Positions 1 to 64,000 of a stretch of 64,000 nt of DNA are shown here, piece by piece. The position numbers and the translations under genes were made by a program. Source of the DNA: Candidatus Poribacteria bacterium (GTDB lineage Bacteria > Poribacteria > WGA-4E > PCPOR2b); contig JAJDUM010000117.1 of assembly GCA_022826645.1 (NCBI GenBank), positions 585-64,584 of the forward strand, given 5' to 3'. Under the pieces are notes generated by a model. That model saw nothing but the letters and a program-made list of their open reading frames with translations. It was not told the origin of the DNA and searched no databases. Each line of letters begins with the position of its first letter. Position 1 is the stretch's first letter.

Positions 1-2
1 TC

Positions 3-131
3 TTCGTTCATTATTCCAACGTTGAAGGAACTGGCTTCAAAACCCTTGATGAGGGACAAGAGGTCGAGTTTAATGTTGTGGAAGGGGACAAGGGACTCCA
101 GGCCGAAGAAGTCAGAAAAATTGACGGCTGA
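3..131 (+). CDS. cspA: Cold-shock domain protein, 3' part (5' end outside window)
   Basis: Manual translation from position 3 gives [42 protein letters not shown], with the RNP2-like FVH and the typical Csp C-terminus. Confidence 0.9.
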
Positions 132-158
132 TAAAGCTGACAAAAATAAAACCGGGAG

Positions 159-192
159 AAAAAGGCTCTCAAGTAATTGAGAGCCTTTTTTT
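159..192. terminator. Probable bidirectional intrinsic terminator
   Basis: AAAAA-GGCTCTCAA-gtaa-TTGAGAGCC-TTTTTTT between the convergent csp and TPR genes. Confidence 0.85.
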
Positions 193-390
193 ATTGGATT
201 GGATAGACTCAATGAACAATTATGTTCGAGTATCGCATTCCAGCAACTTACCCGCGCATGTGCTATACAAAATCAGAAGTTACTGGTATGGTTTAATAGA
301 ACAGGACTAGCTGAGAAGCTACTGCCTCTGCAAAAAACGAGTCAGATTGGCAGACCTCGTCTCAATTATCTTTCGCTCATGCAAGCGGCT

Positions 391-903
391 TTATCTTTTT
401 CGGAATACACCCCAACCTTGACGAATTCTATTTTTCCATGTAGGCAGGTCGTCGCCATCCTCAACGCTTGCGTTCTCATCACTTTCCGCATCCCCTTCTA
501 TTACATGCTGGTAGGCAGGTATTTCCTCTTCTACGTCAAACTGGGGCGTGCTCTGGATTAACCCAATATTGCGGCGTGCCTCATCAAAATCTGGATTAAT
601 CATTAACGCCTGCTTCCAACAGGCGAACGCCAACCGCGCGTTGCCTTGCTTGTAACAGATAACCCCCAACTTGTTGTAGGCTTCAGTTAAGGTGGGGTCA
701 ACAGAAAGTGCTCGCTTAAATGCTTCGATCGCGCTTTCAGTTTTACCTTGGTTCATGTAAGCACTTCCAAGGTTATAATATATCTCCGCAAGATTCGGAT
801 CTTTACGAACGATTTCTTCCCATTGAGCAATCGCCTCTTCAAAGCGATTCTGTTCCCAATATTCAATGGCTCGGTCGTTAGCGATTTCAGCTTGCTTACT
901 CAT
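391..903 (-). CDS. Tetratricopeptide repeat protein
   Basis: About three TPR units (AEIYYNLGSAY...A, EAYNKLGVICY...A, DP turns) and an acidic C-terminal tail. Confidence 0.85.
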   Translation of the reverse strand: MSKQAEIANDRAIEYWEQNRFEEAIAQWEEIVRKDPNLAEIYYNLGSAYMNQGKTESAIEAFKRALSVDPTLTEAYNKLGVICYKQGNARLAFACWKQALMINPDFDEARRNIGLIQSTPQFDVEEEIPAYQHVIEGDAESDENASVEDGDDLPTWKNRIRQGWGVFRKR

Positions 904-1085
904 GAATCATTCCAATCTGGTGGTATAGGTGGGTTGTGTAGGCTTGATATTAGCATTCACGAACAGCCGATCTGTTGCAGTTTATTTCCACTCTTTGGAG
1001 TTCGCGTAGATCGTATTTGCCCGGCTCTCTTTACCAAGCCACCTCAATATCAAGGAAGGCGATTAATTGTAACATTGCTAAACGA

Positions 1086-1114
1086 ACTATATCACATTTC
1101 GCAATTTCAGTCAA
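1086..1114 (-). promoter_or_regulatory. Putative sigma70 promoter of the TPR gene
   Basis: TTGACT-17 bp-TATAGT with extended -10 TGn on the minus strand. Confidence 0.55.
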
Positions 1115-1201
1115 CACCAAAGTCAAATAAACAGCGACACTTGGAGATACCCGCAGAGGCCCTGTTGGGATTTTAAAACAGCTTCACAAACAGGTTCAAT
1201 T

Positions 1202-1696
1202 TCAGTTGATTCGGATTTCCCTGGCAAGATCCCAGCTAAAGTCAAGGCAGTAGTCATGTTTTTTGCTTTCAGGTACGCAGATGATGCAGTACTTACCGTC
1301 GCGGGCGAAGCGATCGGTGATAGCAACAAGATTGAGTTCGTAGGAATAAATCATTTCAATAGCATCAAAAACGAGGAGATTGCGCGTTTGAAAATGTTTA
1401 TCAAGTAGATCTTCGACAGCGATTTGTATCAGGAGGTGTATCTTTGCTTTTGCGCCGGCGTAGGCGATTGAGGCCCGCTGCTTATCTAATTCATCAAGCA
1501 GATACAGATTCAGGTTCACGTAACAATCTGTAGCGTTGTCGTATCTTTCTTTGAGCAGGTGCTTGACTAAGTTCGTCTTGCCGGACTGGAAATCTCCGAT
1601 GAGACAAATGGTCCCGTGCTCAGGTCCCGAATCAATGTGAGCGATTAGTGCTTGGTAGGCTTTCCATTGATTTTCATCGAGTGGGTATATTGGCAT
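1202..1696 (-). CDS. Small P-loop NTPase-like protein, BREX BrxF-like
   Basis: Walker A GDFQSGKT, YVNLNLYL segment, Walker B-like LLVFDAIE; 164 aa; resemblance to BrxF recalled, not searched. Confidence 0.5.
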   Translation of the reverse strand: MPIYPLDENQWKAYQALIAHIDSGPEHGTICLIGDFQSGKTNLVKHLLKERYDNATDCYVNLNLYLLDELDKQRASIAYAGAKAKIHLLIQIAVEDLLDKHFQTRNLLVFDAIEMIYSYELNLVAITDRFARDGKYCIICVPESKKHDYCLDFSWDLAREIRIN

Positions 1697-1783
1697 GGGG
1701 TTGGACTCATATCAGAGAGGAGATGTCAAGAAATCTTCCCAGTGGAAGTGTGGCAGAGGAAACTCCTCCGTTTCTTTACACTG

Positions 1784-2197
1784 TCAAAAGGTTGCGGCTT
1801 TTTCGAAGAAGTCAATTTCGACCACATCTACGTTCGCTCGTCGGGCATTGTCAGCGACCCGCTGAATAACCATCTCGCGAACAAACGGGATAGGGATACG
1901 TTTGACGCGGTGGACAACTTCCTCTGTGCAGCGGATTGGGGTATTCCCCAAGAATGGGCCTTCTTCCGACTTTGCCTCAGAGGGGTGATCGCATGTCTCC
2001 GGCACAAGCTGCTGCAATCGCATTGAGACGTAATCAGTTACCCAACCTTTGAGCGCTTCTCCTTTCTCCTCATTAACAGCAGTTGGCTGGGGTCTGTCGT
2101 CCAACTTCTGACTAATACCAACCAACAAATCTTCCAAGCGATTCAACCGATCTTCAACCGCAGATAACCGTTCTTCAACTCTGTTTTCGCTGTTCAT
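1784..2197 (-). CDS. Coiled-coil plus PCP_red (BchB/ChlB C-terminal-like) domain protein
   Basis: N-terminal heptads (VEERLSAVEDRLNRLEDLL); C-terminal TEEVVHRVKRIPIPFVREMVIQRVADNARRAN matches the W/CTxEAxxRLxRVPxFVR pattern. Confidence 0.7.
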   Translation of the reverse strand: MNSENRVEERLSAVEDRLNRLEDLLVGISQKLDDRPQPTAVNEEKGEALKGWVTDYVSMRLQQLVPETCDHPSEAKSEEGPFLGNTPIRCTEEVVHRVKRIPIPFVREMVIQRVADNARRANVDVVEIDFFEKAATF

Positions 2198-2318
2198 TAT
2201 TTTTTCTCCTCAACTGTGCAAACATCATGCGTGAAACGCGAAACGTGGTTTAATTTTGAATCCCTGAGTAGATAAAGACTAACACAAACGCACTGAAGGT
2301 ATATCCATCAGCTTTATT

Positions 2319-3620
2319 TTAGCGCCGAGGTCTGAAGGACGGAATTCCTGTCTTATCAAACCGTTTTTTGACAGCTTTCATGATTTCCGGGGTAATTTCA
2401 GAGTAGCCGTGTTCGCGAGCATATTTCTCGACACTTTTGGTGACCATCCCCCGCGCGAAGGAGGGTACCCGGCCTAATCTTTGCTGCGCAGCCTCTGTCC
2501 ATTGTAACTCGTAATCGGTTTCAGCTGCGAACGGGGTAGTCTTCTCAAACTTAATGTTTGTCTCTCCGGCTTGCCCTGGTTGATAATCGCAGGAGGGATC
2601 TTCAGCAAGATAGTTATCAGTGGCGGCATAGGCACGCGCGCGACAGCCGCCGCAGACGTCTCGAAATTCGCAAACCCCACACTTGCCTTCCAGTAATTTT
2701 CGATCTCGCAACTCTTGAAAGACCTTGGACTGATTCCACAGCGTTGCAAAACTGTCCGTCTTTAGATTGCCAACACTGACCGGCATATACGGACACGGCG
2801 TCAGATCGCCTTCAGGAGTGATACGGCAGTAGTAGATACCACAGGGGCACGTGCCGCTCGGATACGCTTGTAGGAAAGGCGAGTCTGATTGTTGTTCATA
2901 AATAACTCGTTTGTAGTGTGGTGCACATTTTGCCGCTACAAGCATTTTACCGCGATATTTCGCCTGTAACTCAAAGAGCGTCGAAAGCATTGTTTCATAT
3001 TGAGCGGGGGTGATGTCCATCACTGTTTTTCCCCTGCCAGTTCTCACAAGGAAATAGAGATTGAAGACCTTGGCACCAAGTTCATAGGCAAAATCAACGA
3101 TTTGTGGGATCTCGTCGTAATTCCAACGGGTCACAGAGGTCTGCACAAGGAAATCGAGGTTTGCGCGCTTCAGTGCTTCGACGCCGTTCATGGTGCCTTC
3201 CCAAGCCCCTTCGATTCCTCGGAACTTGTCGTGATTGACTGGATCTACCGCATCCAAACTAATACCGGCTCCAGCGACACCGTGATCACTCATTCTCTGA
3301 ACCGTTTCGTCGTTCAGCAGGACACCGTTCGTACCCATCACTACTAAGAATCCGGTTCGAGCCGCGTACTCTGAGATTTTCAGAATGTCAGGACGCAGCA
3401 ACGGTTCCCCACCTGTGAGAATCAGGAGGATGTTGGGATTAATTTCGGCAATCTCATCAATCACGCGGAAACACTGGTTTTGGGTCAACTCTGTATCTCG
3501 ATAATATCCGCTCGGAAATTCGTTGGTATCCACAAACCCAGCGGGGAGATAGCAGTGTGTACATTTGAGATTGCATAGCCGTGTGATATTCCATGAAACG
3601 GCTTGGACTTTCGTTTCCAT
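2319..3620 (-). CDS. Radical SAM/SPASM protein (NirJ/AhbD-like) with C-terminal PCP_red domain
   Basis: CNLKCTHC, TGGEPL, KCAPHY, SPASM cysteines CGVCEFRDVCGGCRARA...C; tail WTEAAQQRLGRVPSFARGM. Confidence 0.88.
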   Translation of the reverse strand: METKVQAVSWNITRLCNLKCTHCYLPAGFVDTNEFPSGYYRDTELTQNQCFRVIDEIAEINPNILLILTGGEPLLRPDILKISEYAARTGFLVVMGTNGVLLNDETVQRMSDHGVAGAGISLDAVDPVNHDKFRGIEGAWEGTMNGVEALKRANLDFLVQTSVTRWNYDEIPQIVDFAYELGAKVFNLYFLVRTGRGKTVMDITPAQYETMLSTLFELQAKYRGKMLVAAKCAPHYKRVIYEQQSDSPFLQAYPSGTCPCGIYYCRITPEGDLTPCPYMPVSVGNLKTDSFATLWNQSKVFQELRDRKLLEGKCGVCEFRDVCGGCRARAYAATDNYLAEDPSCDYQPGQAGETNIKFEKTTPFAAETDYELQWTEAAQQRLGRVPSFARGMVTKSVEKYAREHGYSEITPEIMKAVKKRFDKTGIPSFRPRR

Positions 3621-3655
3621 CTATCTGCTTCCTTAATAATGCTTTCCTCAACCGA

Positions 3656-4147
3656 TCAATCCACTCTCAAAATCAAAGACAGTACAAAGACAACAAGCCC
3701 GGCAAGTATCGTAAAAATTCCGAATAGGTCTACTTTCCTTCGCAATTTGGCAACCACTGAAGCATCGAAAGTCGGGTTTGCCACCGCCGACTCTAATCTT
3801 CGATTGAAAACTGCGATATGCAGGCTATGAAACAGCGTCATCAATCCAACAAAGACAAGTTTCGCGATAAAAAGGACAAAATAGCCCTGAGAAAAACCCA
3901 TCTGCGTGTTCAGTCCGACGATGAACAGGTTCATCGCACCGGTAATCAGGAGAACATGGATTGTGAAACGGATAACATGCCGTAGACGATTCCGGATCGC
4001 GGTGGTATGTTGGACACTTTCAAGGATTTGAAAATGCTTTCTCAGAATCGGAGTTGCGACGCTGAGAGAAAAAAAGATTCCACCAAACCAAACGATTGCT
4101 GCGATAAGGTGTATCCAACGGATAAAAAGTTCGACAATTGGACGCAT
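3656..4147 (-). CDS. Four-TM membrane protein, CopD/DUF4149-like
   Basis: RWIHLIAAIVWFGG signature and four hydrophobic helices with His residues. Confidence 0.65.
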   Translation of the reverse strand: MRPIVELFIRWIHLIAAIVWFGGIFFSLSVATPILRKHFQILESVQHTTAIRNRLRHVIRFTIHVLLITGAMNLFIVGLNTQMGFSQGYFVLFIAKLVFVGLMTLFHSLHIAVFNRRLESAVANPTFDASVVAKLRRKVDLFGIFTILAGLVVFVLSLILRVD

Positions 4148-4158
4148 ATTGGATACTA

Positions 4159-4677
4159 CTAGAGAATGTATTGTTCACGCCTTTGGAGGATTCCGTATTC
4201 TTCACATTTCTGGATTATCAACTCTGAATTTTTACAGTTCTCCAAAATGTCATAATTTTCTTTCAAGGCACTTATCTTGTTAATGGAAATACTTTTCTGA
4301 CCCAGAGGTTCAATAAGAACAGTCGGAACAAAATAAAGTTCAAATGAGTTGTCGCCTATGGGATGAACACCAATTACAACATCTGCGGTTTCTGGCGATT
4401 GTATATACTCTTTAACTCCTGATTTATACTCCCTATCCACTCCCCCTCTGGAACCTCCAGTAAAGCTAATACTGCTAGTCGCAGTTTTGACTTGAGCTCG
4501 AATAATGTCATCATTTCCATCTTCATCTTTTTGGACAATGATTATATCATAGGTTGATAGAGGCAAATCAACTAACGAAACATTCTGATATCTTTTCATC
4601 AAAAGCCCAACAACAATGTGCTCATGTGCAAAACCATCTATCGATGCTTGTCGGCCTCTCTCTTCAGCTATCTTCAT
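4159..4677 (-). CDS. Putative type II restriction endonuclease, PD-(D/E)xK fold
   Basis: E...YDIII...RAQVKT nuclease motif; lies immediately downstream of a DNA methyltransferase; AT-rich. Confidence 0.7.
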   Translation of the reverse strand: MKIAEERGRQASIDGFAHEHIVVGLLMKRYQNVSLVDLPLSTYDIIIVQKDEDGNDDIIRAQVKTATSSISFTGGSRGGVDREYKSGVKEYIQSPETADVVIGVHPIGDNSFELYFVPTVLIEPLGQKSISINKISALKENYDILENCKNSELIIQKCEEYGILQRREQYIL

Positions 4678-4689
4678 ATTTCCCCCATC

Positions 4690-6120
4690 TCATTTTCTGA
4701 GTACCAGAATCCAGTCTGTGTTGATTCGTTCCTCTCTGGGGACTTTAATGAAATGTTTGATAATCTCCGACCCAAAATAGTTTTCAATATTAAATCCGAT
4801 ATTTTCTGCCAACGTCATCAGATACTTCCAACTTTCAAATAGCTGGCCACGCATACGATTATTGCCCACGACAATAATGTATCGTCCTCCATCGCGCAAC
4901 ACCGAATAAACTTGGGACAGATTTTTCTGCATATCGTCCAAGTATTTGAAAGCGATATACGCCCGTCTTGGATCCTGTTCAAAAATCTTCTCAATGACAC
5001 TATCCGCCTCCTCCACACCAATCTGATGTCGGGTTCGATAATCCTGCGATGAAACACTTTCCGTTCCAACATGCTTTTTCTTTAAGGGTGTTAAGGTGCC
5101 ATCGGCAAACCCCAACCAATAGAGCTCCAATTGATGGGTTCTCGGATAATCGACTGCATTCGCATACGGCGGTGAAGTCAGAACCAAGTCAAAAGTTCCT
5201 GCATCGTACCTGATATTCCGTGCGTCCATGTTTGCTGGAAAGCTTACGGTTATATCTTGTGGTACGTTTTGAGAAAATTCTATCATCTTGGGCACTTTAA
5301 CTAGCACCGTTTCTACAAATTTTCTCAGGGCATCGGAGGGATTGACCTGTTTTTTTAGTACCTTGCGAATTACAGTCCTCGTGCAATTATCATCAGCATT
5401 GGATATGGAACGGATAATCGAGGAGAAACAGACCTTGAAGAAGTCTTTAACGCGCTCACTCTTATCAAGGGACTCAATAGCCTTTTTTAGGTAAGCCAAT
5501 TCTAAAGTTATTTCTCTGTTGAACCAATTATCCCTGTAAGGGAAGGACGGTATATCCGATTCTGATACTAGAGCGGGTTGATAGGCTTCCACGGCATTAA
5601 AGAGAGATTCTTGAGCTTCAACGAGTTCTTTTTTAGCTAAAGGCGTTACCTTGACTGTTGATATGAAGCGAGAAAATGGATCGACATCAATACCAACAGA
5701 GTTCCGTTTTAGTAAAAGTGCCTCAACGTTTGTGGTCCCGCTCCCCGAAAACGGGTCAAGAATCATATCGTTTTCTTGAGAATACCGTTTGATTAACCAT
5801 CGCGGTAATTCGGGGAAAAACTTGGCGGGATACTTATGCAATCCGTGGGTAAAATGGCTCTGGTCATAGCTAATGAACAGAAATCTATCGCCATCATTAA
5901 CAGGTAACTCCACAGGAATGTCCCCATCGACCTGCACAATTTCCTCGCCGAATGGATTCACAATTTTCTTAACATTGTCCACCGGTTGCTGTGCATGATG
6001 TTCCGGTCGTTTCCGCCTGCCGTTTCTTTTCGCAACCTTCGCTGATATGGCTGACAGTGAAATGGGGTACCATGGTAGATCTATTGGGGCTTGTGTGAGA
6101 CGAATATCTTCCGTTTCCAC
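4690..6120 (-). CDS. DNA methyltransferase, probably N4-cytosine, alpha-type motif order
   Basis: HKYPAKF, motif I DPFSGSGTT, then motif IV TSPPY. Confidence 0.88.
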   Translation of the reverse strand: METEDIRLTQAPIDLPWYPISLSAISAKVAKRNGRRKRPEHHAQQPVDNVKKIVNPFGEEIVQVDGDIPVELPVNDGDRFLFISYDQSHFTHGLHKYPAKFFPELPRWLIKRYSQENDMILDPFSGSGTTNVEALLLKRNSVGIDVDPFSRFISTVKVTPLAKKELVEAQESLFNAVEAYQPALVSESDIPSFPYRDNWFNREITLELAYLKKAIESLDKSERVKDFFKVCFSSIIRSISNADDNCTRTVIRKVLKKQVNPSDALRKFVETVLVKVPKMIEFSQNVPQDITVSFPANMDARNIRYDAGTFDLVLTSPPYANAVDYPRTHQLELYWLGFADGTLTPLKKKHVGTESVSSQDYRTRHQIGVEEADSVIEKIFEQDPRRAYIAFKYLDDMQKNLSQVYSVLRDGGRYIIVVGNNRMRGQLFESWKYLMTLAENIGFNIENYFGSEIIKHFIKVPREERINTDWILVLRK

Positions 6121-6132
6121 TGTGATAAACTC

Positions 6133-6636
6133 CTACATTCCAAAGTTACCCCGTGCAGTATCCATAACTTCGGCAGTGATTTCGGTGTGTCCATTCTCAC
6201 GGGCGAACTCTTCGATGCCAGTCTTCGCCATTGAGCGGACGAAACTAGGTACGCGCTCCAAACGCGCTAAGGCTTCTGGTGTCCATACCGGTCCGGTCGC
6301 CTCCACCGGCTCCTGAAATGCTTCCGCTACAACCGATGTGAACGGGCATTTCCCGCCGCCTTCGGTGGATACCGTCGGTGCTTCGGCGGTCAGATTGTCC
6401 GGGTTCTGCTGATTCAGAAAGGAACGTACCATCTGCATCGGCTGTGCCGCTTCGCTCTTGCCACCGAGTTGAACATCAAGGGATTTTAGCATTTGGGTCT
6501 CCCACGGGTTCATGTGCATTGCGAACTCGGCAAAGCAATCTGGGCACTCGAAAATCGCCGTCAAGGAGCCTTGATCCGGCGTCGCTGTTTCCTTAAATTC
6601 CATCGCTGTGTTGCATTCAAGGCATAAGAATTTCAT
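6133..6636 (-). CDS. Zinc-ribbon plus PCP_red domain protein
   Basis: CLEC...CPDC, a GKCPF motif, and C-terminal WTPEALARLERVPSFVRSM. Confidence 0.8.
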   Translation of the reverse strand: MKFLCLECNTAMEFKETATPDQGSLTAIFECPDCFAEFAMHMNPWETQMLKSLDVQLGGKSEAAQPMQMVRSFLNQQNPDNLTAEAPTVSTEGGGKCPFTSVVAEAFQEPVEATGPVWTPEALARLERVPSFVRSMAKTGIEEFARENGHTEITAEVMDTARGNFGM

Positions 6637-6717
6637 TGATTGACTCCATTTGAAATTGAATCGAATTTTGGCTTATATGATAAAGAAATCTTGTCATGCT
6701 GACAGGGAAATTCACGT

Positions 6718-7203
6718 CTAACGATTCTCATTGACAATCTGATTTAGTTGTTCTTGAAGGATCTGAAGTTGCGGTGTTCCGTTAAGAATACGTATCGCGT
6801 CCATACAACTATCTTTGACAAAAGGGACTTCCTTGGGGCCATTAAGGCATTGATGCAGTGCTGCTCGTGACTCGACATATTTGATGTGGGATAGTGCACT
6901 AGCAGAGAGCATCCGGATGTCGTCGTTTGGATCGTTTATCAGCAGTTCGATTAGTTTTTCTCCAATATCTTGCTTTTCAGGCCAATGACCACCCAACAAA
7001 TGAACCGCATTCAGACGGAATATTTCGTTTGGGGAGTCCAACAGTTCTATCAAGAACTTCCGAAGTGGCTCATAGCGTTTTTCAGCTAATGGATGGGCTA
7101 TCCGATAGAATTTATGCTCTGACACCTGTCCATTTTGACATAGATTCTTTAACTTAGCAAGGTTTTCTGTCAAATCACACAAGATGTATTCCCTCACCGA
7201 CAT
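6718..7203 (-). CDS. HEAT/PBS-lyase repeat protein
   Basis: LLDSPNEIFRLNAVHLLG and LINDPNDDIRMLSASALS repeats. Confidence 0.7.
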   Translation of the reverse strand: MSVREYILCDLTENLAKLKNLCQNGQVSEHKFYRIAHPLAEKRYEPLRKFLIELLDSPNEIFRLNAVHLLGGHWPEKQDIGEKLIELLINDPNDDIRMLSASALSHIKYVESRAALHQCLNGPKEVPFVKDSCMDAIRILNGTPQLQILQEQLNQIVNENR

Positions 7204-7285
7204 TCCATCGAATTGTTCCCATCAACCTCTCCACAATGGACACAACCGGGTGTGTAAAATCCCTAACACTACCCTGTATCGTGCA

Positions 7286-8179
7286 TCATACTTCATGATT
7301 GAAGAACGCTTCAATTTTCTCCGCAAGTGCTATTAATGTCCTACCTGCGGGAGTATCTCGGTGTTGATCAACAAACACGCTACCTTCATCCGACGCAATA
7401 GAGATCCGAGGATCGAACGGTATTTTGCCGAGCAGAGAAACGTCAAATTGACGTGCCATCTCCTCCGTGTGTCCCGATGGAAACAGATCTTCGGTTTTGC
7501 CACAATCGGCGCACACATAGGCGGCCATATTTTCGACGACCCCGATCACCGGTGCGTTGAGTAGTTTTTTTGCCATCGTCAGCGATTTTTTGACGACAAG
7601 CTGGGACACTCCAGAAGGGATTGTAACAACAACTGTGCCGCCAAGATTAGGCAGGAGATCGACAAGATTTGGCAATCGGTCAGTACCGGGGGGAAGATCG
7701 ATTAACAAATAATCAAGAGATCCCCATTCAGTATCGGAGAGAAATTCACGGAGGGCACTCATTTCCATGGTCCCCCGCCAAGTGAAAGCATCCTTCTGCG
7801 TTTGGGCTTCCCAGAGGACCGGCGTTTCGTCGTCCTTGAGGAAGAGATCCATTGACATCACCTTGACCCCAAGTGGACTGAGGGCAGGTTTCACACCATC
7901 GTCACCATAATCAATTCGCTGCCCTCTCACCCCCATCATTTTAGCGATCGAGGGCCCATTGATGTCAGCGTCAATCACGCCAACACTGTGTCCGCGCAAC
8001 CCAAGTGCCGAAGCGAGGTTTGCCGTGACCGAACTCTTGCCGACGCCGCCTTTTCCACTCATGATGGCAACAATGTGGCGGACCGACGCCAATCGTTGTT
8101 GTAAGCGATTGACTTGCTGCGTTACTTGTCCAATGATGTTAGAACCGCCATCGGCGGGGAGGTCTTTGTAGGTTTTCAT
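7286..8179 (-). CDS. mrp: Mrp/NBP35 (ApbC) Fe-S cluster carrier ATPase
   Basis: SGKGGVGKS, DADINGPS, DLPPGTD, ENMAAYVCADCG; start moved to ATG 8179. Confidence 0.9.
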   Translation of the reverse strand: MKTYKDLPADGGSNIIGQVTQQVNRLQQRLASVRHIVAIMSGKGGVGKSSVTANLASALGLRGHSVGVIDADINGPSIAKMMGVRGQRIDYGDDGVKPALSPLGVKVMSMDLFLKDDETPVLWEAQTQKDAFTWRGTMEMSALREFLSDTEWGSLDYLLIDLPPGTDRLPNLVDLLPNLGGTVVVTIPSGVSQLVVKKSLTMAKKLLNAPVIGVVENMAAYVCADCGKTEDLFPSGHTEEMARQFDVSLLGKIPFDPRISIASDEGSVFVDQHRDTPAGRTLIALAEKIEAFFNHEV

Positions 8180-8260
8180 AAGAGGCAATATCTTAACCGT
8201 TATGCGTGAACTTGAGATGTCTGACTTCGGGAACAACCACAACGAGGCGACGAGCGAGGG

Positions 8261-8293
8261 CATGGCAGAAAAAAATCAGCGTTTTCTGCCATG
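8261..8293. terminator. Intergenic hairpin
   Basis: CATGGCAGAAAA...TTTTCTGCCATG inverted repeat between the MetE-like gene and mrp. Confidence 0.45.
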
Positions 8294-8322
8294 CAGGAAG
8301 TGTGTTTGAACGTTTTCATGGG

Positions 8323-9492
8323 TTATGACGCTTCTGAACGCAATATCTCGGCGGCATGATGGATGACCTGTAATTTTTGCGCCGCGATTTTTGTTGTGTT
8401 TACGGGGCGGTCTGCGAATGTTCCAAAGCCACAATCGGGGTTTAGATAGATCTGCTCCGGTTTACGGTGATTTAATAGTGCACGAACCTTGTCTAATACG
8501 AAATCAACCGATTCGACTTCGGTGGTACGCGGGTCAGTGACGCCGAGTCCGATCTCTTTGTCGGGGGGAAGGTCGCCGAGGGCATCAATGCTTCCCGCCC
8601 GCTCTGTCGCGTATTCAAGCACAAACTGATCGACGTCCATCCGGCTAAAATATGGAATCAGAAAATCGTAAGAACCGCGAAGCAGGACATCCTCCTGTTG
8701 GCTCCAGTTGCCGCGGCAGACATGCAGGGCGGTTTTCATTTCACCGTCAATCCCTTCAACCACGCGATTCAGCAGTTCAACCGCGAAGTTGAGTTCTTCT
8801 TCAGGACTGCTCTTTTCTGAAAGTGCAGCACACATAAACGTGTGAGTTTCGTGGGGACCGGTAAAAGCGACTTCGGTCAACACCGGTTCATCGAACTGAA
8901 CAAATTGACACCCCGCGTCCCGTAGCGCATTTAATTCTTCGCGGAGGACCGCAACGACATCGTCCCCCAGAGCTTCTTTATCGGGATAAAAGTCGTAGGA
9001 GAGACGCTTCACCCACATCGACCGGGTCAGGAGATACGGTCCAGGCAAGGTGGCTTTGATCGGTTTGGTTGTGTGCGACTTGAGAAACAGGTAGTCATTC
9101 AACACGAGTGGGAATCTGCGCCCCAGTTGTCCATCGACGACCGGATTTTTCAGGGCGAACGCCGGGACATCCAAAGCGTTGAGCAATTGTTCAAATGCGG
9201 CTTTATCCTCGACATAGTCAAGCATTTCCGCAAGTGTCATCAACCGGATACCGTCAATACACTGGGTGATAAAAGAGTAGAAATTGTCCCGCCGTTGTTC
9301 GCCGTCGCTGACGATATCGACCCCGACGCTTTCCTGCAACTTGAGGGCTTCGAGCACCGCCTCATCCGCAACCGCGTTAAATTCAGCATCCGTGATTCCA
9401 CTTTTCTGTCTGTTACGCAATGCTCTCGAAACCGCCCGCGAGCGGGGTAAACTCCCGACGACAGTTACGGGAAATTGGGGTAGATTTTTCAT
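8323..9492 (-). CDS. Cobalamin-independent methionine synthase II family protein (single-barrel MetE-like)
   Basis: VGSLPR, SDGEQRR, QFDEP, Zn ligands LHVCRGN, LEY and PDCGF; 389 aa, lacking the N-terminal barrel. Confidence 0.88.
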   Translation of the reverse strand: MKNLPQFPVTVVGSLPRSRAVSRALRNRQKSGITDAEFNAVADEAVLEALKLQESVGVDIVSDGEQRRDNFYSFITQCIDGIRLMTLAEMLDYVEDKAAFEQLLNALDVPAFALKNPVVDGQLGRRFPLVLNDYLFLKSHTTKPIKATLPGPYLLTRSMWVKRLSYDFYPDKEALGDDVVAVLREELNALRDAGCQFVQFDEPVLTEVAFTGPHETHTFMCAALSEKSSPEEELNFAVELLNRVVEGIDGEMKTALHVCRGNWSQQEDVLLRGSYDFLIPYFSRMDVDQFVLEYATERAGSIDALGDLPPDKEIGLGVTDPRTTEVESVDFVLDKVRALLNHRKPEQIYLNPDCGFGTFADRPVNTTKIAAQKLQVIHHAAEILRSEAS

Positions 9493-9509
9493 GGCTCAAA
9501 CCTCCTGTA

Positions 9510-9722
9510 CTATTGTCGATGCCGGTCAATGATTTTCCCAAAAGTCCTCAAGGCTTCGTTGACCGATTTGGCATTGGGGAATATTTTGGCGACATCATCA
9601 TCAAGTTTAATGATATTTGTACCTTCGCGGTATCTCTGGGCATATTTGCCCCGAACCCCTTTACGGAAATCGTACTCATCAAGTAGTTCTGGATCGTGTC
9701 GATCAGCCATAGCTTTCTTCAT
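9510..9722 (-). CDS. BrnA-like antitoxin, orphan
   Basis: EYDFRKGVRGKYA...LDDDVAKIFPNAKSVNEALR is a typical small antitoxin pattern; no toxin gene adjacent. Confidence 0.6.
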   Translation of the reverse strand: MKKAMADRHDPELLDEYDFRKGVRGKYAQRYREGTNIIKLDDDVAKIFPNAKSVNEALRTFGKIIDRHRQ

Positions 9723-9738
9723 TTATAAAATGACGCCC

Positions 9739-10479
9739 TTAGATCACGCGCAGATCGACGTTGATGTCAACGGTACGGGTGAGTGTATTGGTCACGGGCG
9801 AGGCAGCGAGCGTTTCTTGCCAGAGGGTTTCTAACACCTCTTCGTCGGCGTCCGCCGCAACATAAATTGTCCCCTTAACCTCTTTGAAACCGCTGTGCCC
9901 GCCCTGCTCTGTGCCGAGAAAGACGAAGATATTGTCGACCTGTCCGCTCAACGAAATCTCCAGTTCATCAATCTCAACTTTCCGCTGAGATGCGCGAATC
10001 TGAAAGCCCATCGCCAAACACGCGCCGAGCGCACCGAGGACGTACTCGACCGCGCTTGGGGCCTCATCCCTCACATCGAAACTAGCGGGCTGACCTACCG
10101 ACCATGAATGATTCCGACAGAAAACCTTCGTCTGCATGCCACCATCCCAGTGAATGCGCGTTCCCCAACGGTAATTCCGCGCTTTTTCGTAGTCGGCATC
10201 CGTTCTCTGCTCGGCTTCGCCTCGCCGAACGAAATACTTATTGTGGTCGGTGGCAGGTCGCCACCCCATGTAAGGATTCTGGGTCATTCGACACCACGCG
10301 GGTAGGTCTTCCTTGACGCTGATTTCCGTGCTGCGAATCTCCAAAACCTCACCGTTTGGCACCCCCTCCATCGATTTGCGAATCAGCAGAAGTAGACCTG
10401 AGCCGCAGTCAAGGTTTCCACCTTTACATACATGGAGCGTCTGAAGATCATCTGACGCTTGTAAATCTTCATCTCGCAT
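9739..10479 (-). CDS. TusA-like plus OsmC-like fusion protein
   Basis: N-terminal GGNLDCGSGLL...GEVLEI...DLPAWC; C-terminal PSAVEYVLGALGACL...ASPVTNTL; start moved to ATG 10479 with GGGGA RBS. Confidence 0.8.
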   Translation of the reverse strand: MRDEDLQASDDLQTLHVCKGGNLDCGSGLLLLIRKSMEGVPNGEVLEIRSTEISVKEDLPAWCRMTQNPYMGWRPATDHNKYFVRRGEAEQRTDADYEKARNYRWGTRIHWDGGMQTKVFCRNHSWSVGQPASFDVRDEAPSAVEYVLGALGACLAMGFQIRASQRKVEIDELEISLSGQVDNIFVFLGTEQGGHSGFKEVKGTIYVAADADEEVLETLWQETLAASPVTNTLTRTVDINVDLRVI

Positions 10480-10603
10480 AACGATCCCCGATAAACGGGA
10501 GACATGAATCAGCCCGAATTTTGTATGATGAAATGACTCATGCGTCGATGCTGCCGAGGCGGATGCCTCTCCCACAGTCGGAGAGACTGCCTTATTCCCG
10601 GTA

Positions 10604-10963
10604 TTAATAGGTAATACAAGAACCGCCGGTCGTCAGAAATTCAACCGCCTTTGCCCCACCGACAATTGTGGCACTATCGACAAGGTTATTTTCATCAAGG
10701 TTGCGTTTTTTGAAGCAAGGGGAGCAGACCCAAATTGTTCCACCCACTTCGGCGAAATCCGCCATGAGTTGTTGAAGGGGTGCGAAGCCTTCTTCGTGAA
10801 TATCATCGGAGTAGCCGTTTTGCGACAGGTGCACACCCTCTGTGCTGAGGAAAACAACTGTTTCAACGCCGGATGCGACTGAGGCGTTGGCAACAACAAC
10901 ACCGACGGTCGCTTTGTCGGTGTTGTCCTTCGCGTGAGTGATACTAATCATCAGTTTAGCCAT
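10604..10963 (-). CDS. DsrE/DsrF-like family protein
   Basis: VVFLSTEGVHL, GGTIWVCSPCFKKR; 119 aa. Confidence 0.85.
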   Translation of the reverse strand: MAKLMISITHAKDNTDKATVGVVVANASVASGVETVVFLSTEGVHLSQNGYSDDIHEEGFAPLQQLMADFAEVGGTIWVCSPCFKKRNLDENNLVDSATIVGGAKAVEFLTTGGSCITY

Positions 10964-11226
10964 TATGGATTCTCTCCTTTTTTGATGTAAAAATAGGCTT
11001 TGTCTTCACCGCAGGAGTCTGCGAGAAGTTCGTTGCCTTTCATGTTGCACCATGCGGCGATATCCACAGGTGCCGCTGGGTCAAGCGCACGAATTTGTGC
11101 TATCTGTCCCGGTTCCAGGGATCGCATGGATTTCAGGAGCGCGATGATCAGGTCACCGCAACCGAGATCCCCTAAATCGACTTTCAAATCTGGAATGATG
11201 TTTGGTGAATCAATCGTTTCTTTCAT
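10963..11226 (-). CDS. TusA/SirA family sulfur carrier
   Basis: DLGDLGCGDL, LEPGQIAQIRALDPAAPVDIAAWC, YFYIKK; stop overlaps the dsrE start. Confidence 0.85.
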   Translation of the reverse strand: MKETIDSPNIIPDLKVDLGDLGCGDLIIALLKSMRSLEPGQIAQIRALDPAAPVDIAAWCNMKGNELLADSCGEDKAYFYIKKGENP

Positions 11227-11331
11227 AAAACGACCTTTTCGTCTGGTTACGCATTACATTGCACATGCTTGGCGCAATACTTCTGTTGCTTGAACTATTA
11301 CTCCGAACTTTAGGACAGACTGTTTTGTATC

Positions 11332-11520
11332 GCAAACTGTTAGTTTGTGCTTTGACATACTCCCAAGCATAAATGCTTGGGATTCTTACGATAGACTGAA
11401 CAGTAGCAGTTGCCCTGTGCTATCTTCCTGATTCACTGATTCGTGCCTTTCGTTAGGACAGGGTCTTACAGAATCTCCACAGGCGTTTATACTCTCCGTG
11501 TGTCCCGCGGCGAGTTGTTT
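11332..11520 (-). ncRNA. Predicted TnpB reRNA/omegaRNA (scaffold over the tnpB 3' end and right end, plus flanking guide); limits approximate
   Basis: Established architecture of TnpB elements; right-end hairpin visible at 11361-11382. Confidence 0.5.
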
Positions 11521-12788
11521 TAGGTTCATTGCGGCGTTAAGGTCTCTGTCTCGCGTGTGCCCACAATCACGGCAATGGTATGTTCTATCTGACAGGGACA
11601 AGTCCGAATCAATTACACCGCAGTTGCTACAGGTCTTGCTCGACGGGTAGAAGGTATCCGCTTCCACAATCTTGATACCAAGCCGGTCTGCCTTAGACTT
11701 CAAGAGCATTAGGAAGTTTGATAATGAAGCGTCCGATAGGGCTTTGGCGAGCCGGTGATTCTTGACCATGCCTGCGACGTTGAGCGATTCGATTCCGATA
11801 CGGCTTGCGTTGTTGACAATGGCTGTGGTTGCCTTCTGTTGTGCGTCTTGACGAATGCAAGCAATTCGGTAGTGCAACTTGGCAATTTTGGTTTTGATCT
11901 TATACCGGTTCCGGCTACCTTTGATGCGTTTGCTCAAACGCCGTTGCAATCGTTTTAACTTTCGCTCGTATCGTGCAAGTGCCTTCGGATTATCATAATA
12001 GACACCTTCGGAAGTAATTGCCATGTGCTTGATCCCTACATCAACGCCAACGACAGGCTTATGTCGATTGTCGGGTATGGGATCATCAACAGAAGTGTCT
12101 ACAAGGATGGATGCGAACCATCGGTGTCCGTGTTTAGATATGACGACTTTACAGATAGTACCGAGGTAGCGAAGGGGTTGAAACATACGGACCCAACCGA
12201 TTTTGGGAAGTTTAATCCGTTGACCTTCAACAGGAATGGTGCCTCTACCACTATCTGCCTGATAACTTTGACCATGAGAACGGTTCTTGAATTTTGGGAA
12301 ACGGTTTTGACCCGACCTCCACCGGGTAATTGCATCTTTGAAGTTGTTGTAGATTACGTTCTTTGAGGCATTCTGCGATAAGGCGTCGCACCATTGGTAA
12401 GTATCACGCTTGATAGAGTTGAACCGCCTCAGCAAATCGCAGTGACTACGCCAATCGTTATTGGCCAGCCCGTCTTTGAAATCCGCAAGTGCGTGATTGT
12501 ACGCAACACGGCTATACCCACAGTGTTGGGCAAATTGTGTGGATTGAACGTTGTTGGGATCTAAAGCAATTTTATGAGTTTTTAGCATTGGGAGGTCTTT
12601 CCATCTTTCGTTTCCCATTGTAGTGGGTGTGAGGGACACCGCCAAGCGACGGTGCTACAATTCCCTCACCGAAAGACAAACCAACTATACGATATTTTGA
12701 TATAGAAAATCAAGAAAAAAACTGCTAAAGCAGCACTCAAGCCCAAACCTAAAGGATTGGGCTTGAGTGCTAAAGCAAACCGCTTTGG
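11352..12788 (-). mobile_element. Non-autonomous IS200/IS605-family element (TnpB only)
   Basis: Right end GAAT-hairpin(CCCAAGCAT tt ATGCTTGGG)-agtatg-TCAA; left-end hairpin CAAG-CCCAATCCTTTAGGTTTGGG preceded by TGAC; no tnpA. The left boundary is inferred. Confidence 0.75.
11386..12588 (-). CDS. tnpB: RNA-guided endonuclease TnpB
   Basis: N-terminal HTH (KTHKIALDPN), RuvC I GVDVG, RuvC II IESL, Zn finger CSNC/CRDC, RuvC III DRDLNAA; start ATG 12588. Confidence 0.95.
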   Translation of the reverse strand: MLKTHKIALDPNNVQSTQFAQHCGYSRVAYNHALADFKDGLANNDWRSHCDLLRRFNSIKRDTYQWCDALSQNASKNVIYNNFKDAITRWRSGQNRFPKFKNRSHGQSYQADSGRGTIPVEGQRIKLPKIGWVRMFQPLRYLGTICKVVISKHGHRWFASILVDTSVDDPIPDNRHKPVVGVDVGIKHMAITSEGVYYDNPKALARYERKLKRLQRRLSKRIKGSRNRYKIKTKIAKLHYRIACIRQDAQQKATTAIVNNASRIGIESLNVAGMVKNHRLAKALSDASLSNFLMLLKSKADRLGIKIVEADTFYPSSKTCSNCGVIDSDLSLSDRTYHCRDCGHTRDRDLNAAMNLKQLAAGHTESINACGDSVRPCPNERHESVNQEDSTGQLLLFSLS

Positions 12789-12873
12789 GTCAGAGCCCCA
12801 TCTCATTATTTATCCGTGGATCGATAACGATTTGCTTAACGATTCTTTTGCCTCTCCTAACTCCCAACCAGAT

Positions 12874-14805
12874 TTACTCTTCCTCCGTTTTCGCCGTGTC
12901 ATTTTTCTTCTGATCCTGCTGGTAATAAGTACCAAGCACCTCATTGTCCAGACTCCGTCCCTCCTCAATCACCTGCGCTGCGAAATCGAGGTTGATTGTC
13001 GTGAGGTCGGCTTCCTGCGCTCGCTGTTCGACACGGGATTGCGTGATGTTACGCATAAATCCAGCGGGTACGAGGTCCAATCGTGCCCGTGCATCCGGTG
13101 TCCATTCAAGCGGACTCTCAAATGTTTCTTCTTGGGAGGTATCATCGGACTCGCGGGACTGCGCGACAGCTTTCAGTTCAGGCGCATCTTCACGGACAGC
13201 GGACGCCTGATCCATACTCTCGTTGATAATCTGCATCGCAAACTCGTTGGTGATTGTACCGATTTTCTGGACACGCGCCGATTTCTCGATTCGCGCTTTG
13301 ACGTTGCGCCGCATATATCCGCGCGGGACATTCCGCAACGCTTTTTTGGCTTGATCAGACCACTGGAGGCGCACACCGTCAAAGGTCTGTTCCTCACTGA
13401 CGCCGCCCTCCTGATCTGCGACCCTTTGGAGTGAATCTTTATCAACCATCTGGAATTTGTCACCGTCTACGCCGCAAACGGGGCATTTTATGGGCTGCTG
13501 GTCTTTGGCAGCATAGCCGCAATCCCCGCAGATGTAGGTCTTAATCGCACTGGAGTCCAAAACCGTTTGCGTTGCAATCTCCTTGGCAACCTTGGTCATC
13601 CGTTCCGCTGAACGTCCCGGCATAAAGGTCTCCATTGCCTGCTCAATAACGCTCTCGGTAATCACAGAGTGTCCACGTTCAATGGCAAAACGGTGGACAG
13701 CGGTGCGTGCAATGCCCTGCACCTGTGGAGGTGCTTTCGACATACGATCCAAGGCTTCCTGTGTCCAGACCACCGTCTCCTCGGCTGTGACATCAATTGT
13801 TGGAACGTATCGTTGGCTCGACAGGAACACATTACACGGGGCGAGTCGTAGCAGGTTTTCGGTGTTGCTGCCGATATCCATATCGGGGTCGCTGTGGACG
13901 CCGATTCTGCCTAACACTAGCATCCACGGTTCGGTTTTTCGGGCATATTGCAAGATCTTCTCAAACGCTTTGCCATCTAGCAAGGTGATTTTTAGATCGT
14001 AGTTGTGGTCTTCTTTGGCGATGGTTCGGGCAATCTCCAGATGAGATTGATAGATTTTGGCAAGTCCGGTGTCGATGACCTCTTCGTGCAGCTGTTCTTG
14101 CTCTTTAAACCGGAAGGTTTTGGATGCACGCTCAGTTAGGACACTGACAACGGAATTAAACACCACATAGTGAAGATAGGGGTCGTATACGCCGACCGCC
14201 TCGACTTGTCTATCAAATTCCTTACCAAGCCGGATGGCTGTTTTCAGTCCGGCGAAGGATTCGGGACTACCATCAATTCCCACGAGAATATGTCCCTTCT
14301 GTTCGTGCATCGCTTCTATATTTCGGACGACAAGGGTATCGGTCTCAATACGCCGCACAACCCGCTCAACAACACCGCCGAGTAGACTGTCCTTAACCGC
14401 CCCCATACCGAGGGCACCCATAATCACAAGATCGTAATCGCTTGCCTGAATGTCCTCCGCCAACTTGATGAAGTGTTTTCCCTCAGGCATTCTGGCTTCA
14501 AAGGGAATGTTGTTCTCAGCGCATTTGTTCTTCATGACCTCCAAGTACGAATCGGAGATTAATTGAAGTCCCATTGTAATCAATGTATCATGGATGCGCC
14601 GCTGCTTCTCAAGCTCAGCTTCATCTTGGTATTCTTCGGGGAGCGTATACTCCATCTGCTTGAACCGAACATCGTGCATTTTCGCAGCATAAACGTGAGA
14701 ACCGACGAGTTGCGATTGGAATTTTTTGGCGAACTCTACAGCAAAATTGACGCTTGCATCGGAATGGTCCGAGTTGTCAACAGGTACATAGATTTTCTTA
14801 AACAT
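12874..14805 (-). CDS. Tandem universal stress protein domains + three PCP_red domains + rubredoxin-like domain
   Basis: Two USP domains (KKIYVPVDNS...LVIMGALG; ILVGIDGS...GSNTENLLR), CGDCGY...CPVCG, and three W(T/S)xxAxxxL/MxxxP repeats. Confidence 0.85.
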   Translation of the reverse strand: MFKKIYVPVDNSDHSDASVNFAVEFAKKFQSQLVGSHVYAAKMHDVRFKQMEYTLPEEYQDEAELEKQRRIHDTLITMGLQLISDSYLEVMKNKCAENNIPFEARMPEGKHFIKLAEDIQASDYDLVIMGALGMGAVKDSLLGGVVERVVRRIETDTLVVRNIEAMHEQKGHILVGIDGSPESFAGLKTAIRLGKEFDRQVEAVGVYDPYLHYVVFNSVVSVLTERASKTFRFKEQEQLHEEVIDTGLAKIYQSHLEIARTIAKEDHNYDLKITLLDGKAFEKILQYARKTEPWMLVLGRIGVHSDPDMDIGSNTENLLRLAPCNVFLSSQRYVPTIDVTAEETVVWTQEALDRMSKAPPQVQGIARTAVHRFAIERGHSVITESVIEQAMETFMPGRSAERMTKVAKEIATQTVLDSSAIKTYICGDCGYAAKDQQPIKCPVCGVDGDKFQMVDKDSLQRVADQEGGVSEEQTFDGVRLQWSDQAKKALRNVPRGYMRRNVKARIEKSARVQKIGTITNEFAMQIINESMDQASAVREDAPELKAVAQSRESDDTSQEETFESPLEWTPDARARLDLVPAGFMRNITQSRVEQRAQEADLTTINLDFAAQVIEEGRSLDNEVLGTYYQQDQKKNDTAKTEEE

Positions 14806-14900
14806 TCTTCTCCCTCCAAAGTCGATTTTCCATTAACGAATTATATTTTTTATCTTTGTTCCAAACATGATGTCTTTTGTCTTTGTTAATTTTCACCTAA

Positions 14901-16289
14901 TTACTTCGGTCCAATCATCTGGCTGGGAACGACAACCCGATCGAATTCCTCCTCGCTCAAGAGATTCAGTTCGACCACAGTCTGCCGTAGCGTCTTGCCT
15001 TCCTGATGGGCAGTTTTGGCGACCAACGCTGCATTGTCATAGCCGATGTAGGGGTTAAGCGCGGTAACAAGCATCAGTGAGTCGTTCAGATATTCTTGGA
15101 TTTTCTCCCGATTTGGCTCGATACCGACAACACAGTTTTCGTTGAACGAATCACAGGCATCCGCAAGTAGGCGAATGGATTGGAGCGCGTTAAAAGCAAT
15201 GACAGGCATAAACACATTCAGCTCAAAATTGCCCGATGCACCTGCAATCGCAACCGTTGTGTCGCTGCCGATGACTTGGGCGCAAACCATCGTCATGGCT
15301 TCGCACTGCGTTGGGTTCACCTTCCCTGGCATAATCGAACTTCCTGGTTCATTCTCCGGTAACAGGAGTTCGCCAATGCCGCAGCGGGGGCCGCTGCCAA
15401 GCCAGCGCAGGTCGTTTGCGATCTTGTTCAGCGCACATGCCAGCGTTTTGATCGCACCACTCGCCTCGACGATAGCGTCCCTGGCACCGAGCGCTTCAAA
15501 CTTGTTGGGCGCGGTAACAAAGGAAAATCTGGTGCGTTTTGAGATTGCATCGGCGGCTTTTGTCGCATATTCAGGGTGGGTGTTCAACCCAGTACCGACC
15601 GCTGTTCCACCAATTGGTAGCTCATAGAGGTGTGGCAACACATGATCAATTGCTCGAAGCGAGTTATTCAACTGCGTGACATATCCAGAAAACGCCTGCC
15701 CCAACGTTAGCGGGGTGGCATCTTGGAGATGGGTGCGCCCAGTTTTGACAATATCCTTAAAGGCTTCAGCTTTGGCTGAGAGCGCCTCCCGCAGAGCAGT
15801 CACTGAAGGAATTAGATGGTTGTGGATGCGATCGACGACAGCAACATGGATAGCGGTTGGGAAGGCATCGTTGGTAGACTGAGATTTGTTGACATGGTCG
15901 TTTGGGTGGATAGGTTCCTTGCTGCCGAGCACCCCACCAAGCATTTCGATGGCACGGTTCGATATGACTTCATTGACGTTCATATTGGTCTGGGTGCCGC
16001 TGCCGGTCTGCCAGACAACCAGCGGAAAGTGATCGTCGAGGCTGCCATCGATGACTTCCTGTGCAGCTTCGATTATAATTTCAGCCAGACCTGTATCCAG
16101 TGTACCCAACTCTGCATTCACTTCAGCGACAGACTGCTTAACGATCCCAAGTGCCCAGATCATCTCACGGGGAAAGCGTTCACCGCCAATCTTAAAATTC
16201 TGCAATGACCGCTGGGTTTGTGCGCCCCAATACCGATCCGTCGGGACCTCAATCTTCCCCATGCTGTCTGATTCAGTTCTTGTTTCCAT
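14901..16289 (-). CDS. fumC: Fumarate hydratase class II
   Basis: [11 protein letters not shown] signature, [19 protein letters not shown]. Confidence 0.97.
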
Positions 16290-16308
16290 CTATTTCTCCA
16301 CACCTACA

Positions 16309-17055
16309 TCATTGTTTCGGGCGAAAGATCCGAAATAGCTTCTTGATTGGGTCATAGAATTGGTCGACAACCCGTTCTTTGAGTGGGATGATGGCATTAT
16401 CAGTAATCGTGATGTGCTCGGGACAGACTTTTGTGCAACATTTGGTAATGTTGCAATAGCCGATGCCATCCGTATTTTTTAACTCCTCCAGCCGATTTTC
16501 AGTGTCGAGGGGGTGCATTTCCAGTGCCGCAGCGTAGACAAAAAACCGGGGTCCAATGAACTTATCGTGCAGATCATGCTCACGCAACACATGACACACA
16601 TCCTGACACAGGTAACATTCGATACATTTGCGAAATTCTTGAACGCGATCGATGTCCTCTTGCGCCATGCGCCAAGTGCCATCTTCGGCGTCGGCTGGTC
16701 TCGGATTGAACGGTTTAATTTTTTTCTTGACCTCAAAGTTCCACGAGACATCCGTTACCAAATCCTTGATAAGTGGAAATGCGTGCATTGGCTCAACGGT
16801 GACTGGTGCGTCAAGCGGAATCTCGTTAAGCCGGGTCATACACATCAATTTGGGATTTCCGTTGACCTCCGCTGAACAGGATCCGCACTTGCCGGCTTTG
16901 CAGTTCCAGCGAACAGCGAGATCGTTAGCCTGCTCCGCCTGAATCTTATGAACTGCGTCCAGGACCACCATCCCCTCAGAAACTTCGGTGTCATAATCGA
17001 CGAATTTTCCTTCGTTAGCGTCGCCTCGCCATATTCTGAAAGTTGCTGTTGCCAT
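16309..17055 (-). CDS. sdhB: Succinate dehydrogenase iron-sulfur subunit
   Basis: CKAGKCGSC, CIECYLCQDVC, CNITKCCTKVCP. Confidence 0.93.
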   Translation of the reverse strand: MATATFRIWRGDANEGKFVDYDTEVSEGMVVLDAVHKIQAEQANDLAVRWNCKAGKCGSCSAEVNGNPKLMCMTRLNEIPLDAPVTVEPMHAFPLIKDLVTDVSWNFEVKKKIKPFNPRPADAEDGTWRMAQEDIDRVQEFRKCIECYLCQDVCHVLREHDLHDKFIGPRFFVYAAALEMHPLDTENRLEELKNTDGIGYCNITKCCTKVCPEHITITDNAIIPLKERVVDQFYDPIKKLFRIFRPKQ

Positions 17056-18869
17056 TAGCCCATCTCCTCTATTACATCTTGGAGGTCTTCACGAAGTTCT
17101 GGTATCGACTCCCGGCTGACCTCCATTTCACCGTCCGCATTCTTGCGAACAACGGTGTTATACTTGCCTGCACCCGGCTCCTCTTTCTCAGGATAATCGT
17201 CGCGCGAATGGGCACCAATGCTGGCTCTTCGCTCTAACGCTGCAAGCGCAATGGCTTCGGATATTGTGAGCATGTGTTCCAAATCCAACGCTGTGTGCCA
17301 TCCCGGATTATACTCACGATTGCCGCCGACCCCTGCTTGGCCTGCGCGTTGCGCGAGCTTGTGGATTTCTTCCCCCGCATTATTTAACCCTTCGTCGCTC
17401 CGAGCGATACCGACGAGGTCTTGCATCATATCCTGCAAATCGTACTGGATTTGGAATGGATTCTCGCCATCTGGATTGTCGAACGGCTTTAACGCTTCAC
17501 TTGCAACCGCCTCAATCTCTGCTTCGTCCACTTTACCTGCACCGTTTTCTTTGGCAAACTGTGCAGCATATTCACCCGCCCGTTTACCGAAAACCAGCAG
17601 GTCGGAGAGCGAGTTACCGCCCAAACGATTCGCACCGTGCAAGCCCGCGCCACATTCGCCACCTGCAAAAAGTCCCGGTACTGAGGTCATCTGTGAATCC
17701 GCATCGACACGAATTCCACCCATGACATAATGCGTTGTTGGTCCTACCTCCATCGGTTCTTTGGTGATGTCAATATCCGCCAACTGCATGAATTGGTGAT
17801 ACATGCTGGGTAACTTCCGTCTGATATGCTCTTCGGCATTGGATATTTTCTCCGAAATCCATGAAATATCGAGGAAGACACCGCCGTGGGGACTTCCACG
17901 TCCTTCTTGCACCTCGCGGACAATACAGCGAGCTACATGGTCACGGGTGAGGAGTTCTGGGGGCCTGCGAGCATCTCGATCGCCTTGTGTGTATCGCCAC
18001 CCTTCTTCGGGGTCATCGGAGGTTTGATTCTGATAGAGTTCCGGTATATGGTCAAACATAAATCGATTCCCCTCGCTATTCGTTAGAATTCCTCCCTCAC
18101 CGCGGACGCCTTCTGTTACTAATATGCCTCGCACACTGGGGGGCCAGACCATGCCGGTTGGATGAAATTGCACGAACTCCATGTCAATCAGTTCCGCGCC
18201 TGCATGGTATGCGAGCGAGTGTCCATCGCCGGTGTATTCCCAGCTATTGCTCGTAATTTTAAATGCCTTGCCAACGCCGCCGGTGGCTAACACAACCGCT
18301 TTGGCGGAGAAGATCTTGAACCGTCCTTTTTCGCGCTCGTAACCGAATGCCCCAACAACGCGACCATCGTCTTTCAGCAGAGATATGACTGTGCACTCCA
18401 TATGCACATCAACGCCTTGATGGATACCGTGGTCTTGCAGAACACGAATCATTTCCAAGCCAGTACGGTCACCGACGTGGGCAAGTCGAGGATATTGATG
18501 ACCGCCGAAATTGCGCTGTAAAATGCGTCCGTCTTGTGTTCGATCAAACAGTGCACCCCATGCTTCCAGCTCACGAACCCGGTCCGGTGCTTCTTTAGCG
18601 TGGAGTTCTGCCATGCGCCAGTTGTTAAGATACTGACCGCCCCGCATAGTGTCGGCAAAGTGGACTTTCCATCCATCCCTCTCGTCCACATTTGCAAGGG
18701 CAGCGGCAACCCCGCCTTCAGCCATAACGGTATGTGCTTTGCCAAGCAGCGATTTACAGACCAGACCTACAGACACCCCGGCAGCGGAGGCTTCGATAGC
18801 GGCTCTCAGACCTGCACCACCTGCACCGATGACTAACACATCATATTCATGCGTTTCGTATTGTACCAC
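17055..18869 (-). CDS. sdhA: Succinate dehydrogenase flavoprotein subunit
   Basis: GAGGAG, AHTVMAEGG (covalent FAD His), QFHPTG, HGANRLGGNSL; start GTG 18869 overlaps the upstream TAG. Confidence 0.95.
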   Translation of the reverse strand: MVQYETHEYDVLVIGAGGAGLRAAIEASAAGVSVGLVCKSLLGKAHTVMAEGGVAAALANVDERDGWKVHFADTMRGGQYLNNWRMAELHAKEAPDRVRELEAWGALFDRTQDGRILQRNFGGHQYPRLAHVGDRTGLEMIRVLQDHGIHQGVDVHMECTVISLLKDDGRVVGAFGYEREKGRFKIFSAKAVVLATGGVGKAFKITSNSWEYTGDGHSLAYHAGAELIDMEFVQFHPTGMVWPPSVRGILVTEGVRGEGGILTNSEGNRFMFDHIPELYQNQTSDDPEEGWRYTQGDRDARRPPELLTRDHVARCIVREVQEGRGSPHGGVFLDISWISEKISNAEEHIRRKLPSMYHQFMQLADIDITKEPMEVGPTTHYVMGGIRVDADSQMTSVPGLFAGGECGAGLHGANRLGGNSLSDLLVFGKRAGEYAAQFAKENGAGKVDEAEIEAVASEALKPFDNPDGENPFQIQYDLQDMMQDLVGIARSDEGLNNAGEEIHKLAQRAGQAGVGGNREYNPGWHTALDLEHMLTISEAIALAALERRASIGAHSRDDYPEKEEPGAGKYNTVVRKNADGEMEVSRESIPELREDLQDVIEEMG

Positions 18870-19675
18870 TACAAAATCCTCCAGTCCGACAAAACTCCCA
18901 TCGAACACAACCGCACATAAACGTCCGAAAGTCCAACCCAGCAGAGGCTCATCCACGCCCAGAGCATGTGTCGACGATTCAAACAGCTGACGCAGTTGTA
19001 CGCGGTTCTACGAATGGGGGCTCCTGAAAGTCTATCGCGGATGCCCCCAACAAGATGGCGTAGCGAATGGCAACCGAGTGTATAGCCACCGAGCAAGATA
19101 GCGTTGCCCGTTAAGATTAGTGTGCCGATGCCGATACCGAACGATTTTCCACCGTTCCCGTTGTCAAACCACATTGCTTTCCAAGCATCGTAGGCAAGAA
19201 TCACTACGAAAATAAGTGCAAGATACAGAAAGTATCGATGTACATTTTGAATAATCAGCGGAAATGAGCCTTCGCCCCGGTATCCCTTACGAGGTTCGCT
19301 GACAGTACATGAAGGTGGATCCGCCCAAAAGGCTTTGTAATAAGCACCGCGATAATAGTAACAGGTGATACGAAAACCGAGTGGCGCCCAAAGAATAAGG
19401 AGGCTCGGTGGAACCCAGAGTGGCAACCAGTCGGGTCTCCCTGCCAACCAACTATGTCCCGAACTATGTCCTGCCGTATCAAAGAGCAGCGGAGCATAGA
19501 AGGGAGACAGATATGGTCCGGAGTGATAGTGATCTCCTTGAAAGACCGCCCATGTCGCATAGAGACCAAAGACAGACAATCCCAGAAAAACCGCCAAGGG
19601 CTGGAGCCACCAAGCGTCATGGCGTCTGGTTTGACCGAATCGACGGTCGGTTAAGGTTAATTCTGGATGATTCAT
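18869..19675 (-). CDS. SDH membrane anchor, mycobacterial Sdh1 (Rv0249c)-like, type F
   Basis: RITCYYYRGAYY, QNVHRYF, GCHSLRH and RHMLWAW motifs; translationally coupled to sdhA. Confidence 0.85.
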   Translation of the reverse strand: MNHPELTLTDRRFGQTRRHDAWWLQPLAVFLGLSVFGLYATWAVFQGDHYHSGPYLSPFYAPLLFDTAGHSSGHSWLAGRPDWLPLWVPPSLLILWAPLGFRITCYYYRGAYYKAFWADPPSCTVSEPRKGYRGEGSFPLIIQNVHRYFLYLALIFVVILAYDAWKAMWFDNGNGGKSFGIGIGTLILTGNAILLGGYTLGCHSLRHLVGGIRDRLSGAPIRRTAYNCVSCLNRRHMLWAWMSLCWVGLSDVYVRLCSMGVLSDWRIL

Positions 19676-19686
19676 AAACAGACTCC

Positions 19687-20352
19687 TTACTGTTCAAGCA
19701 ACGTTCTTATATCCTTACGCAATCGCTGCAGCGAGCCCTCACTTCGGCTCTCATAGTAACCTCGCACCTGCTGGTCCCGATCCACAAGCACAAATCGTGT
19801 GCTATGAAGAATCTCACTCCCACGATGACCGGCCGCCAAGTTAAACCCATCTTGAGCCAGTTGGTAGATAGCGTCTCTCTGTCCTGTTAGGAAAGACCAA
19901 CGATCGCCATCCGCGCCATAATGATCTGCATAACGAAGAAGGGCTTCAGGAGTATCCCGTTCCGGATCTACAGAAAAGGAAACGAAATGGACATCCTCCG
20001 CAGCGAATTCGTTTTGGAGGTTCGCCATTTGGATAGTCATTGGCGGACAAATTGTCGCACAAGTGGTAAAGATGAAATCCGCGACCCAAATTTTGTCGTG
20101 GAGATCGGACAGCGCAAAGGGTAAACCACTCTGATCGGTCAAGGAAAAGTCCGGTAGTTGTTGTTGAGCCGCGAGTTCCGACAACGAACGTGTCGACTCC
20201 AAGGTTGCGCCGGACTTTTGATGAACGAATGACCAGAGATTAGCACCCAAGATACCAACAATCACAAGGGCTAACACGCCCCAGAGAAGTCCACGGAGTA
20301 CCCGGTGGGTGGACGTAGCAGCCTGTTCTGGAGATTTAACTTTGGTTTCCAT
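19687..20352 (-). CDS. sco: SCO1/SenC copper chaperone
   Basis: FTTCATICP, SVDPERDTPE, distal His (ILHS), N-terminal TM. Confidence 0.92.
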   Translation of the reverse strand: METKVKSPEQAATSTHRVLRGLLWGVLALVIVGILGANLWSFVHQKSGATLESTRSLSELAAQQQLPDFSLTDQSGLPFALSDLHDKIWVADFIFTTCATICPPMTIQMANLQNEFAAEDVHFVSFSVDPERDTPEALLRYADHYGADGDRWSFLTGQRDAIYQLAQDGFNLAAGHRGSEILHSTRFVLVDRDQQVRGYYESRSEGSLQRLRKDIRTLLEQ

Positions 20353-20420
20353 AGATATAAAGCGTAAAACCCAGGACGCGGAGCAAACAATTTCTTCACG
20401 TTTCACGCATCACGTTTTAC

Positions 20421-20750
20421 TTAGTGAGATGTATCAACAACCTGAGATTCCGCTTTAGCTCCTTCATGGCGAGCCCCAGCCATTAGATCCGGAAGCAGCA
20501 TAAACACGAGAAAAACACAGATAATAAACGGCGTCAGCGCAATCATCATCAAGGTCTTCTGCTCAAATTTTAGGTGCATGAAATAGAGCGCGACATAAAG
20601 TGCCTTAGAACATGCCATGCCGATCAGCAAGAGTGCGATCACAATCTTGGGAAAAGGCATGTAAACTACGGCAACTTCGGCGATGGTGAGTATGATGAGA
20701 ATCACAAATATTCTCATATATTTCGGATGTTCTTTATGAGCGTGTTCCAT
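20421..20750 (-). CDS. Cytochrome c oxidase subunit IV family
   Basis: KALYVALYFMHLKFE motif; three TMs. Confidence 0.85.
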   Translation of the reverse strand: MEHAHKEHPKYMRIFVILIILTIAEVAVVYMPFPKIVIALLLIGMACSKALYVALYFMHLKFEQKTLMMIALTPFIICVFLVFMLLPDLMAGARHEGAKAESQVVDTSH

Positions 20751-20770
20751 CTTGATTCTCCATGTGGTGA

Positions 20771-21397
20771 TTACAGTAGATAGACAAAGGTAAAAACCAT
20801 GATCCAGACAAGGTCAACAAAGTGCCAATATAGCCCCAAGATCTCGACCTTGTGATTATTCTCTGCTGTGTATGTTCCCCGCAGCCCCTGAATCAGGATA
20901 ACAATGAGGTAAATGACACCACCGGTGACATGTGCACCGTGGAAACCTGTAATTGTGTAGAAGGTAGGACCAAATAGTGTGGAACCTGACATCCCGTGGG
21001 GAAGCGTGGTGAAGGTTAGACCGTGCGTAATCAGGTGAGTCCACTCATACGCTTGCAGCCCCAAGAAGATTAGACCGCCCAGAATAGTCAAACCGAGGAA
21101 AGTACACATCCTCGATTGGTTGCCGTTCTGGATGGCTTCGAGGGCTTTGACCATCGTAACACTACTACAAATCAGCAAAAAGGTCATAGCCGCAGTGAGG
21201 TTAATTCCGAGTACTTCGGATGGGGGTGCCCATTCCGCTGCGCCAGCGCGTATAGCACCGTAAGCAGCGAGCAGTGCACCAAAGGACATCGCGTCGCTAA
21301 TAAGAAAGAGCCACATCCCCAACTTGCCCAGACTATCGGGGGTGAGGGACGGTTCGTAAACATCGGCAGAATGATCGAGTGTCGTGGTTTGTTCCAA
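20771..21397 (-). CDS. ctaE: Cytochrome c oxidase subunit III
   Basis: TGFHGAHV and LYWHFVDLVW. Confidence 0.9.
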   Translation of the reverse strand: MEQTTTLDHSADVYEPSLTPDSLGKLGMWLFLISDAMSFGALLAAYGAIRAGAAEWAPPSEVLGINLTAAMTFLLICSSVTMVKALEAIQNGNQSRMCTFLGLTILGGLIFLGLQAYEWTHLITHGLTFTTLPHGMSGSTLFGPTFYTITGFHGAHVTGGVIYLIVILIQGLRGTYTAENNHKVEILGLYWHFVDLVWIMVFTFVYLL

Positions 21398-21400
21398 TTT

Positions 21401-21655
21401 TCACACTCCTTTCACATTTGAAGGTGGTTTACGATTATCGGTCCGATGTGTGCGGTAGTATACGAGAAACACACCACCACCAATTAGACCGGAAACAATA
21501 TAGGGCATCGCCATAAGGAATAAAATGCTCCATTTGAAGCCCTGAACAATTGGGTCATCTATCGTTTTACACGAGGGACAGGCTTCCACAACTGCTGGTG
21601 CCAGCAGTGCAAGGACCAGAATCCCTACTATGAATGAAAAATATCGACAAATCAT
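21401..21655 (-). CDS. Small CxxC membrane protein of the oxidase cluster
   Basis: Signal-like N-terminus, ACPSCK, SILFLMAMPY TM segment. Confidence 0.7.
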   Translation of the reverse strand: MICRYFSFIVGILVLALLAPAVVEACPSCKTIDDPIVQGFKWSILFLMAMPYIVSGLIGGGVFLVYYRTHRTDNRKPPSNVKGV

Positions 21656-21975
21656 AAGAAAATCTCCTTACTCACGAAATGAAGATAATAATTTGTGTGA
21701 ATTCGCAATTTATGATTTTTTTTGGGTTTTCCGTGAAGATAATGCTTAAAGTTGACAGAAGCATCATCGGGCACTTTCTCCCACGTTGTCAAGGGAATTT
21801 ACTCTCCAATTTCAGCAACAACTTTCCAAATCGGTTTTTGTGGCTGACATTGCATGACAGCTTCTTCATTTATCGGGTCAAGATTTTTTTATGGTGAATC
21901 CTATAATTACTTATACACCTTCAATACACAGCCAACCCCTAAATCCCCCTTATCAGGGGGACTTTTGAGACTTCA

Positions 21976-22827
21976 CTAAGAGGAGTCACTAACCGACTTG
22001 GCACAACGGAAACCGTAATTAAAAATATTACCCCTCGGCTTCGGGTTTCTACCCTTTCGAGTTACACACGCCAGCCATTTTGCCACGTCGAACCAACCCG
22101 CGCCACGCACGACACGCCGACCATGAAATCCTGAATCGGGACCTTTCGGGTTCCGTTGTGGGGAGTTTTGATAGTAATCAGGACGATACCAATCATAACA
22201 CCATTCCTCAACATTTCCCGCCATGTCGTGAAGACCATAGCCGTTGGGCGGATAACTTCCTACAGGCGTTGGGTGTCCAACATACCTATCAAAGTTGGCC
22301 ATCGTTTCGTCAGGCGGTTCATCTCCCCATGGATATTTCTTCCCTTTCAACCCGCCCCGCGCGGCTTTCTCCCACTCCGCTTCAGTTGGAAGCCGTTTTC
22401 CCGCCCACTGGCAATAGTCCATCGCTGTCTGCCACGCCAAACCCATCACCGGGTGATTGGGTTGACCATATCCGGGTAAACCGTCACTCCAATGCCCCAT
22501 GGGACTACGCCCGGTTAGTTTGCAAAATTTTTGGTACTGTGCATTCGTCACCGTATAGATATCCATGTAAAACGCATCGAGATAGACGGTGTGAACCGGT
22601 TTTTCGTCATCTTTACCTTCGGCACTTCCCATTTGAAACTCACCGGCAGGGATTAGTACCATCGGGGTGCCATCTTTACCAATGATACGTTTGGCAATCT
22701 TTTCCTTCGGTGATTCACCCGGTGGTGCTGACGTTCCATCAGAACCGAGCACATTCACTTGAAACATTGAAAGAGACAAAAATAACGATACGGATAAAAA
22801 AATAGTTAAGATCGTTTTGCACTTCAT
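21976..22827 (-). CDS. Secreted FGE-sulfatase (SUMF1/CLec-fold) domain protein, copy 1
   Basis: Signal peptide, IPAGEFQMG, RLPTEAEWEKAARGG, NGYGLHDMAGNV, GFRC. Confidence 0.9.
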   Translation of the reverse strand: MKCKTILTIFLSVSLFLSLSMFQVNVLGSDGTSAPPGESPKEKIAKRIIGKDGTPMVLIPAGEFQMGSAEGKDDEKPVHTVYLDAFYMDIYTVTNAQYQKFCKLTGRSPMGHWSDGLPGYGQPNHPVMGLAWQTAMDYCQWAGKRLPTEAEWEKAARGGLKGKKYPWGDEPPDETMANFDRYVGHPTPVGSYPPNGYGLHDMAGNVEEWCYDWYRPDYYQNSPQRNPKGPDSGFHGRRVVRGAGWFDVAKWLACVTRKGRNPKPRGNIFNYGFRCAKSVSDSS

Positions 22828-23037
22828 AGTGAATACCCCCCATTCAAACTATGGTGGATTCCAAAAATAAATAGACACTTTCGCCACCCGGTAGGTGCGG
22901 GTGCCTAATCGCACCGAATAGGCGTAGTTGGAAACAGTGCCTACCAAACGGGACAACAGTAGTTTCGTTTTTCGCCCCCCGGTTTGGCGTGTCTCATTAA
23001 TTCTAAGATCCACTATAAGTAGACAAGCACTGGTAAT

Positions 23038-23736
23038 TTAATAATTCGCCGAACTCCACAATTTTACCTTATTGGCGTTTGACGAATGCCTAAAATTAGG
23101 ATCATTGCCACTTTCTGGTGAAAAATCATTTCCGGGTATAGTCCTGACATTTCCCGTTGATGTCTCCCGGTATTCGGCTGGTCCAAATTCAAAGGGGTTG
23201 CCGCTAGTCCCCGGCAGTTCAATACTGGGGGGAGAGGGCGTACCCCAAAAAGCTTCAATCTGCTCACGAATCCAATAAATCTTGGTATTGTCGGTCCAGT
23301 CAAAACCGGGTGCACCAGAGCCGATCCAATCAACACTATGCGGATCCCACGTTAATGTTTCGACGTTATTACCAAAATGAAAGTCAACGCTTTGTCCCTT
23401 TGGAACCATCTTCAAAACCGTGTTGTCAGTGACAGTATGATTATAGTCCCGAAGTAGACTCCCTTCTCGAAGTCCAACGCTGTAACCGAGCTCAGCGAAA
23501 GCTTTACCATTGCTATCCACCCCAATCTGATACCAAACTGTCCTAGTATTTGCGTCCCTGCTAAGAGCACTGACACCGAGCAGCCCTGCCGCTTTGCCTG
23601 CTTCAGCACCCCCGGGAACTGCACCCCAGGTGCCCTGTCCTATTGTGGTTTGGACATAATCTATCTCTTTTTTGTCTCCGACACTCGGAGCTCCCACTGT
23701 CTTACGTAATGTCCCAAGCTTGTTGCCTCCAGCCAT
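23038..23736 (-). CDS. Hypothetical protein
   Basis: Long open frame with a GGAGG RBS before ATG 23736; no recognised motif. Confidence 0.6.
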   Translation of the reverse strand: MAGGNKLGTLRKTVGAPSVGDKKEIDYVQTTIGQGTWGAVPGGAEAGKAAGLLGVSALSRDANTRTVWYQIGVDSNGKAFAELGYSVGLREGSLLRDYNHTVTDNTVLKMVPKGQSVDFHFGNNVETLTWDPHSVDWIGSGAPGFDWTDNTKIYWIREQIEAFWGTPSPPSIELPGTSGNPFEFGPAEYRETSTGNVRTIPGNDFSPESGNDPNFRHSSNANKVKLWSSANY

Positions 23737-23817
23737 TGCATTCACCTCCATACTAAAATAAATTGTTACTGTAAATAGGAATCGTAATCGAAACGATTAG
23801 GGAGTTAAGCACCGAAC

Positions 23818-24678
23818 TTAATCCGAAAACGACTTGGCACAACGAAACCCCGAACTATAAGGCAAGTCCCTCCGCTTCGGCTTCGGAGTAGCACCTGATC
23901 GGGCCGCACACCTAATCCACATCGGTATGGATTGCCAAGTTCCACCGCGCACGACACGCTCACCATGAAATCCTGAATCGGGACCTTTCGGGTTCCGTTG
24001 TGGGGAGTTTTGATAGTAATCAGGACGATACCAATCATAGCACCATTCCGGAACATTTCCCGCCATGTCGTGGAGCCCATAGCCGTTGGGAGGATAGCTC
24101 CCTACAGGTGTTGAGTATCCAGTAATATACTTACCAAAGTTGGCCATCGTTTCGTCAGCCGGTTCATCTCCCCATGAGTATTTCTTCCCTTCCAATCCGC
24201 CCCGCGCGGCTTTCTCCCATTCCGCTTCAGTTGGAAGCCGTTTTCCCGCCCACTGGCAATAGTCCACCGCTCTCTGCCATGTTACGCCTATAGCCGGTTG
24301 ATTGGGGCGGTCATATCCGGGTCTCCTCTGAGTCCAATATCCCCGGGGGTCACGACCCGTAGCCGTAGCCGCAAGGAATTTTTGATATTGTGCATTGGAC
24401 ACTTCATAGATATCCATGTAAAACGCATCGAGATAGACGGTGTGAACCGGTTTTTCGTTAGCTTCATCCATATCACCTCCCATCTGAAACTCGCCAGCAG
24501 GGATTAGCACCATCGGGGTGCCATCTTTACCGGTGATGCGTTTGGGAATCTTTTCCTGCGGGGATTCACCCGAAAGTGCTGACGTTTCATCAGAACCAAG
24601 CACATTCACTTGAAGCATTGAAAAAGACAAAAACAATGATACTAATAAAAAAATAGTTAAGATGTTTTTGTACTTCAT
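23818..24678 (-). CDS. Secreted FGE-sulfatase domain protein, copy 2
   Basis: Same motifs as copy 1, with long stretches of identical DNA. Confidence 0.9.
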   Translation of the reverse strand: MKYKNILTIFLLVSLFLSFSMLQVNVLGSDETSALSGESPQEKIPKRITGKDGTPMVLIPAGEFQMGGDMDEANEKPVHTVYLDAFYMDIYEVSNAQYQKFLAATATGRDPRGYWTQRRPGYDRPNQPAIGVTWQRAVDYCQWAGKRLPTEAEWEKAARGGLEGKKYSWGDEPADETMANFGKYITGYSTPVGSYPPNGYGLHDMAGNVPEWCYDWYRPDYYQNSPQRNPKGPDSGFHGERVVRGGTWQSIPMWIRCAARSGATPKPKRRDLPYSSGFRCAKSFSD

Positions 24679-24694
24679 GGTGAACACCCGTCAT

Positions 24695-25300
24695 TTAGAT
24701 TAAATAGACAAGAATATAAAGCAGGGGCCATAACACAACAACAAACGCCCAGTAAATTGCACAAACCTCAACTCCAGCATAGTGATTCACAGAAAACCGA
24801 CCGGCTATTGCCTTAGCGAAAACGGCTAACAGCCAGAGAACGGCTACCAGAACATGCAAGGCATGACAACCGATGAGGACATAGAAGACTGAGCCGTATA
24901 CTCCTGACGAAAGCGTAAAGCCGTGATGGACCAAGCGCACCCATTCAGACCCTTGGACAACAAGGAAAATTATACCAAGAATCCCCGTCGCGAAAAGCCA
25001 GTTTTTCAGTGCTCTCTGATGGTCTTGTCGAATCGCTCGGAGTCCCTGAAGCATCGTGTAGCCGCTCAAGAGCAAGACGATTGTATTGAGTCCAGTTATG
25101 CCAACGGGCAAACGAACATCTGCCTGCGAGGGCGGGGGCCATGTGACGCTCCCCAAACGGAACACAAGGAACGTTCCGATCAACCCAGCAAAAAACATGA
25201 TCTCGGCACCTAAAAGTACCAGCACAGCTAGGCGTGCATTGCTGATGGGACGGCTTGCCCCCTCGGTACGTTCGAATGATGTATGTTCTAGCTCGTTCAT
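24695..25300 (-). CDS. Cytochrome c oxidase subunit III-like, second copy
   Basis: EIMFFAGL, IGCHALHV, IYWAFV; start moved to ATG 25300. Confidence 0.85.
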   Translation of the reverse strand: MNELEHTSFERTEGASRPISNARLAVLVLLGAEIMFFAGLIGTFLVFRLGSVTWPPPSQADVRLPVGITGLNTIVLLLSGYTMLQGLRAIRQDHQRALKNWLFATGILGIIFLVVQGSEWVRLVHHGFTLSSGVYGSVFYVLIGCHALHVLVAVLWLLAVFAKAIAGRFSVNHYAGVEVCAIYWAFVVVLWPLLYILVYLI

Positions 25301-25374
25301 TGGAATAGAAGATAAAACATGAAAAAAAGGAGAAAAGCCTCTATTGCACAACAGTCAAGGTTAGAAAACCTCGA

Positions 25375-25515
25375 TTACAATCCATTATTCTTGACAAGCG
25401 CAAGAATCGTTGCAAGAATAAATAGGACGACAAATACCGCGAATAAGAACCAACCGATACGTCGGTTTTGACTCTGTTTTTCTTGGTTATTCTTAATTTG
25501 GTGATCTTGTTCCAT
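25375..25515 (-). CDS. 46-aa single-TM protein, absent from the ORF track
   Basis: MEQDHQIKNNQEKQSQNRRIGWFLFAVFVVLFILATILALVKNNGL*; its ATG overlaps the ctaB stop (TAATG). Confidence 0.65.
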   Translation of the reverse strand: MEQDHQIKNNQEKQSQNRRIGWFLFAVFVVLFILATILALVKNNGL

Positions 25516-26417
25516 TACGTGACCTTATCAAGTGCCATCATTAAAAACACGAGCGGCAAGTATATCAATGAGGCGTAGAGCAATCGTTTTGCTGCTATCG
25601 TTGATCGAGAGATCGATAGGTTGACCCCGAACCCAAGAAAGACAATACCCAATATCAGAGCGGCATAAAAATAAACGATGCCAGCGATGCCTATTAGCGT
25701 AGGCAGCAGGGCTACAACAAGGAGTCCAAGACAGTTGATGACAATTTGTCTGTTCGTGCTTCTGCCATCGGGATGAATGACTGGCAACAAACGGAATCCA
25801 GCTTGCGCGTATTCATCGCGGTAGATACATGCGATCGACAACGAGTGGGGCAATTGCCAAAGGAACAGAATTGCAAAAAGCACACCCGCCTCAATATTGA
25901 GTGTTCCTCGCGCTGCAACCCAACCGATAACAGGCGGCAATGCGCCCGGAAACGCACCTGCAACGGTGCAAAGTGACGTTTTCTGCTTCAGCGGTGTATA
26001 AACAAAGAGATAGGTTACAACAATGGCTGAAGTGACCAATGCGCTTAAGGGATTTACAAAAAACGTCAGATAGAGCAAACCGCCACCAGTGAGCAAGACT
26101 CCGAAAAACAGCGCTGCAGTCGGCTGAATCCGTTGATCCGGTAATGGACGGTGACATGTTCGCCCCATGCGGGCATCTAAATCGCGTTCGAGGTATTGGT
26201 TCAGGGCTAATACTCCTGCCGCCGACAACCCTGTGCCGATAATGGCGCATATCAGTTGCATCCAATTAAGCGTTTGTGGTGAAGCGATATAAAAGCCAGC
26301 TGAGGTTGTAATGAGTATCATCGAAACGAGCCGCGGCTTCGTCAACTCGACAAAAGTCGACACACGTCGGCTCATTTGAGACAGGTCAATTCCTACGGTT
26401 TGTGTCGTCGATATCAT
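25515..26417 (-). CDS. ctaB: Protoheme IX farnesyltransferase (heme O synthase)
   Basis: ELTKPR, ERDLDARMGRTCHRPLP, YTPLK, FLWQLPH. Confidence 0.95.
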   Translation of the reverse strand: MISTTQTVGIDLSQMSRRVSTFVELTKPRLVSMILITTSAGFYIASPQTLNWMQLICAIIGTGLSAAGVLALNQYLERDLDARMGRTCHRPLPDQRIQPTAALFFGVLLTGGGLLYLTFFVNPLSALVTSAIVVTYLFVYTPLKQKTSLCTVAGAFPGALPPVIGWVAARGTLNIEAGVLFAILFLWQLPHSLSIACIYRDEYAQAGFRLLPVIHPDGRSTNRQIVINCLGLLVVALLPTLIGIAGIVYFYAALILGIVFLGFGVNLSISRSTIAAKRLLYASLIYLPLVFLMMALDKVT

Positions 26418-27556
26418 GCAGACACCTCATCGGAAACAAGCCCTCGACTTGTAACAAGCTTTGATCTGCTTGCGAACTGAAAAACGTTCAAGGTCAGTAT
26501 AACGGAGATGATTAGCATTAAAGCACCGATTGCAACGTGAGAAGTTGTGATAGTTACACCAGTAACCGGGGAAATACCCCTTCCAAAAGCAGTGAACTCA
26601 GCGAGATACGCACCGAAACCCAATGTCAACTGTACGACAAGCAGACCACTCAGTAGCAAAGCGGGACGAACAAAAGCCTGATTTTCCAAATGATTCTTCA
26701 CGGTCCGCCTCAAGAGCAGAAATATGTGAATTGTTACAAGCCCTGCGAAAAGCAGATGGGCATCCAGTCGTTCTCCCGTATGCCTCAATATAGCACCGAA
26801 GATGAATTGGAGGTAGATAAGCCCCAACGTAATGAGTGCCAAACGTCTCAACCGCCCAGTATCCGTAGTCTCAGTTTGCCCCGATGTTTGCAGCCAGCCG
26901 CGCGAAGTGAACAGCGCAAGACTTGCGATCAAGCTAAAAAACGCTTGAGCAAAGCAGGCGTGTATGATAGCGAGAATTCTACTGAGGTTAGTCACACGAA
27001 GGCCGCCCATCACCCCTTGCACAATGACAGCAACGAGAGCGATGACGCCCAGCCATTTCATCCATGTGCGCGCATCTTTCACCCAGATTGAGACCATCAA
27101 CGCAATCGTCAGCAAACCGACAATAGAACCAATCAACCGATGGCTATGTTCGTACAGAACACCATGAACATATACATCGAGCCGCTCACCTGATTTTATA
27201 AGCGTATAGGTACGCTCATTCGCTCTATCCGCGAGGCCCCACCTGCTTCCTTGTTCTTGGATTGAGATTATAACATTTTCTGAAACAGAAATCTCGTTTT
27301 TTTCGAGTGCCTCCCGTAACCGCCCGGATAGTGTGAGACTCTCCAGATCAGCTTGGAGATTCGGGTCGATACTGAAGAGGAAACCGCTGACTGTTTTGGA
27401 AAGCGGATAGAGAAACATGTTGTATCCGAAGGTCGTGGGCCAATCGGGAACAGCGAGTCCTGAATCTGTGCTGGTTACAAGTCCACCCATGCAAATTAGG
27501 ATAAAAGTCGTTACAGCGGTGAGTACAGCAAGTCTATGAAGCCATGGACGATACAT
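26414..27556 (-). CDS. ctaA: Heme A synthase (COX15/CtaA) with a ~70-aa insertion
   Basis: GLAVPDWP, YEHSHR, QGVMGGLRV, IHACFAQ, QFIFGAILRH, SHVAIGAL. Confidence 0.9.
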   Translation of the reverse strand: MYRPWLHRLAVLTAVTTFILICMGGLVTSTDSGLAVPDWPTTFGYNMFLYPLSKTVSGFLFSIDPNLQADLESLTLSGRLREALEKNEISVSENVIISIQEQGSRWGLADRANERTYTLIKSGERLDVYVHGVLYEHSHRLIGSIVGLLTIALMVSIWVKDARTWMKWLGVIALVAVIVQGVMGGLRVTNLSRILAIIHACFAQAFFSLIASLALFTSRGWLQTSGQTETTDTGRLRRLALITLGLIYLQFIFGAILRHTGERLDAHLLFAGLVTIHIFLLLRRTVKNHLENQAFVRPALLLSGLLVVQLTLGFGAYLAEFTAFGRGISPVTGVTITTSHVAIGALMLIISVILTLNVFQFASRSKLVTSRGLVSDEVSA

Positions 27557-27756
27557 TGAACCAGTTCTATTCCTCTTACGCTTTAGCAGCTTGATTTGTT
27601 AATTCTGTATTTTTGGATACGGCTTAGCCTTTGTGATAAAGCGAACCAAGTTTATTTGGAGATATTCAGAGTTGCTCTGAATATCAAGCACTATTTGCTC
27701 TCTATGCCGCGCGATTCGAATGACGGTACTAGTTTTCACAAAGAATGCAGCGAACA

Positions 27757-28599
27757 TCAAACAAGTGCTGTTGCAATGGCCTGATCAACGTTCACTGACT
27801 TGAGTTCAGCGTGGAGGCTACCGTCAATCGAGACGGTGTCATCAAGCGAGAATCCAAGTGTCAGTTTGAGGTTTTCTTCGGCGAGTTTGCGCTGGTTCTG
27901 TGCTTGAATCAGCTGCGAGCGGGTATTAACCACTTGGACGTTTGCTCGAATCACTTCCAACCGTGTGGTAACGCCTGCGGCTTTCTGTTGTTGTGTAAGG
28001 GTGTAGCGTCTTTCAACTTGAGCCAGTGATTGCTCGGCGACATCAACGAAAGCCTGCGCCAACAGCACGCCGTGGAATGCTTGGCGAACCTTCAGTTCAA
28101 TATCAAGTTGAACCGCTTCTAACGTTCGTTCCGCTGCCTGCTTGCCTAAGACTGCTTGCCGGTAAATATTGCCGAGTTGCCCCCATGTAAATAGAGGATA
28201 CGTTGCCTGGGCACGCCCCTGAAAATTGTGTGTTGCACCCATTTCAATTTCGATCGGTTCGGCTTCGGCTGGCAGCCCCCCAAGATTCAATGGGAAGTCT
28301 CCATCTAACACAATCGTCGGTAGATCGCCATTGAATGTGTAGCCGGTATCTAACATCAGCTGCGGCAGCAACGCGGCGCGGGCTTCCTTCACCTTCTCGT
28401 TGGCAAGTTCGACATCTTTCTGGGCAACTTGAAACTCCCGACTGTTGCTCAAGGCGTGGCCAATGCCTTGAGCAATCGTGAAAGTGTATACAGATTCTTG
28501 TGCCGCGACCAATCTCCAAGCAAGGGTAGGAATCAGAATTGAGCCAAGTATGTGAAGCAACAGAACCACTCCACATCTGAGGCATTGTCTAAATAACAT
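27757..28599 (-). pseudogene. Truncated TolC-family outer membrane efflux protein (N-terminal repeat only)
   Basis: Signal peptide, EARAALLPQL, YPLFTWG, AGVTTRLEVIRA; stops at 280 aa where the second OEP repeat should begin. Confidence 0.65.
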
Positions 28600-28786
28600 A
28601 TATATTTCCTGATACGTGATGCGTACATGGTCAGGAGTTCACTATGAGTTTATTGAAAAGAATGTGTCAGGCAGCGGGAGGACGAGGGTCTTCACCCATA
28701 TTTTTCCCAAGACCCGCTGCCTCAAAAATGATGAGCGCTTGAACGATGTGGAAACGCTATCCCCACTAACTCGCATCAACGGTTTC

Positions 28787-30640
28787 TTAGTCTGCCGTGG
28801 CTCCGGCAGGGACCGGCTCCCCCTCACCGTGCTCCGATTCACCGTTCGGCTGCGTCTGCGGAATCCAATCCGCTTCAGCGTCGGGAACACTGTACTCATA
28901 GGGGCCGTGATATACGTGCGGAATCGCATCGAAATTGCCGTGAGGCACAGGTGTTGGCGCATGCCATTCGAGAGTTGTCGCTTCCCAGGGATTCTGTTCA
29001 GCGACTTTCCCGCGGAATATACTCCAGAACACATTGATTAGCAGTAGAATCTGAGCCGCACCCAAAATAAATGCACAGACTGTAATAAACACATTTATCG
29101 GTTGCATCGGTTGTAAGAATTCGTACTGCATCGGGTTAGCGATACGTCGCATGTGTCCCCCAACACCGAGGATGTGCATCGGGAAAAAGACACCGTTAAA
29201 AGCGAGGAATGAGATCCAGAAATGGATCTTGCCAAGGGTCGCATTCATGTGTCGTCCATACATTTTGGGGAACCAGTGGAAAATGCCACCAAAGATAGCG
29301 AAGACGCTCCCGCCAAAGACAACATAATGGATATGCGCCACAATGTAGTATGTATCGTGGATGTAGATGTCTACCGGCGAGTTTGCCATATAGATACCGC
29401 TGAGACCGCCAATGACAAACATCGAGATAAAAGCGAGTACGTTTAGCATCGGCACAGTGAATCGGATCGACGCACGGTGCAGGGTACCGAGCCAATTAAA
29501 GGTTTTGATTGCCGAAGGAACGGCAATTAACATGGTAGTAGTCATGAAGCTTGCCCCGAGTGCAGGGTTCATCCCACTCTGGAACATGTGGTGTCCCCAT
29601 ACAATCCAACTGAGAAAGGCGATTGCTATCATAGCAAAAACCATTGACTTATATCCGAAGACCGGCTTTCTGGCAAAGACAGGGAGCATTTCGGATGCCA
29701 TACCCATGCCGGGCAGAATGAGGATATACACCTCTGGATGTGCAAAGAACCAGAAGAGATGCTGCCATAGTAACGGTTCGCCACCACCTGCCGCAGCAAA
29801 GAACGAAGTTCCTGCCATCCGGTCAAAGAGGATCAGCGCGAGCGCGGAAGCGACAACAGGGAATGCGAGCAGTAGAAGAATTGCCACGATAAAGAGCGCC
29901 CAAATCGCAAGCGGGAGACGGAACCAGGTCATGCCCGGTGCACGCATGTTGATAATCGTAGTAATATAGTTGATAGATCCCATCAGCGATGAGATCCCCA
30001 TGACGATAAGGCTGATGCACCAGAGATTCTGTCCCCAATCCACGCCGCTATACTCAGCGATTGAGGAGAGTGGGGCGTACCCAGTCCAACCTGCTGCAGC
30101 GTGCCCACCGGGGACAAAGAATCCAGCCATCATGATAATAGTTCCCAGTATATTGGACCAGAAGGAGAGCATATTCAGGACAGGGAAAGCCATATCCCTG
30201 GTCCCGATCATCAGTGGGATGAGGAAATTACCAAACGCACCAACCAACAAGGGAACAACGACGAAGAAGACCATGATGGTGGCATGCATTGTGAACAGTG
30301 AATTGAAAAACGCTGGGTCTATCACGCCGCTGGGCATGTTAGTCTCTAACCACGTTTCTTTATCGTCATCGAACCGTTCTTCCCACTTTCGGTCTGCCGC
30401 GGTTGTAACCTCGCCTTCCTCCTGATATGCTTTGGAGACCCCAATAATAGGGAGAGGCTTGTCGGGCCAAGCAAGTTGCCAACGGAAAAGCATCGCAAGC
30501 CCGCCCCCGACCATGAACATAATCAGACCAAAGATCAGGAACTGCTTACCGATCATTTTATGATCAAGCGAAAAGATGTATTTACTAACAAAACTCTCTT
30601 CATGATGATGATCATGAGATTCATGTGCGTGATCATTCAT
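28787..30640 (-). CDS. ctaD: Cytochrome c oxidase subunit I, A1 type
   Basis: FTMHAT, HPEVY, WGHHM, AHIHY; D-channel DMAFPVLN; K-channel AIKTF. Confidence 0.97.
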   Translation of the reverse strand: MNDHAHESHDHHHEESFVSKYIFSLDHKMIGKQFLIFGLIMFMVGGGLAMLFRWQLAWPDKPLPIIGVSKAYQEEGEVTTAADRKWEERFDDDKETWLETNMPSGVIDPAFFNSLFTMHATIMVFFVVVPLLVGAFGNFLIPLMIGTRDMAFPVLNMLSFWSNILGTIIMMAGFFVPGGHAAAGWTGYAPLSSIAEYSGVDWGQNLWCISLIVMGISSLMGSINYITTIINMRAPGMTWFRLPLAIWALFIVAILLLLAFPVVASALALILFDRMAGTSFFAAAGGGEPLLWQHLFWFFAHPEVYILILPGMGMASEMLPVFARKPVFGYKSMVFAMIAIAFLSWIVWGHHMFQSGMNPALGASFMTTTMLIAVPSAIKTFNWLGTLHRASIRFTVPMLNVLAFISMFVIGGLSGIYMANSPVDIYIHDTYYIVAHIHYVVFGGSVFAIFGGIFHWFPKMYGRHMNATLGKIHFWISFLAFNGVFFPMHILGVGGHMRRIANPMQYEFLQPMQPINVFITVCAFILGAAQILLLINVFWSIFRGKVAEQNPWEATTLEWHAPTPVPHGNFDAIPHVYHGPYEYSVPDAEADWIPQTQPNGESEHGEGEPVPAGATAD

Positions 30641-30664
30641 TCTATATCGACTCCTTTCTTTCGA

Positions 30665-31345
30665 TTATTCTGTCCATCTTTCATTTTTCCATGCTTCGTA
30701 ATCTTCAGCCGTGTGGACGGTGAGGTATCCGAGCATCCCGGAGTGTCCAAAACCACAGAGCTCAGCGCAGGGGATTTCATACGTGCCCGGTTTCGTTGCT
30801 TCAAACCACATGTTTATAAACCTACCGGGAAGGGCATCCTGCTTGAGTCTAAGCTGAGGGACAAAGAAGCTATGAATAACATCATCGGCCGTGAGCCTGA
30901 TATGCACGACCTCATTGACGGGGACGTGCAGTTGGTTCTCAAGCTGTAGGTCATCGTCGGTGCCCCATTCGCCATCGGGTCCCGGGTAGGTCATGTCCCA
31001 GTTAAATTGTTTCCCGTTCACCTGAACGACGGCACCGGGGTTGCCGGGAAACTGTGAAGGGAACTTAATTCTGTTCCATTGGGGCAAACTCAACATCGCG
31101 AGTGCGAACACAATGACGGTGGTAGCAGCAGTCCATACGATTTCAAGGGTTGTGCTGCCTTCAATGTATTCCGCCTTGCGGCCTTCTTGGAAACGATACT
31201 TAACGATGAAAACAATGAGTACTGCCATAACAGCCAGAAATACAATTGACGTAACCCAGTAGATTAGAACAAAGAGGTTATCCACCCCTTGTCCAAAAGT
31301 TGAGACATTCTCTGGAAGCCATGCAGGAAAATTCAGCCACTTCAT
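30665..31345 (-). CDS. ctaC: Cytochrome c oxidase subunit II (CuA), no fused cytochrome c
   Basis: DVIHSF and CAELCGFGHSGM; start ATG 31345 with AAAGGAG RBS. Confidence 0.95.
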   Translation of the reverse strand: MKWLNFPAWLPENVSTFGQGVDNLFVLIYWVTSIVFLAVMAVLIVFIVKYRFQEGRKAEYIEGSTTLEIVWTAATTVIVFALAMLSLPQWNRIKFPSQFPGNPGAVVQVNGKQFNWDMTYPGPDGEWGTDDDLQLENQLHVPVNEVVHIRLTADDVIHSFFVPQLRLKQDALPGRFINMWFEATKPGTYEIPCAELCGFGHSGMLGYLTVHTAEDYEAWKNERWTE

Positions 31346-31389
31346 TAAGAGCTCCTTTCTAGACTGCTGAATTTGTAGGTCAATCTCTT

Positions 31390-32184
31390 TTACGCTGCAT
31401 TCGGACGGCGATGTGCGGTTAGAGCAGCGCCCAAATATGTTACAACACAGAACAAGCCAGTAACGAGCAGCGATAACGTGAGTTGAGGAATCTCCTGAGA
31501 GATCGTGGATGCGTTGAAATACAAACAACGACGCAAGGCTGCAATTCCGTAGGTGAGTGGGTTCAATTTCATCGTCCACTCAAGCAATATCGGCACACCA
31601 GACACGGGGAAAAAGGCACCGGAGAGCAGCCAGATAGGGATGAGGATAAGATTCATAATCGCATGGAAACCTTGTGTTGAATCCATGCGCCATGCGATAA
31701 TTAGTCCTAAGTTTGTCAGACCAAAGGCCAAGGTCAACATCACACCGAGTGTTGAGACCACAGAAAAAGGACTCAGCGGCACACCCACCATCGGTGCGAG
31801 AAACAGTAAGAGGGTTCCCTGAAAGAGTGCCAAAGTTGTACCGCCAAGTGCTTGTCCCAGCACAAGAACGGATCGTGAAACTGGTGCGACAAGCACACCT
31901 TGTAGAAAACCTTCTCGACGGTCTTGGACGATCGAGATTGTTGCGAAAATTGTTGTAAACAGTAGCGCAAGCGTGATGATACCGGGGTAAAAATATTCTA
32001 TGTAGCTCGTTCCCTCAGGAACACCGGGAGGATTGAATGAAGCGTTTAATCCACCTCCCAAAAGCAGCCAAAAAATTAGCGGCTGACTGATCGCGCTGAC
32101 TAGACGACTCCGTTGGCGCAGGAACCGGATAATTTCACGCCACCAAATTGTCGCCACAGGGAGTAAAAATCTTGCTATTAACAA
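31390..32184 (-). CDS. ABC-2 type transporter permease
   Basis: REIIRFLRQRSR, DRREGFLQGVLVAPV, LSGAFFP, NPLTY. Confidence 0.9.
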   Translation of the reverse strand: MLIARFLLPVATIWWREIIRFLRQRSRLVSAISQPLIFWLLLGGGLNASFNPPGVPEGTSYIEYFYPGIITLALLFTTIFATISIVQDRREGFLQGVLVAPVSRSVLVLGQALGGTTLALFQGTLLLFLAPMVGVPLSPFSVVSTLGVMLTLAFGLTNLGLIIAWRMDSTQGFHAIMNLILIPIWLLSGAFFPVSGVPILLEWTMKLNPLTYGIAALRRCLYFNASTISQEIPQLTLSLLVTGLFCVVTYLGAALTAHRRPNAA

Positions 32185-32222
32185 AGTTCAGTTGAGTGCG
32201 TTGTAAACAGTGAGATAAATTG

Positions 32223-32954
32223 TTAGCTATCTTTACGCTCAAAATGATTGCGTAGTACATTCTTAACATACTGGGGGATTTCTTCTTGAGCCTTTGCTGC
32301 TTCTCCTCGTAGTCTGTCATACTCAACGATATCCTCATCCACCCATAGAATATCTAATCTCCGAATATCTCGCAACGCAATATGACTGTATGATTCTGGA
32401 TATGCCCAATAGCACGACTCGCAAATACTGATTTCTCTTTTCCTCCAATTTTCACAATTTTCGCAGCTCCATGATTTCGCTCTATTTGCAGATGCACAAA
32501 GGAGCATATAATCATCCACATCATCAAGGTTAATATTCTCACCAGCAATTTCAAATGGAACTCTGTGATCGATTTGCAATTCCCGTTCTGGAAACGATTC
32601 AAGATATATGTTGCAACGGGCACCATACTTTTTAATTAGTGCCTCCTTTAGTTGGGAGGAGAAAACTGTTCTACCATACAACTGGGTTGTTCGTACTTCT
32701 GAAGGATCACCGAACTTGTATGCGGCGATTTTTCTGCCATCAGATCCAGTTACACGGAAGGTCTCCACTGGAATACCGTGCTCACGAACATCTCTTATTG
32801 CTCGTGGTGGATGGTTATAACCATATATCTCCCTCAGTTCCTCTGTTGTGATTTGACCGTATTTAAGAATGTGGTCAATTACCGTTCGGGGTCTTTTCGC
32901 TGTAACCCTCTTTAGTAACTCTAGAAATTCTGGAGGAAGTTTTGGGCTAGTCAT
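32223..32954 (-). CDS. HNH endonuclease, putative restriction enzyme
   Basis: N-terminal wHTH-like region; LQIDHRVP...LLCASANRAKSWSCENC; overlaps the MTase stop. Confidence 0.75.
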   Translation of the reverse strand: MTSPKLPPEFLELLKRVTAKRPRTVIDHILKYGQITTEELREIYGYNHPPRAIRDVREHGIPVETFRVTGSDGRKIAAYKFGDPSEVRTTQLYGRTVFSSQLKEALIKKYGARCNIYLESFPERELQIDHRVPFEIAGENINLDDVDDYMLLCASANRAKSWSCENCENWRKREISICESCYWAYPESYSHIALRDIRRLDILWVDEDIVEYDRLRGEAAKAQEEIPQYVKNVLRNHFERKDS

Positions 32955-33877
32955 ATACGGGCAAACTCTAGCTGAATTTGTGATTCTTTTTCAAAATTAC
33001 GTTCTTCACCGTCCAAACGCTCTACCAATGCGGGAGACAGATATAGAGATTCAACAGTTTCATGATTGTAACCTAAGAGGGTAGCTTGACTTGATCTGCC
33101 AGCATGTATATTCAGGTGTTTTAGAGAGAGTCTACGAGGAAGTGACTTCCCATGAGTTTTTCCGCCGGTTTGTCCATCATAGCTAATAATATATGAAGTA
33201 TCTTTCCCATTCATTATTTGAAGGGTATCTATAAATTCATCATAGGAAAGCCCATTGTAGTATCTATGATCTCTCGTAAAGGATATGCCTTGGTAAGGCG
33301 GATCCATATAAACTAAATCGTTTTTATCAACTTTCTCCACAACCATGCGAAAATCAACTGCCGAAAGCGTTGTCTTCCCACCGAGCAGAGTAGAGATACC
33401 AAAAATTTGTTGCCGCATGGTTTTGGGGCGCATACCCAAACGCCGATTATCAGCACTCTGATTGAATTTGCCTTCAGTACTGTATCTTACGGAACCTTTT
33501 ACGATTCGCGCCAGAAGATAAAGCAGGTGATGCGGTTGATGCGTTGCGTTGAATTCGTCACGTATTTGGAAGAAGAATTCTTTTTTATTAGGATATTGTT
33601 CATTCCAAAGTTTTTCATAATCTCCTGTCAACTCGTTGGGGCTTTCTAATATTTCTCTCCACAGTTCCATCAGGGGTTCATTTAAGTCATTAAGCCAAAA
33701 CTGTTTTGCGAGTCCGTGTGCAGCAGCGGCAATGGAAACCGCACCAGAGCCACAGAATGGTTCCATCAGACAATGCACAGAATTTGGGAAATATGGAAGA
33801 ATATACTGAGCAATTCCCCGCTTACTTCCCTGATATGGAAAAGGATGTGGAATCGAGATATTATTTAGCGTTTTCAT
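32951..33877 (-). CDS. Dam-like (D12 class) DNA adenine methyltransferase
   Basis: PYQGSKR, EPFCGSGAV, YMDPPY. Confidence 0.9.
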   Translation of the reverse strand: MKTLNNISIPHPFPYQGSKRGIAQYILPYFPNSVHCLMEPFCGSGAVSIAAAAHGLAKQFWLNDLNEPLMELWREILESPNELTGDYEKLWNEQYPNKKEFFFQIRDEFNATHQPHHLLYLLARIVKGSVRYSTEGKFNQSADNRRLGMRPKTMRQQIFGISTLLGGKTTLSAVDFRMVVEKVDKNDLVYMDPPYQGISFTRDHRYYNGLSYDEFIDTLQIMNGKDTSYIISYDGQTGGKTHGKSLPRRLSLKHLNIHAGRSSQATLLGYNHETVESLYLSPALVERLDGEERNFEKESQIQLEFARI

Positions 33878-33903
33878 GGGAGTTCGGTCGTTGCAATAGC
33901 AAA

Positions 33904-34131
33904 CTAGCGTTCTCTCTGAGCATAATTGGAGCGAACAGTCGTATTGATGAATGAATTTAACTCCTCGCCCTTGCTAGCTAATTCCTTCATCAGTTCAATG
34001 TTTTCAGAGCCTGCGCTCTCATAGGTGTACAGGTAAACCGAGCCACTAGCAAACTGGGCCCTAATAAAATCTGGTCCGCTTTCATACGCCACTACGCCAG
34101 AACCTCCACTAAGATTTTTATAGCGTTCCAT
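33904..34131 (-). CDS. Small KTSC-like protein
   Basis: SGVVAYE...QFASGSVYLY...LNSFIN pattern; AGGAGG RBS before ATG 34131. Confidence 0.55.
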   Translation of the reverse strand: MERYKNLSGGSGVVAYESGPDFIRAQFASGSVYLYTYESAGSENIELMKELASKGEELNSFINTTVRSNYAQRER

Positions 34132-34169
34132 AGGGACCCTCCTATGTAAATATAGGATATTTTGCAAAC

Positions 34170-34652
34170 CTAACGAACAGATGCCTCAAGCGTCTTGTTT
34201 CTCGTGTCTCGAATGTGCCTTCCGATACGTTGATAGAAGATTAATTCAACTAAGGCAATAAAAAGAACATCGAACCCATCTGTTTCAAGTGTCTCCGTTG
34301 TTTCCTTAATTCCCAAGACTACCCAGACTATAAGAAGGACTATAAGAACTGAGAGCAAAACTAAGAGGAACCGAAAGGATACTACCCAGCCTAAAACAAC
34401 AAATTTCTGAATCAGATCAAATCCTTTTTTTCTTTCATTCTGCTCATACGCATAAAGAACACCCCCGATTGCGAAAATAACACTCAGACCACCTGATACC
34501 ATATCGAATTCATTAAAATCTTCTATTGTTGGAAATACATGGGCCACCGTGAAGCCGGCGAAGAAAAGAACGAAATAGGGCAGTGCCTCTCGATCACTGA
34601 GGGCTCTTTCTCTTAATTTTTCTTTAAGTGGATGGTATCGAACAAAATACAT
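34170..34652 (-). CDS. Hypothetical four-TM membrane protein
   Basis: Four hydrophobic segments; AT-rich. Confidence 0.65.
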   Translation of the reverse strand: MYFVRYHPLKEKLRERALSDREALPYFVLFFAGFTVAHVFPTIEDFNEFDMVSGGLSVIFAIGGVLYAYEQNERKKGFDLIQKFVVLGWVVSFRFLLVLLSVLIVLLIVWVVLGIKETTETLETDGFDVLFIALVELIFYQRIGRHIRDTRNKTLEASVR

Positions 34653-34663
34653 GCCTCAACCTC

Positions 34664-35596
34664 CTAATACGGCTTTTGACTAGCGTGATCTTCCTCAAAG
34701 TGGCGTCCTGTCAACTTGATGAAGACATCTTCCAACGTCGGCTTTGCAAAACGTACGGATCGAATTTCGGTTGGAAAGGCGGCGACAACATCTCGAACAA
34801 ATTCATGTCCACTCTGACATTCGATGCGCAGCGTTCCCTCAATTGAAGCAACTACATACCCAAACTGTTGACTTATTTTCGGTGCAAGCTGCTCGGGGGC
34901 CGGAGAATCAACGATAACAATATCTCCGCTGACCTGCCTTTTCAACTCGTCGGGTGTTCCGACAGCGACCAATTGTCCTTCATTGAGAATTCCAACACGG
35001 TTACACGCTTCGGCATCGTCCAAGATGTGGGTTGTCAGCACCACCGTTGTTTCCCGCAAGTCAGCCAAATAGGTTCTGAGGTTCCGGCGTGCCCCCGGAT
35101 CGAGTCCGGTACTCGGTTCATCCAACAATAAGAGTTTCGGTTTGTGGAGGGTTGCTTTTGCGAGTTCCACGCGCCGCTGTAATCCACCAGAGAGTGTTTC
35201 CACACACTCAGAAGCGCGATCCCTCAATTCAAATTGGTCGAGCACTTCTTGGATACGCCGCTTCAGCGTCTTGCCCTGTAGCCCGTACAGATGACCGTGA
35301 TGTCGGAGGTTCTCTGTGACGGTGAGTTTTAGATCCAAACTCGGATGCTGAAAAACCACACCCAGATACTGCCTGATGTCCTGCGATCCGCTGCCAAGCT
35401 CATAACCAAGAATATTTACCGCAGCCGGATCAGCCGAAATCAGGGTGGAGAGTATCTTAAAAAGTGTGGTTTTACCGCTGCCATTTGGGCCTAGAAACCC
35501 AAAGACTTCCCCTTGCGAAATGTTAAAGGTTACATCTGCAAGTGCACGTCGAGTCCCGTAAGCGTAGGACAGGTTCTCGACTTTGACAGGGAACAT
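34664..35596 (-). CDS. ABC transporter ATP-binding protein (DrrA/NodI-like)
   Basis: GPNGSGKT, LSGG, LLLLDEP, TTH, PTLEDVF. Confidence 0.93.
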   Translation of the reverse strand: MFPVKVENLSYAYGTRRALADVTFNISQGEVFGFLGPNGSGKTTLFKILSTLISADPAAVNILGYELGSGSQDIRQYLGVVFQHPSLDLKLTVTENLRHHGHLYGLQGKTLKRRIQEVLDQFELRDRASECVETLSGGLQRRVELAKATLHKPKLLLLDEPSTGLDPGARRNLRTYLADLRETTVVLTTHILDDAEACNRVGILNEGQLVAVGTPDELKRQVSGDIVIVDSPAPEQLAPKISQQFGYVVASIEGTLRIECQSGHEFVRDVVAAFPTEIRSVRFAKPTLEDVFIKLTGRHFEEDHASQKPY

Positions 35597-35610
35597 CTTC
35601 CCTCATTTGC

Positions 35611-36393
35611 TTATTTTAGCGCGAGTGTAAAGTCTTGGGTAACCGTTCCTCCGGCTTCAACAGTCACTGAAACAGGTTCGGCTTTATTTGTACCACAGGC
35701 TTCTTGCCAATACGCCAACTTATAGGTTCCCGGTGGGACATTCTCAAGCGTATATTTCCCATTCTCGTCGGTAACCGCAAAATAGGGATGGGGGATATAC
35801 GCGATCCAAGCTTTCATCCACCCGTGCACATCGCATTTAACGGCCACGGGTCCTTCCGCTTTCTTTACTGCCTTAACATTCATCTTACGCCTGGTTCCCG
35901 GCTGCGATTTATTAAATGCGGGATTCATCGAGCTAAAGATGTGGACATTATGATTGATTCTGTCGGGGTTGATCATGGTCAATCGTTTTCCAACCGGCAG
36001 GAGGCGCACGTGTGGATTAAAATGGCATCCTTTCTGGTCAATTTCGTATTTAGCATCGCTTGGAAAATCCGCTCCTGATGAGATGTCGGTTAGATAAACG
36101 ATGGTGTTTTTCAAACCATTTCCTTCGCCAAGGACAATTGATTCATCAAACTTGTCAGTCTTACCACACACTTGCACATCTTTGGTAATTTCCAGCTTTT
36201 TCATCTCAGGCGCGGTGCCATCAAATTTTACCATCCCGCTGATAGTACCACCGTTAGAAACACTCATTGCTTTATAGGAAGCCGGGAAGACCAGAGATTC
36301 GACCTCTTCGTTTCCACCGGCAGCAGCGGCTGTGGTAACGTAAACACATGCAATGAGCAGGGTCAGGATTGTAACAACTTTGGTTTTCATCAT
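35611..36393 (-). CDS. Secreted cupredoxin-like / carboxypeptidase-regulatory-like domain protein
   Basis: Signal peptide, DQKGCHFNPH, HNVH, KCDVHGWM, HPYFAVTDENGKY. Confidence 0.75.
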   Translation of the reverse strand: MMKTKVVTILTLLIACVYVTTAAAAGGNEEVESLVFPASYKAMSVSNGGTISGMVKFDGTAPEMKKLEITKDVQVCGKTDKFDESIVLGEGNGLKNTIVYLTDISSGADFPSDAKYEIDQKGCHFNPHVRLLPVGKRLTMINPDRINHNVHIFSSMNPAFNKSQPGTRRKMNVKAVKKAEGPVAVKCDVHGWMKAWIAYIPHPYFAVTDENGKYTLENVPPGTYKLAYWQEACGTNKAEPVSVTVEAGGTVTQDFTLALK

Positions 36394-36552
36394 TGAACTC
36401 CTTTTGAAATTATTGTTGAAACAGGTTATAAGTGAGAGGAACCATATCTGATTGCTTCAAATGCAGTCAAGACATTTGAACCTTCTTCCTATAAGAGAAA
36501 TTTTCTCTTTTTTTATGATTTACCTCTCATTTGTTGCAGTTGAACAGTATTC

Positions 36553-38307
36553 TTATGTATCTTGTCGTCTCCTGACGCTACTTTTCAAACCGAAAAGGAG
36601 GCCAACAGAAATAAGGGCAATCAGTGGTGGATAGACAAATCGTTTGTTTGATGGAACAGGATCGAGGACAAATGTGTACCACGTTGAAATCGCTCGTTTT
36701 GTGTTCACATCACCGTTCGCGCCATCCCATGCGGAGAAAGCGATGGGTATGAACACACCAGGGGCAAACTGCACGTCATTTCTTTTATCCTCGGTTATGA
36801 GCGACCTTTTTACCCATAGTTGATATTGTCCATCTTTGTACACACCTTCAGCCTGTATCGGACTTTGGTCAGACTGGACGGTCGCTGTATTGATTCCCTT
36901 CGCATTCATCTCTGTAACCGTTGACGGCTCGGCGACCTTCCAACTCCAGAGATAAACGGGACGACGATCACCATAGATAAAGTAGGGTTTCGGATCTGTT
37001 GGACCCTCAGAAATTTTCACCGGAAATTGAATTGCTAAAGCATCTTCAACCGTTTCTCCGGTCTCGTCATCTGCCTGAGGCAGCGTTTTAGTTCGATCAT
37101 CCCATGCGAAGAGGAACGCGATTTCGCTATCGTTATAGAATGACTTCGCCATTACCGAATCGATTGAAGGATTGAACTGCCGGGGATCAATCACAATCTG
37201 ACCGACCAGTGGAAAATAACTGGCTTCTTTAATTTCGTTCCAAGCTTCATCGTTCATACCCGGCAACGTACCTTCCCGATATTGTGACCGTAGCACTTTG
37301 TCACCGACCGCCGCTTGTGGTCGCTCTTCAGGTCCTAAAGATTTTACATAATTTGCCAGATGCCAGCTTTTCTCAAAAATTGGCTTTAGGGCTGTATCCA
37401 GTTTAGTCTGTTCTTCTGGAGTGAGTTCCACGCCTTCCTCAACGTTGAGCATGATGTCCTCAAACATAAACAACTTTTCCTCAAGCCCCGCGTATTCTTC
37501 CTCTTCCGCTTCTGAAAGACCCTCGCCATCCATTTTGAGTTCTAGCTCATTCATACGCGCCGATTCCTCATCCGTCAGACCGAGCCGGAAACTTGAGATG
37601 AACGAGGGCATCGGCGAGCCAGCGATACCGCCGATGAATCGCTTGAAGATATCCTCAGTTGTAGAGCCGCCGCGATAATTCCACTGCTCCCATAGATTGG
37701 CGGGCCATGTGCGAAAGCCCCACTCATCCGTAAGATCTGGGGCAGACGTGCCATCACCTCTGCCAACTACTCCGTGACAATCAACACATCCAAGATTGGT
37801 GTAAAATTCTTTCCCTTTTGTAACACTTTCTTCAGAGTACGGCACTTTGTCCGACACATCAATTAACCGTGGTGAAGCATCTTCAAAGCCATCGTAGAAT
37901 GTTTTGATATGGGCAACGAGTTGCCACTGCTCATTCTCCGTCAGGATTTCGCCCCAAGCTGGCATCGAGGAGCCCGGCATACCATTGGATATGATATCGA
38001 AGATATCTTGATCAGTGGGCAGTTGAGCACTTTCTGTTGAACGAATTTTGTAGAGGCCCCGCGTGAAATCTCTCGGTCTTGGCAACAGGTTTTCGGCTGC
38101 AGATCCGTCGCCTGCCCCGTCTACACCGTGGCAATGCGCACACTTATCTTCATACAGCACCTTTCCTTCTTCCGAAGCGGCGGGTGCCTGCTTCCCTTGA
38201 GCAAGAACTGGAATTGGAAAAACCGCTAACAACAAAATAAGACCGGCGACTGAAATCAACATTGTATTATAAGATTGCTTTTTCATTGTTTTTTCCTTCC
38301 GCTCCAA
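36553..38307 (-). CDS. Diheme cytochrome c fused to an ethylbenzene-dehydrogenase-gamma (DOMON-like) domain, C-terminal TM
   Basis: CAHCH, CVDCH, PRPRDFT, MPGSSMP; WDD, DALAIQFP, IAFSAWDG. Confidence 0.82.
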   Translation of the reverse strand: MERKEKTMKKQSYNTMLISVAGLILLLAVFPIPVLAQGKQAPAASEEGKVLYEDKCAHCHGVDGAGDGSAAENLLPRPRDFTRGLYKIRSTESAQLPTDQDIFDIISNGMPGSSMPAWGEILTENEQWQLVAHIKTFYDGFEDASPRLIDVSDKVPYSEESVTKGKEFYTNLGCVDCHGVVGRGDGTSAPDLTDEWGFRTWPANLWEQWNYRGGSTTEDIFKRFIGGIAGSPMPSFISSFRLGLTDEESARMNELELKMDGEGLSEAEEEEYAGLEEKLFMFEDIMLNVEEGVELTPEEQTKLDTALKPIFEKSWHLANYVKSLGPEERPQAAVGDKVLRSQYREGTLPGMNDEAWNEIKEASYFPLVGQIVIDPRQFNPSIDSVMAKSFYNDSEIAFLFAWDDRTKTLPQADDETGETVEDALAIQFPVKISEGPTDPKPYFIYGDRRPVYLWSWKVAEPSTVTEMNAKGINTATVQSDQSPIQAEGVYKDGQYQLWVKRSLITEDKRNDVQFAPGVFIPIAFSAWDGANGDVNTKRAISTWYTFVLDPVPSNKRFVYPPLIALISVGLLFGLKSSVRRRQDT

Positions 38308-38309
38308 TC

Positions 38310-39089
38310 TTAATGCGCTGCCTCACCAAACGTCCTCGGTCGATACCCTGTGTACTCAGATAAAAAGAGGATGACATCCCAAATTTCCTCCTCTGTCAGG
38401 TGATCCTCCCAGACCGGCATGGCAGAATCCCACGGGGTGGCGGCTGGTGGCAAACCGGGACCGCCTTTACTGATACGCCAAAAGAAGAAAGATTCTTGAT
38501 AGTTCGGAATGATCCCAGGATCTTGGAAATTTGCAGGCGGCGGGTTGAAGCCGTGCGCGAAATGCCCCTCTCCGTCGAGGTCATCACCGTGGCAATAAAA
38601 GCAGTTCTGATAATAGACGCGACGTCCGTTATCTACATGTGCCTTGAATGCTTCCGTGTCATCCTTTTCGAGATGCCGGAAGGGATTTTCCACCTCTTGC
38701 GTGAGACCAATAACCTTATCACGGTACTCCAATTCAGTGGGAGGCGCGGGGTGAGCAGTCCGCAATACGGCTGGTGGATCTGCTTTTGTCGACAACCTAG
38801 AAAAGCTTAAACCAAGCATAACCAAAGGAATAAGGACAAACAACACAGTACGCCTTGTCCGCCTATCATCATCAGCCAAGGTCTCCTTGACGGGACGCAG
38901 AAATTCTCGAAACCTATCATCTTCGACGGATACGTGGACTAATATCGCCAATAGAATAAGCCCCAGATACATTGAGATCACGCTGGCAGGTAACGGCACA
39001 GACCACACACTACCGATGAAGAATCTTAAAAAGAGCCAAAGCACTACAAATATGATTAGGCATTTTGTGAAGAGGGATAATCTTTGCAT
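38310..39089 (-). CDS. Membrane-anchored monoheme cytochrome c
   Basis: Three N-terminal TMs, CFYCH, SAMP. Confidence 0.85.
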   Translation of the reverse strand: MQRLSLFTKCLIIFVVLWLFLRFFIGSVWSVPLPASVISMYLGLILLAILVHVSVEDDRFREFLRPVKETLADDDRRTRRTVLFVLIPLVMLGLSFSRLSTKADPPAVLRTAHPAPPTELEYRDKVIGLTQEVENPFRHLEKDDTEAFKAHVDNGRRVYYQNCFYCHGDDLDGEGHFAHGFNPPPANFQDPGIIPNYQESFFFWRISKGGPGLPPAATPWDSAMPVWEDHLTEEEIWDVILFLSEYTGYRPRTFGEAAH

Positions 39090-39105
39090 AGCGATTTAAC
39101 TTTCC

Positions 39106-40608
39106 TTATTCGGCGGTTTCCTCTGCTCCTTCAGGCGCGGTTACATCTGTCGTGCCCGTTAGGCTTAATAGATACGCAAGCAAATCGCTCATATCCGAAA
39201 CCGATAGTAACAGCGGGAAGTTACTCGGCATCGGAGAAGTAACAACCAGCCGCTTACCAAAAGCGCGACTGTAGGTCGGTCCTTCGTCGATATCGAATGT
39301 ATCGATGATCTGCTCCTCGCCATCAACAATTAAGATGATTTCGTCCTCATTTTCCGACACCAACTCCCCGACAATAACATTCTCATCGAAGTCAGTCAGC
39401 GTCGCCTGAACCTTCACATTCGACTTGGAAATAATTTGGTCTTCTCCACCCACCTGAAGCGTAATGTTTTCGTCGTCCTCTCCTACAAGGTCTCCACTCA
39501 CGGTGGTTCCCGTATCAGCAAGCACTACTTGGATCCAGAAGTATCCTTCCCCTGTCAGATCTGTCAGCTCTTCGATCGGCTCCGGATCGAGTTCGCTCAG
39601 TAGAATGGTGCGCTCTTCTTCGTTGCCGGCTGCGTCCTTAACGCGCACGTCGATCTTCTCATTGTCTTGCGTAACAAGCGTCCCCTGAATCGTAGCACCG
39701 CCGGTTTTCACCGTAACGGAACCGTATCCGCTCACAATTTGCGCGTTCGGCAATAGGACGGACTCTTCGATATACCGGGGCTGGTTCAACGCAGCGATAT
39801 CCGTCAAGTCAGGCGCGGCGACAACTTCAACGCCATCATCAAGTGTTTGCCCAGCAGGTTGCTCGATGCCAGCAACAGCGTGACAGGCGATGCACTTTGC
39901 GCCTTCTACGAAAACTCTTTCGCCACGTGCAACGTCGCCGGTGAGGAGCGGGGGCAGTTCCTCTACTACAGCTGCTGCACTTCCAATATCGACGGGGGGC
40001 TCGAACGGGGTCAGATCGACCTCTCCTCCTTGACTCTGGAGGAAGGCGATAACCGTTTCGATTTCCAACTCGGTTAAACTGATAGGTGGCTTCCAAACGG
40101 GAGGCATGATGTTCCCGTAACCGGCGACGAGGAATTTATGGGGTTCATAGGCGGATTCAATGAGGTATTCTTTTGCTGTCAGCCCCGGCTGGCGTGTTGC
40201 AGCACGAGTGCCAACATCTGTTAAATCGGGACAGCGACCTGGTGGCGCAGACGTATCGAGCGTGTGACAGGTGTTACATTTCCCTTTTCCGTTAAAGATC
40301 GCTTCTCCAGCCTCAATAAACGCATCCGGTGTCCGCTCTATACTCGAGAGGTCCACCGTTGCAGTCGATGTTTCGGGAACAATGCTAGCGGCAAATGCAT
40401 AAAACCAGATGACCATCAACGAAAATGACAGGAGTTTGACTACACTCTGCCAAAGTATAATATTCGCCAAAGCGAAGATAAAAAACCATGTCGACCACGG
40501 CAGCAGGTTTTCCGAAGCAATCGGGAAAGCCGGCGCTTTCGCGATGTAGAGGATAAAACTTACAACCATTAAAATTAAGGCTACAATTCTAATTAGTTTT
40601 CTTTGCAT
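39106..40608 (-). CDS. Membrane-anchored diheme cytochrome c with acidic beta repeats
   Basis: N-terminal TMs; CNTCH with IMP; CIACH with SPMP. Confidence 0.85.
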   Translation of the reverse strand: MQRKLIRIVALILMVVSFILYIAKAPAFPIASENLLPWSTWFFIFALANIILWQSVVKLLSFSLMVIWFYAFAASIVPETSTATVDLSSIERTPDAFIEAGEAIFNGKGKCNTCHTLDTSAPPGRCPDLTDVGTRAATRQPGLTAKEYLIESAYEPHKFLVAGYGNIMPPVWKPPISLTELEIETVIAFLQSQGGEVDLTPFEPPVDIGSAAAVVEELPPLLTGDVARGERVFVEGAKCIACHAVAGIEQPAGQTLDDGVEVVAAPDLTDIAALNQPRYIEESVLLPNAQIVSGYGSVTVKTGGATIQGTLVTQDNEKIDVRVKDAAGNEEERTILLSELDPEPIEELTDLTGEGYFWIQVVLADTGTTVSGDLVGEDDENITLQVGGEDQIISKSNVKVQATLTDFDENVIVGELVSENEDEIILIVDGEEQIIDTFDIDEGPTYSRAFGKRLVVTSPMPSNFPLLLSVSDMSDLLAYLLSLTGTTDVTAPEGAEETAE

Positions 40609-40635
40609 CGGTCTCGTCCTAACTGTGTTTGATTG

Positions 40636-42453
40636 TTAATCATCCCCTGTGGTGGCTTCTGCCTCAATAGACGGCTGCTGCTCTTTTTTCTTGTCGCCCC
40701 ACAAACCGAGCCAGAAAATAAAGCCTACCAAAGCGAAGAAAATTACCATAATAACAGAAATCATGTTAACAGCATCAGCAAGCAAAGGGGTGTGCGCATC
40801 CGGAGAGGTGTCAGGCATTACACCAAAAATATGCCACGCCTCTCGAAGTCCCGACCGGGCGTAGCCCATCAATCCCATGAGTGAGGTGAAGGTAATGGCG
40901 AGTAGAATCAACACATATTGGGACCGGTCTGTCATCTGTCCCCAGCTGATTTCGCTTGAGCGCATCGCTTTCCGATACATAATCAGATCGATTATCGTTA
41001 CCAAAATCATGACAGCTAATGCGATTATGACCTGTATCGGCGTCAGCACGTTGACGCGAAAATCGCTAGCGACTTTGAATCCTGCAATACCGATGGTGAC
41101 AATTGCTGCGACAGCCAGTCCAACAATAGCTGCGATGACGATGTTACCCACTTTGCTCCAACCCACTGTCGGCGTTTTACCGGATCGTCGGTAAAAGAGA
41201 AAACTAAGAAACGTGGTCAAGATAATGAGATTGACAACCGTATTTTTCGCCGTCATCAAGCCGAAAAGTCCAACGAGCGGGTGATTTGGTCCTCCTATTG
41301 CAGCCAACTCCGTGGGCGACATAATCAATGTGCGCGGCGTCATCCAGACCGCGACAGATAGAACGATGATAGCGATCATGTAGGGACGATAGCGAGCGTA
41401 CCTCTCCCCGCCGGCGATGCGGGTCATGCCTGACCAGAGATAGTAATTCGCTCCGATAAACAGGACACCGATCATCACCGCCTGAATGATGAACAACCAC
41501 GAGAAGAGACTCCCCATCATGTTAATGCCCATCGTGTTATTGAACATATAGATTTCTCGTCCCAACCAGTATCCGGCGAAGGGAAGCGGAATCAGTCCAC
41601 ACAGCGCGATAAAGTTGCCCGTATATCCCATCCAGTCGTAATGCGCTTTATCCTCCCGCGTCTTAGCGGCAAGGAAACGAAAGGCGGAATAAGCACCGAC
41701 GATTGCACCGCCGAACGCTATATTCCCAATGAGCCGATGGATATTGACAGGCATCCATGTATAGTTATTGACTGCCTGCCACAGGGTTCCGATGAATGCA
41801 CCCGACTCATCATGGAGTGGAATTGGCTCGTGGTCGGATCCCATAATCGCTGGACTTGTCTGGTAAGTCAGCCACGAGTTAGAAACGAACATAATCGCTG
41901 TACCGAACACATTCAGGAGCACACCGAGAAATAGGTGCCACATTTTCGACACCCTGCCCTGCATCCGATCCCACCCGTAAGAATAGAGATAGAGCGTAAA
42001 GGTCTCTCCGAAAAACAGGATGACGTAGAAAATCATCGTTGGGCCGAAGATTCCTGACAGTTTGTTCATTACCTTCGGGTAGCACCAGATGAGGATAAAA
42101 ACAAGTACCCCACCCATCAGGGCGGTCGTCGAAAACGCGCCCATGCATAGCTTGATGAACTCCTGTGCCATCTTATCATACCGTTTGTCCTTCGTTTTCA
42201 TCCCGACAAACTCAATGACAACTGCGAACATCGGAACACCCAAGATGAAGGAACCGAACAATAGATGCAATTGAGCAGCGATCCACGCGGCGTTGCGGCT
42301 GCCGATCCCTGGGAAGGGACGGTACTCTGTGTCGGTCACATCTTGGGCAAAGACAGTCACAACTGTCAACAACAGATACATGACAAGCAGACCGAACAAA
42401 AGATATAATCTGTTTTTGGATCCGTTCATACTGGAATGTTTGGTGAGATACAT
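40636..42453 (-). CDS. Cytochrome bd-like oxidase subunit I (CydA superfamily, non-quinol type)
   Basis: QLHLLFGSFILGVP, FFGETFTLYLY.YGW, HLFLG...NSWL..P, NIHRLIGN, GYARSGLREAWH; no Q-loop motif. Confidence 0.8.
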   Translation of the reverse strand: MYLTKHSSMNGSKNRLYLLFGLLVMYLLLTVVTVFAQDVTDTEYRPFPGIGSRNAAWIAAQLHLLFGSFILGVPMFAVVIEFVGMKTKDKRYDKMAQEFIKLCMGAFSTTALMGGVLVFILIWCYPKVMNKLSGIFGPTMIFYVILFFGETFTLYLYSYGWDRMQGRVSKMWHLFLGVLLNVFGTAIMFVSNSWLTYQTSPAIMGSDHEPIPLHDESGAFIGTLWQAVNNYTWMPVNIHRLIGNIAFGGAIVGAYSAFRFLAAKTREDKAHYDWMGYTGNFIALCGLIPLPFAGYWLGREIYMFNNTMGINMMGSLFSWLFIIQAVMIGVLFIGANYYLWSGMTRIAGGERYARYRPYMIAIIVLSVAVWMTPRTLIMSPTELAAIGGPNHPLVGLFGLMTAKNTVVNLIILTTFLSFLFYRRSGKTPTVGWSKVGNIVIAAIVGLAVAAIVTIGIAGFKVASDFRVNVLTPIQVIIALAVMILVTIIDLIMYRKAMRSSEISWGQMTDRSQYVLILLAITFTSLMGLMGYARSGLREAWHIFGVMPDTSPDAHTPLLADAVNMISVIMVIFFALVGFIFWLGLWGDKKKEQQPSIEAEATTGDD

Positions 42454-42609
42454 TTTTTCTCTGTTACTCCAGACTTAATATCAAGACTTATGTCAAAAGC
42501 AAGCGTCACACATTAAGGACCTAAAACGTGATGCGTAAAACATAAAAACAACTTGTTCATCGGTGTCTGGTCTACGGAGTTCATGCAAAAAAAAGTGCAA
42601 AACGTTAAG

Positions 42610-42643
42610 AGAAACCGAGTTTTGAAGAAAAAACTCGGTTTCT
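42610..42643. repeat. REP-like palindrome or terminator
   Basis: AGAAACCGAGTTTT-gaagaa-AAAACTCGGTTTCT; the same arms recur at 46815-46913. Confidence 0.6.
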
Positions 42644-42655
42644 GTGTCGGCGATG

Positions 42656-43405
42656 TTACTTCTTCTTAAAATCGGCACTTGTAAAGTTGATTTCAACATC
42701 TCCGTCCGCAACTTCGACAACTTGGGCTTTTGTCGTTCCAAGTTCCTCGTGCCACGCTTGGACGCGGTACTTACCGGCGGGGACATCTTTAATCATGTAA
42801 GTCCCCGTATCGTTTGAACCTTCGTAAGCGTCGGAGCTGATCCATTTGCCATCTTTGTCTTTGTAGCCTGTCACAGCGTAATAGTCATTGTCTGTAACAA
42901 AGATATAGCCTGTCATCCAGTTGTGGATATCGCAGGTGAACTTGATCGCTTCACGTTTTTCGAGTTTCAGAGGTAACTTTTTACCGGGCCCCGGTATTTG
43001 CCAGTTCGGAGCCTCGTTTTTTGTGGCATGGGAATGGACGTTATGCGCAACTGGATCGCTGGAGGTCACATCTACTGTGGTCCCTGCGGTTACAACAAGG
43101 ACATGCGGGTAATACATGCAGTCAACCTGATCCATGACTGGATTTTTGGCAGGGATTGTTGGCTCCGCGCCGCGTGCCCGCAAGTAAACAACAACGTTTT
43201 TAATTCCTTTGCCTTTGGACACCACAAGGGCTTCAGATTTACCATTTTTTAGGGAATCAACACAGTGTTGGTCTTTGGTTGCACTCAGTGCTGGGCGTGC
43301 TGGTGCAGCTCCATCATACATCACGGTTCCGCTGATTGCACCGGCATATACCATGCTCGTGATTAATATAAAGCTGAGTGCGGTCAGAGTTATTGTAGTT
43401 TTCAT
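42656..43405 (-). CDS. Secreted cupredoxin-like / carboxypeptidase-regulatory-like protein, paralog of 35611-36393
   Basis: DQVDCMYYPH, HNVH, TCDIHNWM, AWHEELG. Confidence 0.75.
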   Translation of the reverse strand: MKTTITLTALSFILITSMVYAGAISGTVMYDGAAPARPALSATKDQHCVDSLKNGKSEALVVSKGKGIKNVVVYLRARGAEPTIPAKNPVMDQVDCMYYPHVLVVTAGTTVDVTSSDPVAHNVHSHATKNEAPNWQIPGPGKKLPLKLEKREAIKFTCDIHNWMTGYIFVTDNDYYAVTGYKDKDGKWISSDAYEGSNDTGTYMIKDVPAGKYRVQAWHEELGTTKAQVVEVADGDVEINFTSADFKKK

Positions 43406-43469
43406 GATTCGAACGGATCCTTTCTTTATTCAAGTCCGACATTGAAATGATTGTATGTTGATGGTGTTT

Positions 43470-43533
43470 ATGATAGCAGCATATGAAAGGGGGAATCAAG
43501 TGTTAAAAAGGGCAATGTCACGGATATCCGTGA
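43470..43533 (-). promoter_or_regulatory. sigma70 promoter with upstream palindromic operator (bd-like oxidase operon)
   Basis: TTGATT(43499-94)-18 bp-TATCAT(43475-70) with TGn; TCACGGATATCCGTGA at 43518-43533. Confidence 0.7.
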
Positions 43534-43628
43534 ACGCTGTTTTCCTGTGGCTGGCGCGCGCTATTAGATCACATAAATGCGAGTCACATGCGTCAATGAC
43601 AAGGAATCACCGAATTAAAACCGAAGCA

Positions 43629-43657
43629 CCTGCCCTCAGCGAGTCGCTGAGGACAGG
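43629..43657. terminator. GC-rich hairpin downstream of the substrate-binding protein gene
   Basis: CCTG(C)CCTCAGCGA-g-TCGCTGAGG(A)CAGG. Confidence 0.45.
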
Positions 43658-43683
43658 GACCGGTTAACATCTAATATTGAAGA

Positions 43684-44853
43684 TTATTCAAAATCCACAA
43701 ACTCGCCGTTTTCAACAGTCAGTACAATCGGATCGTAAACCGCGTCTCCGACCTCATTAAAAGAGAACTGACCGAGAATGGTATCGAGATCCATGATATT
43801 GGCTAACGCATCTCGAACCGCCGTTGCCTCGGTGGATTGTGCATTCGTAATTGCTTCTGCTAGAATATAAAGGGTAGCGTACGACTGTGCAGCCCAAGAA
43901 TCAGGTTCGATATCATACGTCGCCCGGTAATTCTGGACGAAGGATTGATTGCCCGGTGTGTCAGCCGTAGCGCGCCAATTGGTGAAAGTAATTGCCCCTT
44001 CGGCGGCCTTCCCCGCGATTGCCACTTCAATTCCCGTCAAATCGGGAACAATCAACTGCACAGAGGCAGGGATACCGATCTCACGCCCTTGAATCATAAT
44101 CTGAGCCATATCCGCGGACAAAGCGGAGATAAAGATAGCCTCAGGATTCGCCTCCATTATCGCAGTTAATTGCGCTGAAAAGTCGGTCTCGCGGGTTTGG
44201 AAGGTTTGTGTAGTCACAATATCAACACCATTAGCAACAAGGGCTTTACTTATCTCATTATTGCTACTCGTGGCATAGACATCAATGTCATCATATATTA
44301 GTGCCACTCGTTGGTAGCCAAGTTTCTCTAGAGTTATCTTGACACCATTTGGATTTAGTACATCAGTAGTGAGCCCTGTGCGAAAGATAAAATCGCTAAG
44401 CGCACTCAGACCGGCAGCGGAAGAGAGCGAGCTAAAACATACAACTCCGTTCTCTTCTACGATCGGAGCTAGCTCTCTGAGCTGAGTTGAGAAAGTGATA
44501 CCGGTGATAATGGACACGCCATCTTGATGAATCAGTTTATTAAAGGCCGCTTTCGCACCTTCAATGGTGCTCTGATCATCCTCAATGATGAAGGTGATTT
44601 GGGGACCGCCATAGTGGTTAAGTTCTGCTTGAGCGAGCTCAAAGCCACGTTTCATCGGTAAGCCGTACAGAGGCCCGTTTGTGTCGTCCAGCGGCAGGGA
44701 GACACCGATGATAATTTCTCCGGGAAGCCCTGTCTCAGGTGGTGTAGGGGTGGGGACGAGAAGTTGTCCAATCTGGTCACAGGCGGAAAGCCCGACAATC
44801 AAGGCGCCTATTGCCAATACATAAGTGAATTTGGTGAATCTGCTGATGCTCAT
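43684..44853 (-). CDS. Branched-chain amino acid-type ABC substrate-binding lipoprotein (LivJ/K-like)
   Basis: Lipobox LSAC, TDFSAQLTAI, AAQSYA, LGQFSF. Confidence 0.88.
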   Translation of the reverse strand: MSISRFTKFTYVLAIGALIVGLSACDQIGQLLVPTPTPPETGLPGEIIIGVSLPLDDTNGPLYGLPMKRGFELAQAELNHYGGPQITFIIEDDQSTIEGAKAAFNKLIHQDGVSIITGITFSTQLRELAPIVEENGVVCFSSLSSAAGLSALSDFIFRTGLTTDVLNPNGVKITLEKLGYQRVALIYDDIDVYATSSNNEISKALVANGVDIVTTQTFQTRETDFSAQLTAIMEANPEAIFISALSADMAQIMIQGREIGIPASVQLIVPDLTGIEVAIAGKAAEGAITFTNWRATADTPGNQSFVQNYRATYDIEPDSWAAQSYATLYILAEAITNAQSTEATAVRDALANIMDLDTILGQFSFNEVGDAVYDPIVLTVENGEFVDFE

Positions 44854-45033
44854 TTTGAACCTCCTCGGTTTCGAATGAAAAAATTAAGGAGGGGCAGATT
44901 CAGACAATCTACCCCAACCTGATTCATTGTTGATTGATATTCGGAACAGGTTATCAAAAAATCCCTTGGATCGACGATCAAAGTCGTAATCCCTACAGGA
45001 TACAGATTCCGATTCCATTACCCCTGCGGAAAA

Positions 45034-46206
45034 TTACTCAAAGGCTACGAAAGCACCGTTTTCGACAAGCAGTATATTCGGATCATAAACTGCGTCTCCA
45101 TCAGCACCAAAAGAGAAATTCCCTAAAACAGTAGGAACATCCATAGTATGCGCCAGCGCGTCCCGAATCGCCGCTGCATCGATGGAATGGGTTGTCGCAT
45201 ACGCCTGCCCAATTGCTGCAGCGAGAATATTGAGCGTGGCATACGACTGCGCTGCCCAAGCAACCGGTGCCTCTCCGTATTTCTCAGTATAGCTCTGGAT
45301 GAACGCCTGATTCATTGGGTTGTCATTCATGCTGAACCAACCGATAGAAGTAACTACTCCCTCGGCAGCATCACCCGCGCCTGCCACCTCGATATCGGTC
45401 AATTCGGGAACAATGATGCGCACATCAGGCATGAGCTGGCGCGCTTCGATTATAATCTGAGGTATATGAGCGCCTAACGCGGAGATGAAGAGGGCACCGG
45501 GATTTAACTCCATTATCCGAGTTAATTCCTCCGTATAATCGGTAGCGTCACCTTGGTATGTCTCCATGGCCACAATTTCGACACCGCCCTCGACAAGCGC
45601 ATCCCTGAACGCTTTATCACTAAGTGTAGAGTAGGTATCTCCGTCGTGATATATTGTAGCTGCCGTTTCGTAGCCCAATTTCGCCTGAGTCGCCATGACG
45701 AGAGGCGGGTTAAGCACAGCGGAGGTAAGTCCCGAGCGGAAGGTAAAATTGCCACGTCCCTCCAGCACCGGAGCAGATGAAACAGAGCTAAAAAGGACAA
45801 CCCCGTTGTCTTGGGCAATTTGAGTTACGCCTTCAAGCTGAGTAGAGATAGCAAAACCGACAATCGTAGATACACCTTCTCCAATCAGCTCATTCACAGG
45901 ACCAACAGCGCTCACGCTTTGGTCATCTTTTTCGACGAGCTTAAGTTGTGCCGAGCCGAGCATCCCTGAGTGGTTAATATGTTCGCTAGCGAGTCTAAAG
46001 CCATCTAGCATTGGTAACCCATACGCGGCAGCGAATGGCCCAGTCTGTGCTACAACGACCCCGATCGGAATCTCTACCACCTCAGGTGGCATCTCAGGTT
46101 GTGGGGGAAGTAGAACTTGTTGAATTTGATCACAGGCAGAAAGCCCCACAATCAGAGCAACAACCGCCAGTACGTATGCGAATTTGGTGAATCTTCTGAC
46201 CTTCAT
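45034..46206 (-). CDS. LivJ/K-like substrate-binding lipoprotein, paralog
   Basis: Lipobox LSAC; shares the RBS region GGAGGTTCAAAATG and signal peptide with its neighbour; start 46206. Confidence 0.88.
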   Translation of the reverse strand: MKVRRFTKFAYVLAVVALIVGLSACDQIQQVLLPPQPEMPPEVVEIPIGVVVAQTGPFAAAYGLPMLDGFRLASEHINHSGMLGSAQLKLVEKDDQSVSAVGPVNELIGEGVSTIVGFAISTQLEGVTQIAQDNGVVLFSSVSSAPVLEGRGNFTFRSGLTSAVLNPPLVMATQAKLGYETAATIYHDGDTYSTLSDKAFRDALVEGGVEIVAMETYQGDATDYTEELTRIMELNPGALFISALGAHIPQIIIEARQLMPDVRIIVPELTDIEVAGAGDAAEGVVTSIGWFSMNDNPMNQAFIQSYTEKYGEAPVAWAAQSYATLNILAAAIGQAYATTHSIDAAAIRDALAHTMDVPTVLGNFSFGADGDAVYDPNILLVENGAFVAFE

Positions 46207-46367
46207 TTTGAACCTCCTTGGTTCTGAGCCTAAAAAATGGCATGGATAAAACAGGTACGTACTTCTCGCATCTGTTCTCCACACCTATCCAACAACCAAT
46301 TTAGAGATAAATTGGTTGAGACCACCTCACTCTTTTCTGACGATGCACGACTAAACCAAGAAATGGT

Positions 46368-46742
46368 TCAATCACGCCTCGGCGTTGGTCGGAAATTCTC
46401 TTTGATGAATTTGAACAATTCTCGCTGTTCTTCATCTGTTAAATAATAAAAAAATGCCGGCATATTGTCTTTGCCGGCATCGATACTATGTATGAGTTGC
46501 TCGTCGGTACGCCCCTCCCAAAACTCGGTTGTCGTCAGATTTGCAGGTTCTAGCTTTTTGAACCGTCCAATTCGTCCATTGCCTTGCCCGTTTGCACCGT
46601 GACAACCGGCACAATATCTTGCATAATTGTACTCGACTTCGGAGCCGTATCGGGTGCTGGGATCTACCGCCCGACAGAGCCAGATTAGCCAACTCATACT
46701 AGCGGCAAATATCCCAACGATGATGAGAAGATGTCGAATCAT
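46368..46742 (-). CDS. Small monoheme cytochrome c
   Basis: N-terminal TM or signal, CAGCH, NMPAF. Confidence 0.85.
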   Translation of the reverse strand: MIRHLLIIVGIFAASMSWLIWLCRAVDPSTRYGSEVEYNYARYCAGCHGANGQGNGRIGRFKKLEPANLTTTEFWEGRTDEQLIHSIDAGKDNMPAFFYYLTDEEQRELFKFIKENFRPTPRRD

Positions 46743-47063
46743 TTAAGTGATCCCACCTTTGTGATTTTAAAACAAGTTAAGCAAGAGTGAAATCTCCTGA
46801 TGAATCGGCACGTCAAAAACCGAGTTTCATGCCTGGAATACACACGATTTAAGGAAAAAATCAACCCATCTTCCCACACGCGGAGGATATGAGGATCGAA
46901 AAACTCGGTTTTTCATTATGTTCTATTCCCTCAAAAGGGAATAATCCGTATCTCGAAGCTCACGAATCGGATTCAACTGTTCACTAATTCCTCTCCTGTT
47001 TTGAAGATTGAATCCCAAAACTCGGGAAGGAACAATTGCTGCTTGGACAAAACCTTGGAAGAT

Positions 47064-47501
47064 TTACATGTTATAAACCAAAAGCACCCACAGATCGCCC
47101 TGTTTTACGAAGTGGATCTGGTCTCCGAGCTTAATTTCTTCTTCGTGCTCAAATATCCTAATTGCTATCACTACGCCTCGCCCTTGGTCATTATGGGCGA
47201 TAACGACGCCATTTGTAGGGTCTGCCCCGAAAGTATCTTCAGGTAGTTCAAGCCCAACTGTCAACATGGGTGCCTGTGCCACCAATTGCTGAATTCGAGC
47301 GTCATCTGCTGCTTCAAGTGCCGCAGTGAAATCACTGAACGCCGGGAACATATCATCGACATCGGACATGTCCATATCAGGGGTTTCAGGGACAATCGCT
47401 TCAGGTGTATCCGGTTGTAATATGAGTTGTTGAAAGTCTGCACAACCGACTAAAAACAGTAAGGCGAACAAGCTCATGATGCTTGGGGACATACGATTCA
47501 T
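47064..47501 (-). CDS. Hypothetical lipoprotein
   Basis: Lipobox LVGC. Confidence 0.6.
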   Translation of the reverse strand: MNRMSPSIMSLFALLFLVGCADFQQLILQPDTPEAIVPETPDMDMSDVDDMFPAFSDFTAALEAADDARIQQLVAQAPMLTVGLELPEDTFGADPTNGVVIAHNDQGRGVVIAIRIFEHEEEIKLGDQIHFVKQGDLWVLLVYNM

Positions 47502-47774
47502 GGTTATAACCTTTCATTTAGCACGATCGTTAATGGATCGAAATTATAAGGCCAACAATCTCAATCCGTTAGGGATCGCACCTGTGATAAAAAGCACTTC
47601 TTATCACAGATGCTGAGAGACAATTGGGCTGTATTTAAGAACTTCCTACGGCGTTTTTTGCCTGCGGATTTAGTAATTGTTGGGTTTCACTATTGTTCCA
47701 TCCAACCTACGTGCGATCGAGATGTGAATATAGACCTGCAATATAGTCAACACGCCCTAGCAACTTGCGTTATT

Positions 47775-49415
47775 TTAACCCTGTGGCACGGGAGGGTCTT
47801 GTTCTGGGGCAGCCCTCGATTCGAGTGTCTCAATAACACCGGCACCGATACTATCGCCCCAGACGTTGATGGTTGTCCGGCATCGGTCAAGGAACCAATC
47901 GATAGTCAGGATTAACCCGATACCCTCAATCGGCAGCCCAACAGCTTTTAAGACAATCACCATTGTCACCAGACCCGCTTCCGGGATACCTGCGGCACCG
48001 ATGGCAGCAATCGTCGCCGTCAGAAAGATCACGACCTGCTCCACAGGACCTAAGGTGATTCCATAGACCTGCGCGATGAACATTGCAGCGACAGCTTCGT
48101 AGAGGGCAGTGCCGTCCATGTTAATTGTCGCACCAAGTGGTAAGACGAAACTTGAAGTCCGATTGGATATGCCGTTTTTCTTCTCGGTGCCTTCCATCGT
48201 CAACGGCAGCGTCGCTGAACTTGATGCTGTGGAGAAAGCGTTTAACAGGGCTGCCCCCATCCCTTTTGCATAGGCCAACGGATTGCGCCTGCCGACTAGA
48301 AAAAGGATTATCGGCAACACAACCAAGGCGTGTATAGCAAGTCCAAATATGACAGTGAAACTATATTTCCCAACGGCAAGCAGCTCCGGCAGAAATTTGG
48401 TGAATCCACCGGCGCGCCCAATGCGCCCTGCAACTAATCCAAAGATGCCAATGGGTGCGAAAATCATAATCCAGTGCACAATACGCATAACGCCATCGTT
48501 CAGCACTGAAATAAAATTAATGGCATTCTGTCCCCGTTCACCCAAGATGGAAAATGCACAGCCAATCAGCAGTGAGAAAAAGATCAGCGGGAGGATATCC
48601 GTCCGCACCATCGCGTTGAACAGGTTTCGCGGAATCAAGCCCTCTTTCCCGGTCTCCTCGTTTCCAATCAAGACTTCCGACAAGATATTGCCGATGTTTC
48701 TCTCTTCTTTTCCACGCACCGCTCCGGCGATAGGCAGATCAATCTTTACGCCTTTTCCTTCGGGTTGAAGTTCCGGTTCATCGGAAACAAGTTGTCCTCC
48801 AACACGCCGGAAGGGCAGGCGTGTGCCATCCTCCGCTTCGATATAGACTTCCTCGCCGCCTTGGGTAGGTTCCCACAATTTTACTGTGGCAGAGTTTCCA
48901 GTCATTGACTGAATTGCACCCTGCACCCCTTGATCAGGTAGAATCAGCGCATACCTGTCATCATAACCTGTTTGTTCCCAAGTACCGTCCGTTAAAGTGA
49001 CAGTGCGATTGTTTTCACCACCAACTGTATACGTATACTCTGGATGATCTGCGCCGCGAGAAATCCCTTTTCCCGGTTGTACAATATTGACCAAGATGAT
49101 GCCGATGAGCACCGAAATCCCAGTGGTCGCCATGTAATAGAGGACGGTGCGTCCGCCTATTGGACCGAGGTTGCGGATATCGCCTAAGCCGGTAATGCCA
49201 ACAACCATCGAAAACATGACCAGCGGGACGACAATCATTTTCAGGGCATTTAGGAATATGTCACCAAGAAGAGTAGTTTTTGCAGCGAAATTTGGTATCC
49301 AACCGCCAACGACAAGCCCAAGGATGATAGCAATGACGATGCCGATGAGAATACGCTGCCCACCACTTCCTCCCGTTGAGGCTTCGTCAGATACGGAGGG
49401 ATCTGTTTGGAGCAT
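47775..49415 (-). CDS. Dicarboxylate/amino acid:cation symporter (DAACS, GltP/EAAT family) with a large loop insertion
   Basis: FSTASSSATLP, GATINMDGTALYE, IGAAGIP, DRCRTTINVWGD. Confidence 0.93.
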   Translation of the reverse strand: MLQTDPSVSDEASTGGSGGQRILIGIVIAIILGLVVGGWIPNFAAKTTLLGDIFLNALKMIVVPLVMFSMVVGITGLGDIRNLGPIGGRTVLYYMATTGISVLIGIILVNIVQPGKGISRGADHPEYTYTVGGENNRTVTLTDGTWEQTGYDDRYALILPDQGVQGAIQSMTGNSATVKLWEPTQGGEEVYIEAEDGTRLPFRRVGGQLVSDEPELQPEGKGVKIDLPIAGAVRGKEERNIGNILSEVLIGNEETGKEGLIPRNLFNAMVRTDILPLIFFSLLIGCAFSILGERGQNAINFISVLNDGVMRIVHWIMIFAPIGIFGLVAGRIGRAGGFTKFLPELLAVGKYSFTVIFGLAIHALVVLPIILFLVGRRNPLAYAKGMGAALLNAFSTASSSATLPLTMEGTEKKNGISNRTSSFVLPLGATINMDGTALYEAVAAMFIAQVYGITLGPVEQVVIFLTATIAAIGAAGIPEAGLVTMVIVLKAVGLPIEGIGLILTIDWFLDRCRTTINVWGDSIGAGVIETLESRAAPEQDPPVPQG

Positions 49416-49492
49416 TTGTTAGCCCCCTTTCAGCGGCGCGATACGAAGGATTGGATAAAAGTCCTTATCTACATTCAAGAAAGACTTCAGAA

Positions 49493-52400
49493 TCACTCGC
49501 CCAACGAGTTGAGGTAATCTCTCACCAGCCGGATCTGTTCTTCGGCATCGTCGACCCCAAAGCCGTCAACAGGTTGATGTACGCCACCAATCTTGGGCCA
49601 TGCTTGCGGCATTGCAGTTCCCGGTTGGAAGGATTGTGGATCTTTGAGCCAGTCAATGACCCAGTCAGCTTTGAGACGACTCTTTGCCAGTGCAAGGTCG
49701 GGGCGGCCTGTTTTATCGCTGCCCGGTGGGATAACTTCACCTTGTTCCGGATGACAGGAGATACACTGGAGCACGTCAAAAATCCGCTTTCCGACACGGA
49801 GTTCCCTTTGAGACGATGGCTGTAATGCAATGGTCTCATAGGGGAACACCTCATCGTCAAGTGCGGAGAAGTATTTTACAAGTGCAGTCGCTTCCTCGTC
49901 TGAGAAGCCGAAAGTCGGCATCCGGACTTCAAGCCCGTAGCGGATAGGGGTTGGTGTTTTGAGGAACTCGAACAACCAATCTGGATAAACCTTGGCACCT
50001 TGCGCTTGCAAAGTAGGTGGGGCAAAGCGCTTGGCATTCAGCATGTCCAAGTCTTGGTTAGCAGCGACCACATTTACGAAATCGCCGCCTTTCCCTTCAA
50101 TGTCATGGCATCCGGTACAGTTGTATTTTTTCGCTAACCGGCGCCCAGCATCGATTTGCCGCGTCTTCTCGCTCGGTTGATGGATGTAGCTCACCGGGTA
50201 TTTTGTAGGTTGGAAACTCTTGAGTAGAACAGCAAGGGCGCGCGCCTCCTCGTCACCGATGGTGTGTTCGCTAAAGACAGGCATTCGGGAGACGATGCGG
50301 CGTGTTTGGTAGCGCCTGGGGTTGGTTACTTTGCCGACCGTCCAACCGTGCCAGCTGTGTTCAACATCTGCCGTATCTCCGAAGTCCAATTCATCAACGG
50401 TTTTGGCCCCAAATTCACCGAGATCCGCACCGACCTTTGATTCATTCTCAAAGCCGGGGATACTATGACACCCAAAGCAACCGTACGTGCGAACCAGCTT
50501 TTCGCCTTCCATTGGATCCACCGCTGCGTGCGGGTTTTCGTTGCCGGCAATAGGAGATGGTGTTGTCTCTTGCAGCGACATTAGATAGGCTACTGCATTG
50601 CTCACCTCAGTCTTAGTAAGACGTAGACTGGGCATAACGGTGTCGGGGTCGTAAGCTCTTGGATCGCTGATCCATTGGCGTAGGAATTGTGGTGTGAGTT
50701 TGCTGCCGACACCATCCAATGTTGGGGCGAAATCACTTCCGAGCCCGTCAACAGTATGACATGACAGACAGCCAACTGATTTTACAACCTGCTCACCTGC
50801 GGCAATTGTACGGGGCGCTGTTGAGTATGAGGCATCGCCTTGATCTATTGCCGGGTCTTTCATCTGCGCCAAGTATGCGGCAATTGATTTCACTTCATCA
50901 ACAACGCGGTCAACGGCAGTGTCAGGATAAGGATACTTCGTGCCGTCGTCCTTTTGGAGGATAATGCCGGTGTCGGTTTTGGTGACGATGCCGTAGTGCT
51001 TATTTCCATTTTTGAGGTACACCGCTTGGGTCAACTTTTCGACGGGGAAGAAATCTGGCATCTTGGTCTCTGGCAGATAGGCGGTCGGCTGTTTAATCCA
51101 CCCTTCCAACCAATCAACGCTGTTAACTTTACTGCCGATTTTGGCGAGCGACGGGCCAACTTTGTCGAGGTCTGCTAACACCGAATATCCCTCAACAGCA
51201 TGACAGCCGTGACACCCGACATCTTCAAATAGCGCCATCCCCTTCGAGAGGACAGGCGAATAATCTTGGAGCTGCCCGGTCTCCGGATTGACGGCATCCA
51301 ACATCATCACGCCATCGTGGCAGCGACGACAGTTGGACTCCATATAGCCGTGTAATTCTTCTGAGACTTTACCGGTGTGTTCATCCAACCCCAAGACAGG
51401 CGTCAGCCAAAATTCTTTCTTGTGGTCTAGAGCGTGTGCGGCTATTTCAGTTAGCCCTTGTCCCTGCCCACCGTGGCAGGGGGTGCATCCAAATCTTTCA
51501 CCGGGGTGTTTACCGAGCAGCACATCCCGGTGAGGATGCGTCCGAAGCACGGGATCGTATCCAGTCTCATAAGCGATTTCGACGAGGTCGGCATAAACAT
51601 CCGGATCGGTAAAGGTCAACTTGCCATCTTCGCTTAACTCATAACTACCCTCTTCGGCATCTTCCTCATCAATAAACACCGTCTCACTCCCCGTTTTAAT
51701 GTAGGGATGTTTTAGTTGGAGCGTAAGGTTGTTTTCGCCGTCCCCTTCAATCTCCTCAAACTGCTCTTTAGCATATCCGTCGTATCCCGCTTTATCCGAA
51801 GCGAAGTGACAGGTGGCGCATCGGTCTGCCGTATAATCAAAATCTTCAATGTAGTACTGCACAACTGTACGTGTCTTTGTGAAGGGGCTTTCCGCCAATG
51901 TGCCGATGAAAGTGCGCTTAATGCCGCCAACGGAATGGAGTTTCGCCTCAAGTCTATCGACCTCCGCGTATTTCGCTTTATCTGCTTTCGCAGCCTCGAT
52001 TTTCGCCTGAAGTTCACCAATCTTTGCAGCAGATTTGGTATCTGCTGCATTGTATTTTCGGACTAGGAGATATTCGGCTAAAGCTGCCTCAACGTGTCCG
52101 TTGGCGTCATAAACCTCGGCGAGGTCTTTATAGGCATCGGCGAGGTTCCGTTGTGCTGCGAGCACTGCATCGGTCAGTCCTCCCTCAATCCGGCTTTCAA
52201 ACTCATCTAATTTCTTTTTCCATTTTTCGGCTCCCTCTTTGTCGCCGTGGTGTAGCGCATACTGATACTTATAGTTGACTGCATCCGACTCACTCTGGTC
52301 AAATTTACGTTCCTGCAAGGCTTCTTCCAGTTTTATCTGTAACCCTGCAATTGTACCTCTTAGCGTTTTCTCCTGTTTAGGGTCAATCTCTTGAGGCGCT

Positions 52401-52618
52401 TCAATCTCAGGCAGATCCTGTTTTGCATTTTCCAACTCAATTTTGGTTTTCTGATATTCGTATTCGTAGAATTGCCGCTGAATCTCCTTCCATGGTCGTC
52501 TGGTAATGGTTTCGTTATAGAAGCCCCACAGAGTTACAAATCCCAACAAACCGGAAAGGATAAAAAATAGCGCTGCGTAAGATTTTTCCTCAACCCGAAC
52601 TTCTTTATTGCTCCTCAC
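49493..52618 (-). CDS. Membrane-anchored octaheme cytochrome c of the Rieske/cytochrome b complex
   Basis: Eight CxxCH motifs (CATCH, CTPCH, CRRCH, CHGCH, CLSCH, CFGCH, CTGCH, CISCH), N-terminal TM and coiled coil. Confidence 0.88.
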   Translation of the reverse strand: MRSNKEVRVEEKSYAALFFILSGLLGFVTLWGFYNETITRRPWKEIQRQFYEYEYQKTKIELENAKQDLPEIEAPQEIDPKQEKTLRGTIAGLQIKLEEALQERKFDQSESDAVNYKYQYALHHGDKEGAEKWKKKLDEFESRIEGGLTDAVLAAQRNLADAYKDLAEVYDANGHVEAALAEYLLVRKYNAADTKSAAKIGELQAKIEAAKADKAKYAEVDRLEAKLHSVGGIKRTFIGTLAESPFTKTRTVVQYYIEDFDYTADRCATCHFASDKAGYDGYAKEQFEEIEGDGENNLTLQLKHPYIKTGSETVFIDEEDAEEGSYELSEDGKLTFTDPDVYADLVEIAYETGYDPVLRTHPHRDVLLGKHPGERFGCTPCHGGQGQGLTEIAAHALDHKKEFWLTPVLGLDEHTGKVSEELHGYMESNCRRCHDGVMMLDAVNPETGQLQDYSPVLSKGMALFEDVGCHGCHAVEGYSVLADLDKVGPSLAKIGSKVNSVDWLEGWIKQPTAYLPETKMPDFFPVEKLTQAVYLKNGNKHYGIVTKTDTGIILQKDDGTKYPYPDTAVDRVVDEVKSIAAYLAQMKDPAIDQGDASYSTAPRTIAAGEQVVKSVGCLSCHTVDGLGSDFAPTLDGVGSKLTPQFLRQWISDPRAYDPDTVMPSLRLTKTEVSNAVAYLMSLQETTPSPIAGNENPHAAVDPMEGEKLVRTYGCFGCHSIPGFENESKVGADLGEFGAKTVDELDFGDTADVEHSWHGWTVGKVTNPRRYQTRRIVSRMPVFSEHTIGDEEARALAVLLKSFQPTKYPVSYIHQPSEKTRQIDAGRRLAKKYNCTGCHDIEGKGGDFVNVVAANQDLDMLNAKRFAPPTLQAQGAKVYPDWLFEFLKTPTPIRYGLEVRMPTFGFSDEEATALVKYFSALDDEVFPYETIALQPSSQRELRVGKRIFDVLQCISCHPEQGEVIPPGSDKTGRPDLALAKSRLKADWVIDWLKDPQSFQPGTAMPQAWPKIGGVHQPVDGFGVDDAEEQIRLVRDYLNSLGE

Positions 52619-52675
52619 GATTCCTATTGACTCCTTACTGTTTGAATGGACGAATTACATATTATCCAATACGCC

Positions 52676-53542
52676 TTAGATATTAAACCACGGAGAAACC
52701 CAAATGTACTTGATATTCAATGTCCACCGAAGAATCATCTTGATTGGCAAAGACATCATCGTTAAGAACAGGAATGAAACCACGATGTATCGCACCAATC
52801 CCAACTCTTGAAGAAATTTGCTGGTTCCTCTTTTCAGAAAATAATAGATGGGACCTAAAGCAAAATATCCGACGACAACACACATACCGAAGATACCGGC
52901 GGGCTGTTCATTGCGGATGCCAAATAGGTAAGAGAGGTTGACGTTGGTTAACGGTACGATTTTGTGCGGATCCCACTCTTTCCATGGGGCGAAAAAGTTC
53001 CAACCGGGTCCTCTCAGGAAGGTACCGACGACCATTAACACAATCCATAACACGAAAAAGCCGAAACAGAAGGTTATAAGTGCGAACGGACGCTCTTTTA
53101 GGGTATAGTAACCTTTCCCTTTGGGATTGATATCTATATAGGGAATGGCAATTAAACCGGCGATAATCAACCCTGGCAAAACAACGCCTGCAATCCACGG
53201 ATCAAAGTAAACCAACATCTCTTGTAATGCGAGGAAATACCATGGAGCTTTAGATGGATTCGGGGTTATTGTCGGGTCGCTCGGCTCTTCGAGTGGGGCA
53301 TCAATGGTAATAGACCATATCCCCAGAACGAGCATTGTAATGATTGCACAGAGAAATTCGTTGCGGCAAAGGTAGGGCCAGCAGTAGACTTTATCGTTAA
53401 GTGCTGCTTCTGCGGGTGTGCCGGCTAGGTCATTTCTGCGTCCTTGGCTGAATGCGAGCCAAGTGAAGAAAGGTAACAACAACACAATCGCAACAATCGG
53501 AACGTTATCCGGCTTCGTAACCAATAAAAGAAAATACTCCAT
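52676..53542 (-). CDS. Cytochrome b subunit IV-like (PetD/QcrC-like), extended
   Basis: TPNPSKAPWYF (PEWY equivalent), PYID; extra C-terminal TMs. Confidence 0.85.
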   Translation of the reverse strand: MEYFLLLVTKPDNVPIVAIVLLLPFFTWLAFSQGRRNDLAGTPAEAALNDKVYCWPYLCRNEFLCAIITMLVLGIWSITIDAPLEEPSDPTITPNPSKAPWYFLALQEMLVYFDPWIAGVVLPGLIIAGLIAIPYIDINPKGKGYYTLKERPFALITFCFGFFVLWIVLMVVGTFLRGPGWNFFAPWKEWDPHKIVPLTNVNLSYLFGIRNEQPAGIFGMCVVVGYFALGPIYYFLKRGTSKFLQELGLVRYIVVSFLFLTMMSLPIKMILRWTLNIKYIWVSPWFNI

Positions 53543-53583
53543 ATATCACCTCACTGAAAATAGGTATTGAAATGAATTCAGTT

Positions 53584-54357
53584 CTACAGGGGTCCAGAAA
53601 TACCGCCATCCTTGCGGACACGCCAGAAGTGTAGAGCCATCAACACGCTTGCCAAAAGCGGCACAGCAACACAGTGCAGGATGTAAAATCGCAAGAGCGT
53701 TGAGGGCCCGACAATTGTCCCACCAAGGAGGGCAAATCGCACATCATTCGCTTGCGTGACAATATCCTGCGGGGCGAAGGGCCCTTCATGCCCTAAGACG
53801 GGTGTCGCTCGCGCCATGTTTGTTCCAACAGTGACCGCCCAGAATGCGAGCTGATCCCACGGTAGCAGGTAGCCGGTAAAACTGAGAAAGAAGGTGACAA
53901 GCAGTAGGATGACGCCGACACCCCAGTTAAATTCACGAGGTTTTTTATAGGATCCTGTCAGGAAAACACGGAACATGTGGAGCATAACTGCGATGACCAT
54001 GCCGTGGGCTGCCCAACGGTGCATATTGCGCAGGAGCATTCCGAACGGGATGTCAAACTCAAGATATTGTATATCGCGGAATGCGTATTCTGCGGTGGGA
54101 CGATAATAGAACATTAACAACACACCGGTAACGGCGGTGACAAGAAACATCAGAAAGGTGATCCCGCCCATGCACCATGTAAATCGGAAGTTAATCGCGT
54201 GGCGGGTGACGCGGGGAGGATGCAGATGGAGCCAGACATTTTGGAGAACTTGAAGGGTGTATCGTCTTCCTGTTTTCTCGTAGCCGTGGCGAAACATCGA
54301 CTGCCAGATTTGGTTGTTTGTGATTTTCTCTTTTAATCCATTACGTCTTTCATTCAT
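53584..54357 (-). CDS. petB: Cytochrome b6-like subunit (split cytochrome b)
   Basis: WCMGG (heme ci Cys), MHRWAAH...LHMFR, TGYLLPWDQ, helix D His pair separated by 14 residues. Confidence 0.92.
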   Translation of the reverse strand: MNERRNGLKEKITNNQIWQSMFRHGYEKTGRRYTLQVLQNVWLHLHPPRVTRHAINFRFTWCMGGITFLMFLVTAVTGVLLMFYYRPTAEYAFRDIQYLEFDIPFGMLLRNMHRWAAHGMVIAVMLHMFRVFLTGSYKKPREFNWGVGVILLLVTFFLSFTGYLLPWDQLAFWAVTVGTNMARATPVLGHEGPFAPQDIVTQANDVRFALLGGTIVGPSTLLRFYILHCVAVPLLASVLMALHFWRVRKDGGISGPL

Positions 54358-54520
54358 AGCAACGACTCAGCCTACCTCGCTTCAGCATAACCAAGGCTGT
54401 ATAGCTCCTTTCTTGCTCAATTCAAGTTTACCATCAAGACTGTACCAAGGAAGTATAATTTAATTGGATAGGGCATAACAACGGTCAGGAGAGAATGTAA
54501 TTGATGAGTTTGCCACTTCA

Positions 54521-55018
54521 CTAAATCCTTAAAGTAGATCCTGGCTTCCCCCAATCGCCCCGCTCCTCTAGAAATTTCACGGATTTATCAATCAGGAGTT
54601 GTCCATCCTCCGCCAGTGTAATTTGCACACGCTCAAGGGGTCTCGGTGCGGGCCCTTCAAAGTGCATCCCTTCGCGGTCAAATCCGCTACCGTGACAAGG
54701 ACATTTAAATTTATTTTCAGATGCAAACCATCGAGGGGTGCAGCCGAGATGCGTGCAGATTGCGACCAACGCATAAAACTCACCATCCTCTTTCCGAACA
54801 ATCCAGACACCATATGGATTTTTTTTGAACTTCTCGCTAACCGTTCCGGGCGGATATTCACCGGGAAATCCGGCCTTAAAGACCGAGGATGGTTCAAAAA
54901 GGACTCGCGGATATAAGAATCGAATCAATCCAGGACCAAAGGCAAGCCCAGCGGCGGCGAGGAAATTCCCCCAGCCCAAAAACTTAAAAAATGAACGTCG
55001 AGATAACACCAAGTTCAC
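54521..55018 (-). CDS. petC: Rieske [2Fe-2S] subunit
   Basis: Tat motif SRRSFF, CTHLGC, CPCHGS, GPAPRPL. Confidence 0.93.
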   Translation of the reverse strand: MNLVLSRRSFFKFLGWGNFLAAAGLAFGPGLIRFLYPRVLFEPSSVFKAGFPGEYPPGTVSEKFKKNPYGVWIVRKEDGEFYALVAICTHLGCTPRWFASENKFKCPCHGSGFDREGMHFEGPAPRPLERVQITLAEDGQLLIDKSVKFLEERGDWGKPGSTLRI

Positions 55019-55112
55019 CTCAGATTGAAAGTTTGTGGAATTTAGTCAAACGGTGTGTAAACAGCAAAGGACACGATCCGAGTATTTAAACTGCATTATC
55101 GAACCGGCAGTC

Positions 55113-55175
55113 ATTATAGCACGACATAAAAGAGAGATCAAGGCATAAAATAGAGGGGTTCACGGATATCCGTGA
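55113..55175 (-). promoter_or_regulatory. sigma70 promoter with upstream palindromic operator (bc complex operon)
   Basis: TTGATC(55141-36)-17 bp-TATAAT(55118-13) with TGn; TCACGGATATCCGTGA at 55160-55175. Confidence 0.75.
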
Positions 55176-55349
55176 CTTCTATTTAGGGTGTAGATCGGAA
55201 AGAACACGACCGTGAAAATTGGCTGATAGCTCTGACCTCGGAGCGAAAAAAGCACCCAGAATTCACCAATGATATTTTTCGATATTCATATGTGGATATG
55301 GTGCGATGTGAATCAACGCACGCCGTGCATATGTGCAGATTTCTATGGC

Positions 55350-55994
55350 TCAAGCATTCACCTTGACGTGTGTCCCCTCCATCTGCTCTACAACGTGCTG
55401 AATCATATCCTCAACTGTCTTGAAGGGATGGTCCGGATATTGTTCCAAACTAAAGTTCATGTCATTCGCCCCAAAGACGAACATATCAATACCCGGTTTG
55501 CCGAGGTGCCGTGCATTGGTTACAGCATCAATCGACTCCAGCTGTATGGCGAGGATGCCGTTATTGTTCCACCATTCGGCATATTCGAGCCGGTCCATAT
55601 CTGGCTTGAATCCGTATCCTGAACTGGGTCCCCAACTTCTTTTTCCGACTGGTGGGTAGTAGAACGCGTCTATCGCCTCATCGACCGTTTCCTCGTCCTC
55701 AACCTGTGGCACCACAATAGCGAATGGTCCGAGGTCAAGGTAATTACCAATCAGGTATGCCTGACGCGTATTTTTGATACGAAATTGGGTAGGCACGCCC
55801 AATTCGGTTGCCATCGCGCAAAATGAGACCAATCGATCTTCATTGAACGCTGCGTGCTGGCTGTCAATAGAGACCAGATCGTAGGAATCTTGACTAAGAA
55901 GGGCTTCGAGGTCGCTCTTGGATGCATCTATGGAAGATCCTGCGATTTTGAGGCTCCCGCCCTGATGTAGACGTTGCTTCAATGATTCTGCCAT
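55350..55994 (-). CDS. HpcH/HpaI aldolase/citrate lyase family protein
   Basis: IDSQH, YPPVGKRSWG, IQLES, FGANDM. Confidence 0.85.
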   Translation of the reverse strand: MAESLKQRLHQGGSLKIAGSSIDASKSDLEALLSQDSYDLVSIDSQHAAFNEDRLVSFCAMATELGVPTQFRIKNTRQAYLIGNYLDLGPFAIVVPQVEDEETVDEAIDAFYYPPVGKRSWGPSSGYGFKPDMDRLEYAEWWNNNGILAIQLESIDAVTNARHLGKPGIDMFVFGANDMNFSLEQYPDHPFKTVEDMIQHVVEQMEGTHVKVNA

Positions 55995-56212
55995 GCCTTG
56001 TTACCTCCTTGATGTTGTTTGATAAATTATCTTCGTTCTTTATAGAAGTTTCTTGTCGCGATTTGAAAATCGCTCCTACCGTACGTTTTGTCTAGGATGG
56101 AATTCCAATTCCTGGCTATTGCGTCGGTTGTTGGTATCCCAATAAATTGGGATTTCACTTATATCCAACTTGCGGTTTATCAATTAGCAACTTGGGTTAT
56201 TATACCAACTCC

Positions 56213-57628
56213 TCATTGGGAGGTCTGTTTCCCGGTTGGTGGGGATGATTCTTCGCTTTCTCCCTTTATCCGCACCGTAGTCATCACATCCCCCTTGCTA
56301 AGTTGATCGACCACATCCATACCGGCGGTGACCTTTCCAAAGGTAGTATACTGACCGTTGAGGCTAAAATAGCGAGATGGTTTTGCGTTCAAACAGATGT
56401 AAAATTGGCTTCCTGCGGAATCCGGAGCGTTTGCCCGCGCCATAGCAACCACCCCTCTTCGGTGTCGGGGCATCTTCGTGCGGAGCTTTGGATTTTGAAA
56501 TTCACCTGGTATCGTCCACCCGGGACCGCCGCTACCACTACCGTCCGGATCCCCGCCCTGAATCACAAAGCCCTCTACATACCGATGAAAGGTGAGACCA
56601 TCGTAGAACTTCATTTTAATTAGCTTGAGAAAGTTAGCAACGGTTTTTGGGGCAACATCCGGGTAGAGTTCCATCTCGATAGTACCGTTGTCTGTTTCGA
56701 GTACAACGACAGGATGTTCAATACGTAACCGTGCAAGGACTGCGCGGTGATCCGACAGTTCACCGACATCAATAATTTCACACCGCTTAGCCTTCTCAAC
56801 GGTGCGGAACTCATCCCGTAGGCTCGGACTGATAAGGATGTGATCGAGCAGATTTTTCTGATCTTTATAGATATATGTATACCGTTCGGCTGCTTCGACT
56901 GCATTGGCTGTCTGTAGCAAATCACCCCAGATATCATCGAACCCACGGACTCTGTTGACTACCGGTGTCCCCGGCGTGTCGTTCATATCCCCCATGACAA
57001 TGACATGCTTATCCGCCATCATTGCCTTGACAGCGTGCCGGCGGATGATGGTAGCTTGTGCAAGCCGCTTGGGGTCATTGGAGCTGCGACGAGAGATAAG
57101 GTGTGTAATCAGGACATAGAACGGTTGATTGTCAACCTTCAACTCGACACCCAAGATCTTGGAAGGATTTACATCGCGCTCTTGGCCATCCACAAAATAC
57201 ACCTCGCGCTCGTTCGGAAAGTTTGTGACGCTCCCTCGTACGATCGAAAATTTTGTAAGGATGGCAACATCCTGACCGGTATAGGTATCCCTGCCTTCAT
57301 CGAAGGCAATTTCCCATTCACCGGGATCAGCGAGGTAAGATTTGACTTTTTCAAGAACAGCTCGGTTCTCGACCTCAACAAGACCGACGATATCCGCCTC
57401 GTGGGTATCAATGAGGCGAGCGATCGTTTTGGCTTTTGTCTCATATTGCTCGGCGGTTGACACGGGCACCGATTTGCCGACGACCTCTCCATGCGGTTCC
57501 TCAGTATCAAAAAAGAATTCAGTGTTCAGTAAGAAGATATCAATTTCAACATCCGCCCTTGCGAGACCAAGTGAAGATGACACCACGCAGAAAATCACAA
57601 GGATTGTAGAAACGGCACTCCGGTGCAT
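56213..57628 (-). CDS. Secreted endonuclease/exonuclease/phosphatase domain fused to a cyclophilin-type PPIase
   Basis: DIVGLVEVEN, MGDMND, LDHIL, SDH; then FHRYVEGFVIQGGDP and SAGSQFYI; start ATG 57628. Confidence 0.87.
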   Translation of the reverse strand: MHRSAVSTILVIFCVVSSSLGLARADVEIDIFLLNTEFFFDTEEPHGEVVGKSVPVSTAEQYETKAKTIARLIDTHEADIVGLVEVENRAVLEKVKSYLADPGEWEIAFDEGRDTYTGQDVAILTKFSIVRGSVTNFPNEREVYFVDGQERDVNPSKILGVELKVDNQPFYVLITHLISRRSSNDPKRLAQATIIRRHAVKAMMADKHVIVMGDMNDTPGTPVVNRVRGFDDIWGDLLQTANAVEAAERYTYIYKDQKNLLDHILISPSLRDEFRTVEKAKRCEIIDVGELSDHRAVLARLRIEHPVVVLETDNGTIEMELYPDVAPKTVANFLKLIKMKFYDGLTFHRYVEGFVIQGGDPDGSGSGGPGWTIPGEFQNPKLRTKMPRHRRGVVAMARANAPDSAGSQFYICLNAKPSRYFSLNGQYTTFGKVTAGMDVVDQLSKGDVMTTVRIKGESEESSPPTGKQTSQ

Positions 57629-57668
57629 CTCATTTCCTTCCTTCACAATATACATCCCGTTCAGCATT

Positions 57669-59114
57669 CTATTCTTGTCCCTTTTCCCAGTCAAGATTGT
57701 TCTCATTCCACTCAAATACGTCAAGTGGACCGAATTTCAGGTTAATGGTCAGACTTCTTGGGGTGGGTGAACTGTCAAAACGATTGAAGTCGCGGATGAC
57801 CACATAGGTATGCTGTCCATCCGAAATCTCCGCACAAGCGTTGATAAAATCGTCAAGATTCCCAATCGCGCGTCCATTAATTTCCTGAATGACTACTTTT
57901 GAGTTGCCGCTGCGTTCGCGGATACCAACACGGGAAAAGCTGCTCCCTGCATCTGCATGTGGGAGATAGACCCCATCAGCCTCAAAGTAAAGCAGATGCC
58001 TGAGTTGAGGGGTTACATCGTGAAAGACTGATCCTGCGAAGCGGACAAATCGGCGAACTTTCTTTAACTCGATATCTTCTACAAGGACGTCAACCGTTAC
58101 AGCCTGCCCATTACGATAGATATCCAAGGTCACATTTTTCCCAGCATTTTCGTTGAGAATTGCGTCAAAAGTATATAGATCATCCCTAATTAACTTCCCA
58201 TTAATCCTATAGATAATATCGGAGGCGAGCAGGCTTGCCTCGCCTGTCGTCTTAGGAATAATTGACTCAATTTGAATCACCTTCGGCGTTCCTGAATCTG
58301 AGGGACCAATCTCCGCGCGGGAAGTTTCGGGTAGTCCAAAATGCTTAATAGCCTCTCCGATGGAGATTAACTCCAAATCCACGCCAATCTCCCCACGTTG
58401 AATTATCTCGCCCCCCTGGATCTGTTCGAGGGCGTCAACTACATAATTGATTGGTAGTTCAAAACTGGAGGTATCGGTTCCCCGCGCATGGATGGCAATG
58501 ACTTCGCCTTCTGTGTTCCATACTGGACTCCCGCTCGAGCCGCCGGTGCGATCAAAAGTCGTATGGATATAACTGGAATGGCGATCCCCTTTATTAACGT
58601 TGAGATTGGCAACTGTACCAAACTTGATGGAGTATTCCTCTTTTTCATTGTTGCCGATCAGGAGCAGCTCATCCCCTAGCGCAAGATCGTGCCATGAACC
58701 GAGTTGCACAGCTTGGAGTTCGAACAATACTTCCTTCGGGTCTACCTTATAAAATCCGAAGTCGTGCGTTGGGTCATAGTAAAGGACTTGTGCTTCTGTA
58801 AAACTGCCGTCATAAAAGTTTATCTTGACATAAGAAGGACTGCTGCCGGTGACATGCCGATTGGTTGCAATAATTCCCTGTGCTGCATCAACGATGAAGC
58901 CGGTAGCGAAACTGGTGCCTTTTGCTTCCGTTTCAAACACAACCTCCGAAGAGGTCTCCACATTCACGACCATGGGTTTGAAAGCGGCAATCTGTTCTGT
59001 CCAGTCGTGTTCTGCGAGACTTTCCAAAACGATTCCCCCGCTCGCCAAAACAGATACCAGAAACCAGACTACAATCTGTCGTTTAATTTTCGGTCGCCCC
59101 AACCTTAAAAACAT
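57669..59114 (-). CDS. HtrA/S1C serine protease with PDZ domains, Nma111/Deg7-like
   Basis: ATGFIVDA..GII.TNRHV, DPTHDFGF, GGSSGSPV. Confidence 0.85.
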   Translation of the reverse strand: MFLRLGRPKIKRQIVVWFLVSVLASGGIVLESLAEHDWTEQIAAFKPMVVNVETSSEVVFETEAKGTSFATGFIVDAAQGIIATNRHVTGSSPSYVKINFYDGSFTEAQVLYYDPTHDFGFYKVDPKEVLFELQAVQLGSWHDLALGDELLLIGNNEKEEYSIKFGTVANLNVNKGDRHSSYIHTTFDRTGGSSGSPVWNTEGEVIAIHARGTDTSSFELPINYVVDALEQIQGGEIIQRGEIGVDLELISIGEAIKHFGLPETSRAEIGPSDSGTPKVIQIESIIPKTTGEASLLASDIIYRINGKLIRDDLYTFDAILNENAGKNVTLDIYRNGQAVTVDVLVEDIELKKVRRFVRFAGSVFHDVTPQLRHLLYFEADGVYLPHADAGSSFSRVGIRERSGNSKVVIQEINGRAIGNLDDFINACAEISDGQHTYVVIRDFNRFDSSPTPRSLTINLKFGPLDVFEWNENNLDWEKGQE

Positions 59115-59194
59115 TATTATTCCTCCATTATTAGATATTTGTCGTCCTGTTGGGGGTTTAGGGTATTAGTGTTGGACATACTTTGCTTACACAT

Positions 59195-59293
59195 TGCGCT
59201 CCTCTGGAGCGCACGGATTGGCCCCATTGCCCTCCTATAGACATATCCGCTCCTCTGGAGCGAAAGGAATGAGGCCAACCACAAGGGCTGCCC
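59195..59293. repeat. Cluster of REP-like short palindromes
   Basis: CGCTCCTCTGGAGCG twice (59197-59211, 59248-59262), followed by a degenerate GGCCAACCACAAGGGCTGCCCC hairpin. Confidence 0.6.
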
Positions 59294-59299
59294 CATCAA

Positions 59300-61279
59300 C
59301 TATCCAAGCTTTTCGCGGACTACATGCGCTCCTTCATTAATTGCATCAAAGAAATTTCGGACATCAACGCAGTCTCCGACCTCGTAGACTTGGCATCCCA
59401 GATCGGAGGCTTCAATAGCTCGCTTGAGTTGCTTTCGTGGTGTATAGCCACGACTAATTATCAGGGTCTCAACGGGATGGAATTCCTCCGCGCCATCTCC
59501 CGTAGTAAGCACAACCCCCGTCTCGTCAGCTCGCTTCAGTTCGCGGCTTGCCAGTATTTTCGTTCCTGAATCGCGAACCCCTTTTCTAAGCGCAGCTAAG
59601 TTGGTTCCGTGCTCCTTCAATTTAATCACATCTTCTTCATTTCGGCGGGAAACCAGAACAACATCACGTCCCTGTTGCGCCGCAAACCACGCGACCTCAT
59701 ATCCGACAAGGCCGGCGCCGAGCACCATAACCCGCTCGCCTATGCTGAGTTCGTCCCAATGCACTATCGCATCAATCGCGGTGATAACATTGTCTCCATC
59801 AATTCCGGGAATATCCGGGATGACTGCCTCGCCGCCTGTAGCAAGGATAACGACCTCCGGACCCTCGGCTTTCAGTGTATCCAGCGTAACCGTCGTCCCT
59901 GTCTGAACATCCAAACCCACCTTTTGAACCTCTGTGATATAATACTGAAGTAACCGTTTAACATCCCACTTGAAATCGGGAATTGATGCCGAGATTAACT
60001 CTCCCCCAATCACATCCCGTTTTTCATACACGACCACATCGTGCCCCATTTCCTTAGCACGCAAACCCGCCTCCAAACCTCCGGGTCCTGCTCCGACGAC
60101 GACTACCTTTTTGGGCGCATCCGTTCTATCGAATGCTATCAACTTCTCTCTGCCCACAATGGGGTTCGTTGTACACTGGACGCCACCACGGTCCATGACT
60201 ACAAATGTGTGGCAAAAATTACAGCGAATGCACGGGATGATATTTCCGCCTGCGCGCGCTTTCTTTGCCCAGTGGGGATCAGCAATTAGCGTACGGCCAA
60301 GGGCAACCATATCAGCGCGTTCCTGCGAAATAATCTCCTCTGCATGTGACGGGTCGGTGATTCCCCCTGTGGCGATAACAGGAATTTCTGCGCCATTCTG
60401 CTTAATCTCCTCTGCTAGATCAACCAGTGTATTGGGCTTGATATAAAGCGGCGGTACGGATGGATGCGTGCATTCCACGAATCCTTTGACCTGCATAATC
60501 GTTGCAGAGGTGGTTGCCACATGTAGGTAGGCGACACCGAGCTCCTCCATGTATTTCGCGATCCGCAGATGCAGGTCATCTTTCACGTCTTCGTCGTATC
60601 GGTCATTCACACCGCCGTGGAGGTGTTCGTGCGCACTGAATTTAAAACCGACTGGAAAATCTTCACCACAGACCTGTTTGATCCCTGTGACAATTTCGGT
60701 GCCAAACCGCATACGACGTTCAAAATCACCGCCGTAGTCATCGTCCCGCCGATTTGTATGGGGTGACATAAACTGTCCACCGAGATAGGAATGTGCACAG
60801 TGATACTCCACGCCATCAAAGCCTGCCCGTTTTGCCCGTGCTGCCCCTAAAATGAAGGCTTCTATTACCCTCTCAATATCATCAACCGTCATTTCGCGCG
60901 GCACTTCGGTATACAGTTCACTCTCAATCGCGGAGGGCGCAAACGGTTCAACATACGATTTTCCGCCAAGCACGGCGATTTGCATGAATATCTTTGATCC
61001 GGCATCCTTAACTGCCTCCGCCATGCGTGTAAGCCCCGGAACGAATTTATCATCCCAAACCGCTGTGGTAATTACACGTTGTTCGGGCCAAACAGAAGTG
61101 AATTCAGTGATAATCAGGCTGGTTTCGCCTTTTGCCCGTTCAACCAGAAAATCTATGTAGCGGTCAGTAACATGCCCTTCTGGATCATGTAATCCTACAT
61201 CAAGAGGAGCTAAAACAACGCGATTTTTTAGTTCTAATGAATCAAGCTTTATTGGAGAAAAAAGATGAGGAAACGGCAT
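59300..61279 (-). CDS. NADH:flavin oxidoreductase (OYE barrel + 4Fe-4S + FAD/NAD domain; enoate/dienoyl-CoA reductase-like)
   Basis: AGFDGVEYHCAHSY, NRRDDDYGG, CIRCNFC...C, GAGPGGLEA, GAGLVG. Confidence 0.9.
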   Translation of the reverse strand: MPFPHLFSPIKLDSLELKNRVVLAPLDVGLHDPEGHVTDRYIDFLVERAKGETSLIITEFTSVWPEQRVITTAVWDDKFVPGLTRMAEAVKDAGSKIFMQIAVLGGKSYVEPFAPSAIESELYTEVPREMTVDDIERVIEAFILGAARAKRAGFDGVEYHCAHSYLGGQFMSPHTNRRDDDYGGDFERRMRFGTEIVTGIKQVCGEDFPVGFKFSAHEHLHGGVNDRYDEDVKDDLHLRIAKYMEELGVAYLHVATTSATIMQVKGFVECTHPSVPPLYIKPNTLVDLAEEIKQNGAEIPVIATGGITDPSHAEEIISQERADMVALGRTLIADPHWAKKARAGGNIIPCIRCNFCHTFVVMDRGGVQCTTNPIVGREKLIAFDRTDAPKKVVVVGAGPGGLEAGLRAKEMGHDVVVYEKRDVIGGELISASIPDFKWDVKRLLQYYITEVQKVGLDVQTGTTVTLDTLKAEGPEVVILATGGEAVIPDIPGIDGDNVITAIDAIVHWDELSIGERVMVLGAGLVGYEVAWFAAQQGRDVVLVSRRNEEDVIKLKEHGTNLAALRKGVRDSGTKILASRELKRADETGVVLTTGDGAEEFHPVETLIISRGYTPRKQLKRAIEASDLGCQVYEVGDCVDVRNFFDAINEGAHVVREKLG

Positions 61280-61395
61280 ACAGTATCTCCTATCATATAA
61301 GGGGGTGCTCTGTCAGACACAAACCAAGCGTTACAGAATTAAGGGTAGGTTTTCGATCACTCTTTTCTGTGGAGAGCTGACGCCAAATCGGATAA

Positions 61396-62520
61396 TTACC
61401 AATCCTGTACCGAACCGTCTTCCCGTCGCAAATGTGGGGGTTCACCCGGTGTGGGTGGGTATGCAGCTGCAGCTTCTTCGTTCAGGTCAATCCCTAAACC
61501 CGGTGCATCGGTGGGTAGGAGATAGCCATCTTCGGTTCGCAAATCATGCTGAATGACTTCGTCCATCCAGCCCGACGATGGGGCATACTCCTGCACAGCA
61601 CAGTTGGGAATCGACATATTTAGATGTAACATTGCTGCTGAACTAACGGGACTTGCGGTGTAATGACAGGCGAGTTCTTGGTAATGAACCTCCGCCATCG
61701 TGGCAATTTTCTTTCCTTCGGTGATTCCGCCGGTGTGACAGATGTCTACCCGGATGTAGTCGATTAATTCCTGCTCAATCAGTTCCCGAAACATCCATTT
61801 CGTTGGGAGTTGTTCGCCGGTGCCAATCGGGACATTTGTGTGCTCGCGTAGCGTCGCAAACGATGCCGGGTTCTCGGAACGGATGGGATCCTCGACAAAG
61901 AATGGGTGATATTCTTCAATCCCATTGCACAATTCAATGGCGCGGGTTGGTGTTAAGCGGGTATGGACCTCGAAGATGATTTCGACCTCATCTCCGATTG
62001 CCTCGCGCAATGCACTGAAATGTTCAATTCCGCGCATTACAGCGAGTTTTTGATTGAATCCGCCCTCAATTGTATCAATGGGTGAAATCCGTAAGACCTT
62101 CCACCCCTCTTCCAGCTGTTGCTGTGCCGTTTCAATGAGTTGTTCCGGCGTACTTCCACCTGTATGCCGATAAACCAGCACCTTATCCCGCGTGGCACCA
62201 CCAAGTAGACGGTAGGTTGGTACGCCAAGAGCCTTACCTGCCAGATCCCACAGCGCAATGTCGACCCCGGCGAGCGCAGATTGTAGCACAGGCCCACCGC
62301 GCCAGAACGTTCCGCGGAAGATGTCCTGCCATATATGTTCGATTCGGGTCGCATCCTGCCCAATCAAGAGGGGTTTAATGTGATGCTCCAACGCCCCGAC
62401 AACAGCAAGCGATCTGCCGCTTAATGAGGCTTCTCCAATGCCATATATCCCTTCGTCAGTAATAACTTTAACGTATATGAACTGACTCACTGGGAATATT
62501 TTGAGATCTGTGATTTTCAC
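61396..62520 (-). CDS. Mandelate racemase/enolase-superfamily acid-sugar dehydratase (DgoD/ManD-like)
   Basis: WRGGPV, DIALWDL.GK, EVH, EDP, GEQ, PGLGID; start GTG 62520. Confidence 0.88.
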   Translation of the reverse strand: MKITDLKIFPVSQFIYVKVITDEGIYGIGEASLSGRSLAVVGALEHHIKPLLIGQDATRIEHIWQDIFRGTFWRGGPVLQSALAGVDIALWDLAGKALGVPTYRLLGGATRDKVLVYRHTGGSTPEQLIETAQQQLEEGWKVLRISPIDTIEGGFNQKLAVMRGIEHFSALREAIGDEVEIIFEVHTRLTPTRAIELCNGIEEYHPFFVEDPIRSENPASFATLREHTNVPIGTGEQLPTKWMFRELIEQELIDYIRVDICHTGGITEGKKIATMAEVHYQELACHYTASPVSSAAMLHLNMSIPNCAVQEYAPSSGWMDEVIQHDLRTEDGYLLPTDAPGLGIDLNEEAAAAYPPTPGEPPHLRREDGSVQDW

Positions 62521-62585
62521 GACTTCCCTCCCGATTAATTTGCTAACGCGTGTTGACAAACTTGAGAAAAAGATTTCCCAAGCTA

Positions 62586-62614
62586 ATAGTAGCATGACCA
62601 TATATACCGGTCAA
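62586..62614 (-). promoter_or_regulatory. sigma70 promoter with overlapping inverted repeat
   Basis: TTGACC-17 bp-TACTAT with TGn; TGACC-N9-GGTCA at 62595-62613. Confidence 0.55.
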
Positions 62615-62679
62615 GCCCAAAATCGGCGTAAAAACAGCAGCATGGCACACACCTATCGTCGATAAATTGATCTCACGAT

Positions 62680-64000
62680 TTACATCGATATGCCGAGCAA
62701 TCCCCGCGTAAATTGGAAATCTGTGTTTCCTTTGCCATAGAGTTTAGGTGTATAGCTGCGCGAGGCAACCTCTAAGATAATTCCCAGCATTTGCGCTGAA
62801 AAGCTCTCCGGCGTCCAATTCTCATCGGCGGGCAGGAGGTCCAAATCAGCCTCGTAAATGGATTCTGTAGTTTGATCCGTTGTGGCTTGGATCAGTGGAA
62901 TCATTCGGTGTGCCTGAAGTGGATGACCTACGACATGCGCGAACATCAGATCCACGCCCGTCGCACCTAATCCGGTTAGTGTCTCTACAACATGATCGGT
63001 CGGTGCCTCCATGATATGGAATCCAGGCTCGGGAATACTTTGACCGTAAGACAGGGTATTCCTCAGTGAAACTCTGGGGGCGTCACCGAGCACGTGGGCT
63101 GCATAGGCAGGCGAGGTCAAGAAACTGGCATTCGAGGGAACGACAACCGTTCCACCCGCTCGGACGAGGGTTTGGGTGAGATGTGCTAGCCCCTGTGCAA
63201 TTTCCTCCGTTACTTTTCCGCTCGACGTTAATCCGATCCGAAGGTGTTCTAAACCGACATCGGCATAATCAGGTTGAGGCATCGACGATAGAGATTGGCT
63301 GAACCAATCTTCCACTTTCCGAAGGACGGCATCAATGCCACCATCCAACTGTACACTTGCCCAGCCGTATCGCTCAAGCGGGATTCCGTGCTCTGTGAGC
63401 GCGTGACGTAGGTAGTCGTTATGGGTCTTCTCACAGCCGTGCTCTAAGGGCAGACCGAGGGCAACCATTGGATGAATCAGATGCCCGATGAGTGTGCGCC
63501 TGTAGATGTCTTCCGAGTTGCCACCCGATACCCCACATCCCTCCGTATGTGCCAGTGCAACATAGCGGGAAATTCCGTGCTCGCGTCCGAGCTCCTTTTG
63601 GTTAAGTTGGTCGGCAATCATCTGGGCGATCTGCCCAGAACAGAGGCTTGTTGGCAAAACCAACCCGATCTGATCGCTGCGGTAGCCACTTTCGGTCCGT
63701 ATGGCGCTAAAAGTGTGTTCGGATCGTGGTGCATCAAGTTGAATTGGAATCGGCTTGCCTGTCGGGATGTCGGCTGCGAGCGCGTCTTCTGTATTGATAG
63801 GTCCCGTCTGCTTCCAGTTTCGCCAGATTGATACCTGCGAATGTCCAGCTTTTTCTCCGACAGATCGTTCTCCAGCAGCGACGCTAACGGTGAGATCGAG
63901 CATTTGCTGCCCCAACTCATCCATCGGTATACCGTCTTGGTAAGCCCCAGCGTTGACATCCATGTCTTTCTTCAACATTTCATATCGCCCGGTGGTAGTG
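62680..64000 (-). CDS. UxaA/GarD (altronate/galactarate dehydratase) family protein, 5' end outside window
   Basis: DMDVNAG, HTEGCG, HGCEK, TGLGATG; frame stays open to the window edge. Confidence 0.75.
   Translation of the reverse strand, partial: TTTGRYEMLKKDMDVNAGAYQDGIPMDELGQQMLDLTVSVAAGERSVGEKAGHSQVSIWRNWKQTGPINTEDALAADIPTGKPIPIQLDAPRSEHTFSAIRTESGYRSDQIGLVLPTSLCSGQIAQMIADQLNQKELGREHGISRYVALAHTEGCGVSGGNSEDIYRRTLIGHLIHPMVALGLPLEHGCEKTHNDYLRHALTEHGIPLERYGWASVQLDGGIDAVLRKVEDWFSQSLSSMPQPDYADVGLEHLRIGLTSSGKVTEEIAQGLAHLTQTLVRAGGTVVVPSNASFLTSPAYAAHVLGDAPRVSLRNTLSYGQSIPEPGFHIMEAPTDHVVETLTGLGATGVDLMFAHVVGHPLQAHRMIPLIQATTDQTTESIYEADLDLLPADENWTPESFSAQMLGIILEVASRSYTPKLYGKGNTDFQFTRGLLGISM

Follow-up and report, generated by a model that had tools for sequence, protein, structure and literature searches.

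The window, a 64-kb stretch of DNA (64,000 nucleotides) from a Candidatus Poribacteria genome that was analyzed at its full length, carries two respiratory operons, each preceded by one copy of the same 16-bp palindrome, TCACGGATATCCGTGA. Gene calls agree that site 1 (43518-43533) lies before genes for a 249-aa protein, a CydA-like protein, and three cytochrome c proteins, and that site 2 (55160-55175) lies before genes for a Rieske protein, a split cytochrome b, and a multihaem cytochrome c. The genes, with the assignments on which they rest, are as follows.

54521-55018, minus strand: Rieske [2Fe-2S] protein, 165 aa (Pfam PF00355, E 1.3e-12)
53584-54357, minus strand: cytochrome b N-terminal part (b6-like), 257 aa (Pfam PF00033, E 2.9e-45)
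52676-53542, minus strand: cytochrome b C-terminal part (subunit IV-like), 288 aa (Pfam PF00032, E 3.6e-6)
49493-52618, minus strand: multihaem cytochrome c, 1041 aa (Pfam PF00034 and PF13442)
46368-46742, minus strand: monohaem cytochrome c, 124 aa (Pfam PF13442; synteny)
43684-46284, minus strand: two periplasmic binding proteins (Pfam, Peripla_BP_6)
42656-43405, minus strand: 249-aa protein, first gene after site 1 (sub-threshold Pfam matches only)
40636-42453, minus strand: CydA-like protein of the cytochrome bd subunit I superfamily, 605 aa (Pfam PF01654, E 5e-19)
36553-40608, minus strand: three cytochrome c proteins of 500, 259, and 584 aa (Pfam)

This layout recurs in relatives. In each of the 15 loci examined in relatives, the multihaem gene is downstream of the genes for cytochrome b, and the monohaem gene directly follows the multihaem gene in 11 of the 15 and lies between it and the second palindrome in 13. 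Of these loci, 13 have a palindrome at each of the two promoters, and a homologue of the 249-aa protein, for which all Pfam matches are sub-threshold and no NCBIfam match was found, follows the second palindrome in 13; the loci of G026 and G020 have one site only, before the bc operon. The Peripla_BP_6 pair is an insertion between the two operons in this genus. In genome G021, a third palindrome (L046:4001) faces Peripla_BP_6 genes. The CydA-like protein covers only profile positions 3-237 of 418 in PF01654, and the 584-aa cytochrome c, the last of the three, additionally has an EB_dh haem-binding domain. A preprint describes a non-quinol-oxidising OR-N/OR-C branch of the cytochrome bd superfamily, in which the CydA core has no quinol site and the operon encodes other electron donors (Murali et al., 10.1101/2021.01.16.426971); the partial CydA profile match and three cytochrome c genes seen here can be compared with that branch as described there.

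A preliminary description of this DNA had reported identical palindromes at these positions, and both coordinates match exactly. The window holds exactly two copies, with no further match at up to three mismatches; shuffled windows gave a mean of 0.24 matches, and two or more were reached in 1 of 100 shuffles. The whole genome (G000, 6,043,612 bases) likewise contains two exact copies, where about 0.0014 would be expected by chance according to our own arithmetic (6.04e6/4^16). Allowing one mismatch yields a single site, located within a 793-aa ORF, two mismatches yield three sites (two coding and one intergenic without promoter architecture), and three mismatches yield 43. With two exact copies in 6.04 Mb and few near matches genome-wide, the 16-mer is therefore not a high-copy repeat, a possibility that the same description had raised. 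The 18-mers said to be present in opposite orientations are indeed reverse complements of each other, and their flanking bases are not conserved in relatives. The elements at the two sites are listed below.

55160-55175, no strand: palindrome TCACGGATATCCGTGA, Rieske/cytochrome b copy (exact match; at the orthologous promoter in relatives)
55146-55152, minus strand: A/T tract TATTTTA on the promoter side, with its start 9 nt past the palindrome (sequence)
55136-55141, minus strand: −35-like hexamer TTGATC (10/12 consensus matches, 17-nt spacer)
55113-55121, minus strand: TG-extended −10, TGcTATAAT (consensus scan; start predicted near 55106)
43518-43533, no strand: palindrome TCACGGATATCCGTGA, CydA-like operon copy (exact match; conserved in relatives)
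43503-43509, minus strand: A/T tract TTTTTAA (sequence; position statistics)
43494-43499, minus strand: −35-like hexamer TTGATT (sequence; consensus scan)
43470-43478, minus strand: TG-extended −10, TGcTATCAT (consensus scan; start predicted near 43463)

Read on the minus strand, the order is palindrome, 18 nt, TTGATT, 18 nt, and TGcTATCAT at site 1, and palindrome, 18 nt, TTGATC, 17 nt, and TGcTATAAT at site 2. The geometry claimed earlier, 18 bp to a TTGAT(T/C) −35 box followed by an extended −10, is thus the same at both. A consensus promoter scan listed both promoters, with that of site 2 the best of 27 in 43000-55600. The palindrome centers at −61.5 and −62.5 are numbered on the assumption that transcription starts 7 nt past the −10 box; RNA-library contigs checked for start sites were uninformative and yielded none. 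No −24/−12 sigma-54 element (TGGCAC-N5-TTGC) was seen downstream of either palindrome.

Conservation was examined across the phylum. In 82 of the 159 genomes of the order, these two promoters carry the 16-mer, exact or with one outer mismatch. At up to one mismatch it is found in 35 of 41 relatives, and the reversed-pattern control gave one match each in 2 of the 41. Of the 176 genomes of the phylum, 77 have exact copies, and all 77 belong to one order; five further genomes have one-mismatch copies in which only position 1 or 3 is changed. Across three families the 16-mer is invariant at both promoters while the flanks drift. Some other genomes have additional exact copies, and these face Peripla_BP_6 genes, haem-synthesis-like genes, or a ferredoxin.

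Scoring of 109 site contexts refined the architecture. A TG-extended −10 is present in 105 of them, and the palindrome is separated from the −10 hexamer by 40-42 nt in 91 contexts and by 50-52 nt in the other 18. These two spacing classes lie 10 bp apart, with centers near −61.5 or −71.5 for the assumed start, so that in the 109 contexts the site lies wholly upstream of the −35 box with its centers on one helical face. On the promoter side, TTTTA begins 7-9 nt past the palindrome in 87 contexts, compared with 4 on the far side, and its position, about 19 bp from the dyad, tracks the palindrome rather than the −35 box. This tract is a second conserved element, to be added to the palindrome reported previously; in G000, a palindrome with up to three mismatches and an A/T tract coincide only at the two promoter sites. 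As in CRP class I promoters (−61.5/−71.5), a symmetric 16-bp site lies upstream of −35 in spacing classes 10 bp apart, and the A/T tract sits at the distance from the dyad, about 19 bp, at which the RNA polymerase alpha-CTD docks next to CRP. Judged from these sequence features, the arrangement fits a class-I-type activator site, and a transcription activator very likely docks at the palindrome. Invariance, two-class spacing, and rarity elsewhere in the genome support the earlier proposal that it is the operator of a respiratory regulator tying both operons together.

We consider it very improbable that the palindrome is instead an RNA hairpin or terminator, a recombination site, or the end of a mobile element. 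A terminator scan did list both copies on the plus strand, with 6-pair stems and T-rich tails, and in one unrelated low-GC metagenome contig the 16-mer lies just after an ORF. However, that scan found 16 candidates where 13.1 were expected, the plus-strand tails fall on the non-conserved far side, and the promoter-side TTTTA begins 7-9 nt beyond the stem. Compensatory changes in the stem never occur, all 16 letters being retained, and the two or three copies per genome are always at promoters and never border a movable segment.

The identity of the activator was considered next to known operators. CRP, FNR, and Rex recognize half-sites of the TGTGA, TTGAT, and TTGTGAA types in inverted orientation. 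The palindrome has TCACG at the distance from the dyad where CRP sites have TGTGA, and an operator for CRP, FNR, or Rex was rejected; the earlier statement that the site matches none of these consensus sequences holds, with TCAC at the positions where CRP has TGTG. Despite its class I placement, then, the half-site is not of the CRP/FNR type, and the protein likely lies outside the CRP family. The genome encodes a single CRP/FNR-family protein (C105:34713-35462, 250 aa), with a cNMP-binding domain (E 2e-24) and HTH_Crp_2 (E 3.5e-16), and it is the only strong match to that family. We think it improbable that this protein binds the palindrome as a class I activator, even though centers at −61.5 or −71.5 are typical for the family. 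Its recognition helix reads xET(T/I) in sampled motif-bearing lineages, with S third in one g10 sequence, and ENM, EDT, DET, EEM, or RLC in sampled motif-less lineages (21 sequences overall), and its gene in genus g5 is found 3-11 kb away from the operons. Yet 174 of 176 genomes encode a homologue, among them every one of the 77 motif-less genomes of the order. In CRP, the first and sixth helix positions contact bases, and here these positions vary in motif-bearing lineages (R/S/T/M/V and A/D/N/I/T, respectively) despite invariant DNA. The f2 proteins have long insertions near the dimerization helix, yet g7 has the same 16-mer. By our own comparison, moreover, the contacted positions of the half-site hold the complement of the CRP/FNR type.

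A survey of 10 Pfam DNA-binding families in G000 counted no Rrf2, LysR, or MerR_1 proteins, one GntR, two TetR, one ArsR, two OmpR-type, one CRP-type, and 16 HTH_8 proteins. Cross-genome profiles covered six proteins, and five of them, the CRP-like protein included, do not fit the distribution of the motif. A second regulator with a degenerate GAFTGA, C114, is found in f1, f3, and f4 and in 0 of 112 f2 genomes; the GntR protein is distributed only in g1, g4, and g5; and one OmpR-type regulator is limited to g1, g2, and g6, the other being everywhere. The remaining candidate is one half of a two-component system.

C102:54985-56769: membrane histidine kinase, with a six-helix domain containing GGVENPF
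C102:56766-58085: NtrC-family response regulator, with REC, AAA+, and HTH_8 domains

Of the 82 motif-bearing genomes of the order, 80 have a full-length orthologue of the C102 regulator (57-100% identity); none of the 77 motif-less ones has one, and two of these hold a homologue of about 50% identity. This co-occurrence stems from a small number of evolutionary events, and its pattern could be shared by many unrelated genes. The two motif-bearing genomes without an orthologue, G077 (81% complete) and G099 (92% complete, 3 contigs), belong to g7. The recognition helix PSTFRD is invariant in 10 aligned orthologues from three families, and the kinase gene adjoins the regulator gene in all 10 genomes inspected. 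The pair is located away from the target operons, on another contig, and no palindrome was found near the two-component genes in 12 loci, where the best match has at least four mismatches. The likeliest regulator to bind the palindrome is the C102 NtrC-family protein, partner of the RegB-like kinase. It is unlikely, if worth keeping in view, that the palindrome is the operator of a regulator from another family (Xre, AsnC, BlaI, Fur, AraC, ribbon-helix-helix, or an unprofiled TetR, MarR-like, or ArsR protein). The span of the search, 10 families with six proteins profiled, and the two motif-bearing genomes without a C102 orthologue speak for such a regulator. However, TetR, MarR, ArsR, and BlaI proteins usually act as repressors at sites overlapping the promoter, whereas this site is upstream of −35 and phased with it, and the C102 regulator already matches 80 motif-bearing and no motif-less genomes.

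The C102 regulator is atypical for its family. Its GAFTGA loop is deleted, as it is in 9 other aligned orthologues, and the acidic pair of Walker B (DE) is replaced among orthologues by KD, AE, DD, TD, AD, or AN. Because of the deleted loop and the degenerate Walker B motif, the protein is probably sigma-54-independent. It is the only one of the 16 HTH_8 proteins of G000 with the deletion, and its helix, (K/R)PSTFRD, differs from the mostly RxTL(Y/H)RK type of the others. Atypical enhancer-binding proteins that lack GAFTGA and work with sigma-70 have been described (PMC6158489). The C102 protein resembles NtrX, VpsR, TyrR, PhhR, HupR, and HsfA as a REC/AAA+/HTH_8 protein on sigma-70-type promoters, and VpsR and its relatives in having no GAFTGA and an unconserved Walker B acidic pair. 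The VpsR site described there is immediately upstream of −35 (PMC6158489), whereas the palindrome is centered one to two helical turns further upstream. Against the NtrX model NF051870 the protein scores 266 bits (cut-off 600), and it falls under the cut-off of every NCBIfam equivalog; the Brucella NtrX structure (5m7n) is among its solved relatives (E 2.9e-56).

The kinase bears comparison with RegB. It matches the ActS/PrrB/RegB model NF033792 at 101 bits (cut-off 350), a partial match over residues 31-210, the membrane domain. GGVENPF is invariant in all 10 kinase orthologues aligned and corresponds to GGXXNPF, the site at which RegB binds ubiquinone (PMC3000548). The same text places an Arg and Gln38 in helix 1 of RegB and a redox-active Cys after the phospho-His (PMC3000548). 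In the C102 kinase the Arg is conserved (LRWIAI), no Gln is seen seven residues on, so that a counterpart of the Gln38 given there was not seen in the alignment, and a conserved Cys lies 13 residues past the His (HEINNPLDGLLNC), unlike the RegB spacing. The likeness to RegB/RegA (PrrB/PrrA, ActS/ActR, RoxS/RoxR) of Proteobacteria extends to a six-helix membrane kinase domain with GGXXNPF. It also includes a Fis-type helix-turn-helix in the regulator and respiratory complexes as proposed targets. The C102 kinase differs from RegB in having a PAS domain, lost in g7. RegA has no AAA+ domain, whereas the C102 regulator has a degenerate one between receiver and helix-turn-helix; its proposed operator does not resemble the RegA consensus, and its phylum is not Proteobacteria.

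These comparisons allow a mechanism to be proposed. We lean toward the palindrome being an activator operator for both operons, with the C102 two-component system as the most likely regulator. The two operons would together form a branch running from quinol through the bc complex and cytochrome c to the CydA-like oxidase. The C102 kinase may sense the redox state of the quinone pool and then phosphorylate the C102 regulator. A dimer of the Fis-type helix-turn-helix would occupy TCACGGATATCCGTGA, centered near −61.5 or −71.5, and the bound regulator, with the TTTTA tract about 19 bp from the dyad, would recruit sigma-70 RNA polymerase via the alpha C-terminal domain. That the C102 regulator binds the palindrome to repress or dampen the promoters, in the way that Brucella NtrX acts on its own promoter, seems to us rather improbable. 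NtrX, also without GAFTGA, is described as a repressor (PMC6158489), and the −35 and −10 boxes persist in lineages without the system, where the oxidase operon is presumably still expressed. However, the single site ends 17-18 or 27-30 nt upstream of −35 on one helical face, and the promoter-side A/T tract pairs with it. In g13, moreover, an A/T-rich stretch now occupies the region upstream of −35, and this stretch could substitute for an activator. Because the site is upstream and phased and the tract lies on the promoter side, recruitment rather than occlusion is expected, and we infer activation rather than repression.

The targets persist in lineages without the proposed switch. Most of the 77 motif-less genomes retain the oxidase operon, and the CydA-like gene is present in motif-less, regulator-less g13 (62 of 65 genomes), g15 (3 of 3), and g17 (2 of 2); the palindrome is absent from the homologous intergenic regions examined in these lineages. 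In a tree of one gene, CydA, g13 groups with motif-bearing g18 (support 99/97), and g15 and g17 group with motif-bearing g16 (support 95/95). These groupings therefore indicate at least two separate co-losses of motif and regulator. A broader proposal, for which we would offer slightly less than even odds, is that in Poribacteria a RegB-type quinone sensor has been rewired to a GAFTGA-less NtrC-family protein that serves as a sigma-70 class I activator, acting through a composite of the palindrome and an alpha-CTD tract 19 bp from the dyad. It would form a dedicated bc/CydA-like switch that was discarded with its operator at least twice while the oxidase operon was kept, apparently constitutive.

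Poribacteria are an uncultivated, sponge-associated bacterial group. To our knowledge they have no cultured member. What is new here is a concrete candidate regulator, an atypical NtrC-family protein with a RegB-like kinase, which defines a circuit for testing with one exact DNA site, two (sometimes three) promoters, one kinase, and one regulator. It would place the bc complex and the CydA-like oxidases, which are poorly understood, in a single respiratory branch under common control, and it suggests the quinone pool as the signal. It would also be a further example of a RegB-like sensing domain that has an atypical enhancer-binding protein as its partner at promoters of the sigma-70 type. Switch and operator were lost together more than once, which offers a natural experiment on the simplification of respiratory control in symbiont lineages.

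The palindrome TCACGGATATCCGTGA is present twice in the window, as exact copies that face two respiratory operons on the minus strand. The features at the two sites are listed here.

43518-43533, facing minus-strand genes: site 1, exact match to TCACGGATATCCGTGA
Minus strand, site 1 promoter (from the sequence): palindrome, 18 nt, TTGATT, 18 nt, TGcTATCAT
Minus strand, genes after site 1 (Pfam): 249-aa protein, CydA-like protein, three cytochrome c proteins
55160-55175, facing minus-strand genes: site 2, exact match to TCACGGATATCCGTGA
Minus strand, site 2 promoter (from the sequence): palindrome, 18 nt, TTGATC, 17 nt, TGcTATAAT
Minus strand, genes after site 2 (Pfam): Rieske protein, cytochrome b N-terminal part, cytochrome b C-terminal part, 1041-aa multihaem cytochrome c

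The preliminary description had placed two identical palindromes 18 nt ahead of a TTGAT(T/C) -35 box with an extended -10. Both the sequence and a consensus promoter scan bear this out; the scan recovers both promoters, and that of site 2 ranks first among 27 matches in 43000-55600. The -10 element lies ~58 nt from the ATG of the 249-aa ORF at site 1 and ~88 nt from the GTG of the Rieske protein at site 2. The description of the operons as bc-complex and bd-like genes agrees with Pfam, with the profile of the CydA-like protein matched over the first 237 of 418 positions only. This CydA-like protein is compatible with the description of the non-quinol-oxidising OR-N/OR-C branches (10.1101/2021.01.16.426971).

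No further match with three or fewer mismatches is found in the window, and shuffled controls give a mean of 0.24 matches, with two reached in 1 of 100 shuffles. The genome-wide scan that had been suggested as a check returns only these two exact copies in the 6,043,612 bases (127 contigs) of the genome, as compared to a calculated expectation of ~0.0014, so the element is no high-copy repeat. One copy with a single mismatch, TCACGGATATCCGTCA, lies within a 793-aa ORF (C42:8808-8823). Three copies have two mismatches, two in coding sequence and one intergenic (C67:22690), and the promoter architecture is not found at any of the three. The TCACGGATATCCGTCA variant is also present in the relatives G009 and G010 and, with different flanks, in G038; we take these copies to reflect chance plus shared ancestry.

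The bc operon is separated in this genus from the small cytochrome c/site 1 by genes for an SDF-family dicarboxylate symporter (47775-49415) and two Peripla_BP_6 proteins (43684-46284), which may be transcribed by read-through from the site 2 promoter. Among 24 RNA-library runs, all available as contigs, none contains half of the sampled words. In the four runs aligned to the window, the contigs are pieces from relatives, mostly 90-95% alike, and the long ones span everything and give no 5' ends. Runs X2 and X9 lack cover over 55039-55281, a gap that carries no evidence on start sites.

The palindrome is strongly conserved. It occurs with at most one mismatch in 35 of 41 relatives, most of which have two copies 6-14 kb apart, while a reversed-pattern control gives one match each in 2 of the 41. 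Exact copies are present in 77 of 176 genomes of the phylum, every one in a single order. Five genomes (G026, G064, G082, G086, and G088) have no exact copy but carry copies altered only at position 1 or 3, which brings the genomes with the element to 82 of 159 in the order. In 15 of 15 loci from relatives, a site precedes the Rieske, two cytochrome b, and multihaem c genes; in 13 of them, a small cytochrome c follows and then a second site ahead of the 250-aa protein and CydA-like gene. The loci of G026 and G020 have a single site only. All 16 letters are kept at both promoters, whereas the flanks drift. These comparative data support and extend the predicted role of the palindrome as the operator of a respiratory regulator that links both operons.

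Table. Exact 16-mer, and orthologues of a regulator encoded on contig C102, by family (f) and genus (g); fractions are genomes.
f1: 16-mer 27/28, plus the genome containing the window; orthologue 29/29 (split in G020)
f3: 16-mer 10/11; orthologue 11/11
f2, g7: 16-mer 37/40; orthologue 38/40
f2, g16 and g18: 16-mer 1/1 each; orthologue present
f2, g13: 16-mer 0/65; paralogue-level only in 63/65, homologues ~50% identical in G137 and G174
f2, g15: 16-mer 0/3; orthologue 0/3, paralogue-level matches (<=42% identity) only
f2, g17: 16-mer 0/2; orthologue 0/2, paralogue-level matches (<=42% identity) only
f4: 16-mer 0/7; orthologue 0/7, paralogue-level matches (<=42% identity) only
Other orders and classes: 16-mer 0/17

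The anatomy of the site was scored in 109 of 111 distinct contexts, which are mutually non-independent and for which the script takes the best promoter within 30-60 nt. Palindrome and -10 hexamer are separated by 40-42 nt in 91 contexts and by 50-52 nt in the other 18, and TG precedes the -10 box in 105. For an assumed transcription start 7 nt past the -10 box, the palindrome centers fall at about -61.5 and -71.5, on the same helical face. On the promoter side, 87 of the 109 contexts have a TTTTA tract that begins 7-9 nt from the palindrome, as compared to 4 on the other side; in the 50-52 nt class, the tract keeps its distance to the palindrome rather than to the -35 box. The center of the tract is ~19 bp from the dyad, which we take to be the location of the alpha-CTD beside CRP at class I promoters; the proposed system would work in a manner akin to class I activation. 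In the genome containing the window, palindrome (up to three mismatches) and tract occur together only at the two known sites. That the palindrome instead forms a hairpin or terminator is unlikely, because a terminator scan is at background (16 matches versus 13.1 expected), the stem shows no compensatory variation, and T-rich tails lie on the palindrome's non-conserved side.

No regulator gene is found beside the operons, either in the 15 loci from relatives or among nine neighboring ORFs scanned. A survey of ten transcription factor families in the genome containing the window counts no Rrf2, LysR, or MerR_1 proteins, one GntR, two TetR, one ArsR, two OmpR-type, one strong CRP-type, and 16 HTH_8 proteins. 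GAFTGA is present in 11 of the HTH_8 proteins, and GAYTGA or GAFTDA in three. The loop is degenerate in the protein on contig C114 and deleted in the last one (C102:56766-58085, 439 aa), which has REC, Sigma54_activat, AAA_lid_14, and HTH_8 domains. Full-length orthologues of the C102 regulator, 57-100% identical, are present in 80 genomes of the order, comprising 80 of the 82 motif-bearing versus none of the 77 motif-less genomes. It is missing from just two motif-bearing genomes, G077 (81% complete) and G099 (92% complete), where a repeated search gives only matches with 37% identity. This co-occurrence rests on few events. We consider a GAFTGA-less NtrC-family two-component system, comprising the C102 regulator and the adjoining kinase, to be the best explanation for the palindrome, with a confidence slightly above even.

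Among 10 aligned orthologues, the receiver Asp region and a helix, (K/R)PSTFRD, are invariant, and the Walker B pair DE is found in none. In the g13 remnants (G137 and G174), the Walker A lysine is lost and the helix is changed. The regulator scores under the cutoff of every NCBIfam equivalog (AtoC, 329 versus 714 bits; NtrX, 266 versus 600), and the related proteins of known structure include Brucella NtrX and those of the Aquifex NtrC1 type. Family members described as lacking GAFTGA and working with sigma-70 include TyrR, HupR, HsfA, PhhR, NtrX, and VpsR (PMC6158489); like these atypical enhancer-binding proteins, the C102 regulator is proposed to act at sigma-70 promoters. Autoregulation of the two-component operon was considered and rejected: no palindrome with fewer than four mismatches lies near it in 12 loci, the best match having at least four.

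The genome's sole CRP/FNR-family protein (C105:34713-35462, or L132:1426-2178, minus strand) could also be the regulator that binds the palindrome. It has 250 residues and no N-terminal, FNR-type Cys cluster. Its recognition helix carries E-T in the sampled motif-bearing lineages, with E-S in a single sequence from g10, and not in the sampled motif-less ones, and in g5 its gene lies 3-11 kb from the operons. However, with homologues in 174 of 176 genomes, the distribution of this protein does not follow that of the motif. Among motif-bearing lineages, the helix residues equivalent to the base-contacting ones of CRP vary, and long insertions are found in the f2 proteins, even though the DNA stays the same. 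We regard this assignment as improbable. The f2 insertions are up to ~110 residues long and lie within the cNMP-binding domain and beyond it.

Other candidates were also rejected. Autoregulation of the CRP-like gene was considered, and in g1 the gene comes immediately after a glycosyltransferase gene, with no gap between them, and thus has no promoter of its own to read. A second cNMP-domain protein (C117) has no helix-turn-helix. Of the seven GerE matches (frames of 159-258 aa) considered as LuxR/GerE-type regulators, five read as ECF-sigma-like and none as receiver-GerE-like. The C114 protein (C114:6302-7759; L187:403-1860), an NtrC-family response regulator with the degenerate loop GRRVATSVDQ, occurs in f1, f3, and f4 (6/7 in f4) but in 0 of 112 f2 genomes. 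One OmpR-type regulator is confined to g1, g2, and g6, the other is everywhere, and the GntR protein is limited to g1, g4, and g5. None of these four tracks the motif.

In all 10 motif-bearing genomes inspected, the kinase gene of the proposed two-component system lies ahead of the regulator gene and overlaps it; the g13 remnants have no kinase. The protein (594 aa) contains a PilS-like six-helix membrane domain, PAS (missing in g7), HisKA, and HATPase_c. Its membrane domain gives a partial ActS/PrrB/RegB match (residues 31-210, 101 bits versus a cutoff of 350), and GGVENPF is invariant in 10 orthologues. In RegB, GGXXNPF is described as lying between helices 3 and 4 and binding ubiquinone, and its mutation as rendering the kinase constitutive (PMC3000548). 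By analogy with RegB/RegA, the proposed system would have a quinone-sensing kinase that controls respiratory complexes. Unlike RegB, NtrX, and all other equivalogs, its proteins score below the curated membership thresholds. Directly upstream of the kinase gene lies a gene for an EutN/CcmL-type microcompartment vertex protein (C102:54625-54981; L196:2626-2982); it is also upstream in 4 of 9 other motif-bearing genomes inspected, where the homologue has ~95 aa.

The 16-mer was not found in the literature when searched by sequence, and its 10-mer core returned no paper on bacterial regulation, as judged from titles and the beginnings of abstracts. No literature combining NtrX, GAFTGA, and respiratory control was found, and none of the matches listed for two-component or respiratory-chain regulation in Poribacteria was relevant. 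The predicted circuit, in an uncultivated phylum, is specified throughout and open to testing.

Of the order's 159 genomes, 148 carry the CydA-like gene, including 62/65 in g13, 3/3 in g15, and 2/2 in g17; the gene is absent from f4 (0/7) and G020. The palindrome occurs in 41 of 80 related loci in a public genome collection, and none of the other 39 has a match with two or fewer mismatches. Most of the 36 palindrome-less loci examined, each at least 15 kb, have the cytochrome c stop codon just upstream and retain the -35 and -10 boxes. Ahead of these boxes is an A/T-rich stretch, TTTTAGGTCTtTTTATTTGCAT, which may act like an UP element in place of the lost activator site. This stretch is conserved before a TGtTAATAT -10 box, and ~60-100 nt separate it from the 250-aa gene downstream (loci L080-L125). 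In g16 and g18, ACACGGATATCCGTGA directly follows the cytochrome c stop codon, and nothing in the locus of five genomes from g15 and g17 comes closer to the palindrome than four mismatches. A maximum-likelihood tree of the C-terminal 395 residues of CydA-like proteins (20 rows sampling each genus, none dropped) resolves three supported f2 clades, namely g7, g15+g16+g17 (95/95), and g13+g18 (99/97). If this single-gene tree tracks species, the proposed switch and its operator would have been lost together at least twice.

Additional exact copies with the same architecture are found in some relatives. A third copy precedes Peripla_BP_6 genes in G021, another precedes CopD/UPF0093-like and radical-SAM/SPASM genes in G024, and an extra copy in g5 lies between 4Fe-4S ferredoxin and aminotransferase genes. 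In G024, a leader of ~700 nt with no convincing ORF (L047:3959-4685) separates this third palindrome and its promoter from the genes, and it could harbour an RNA regulator or a small gene that went unrecognised. A metagenome scan with the composite pattern gives six loci, comprising three Poribacteria bc promoters, two loci within a coding region of a high-GC organism, and one on an unrelated low-GC contig, and no new regulon members are found among them. At two metagenome positions (L231:5000 and L235:7772), on contigs of a high-GC organism unrelated to Poribacteria, the 16-mer sits within a 24-bp palindrome with GCGC on both sides, the L235 copy being inside a 415-aa ORF. These two longer palindromes are probably a coincidence.
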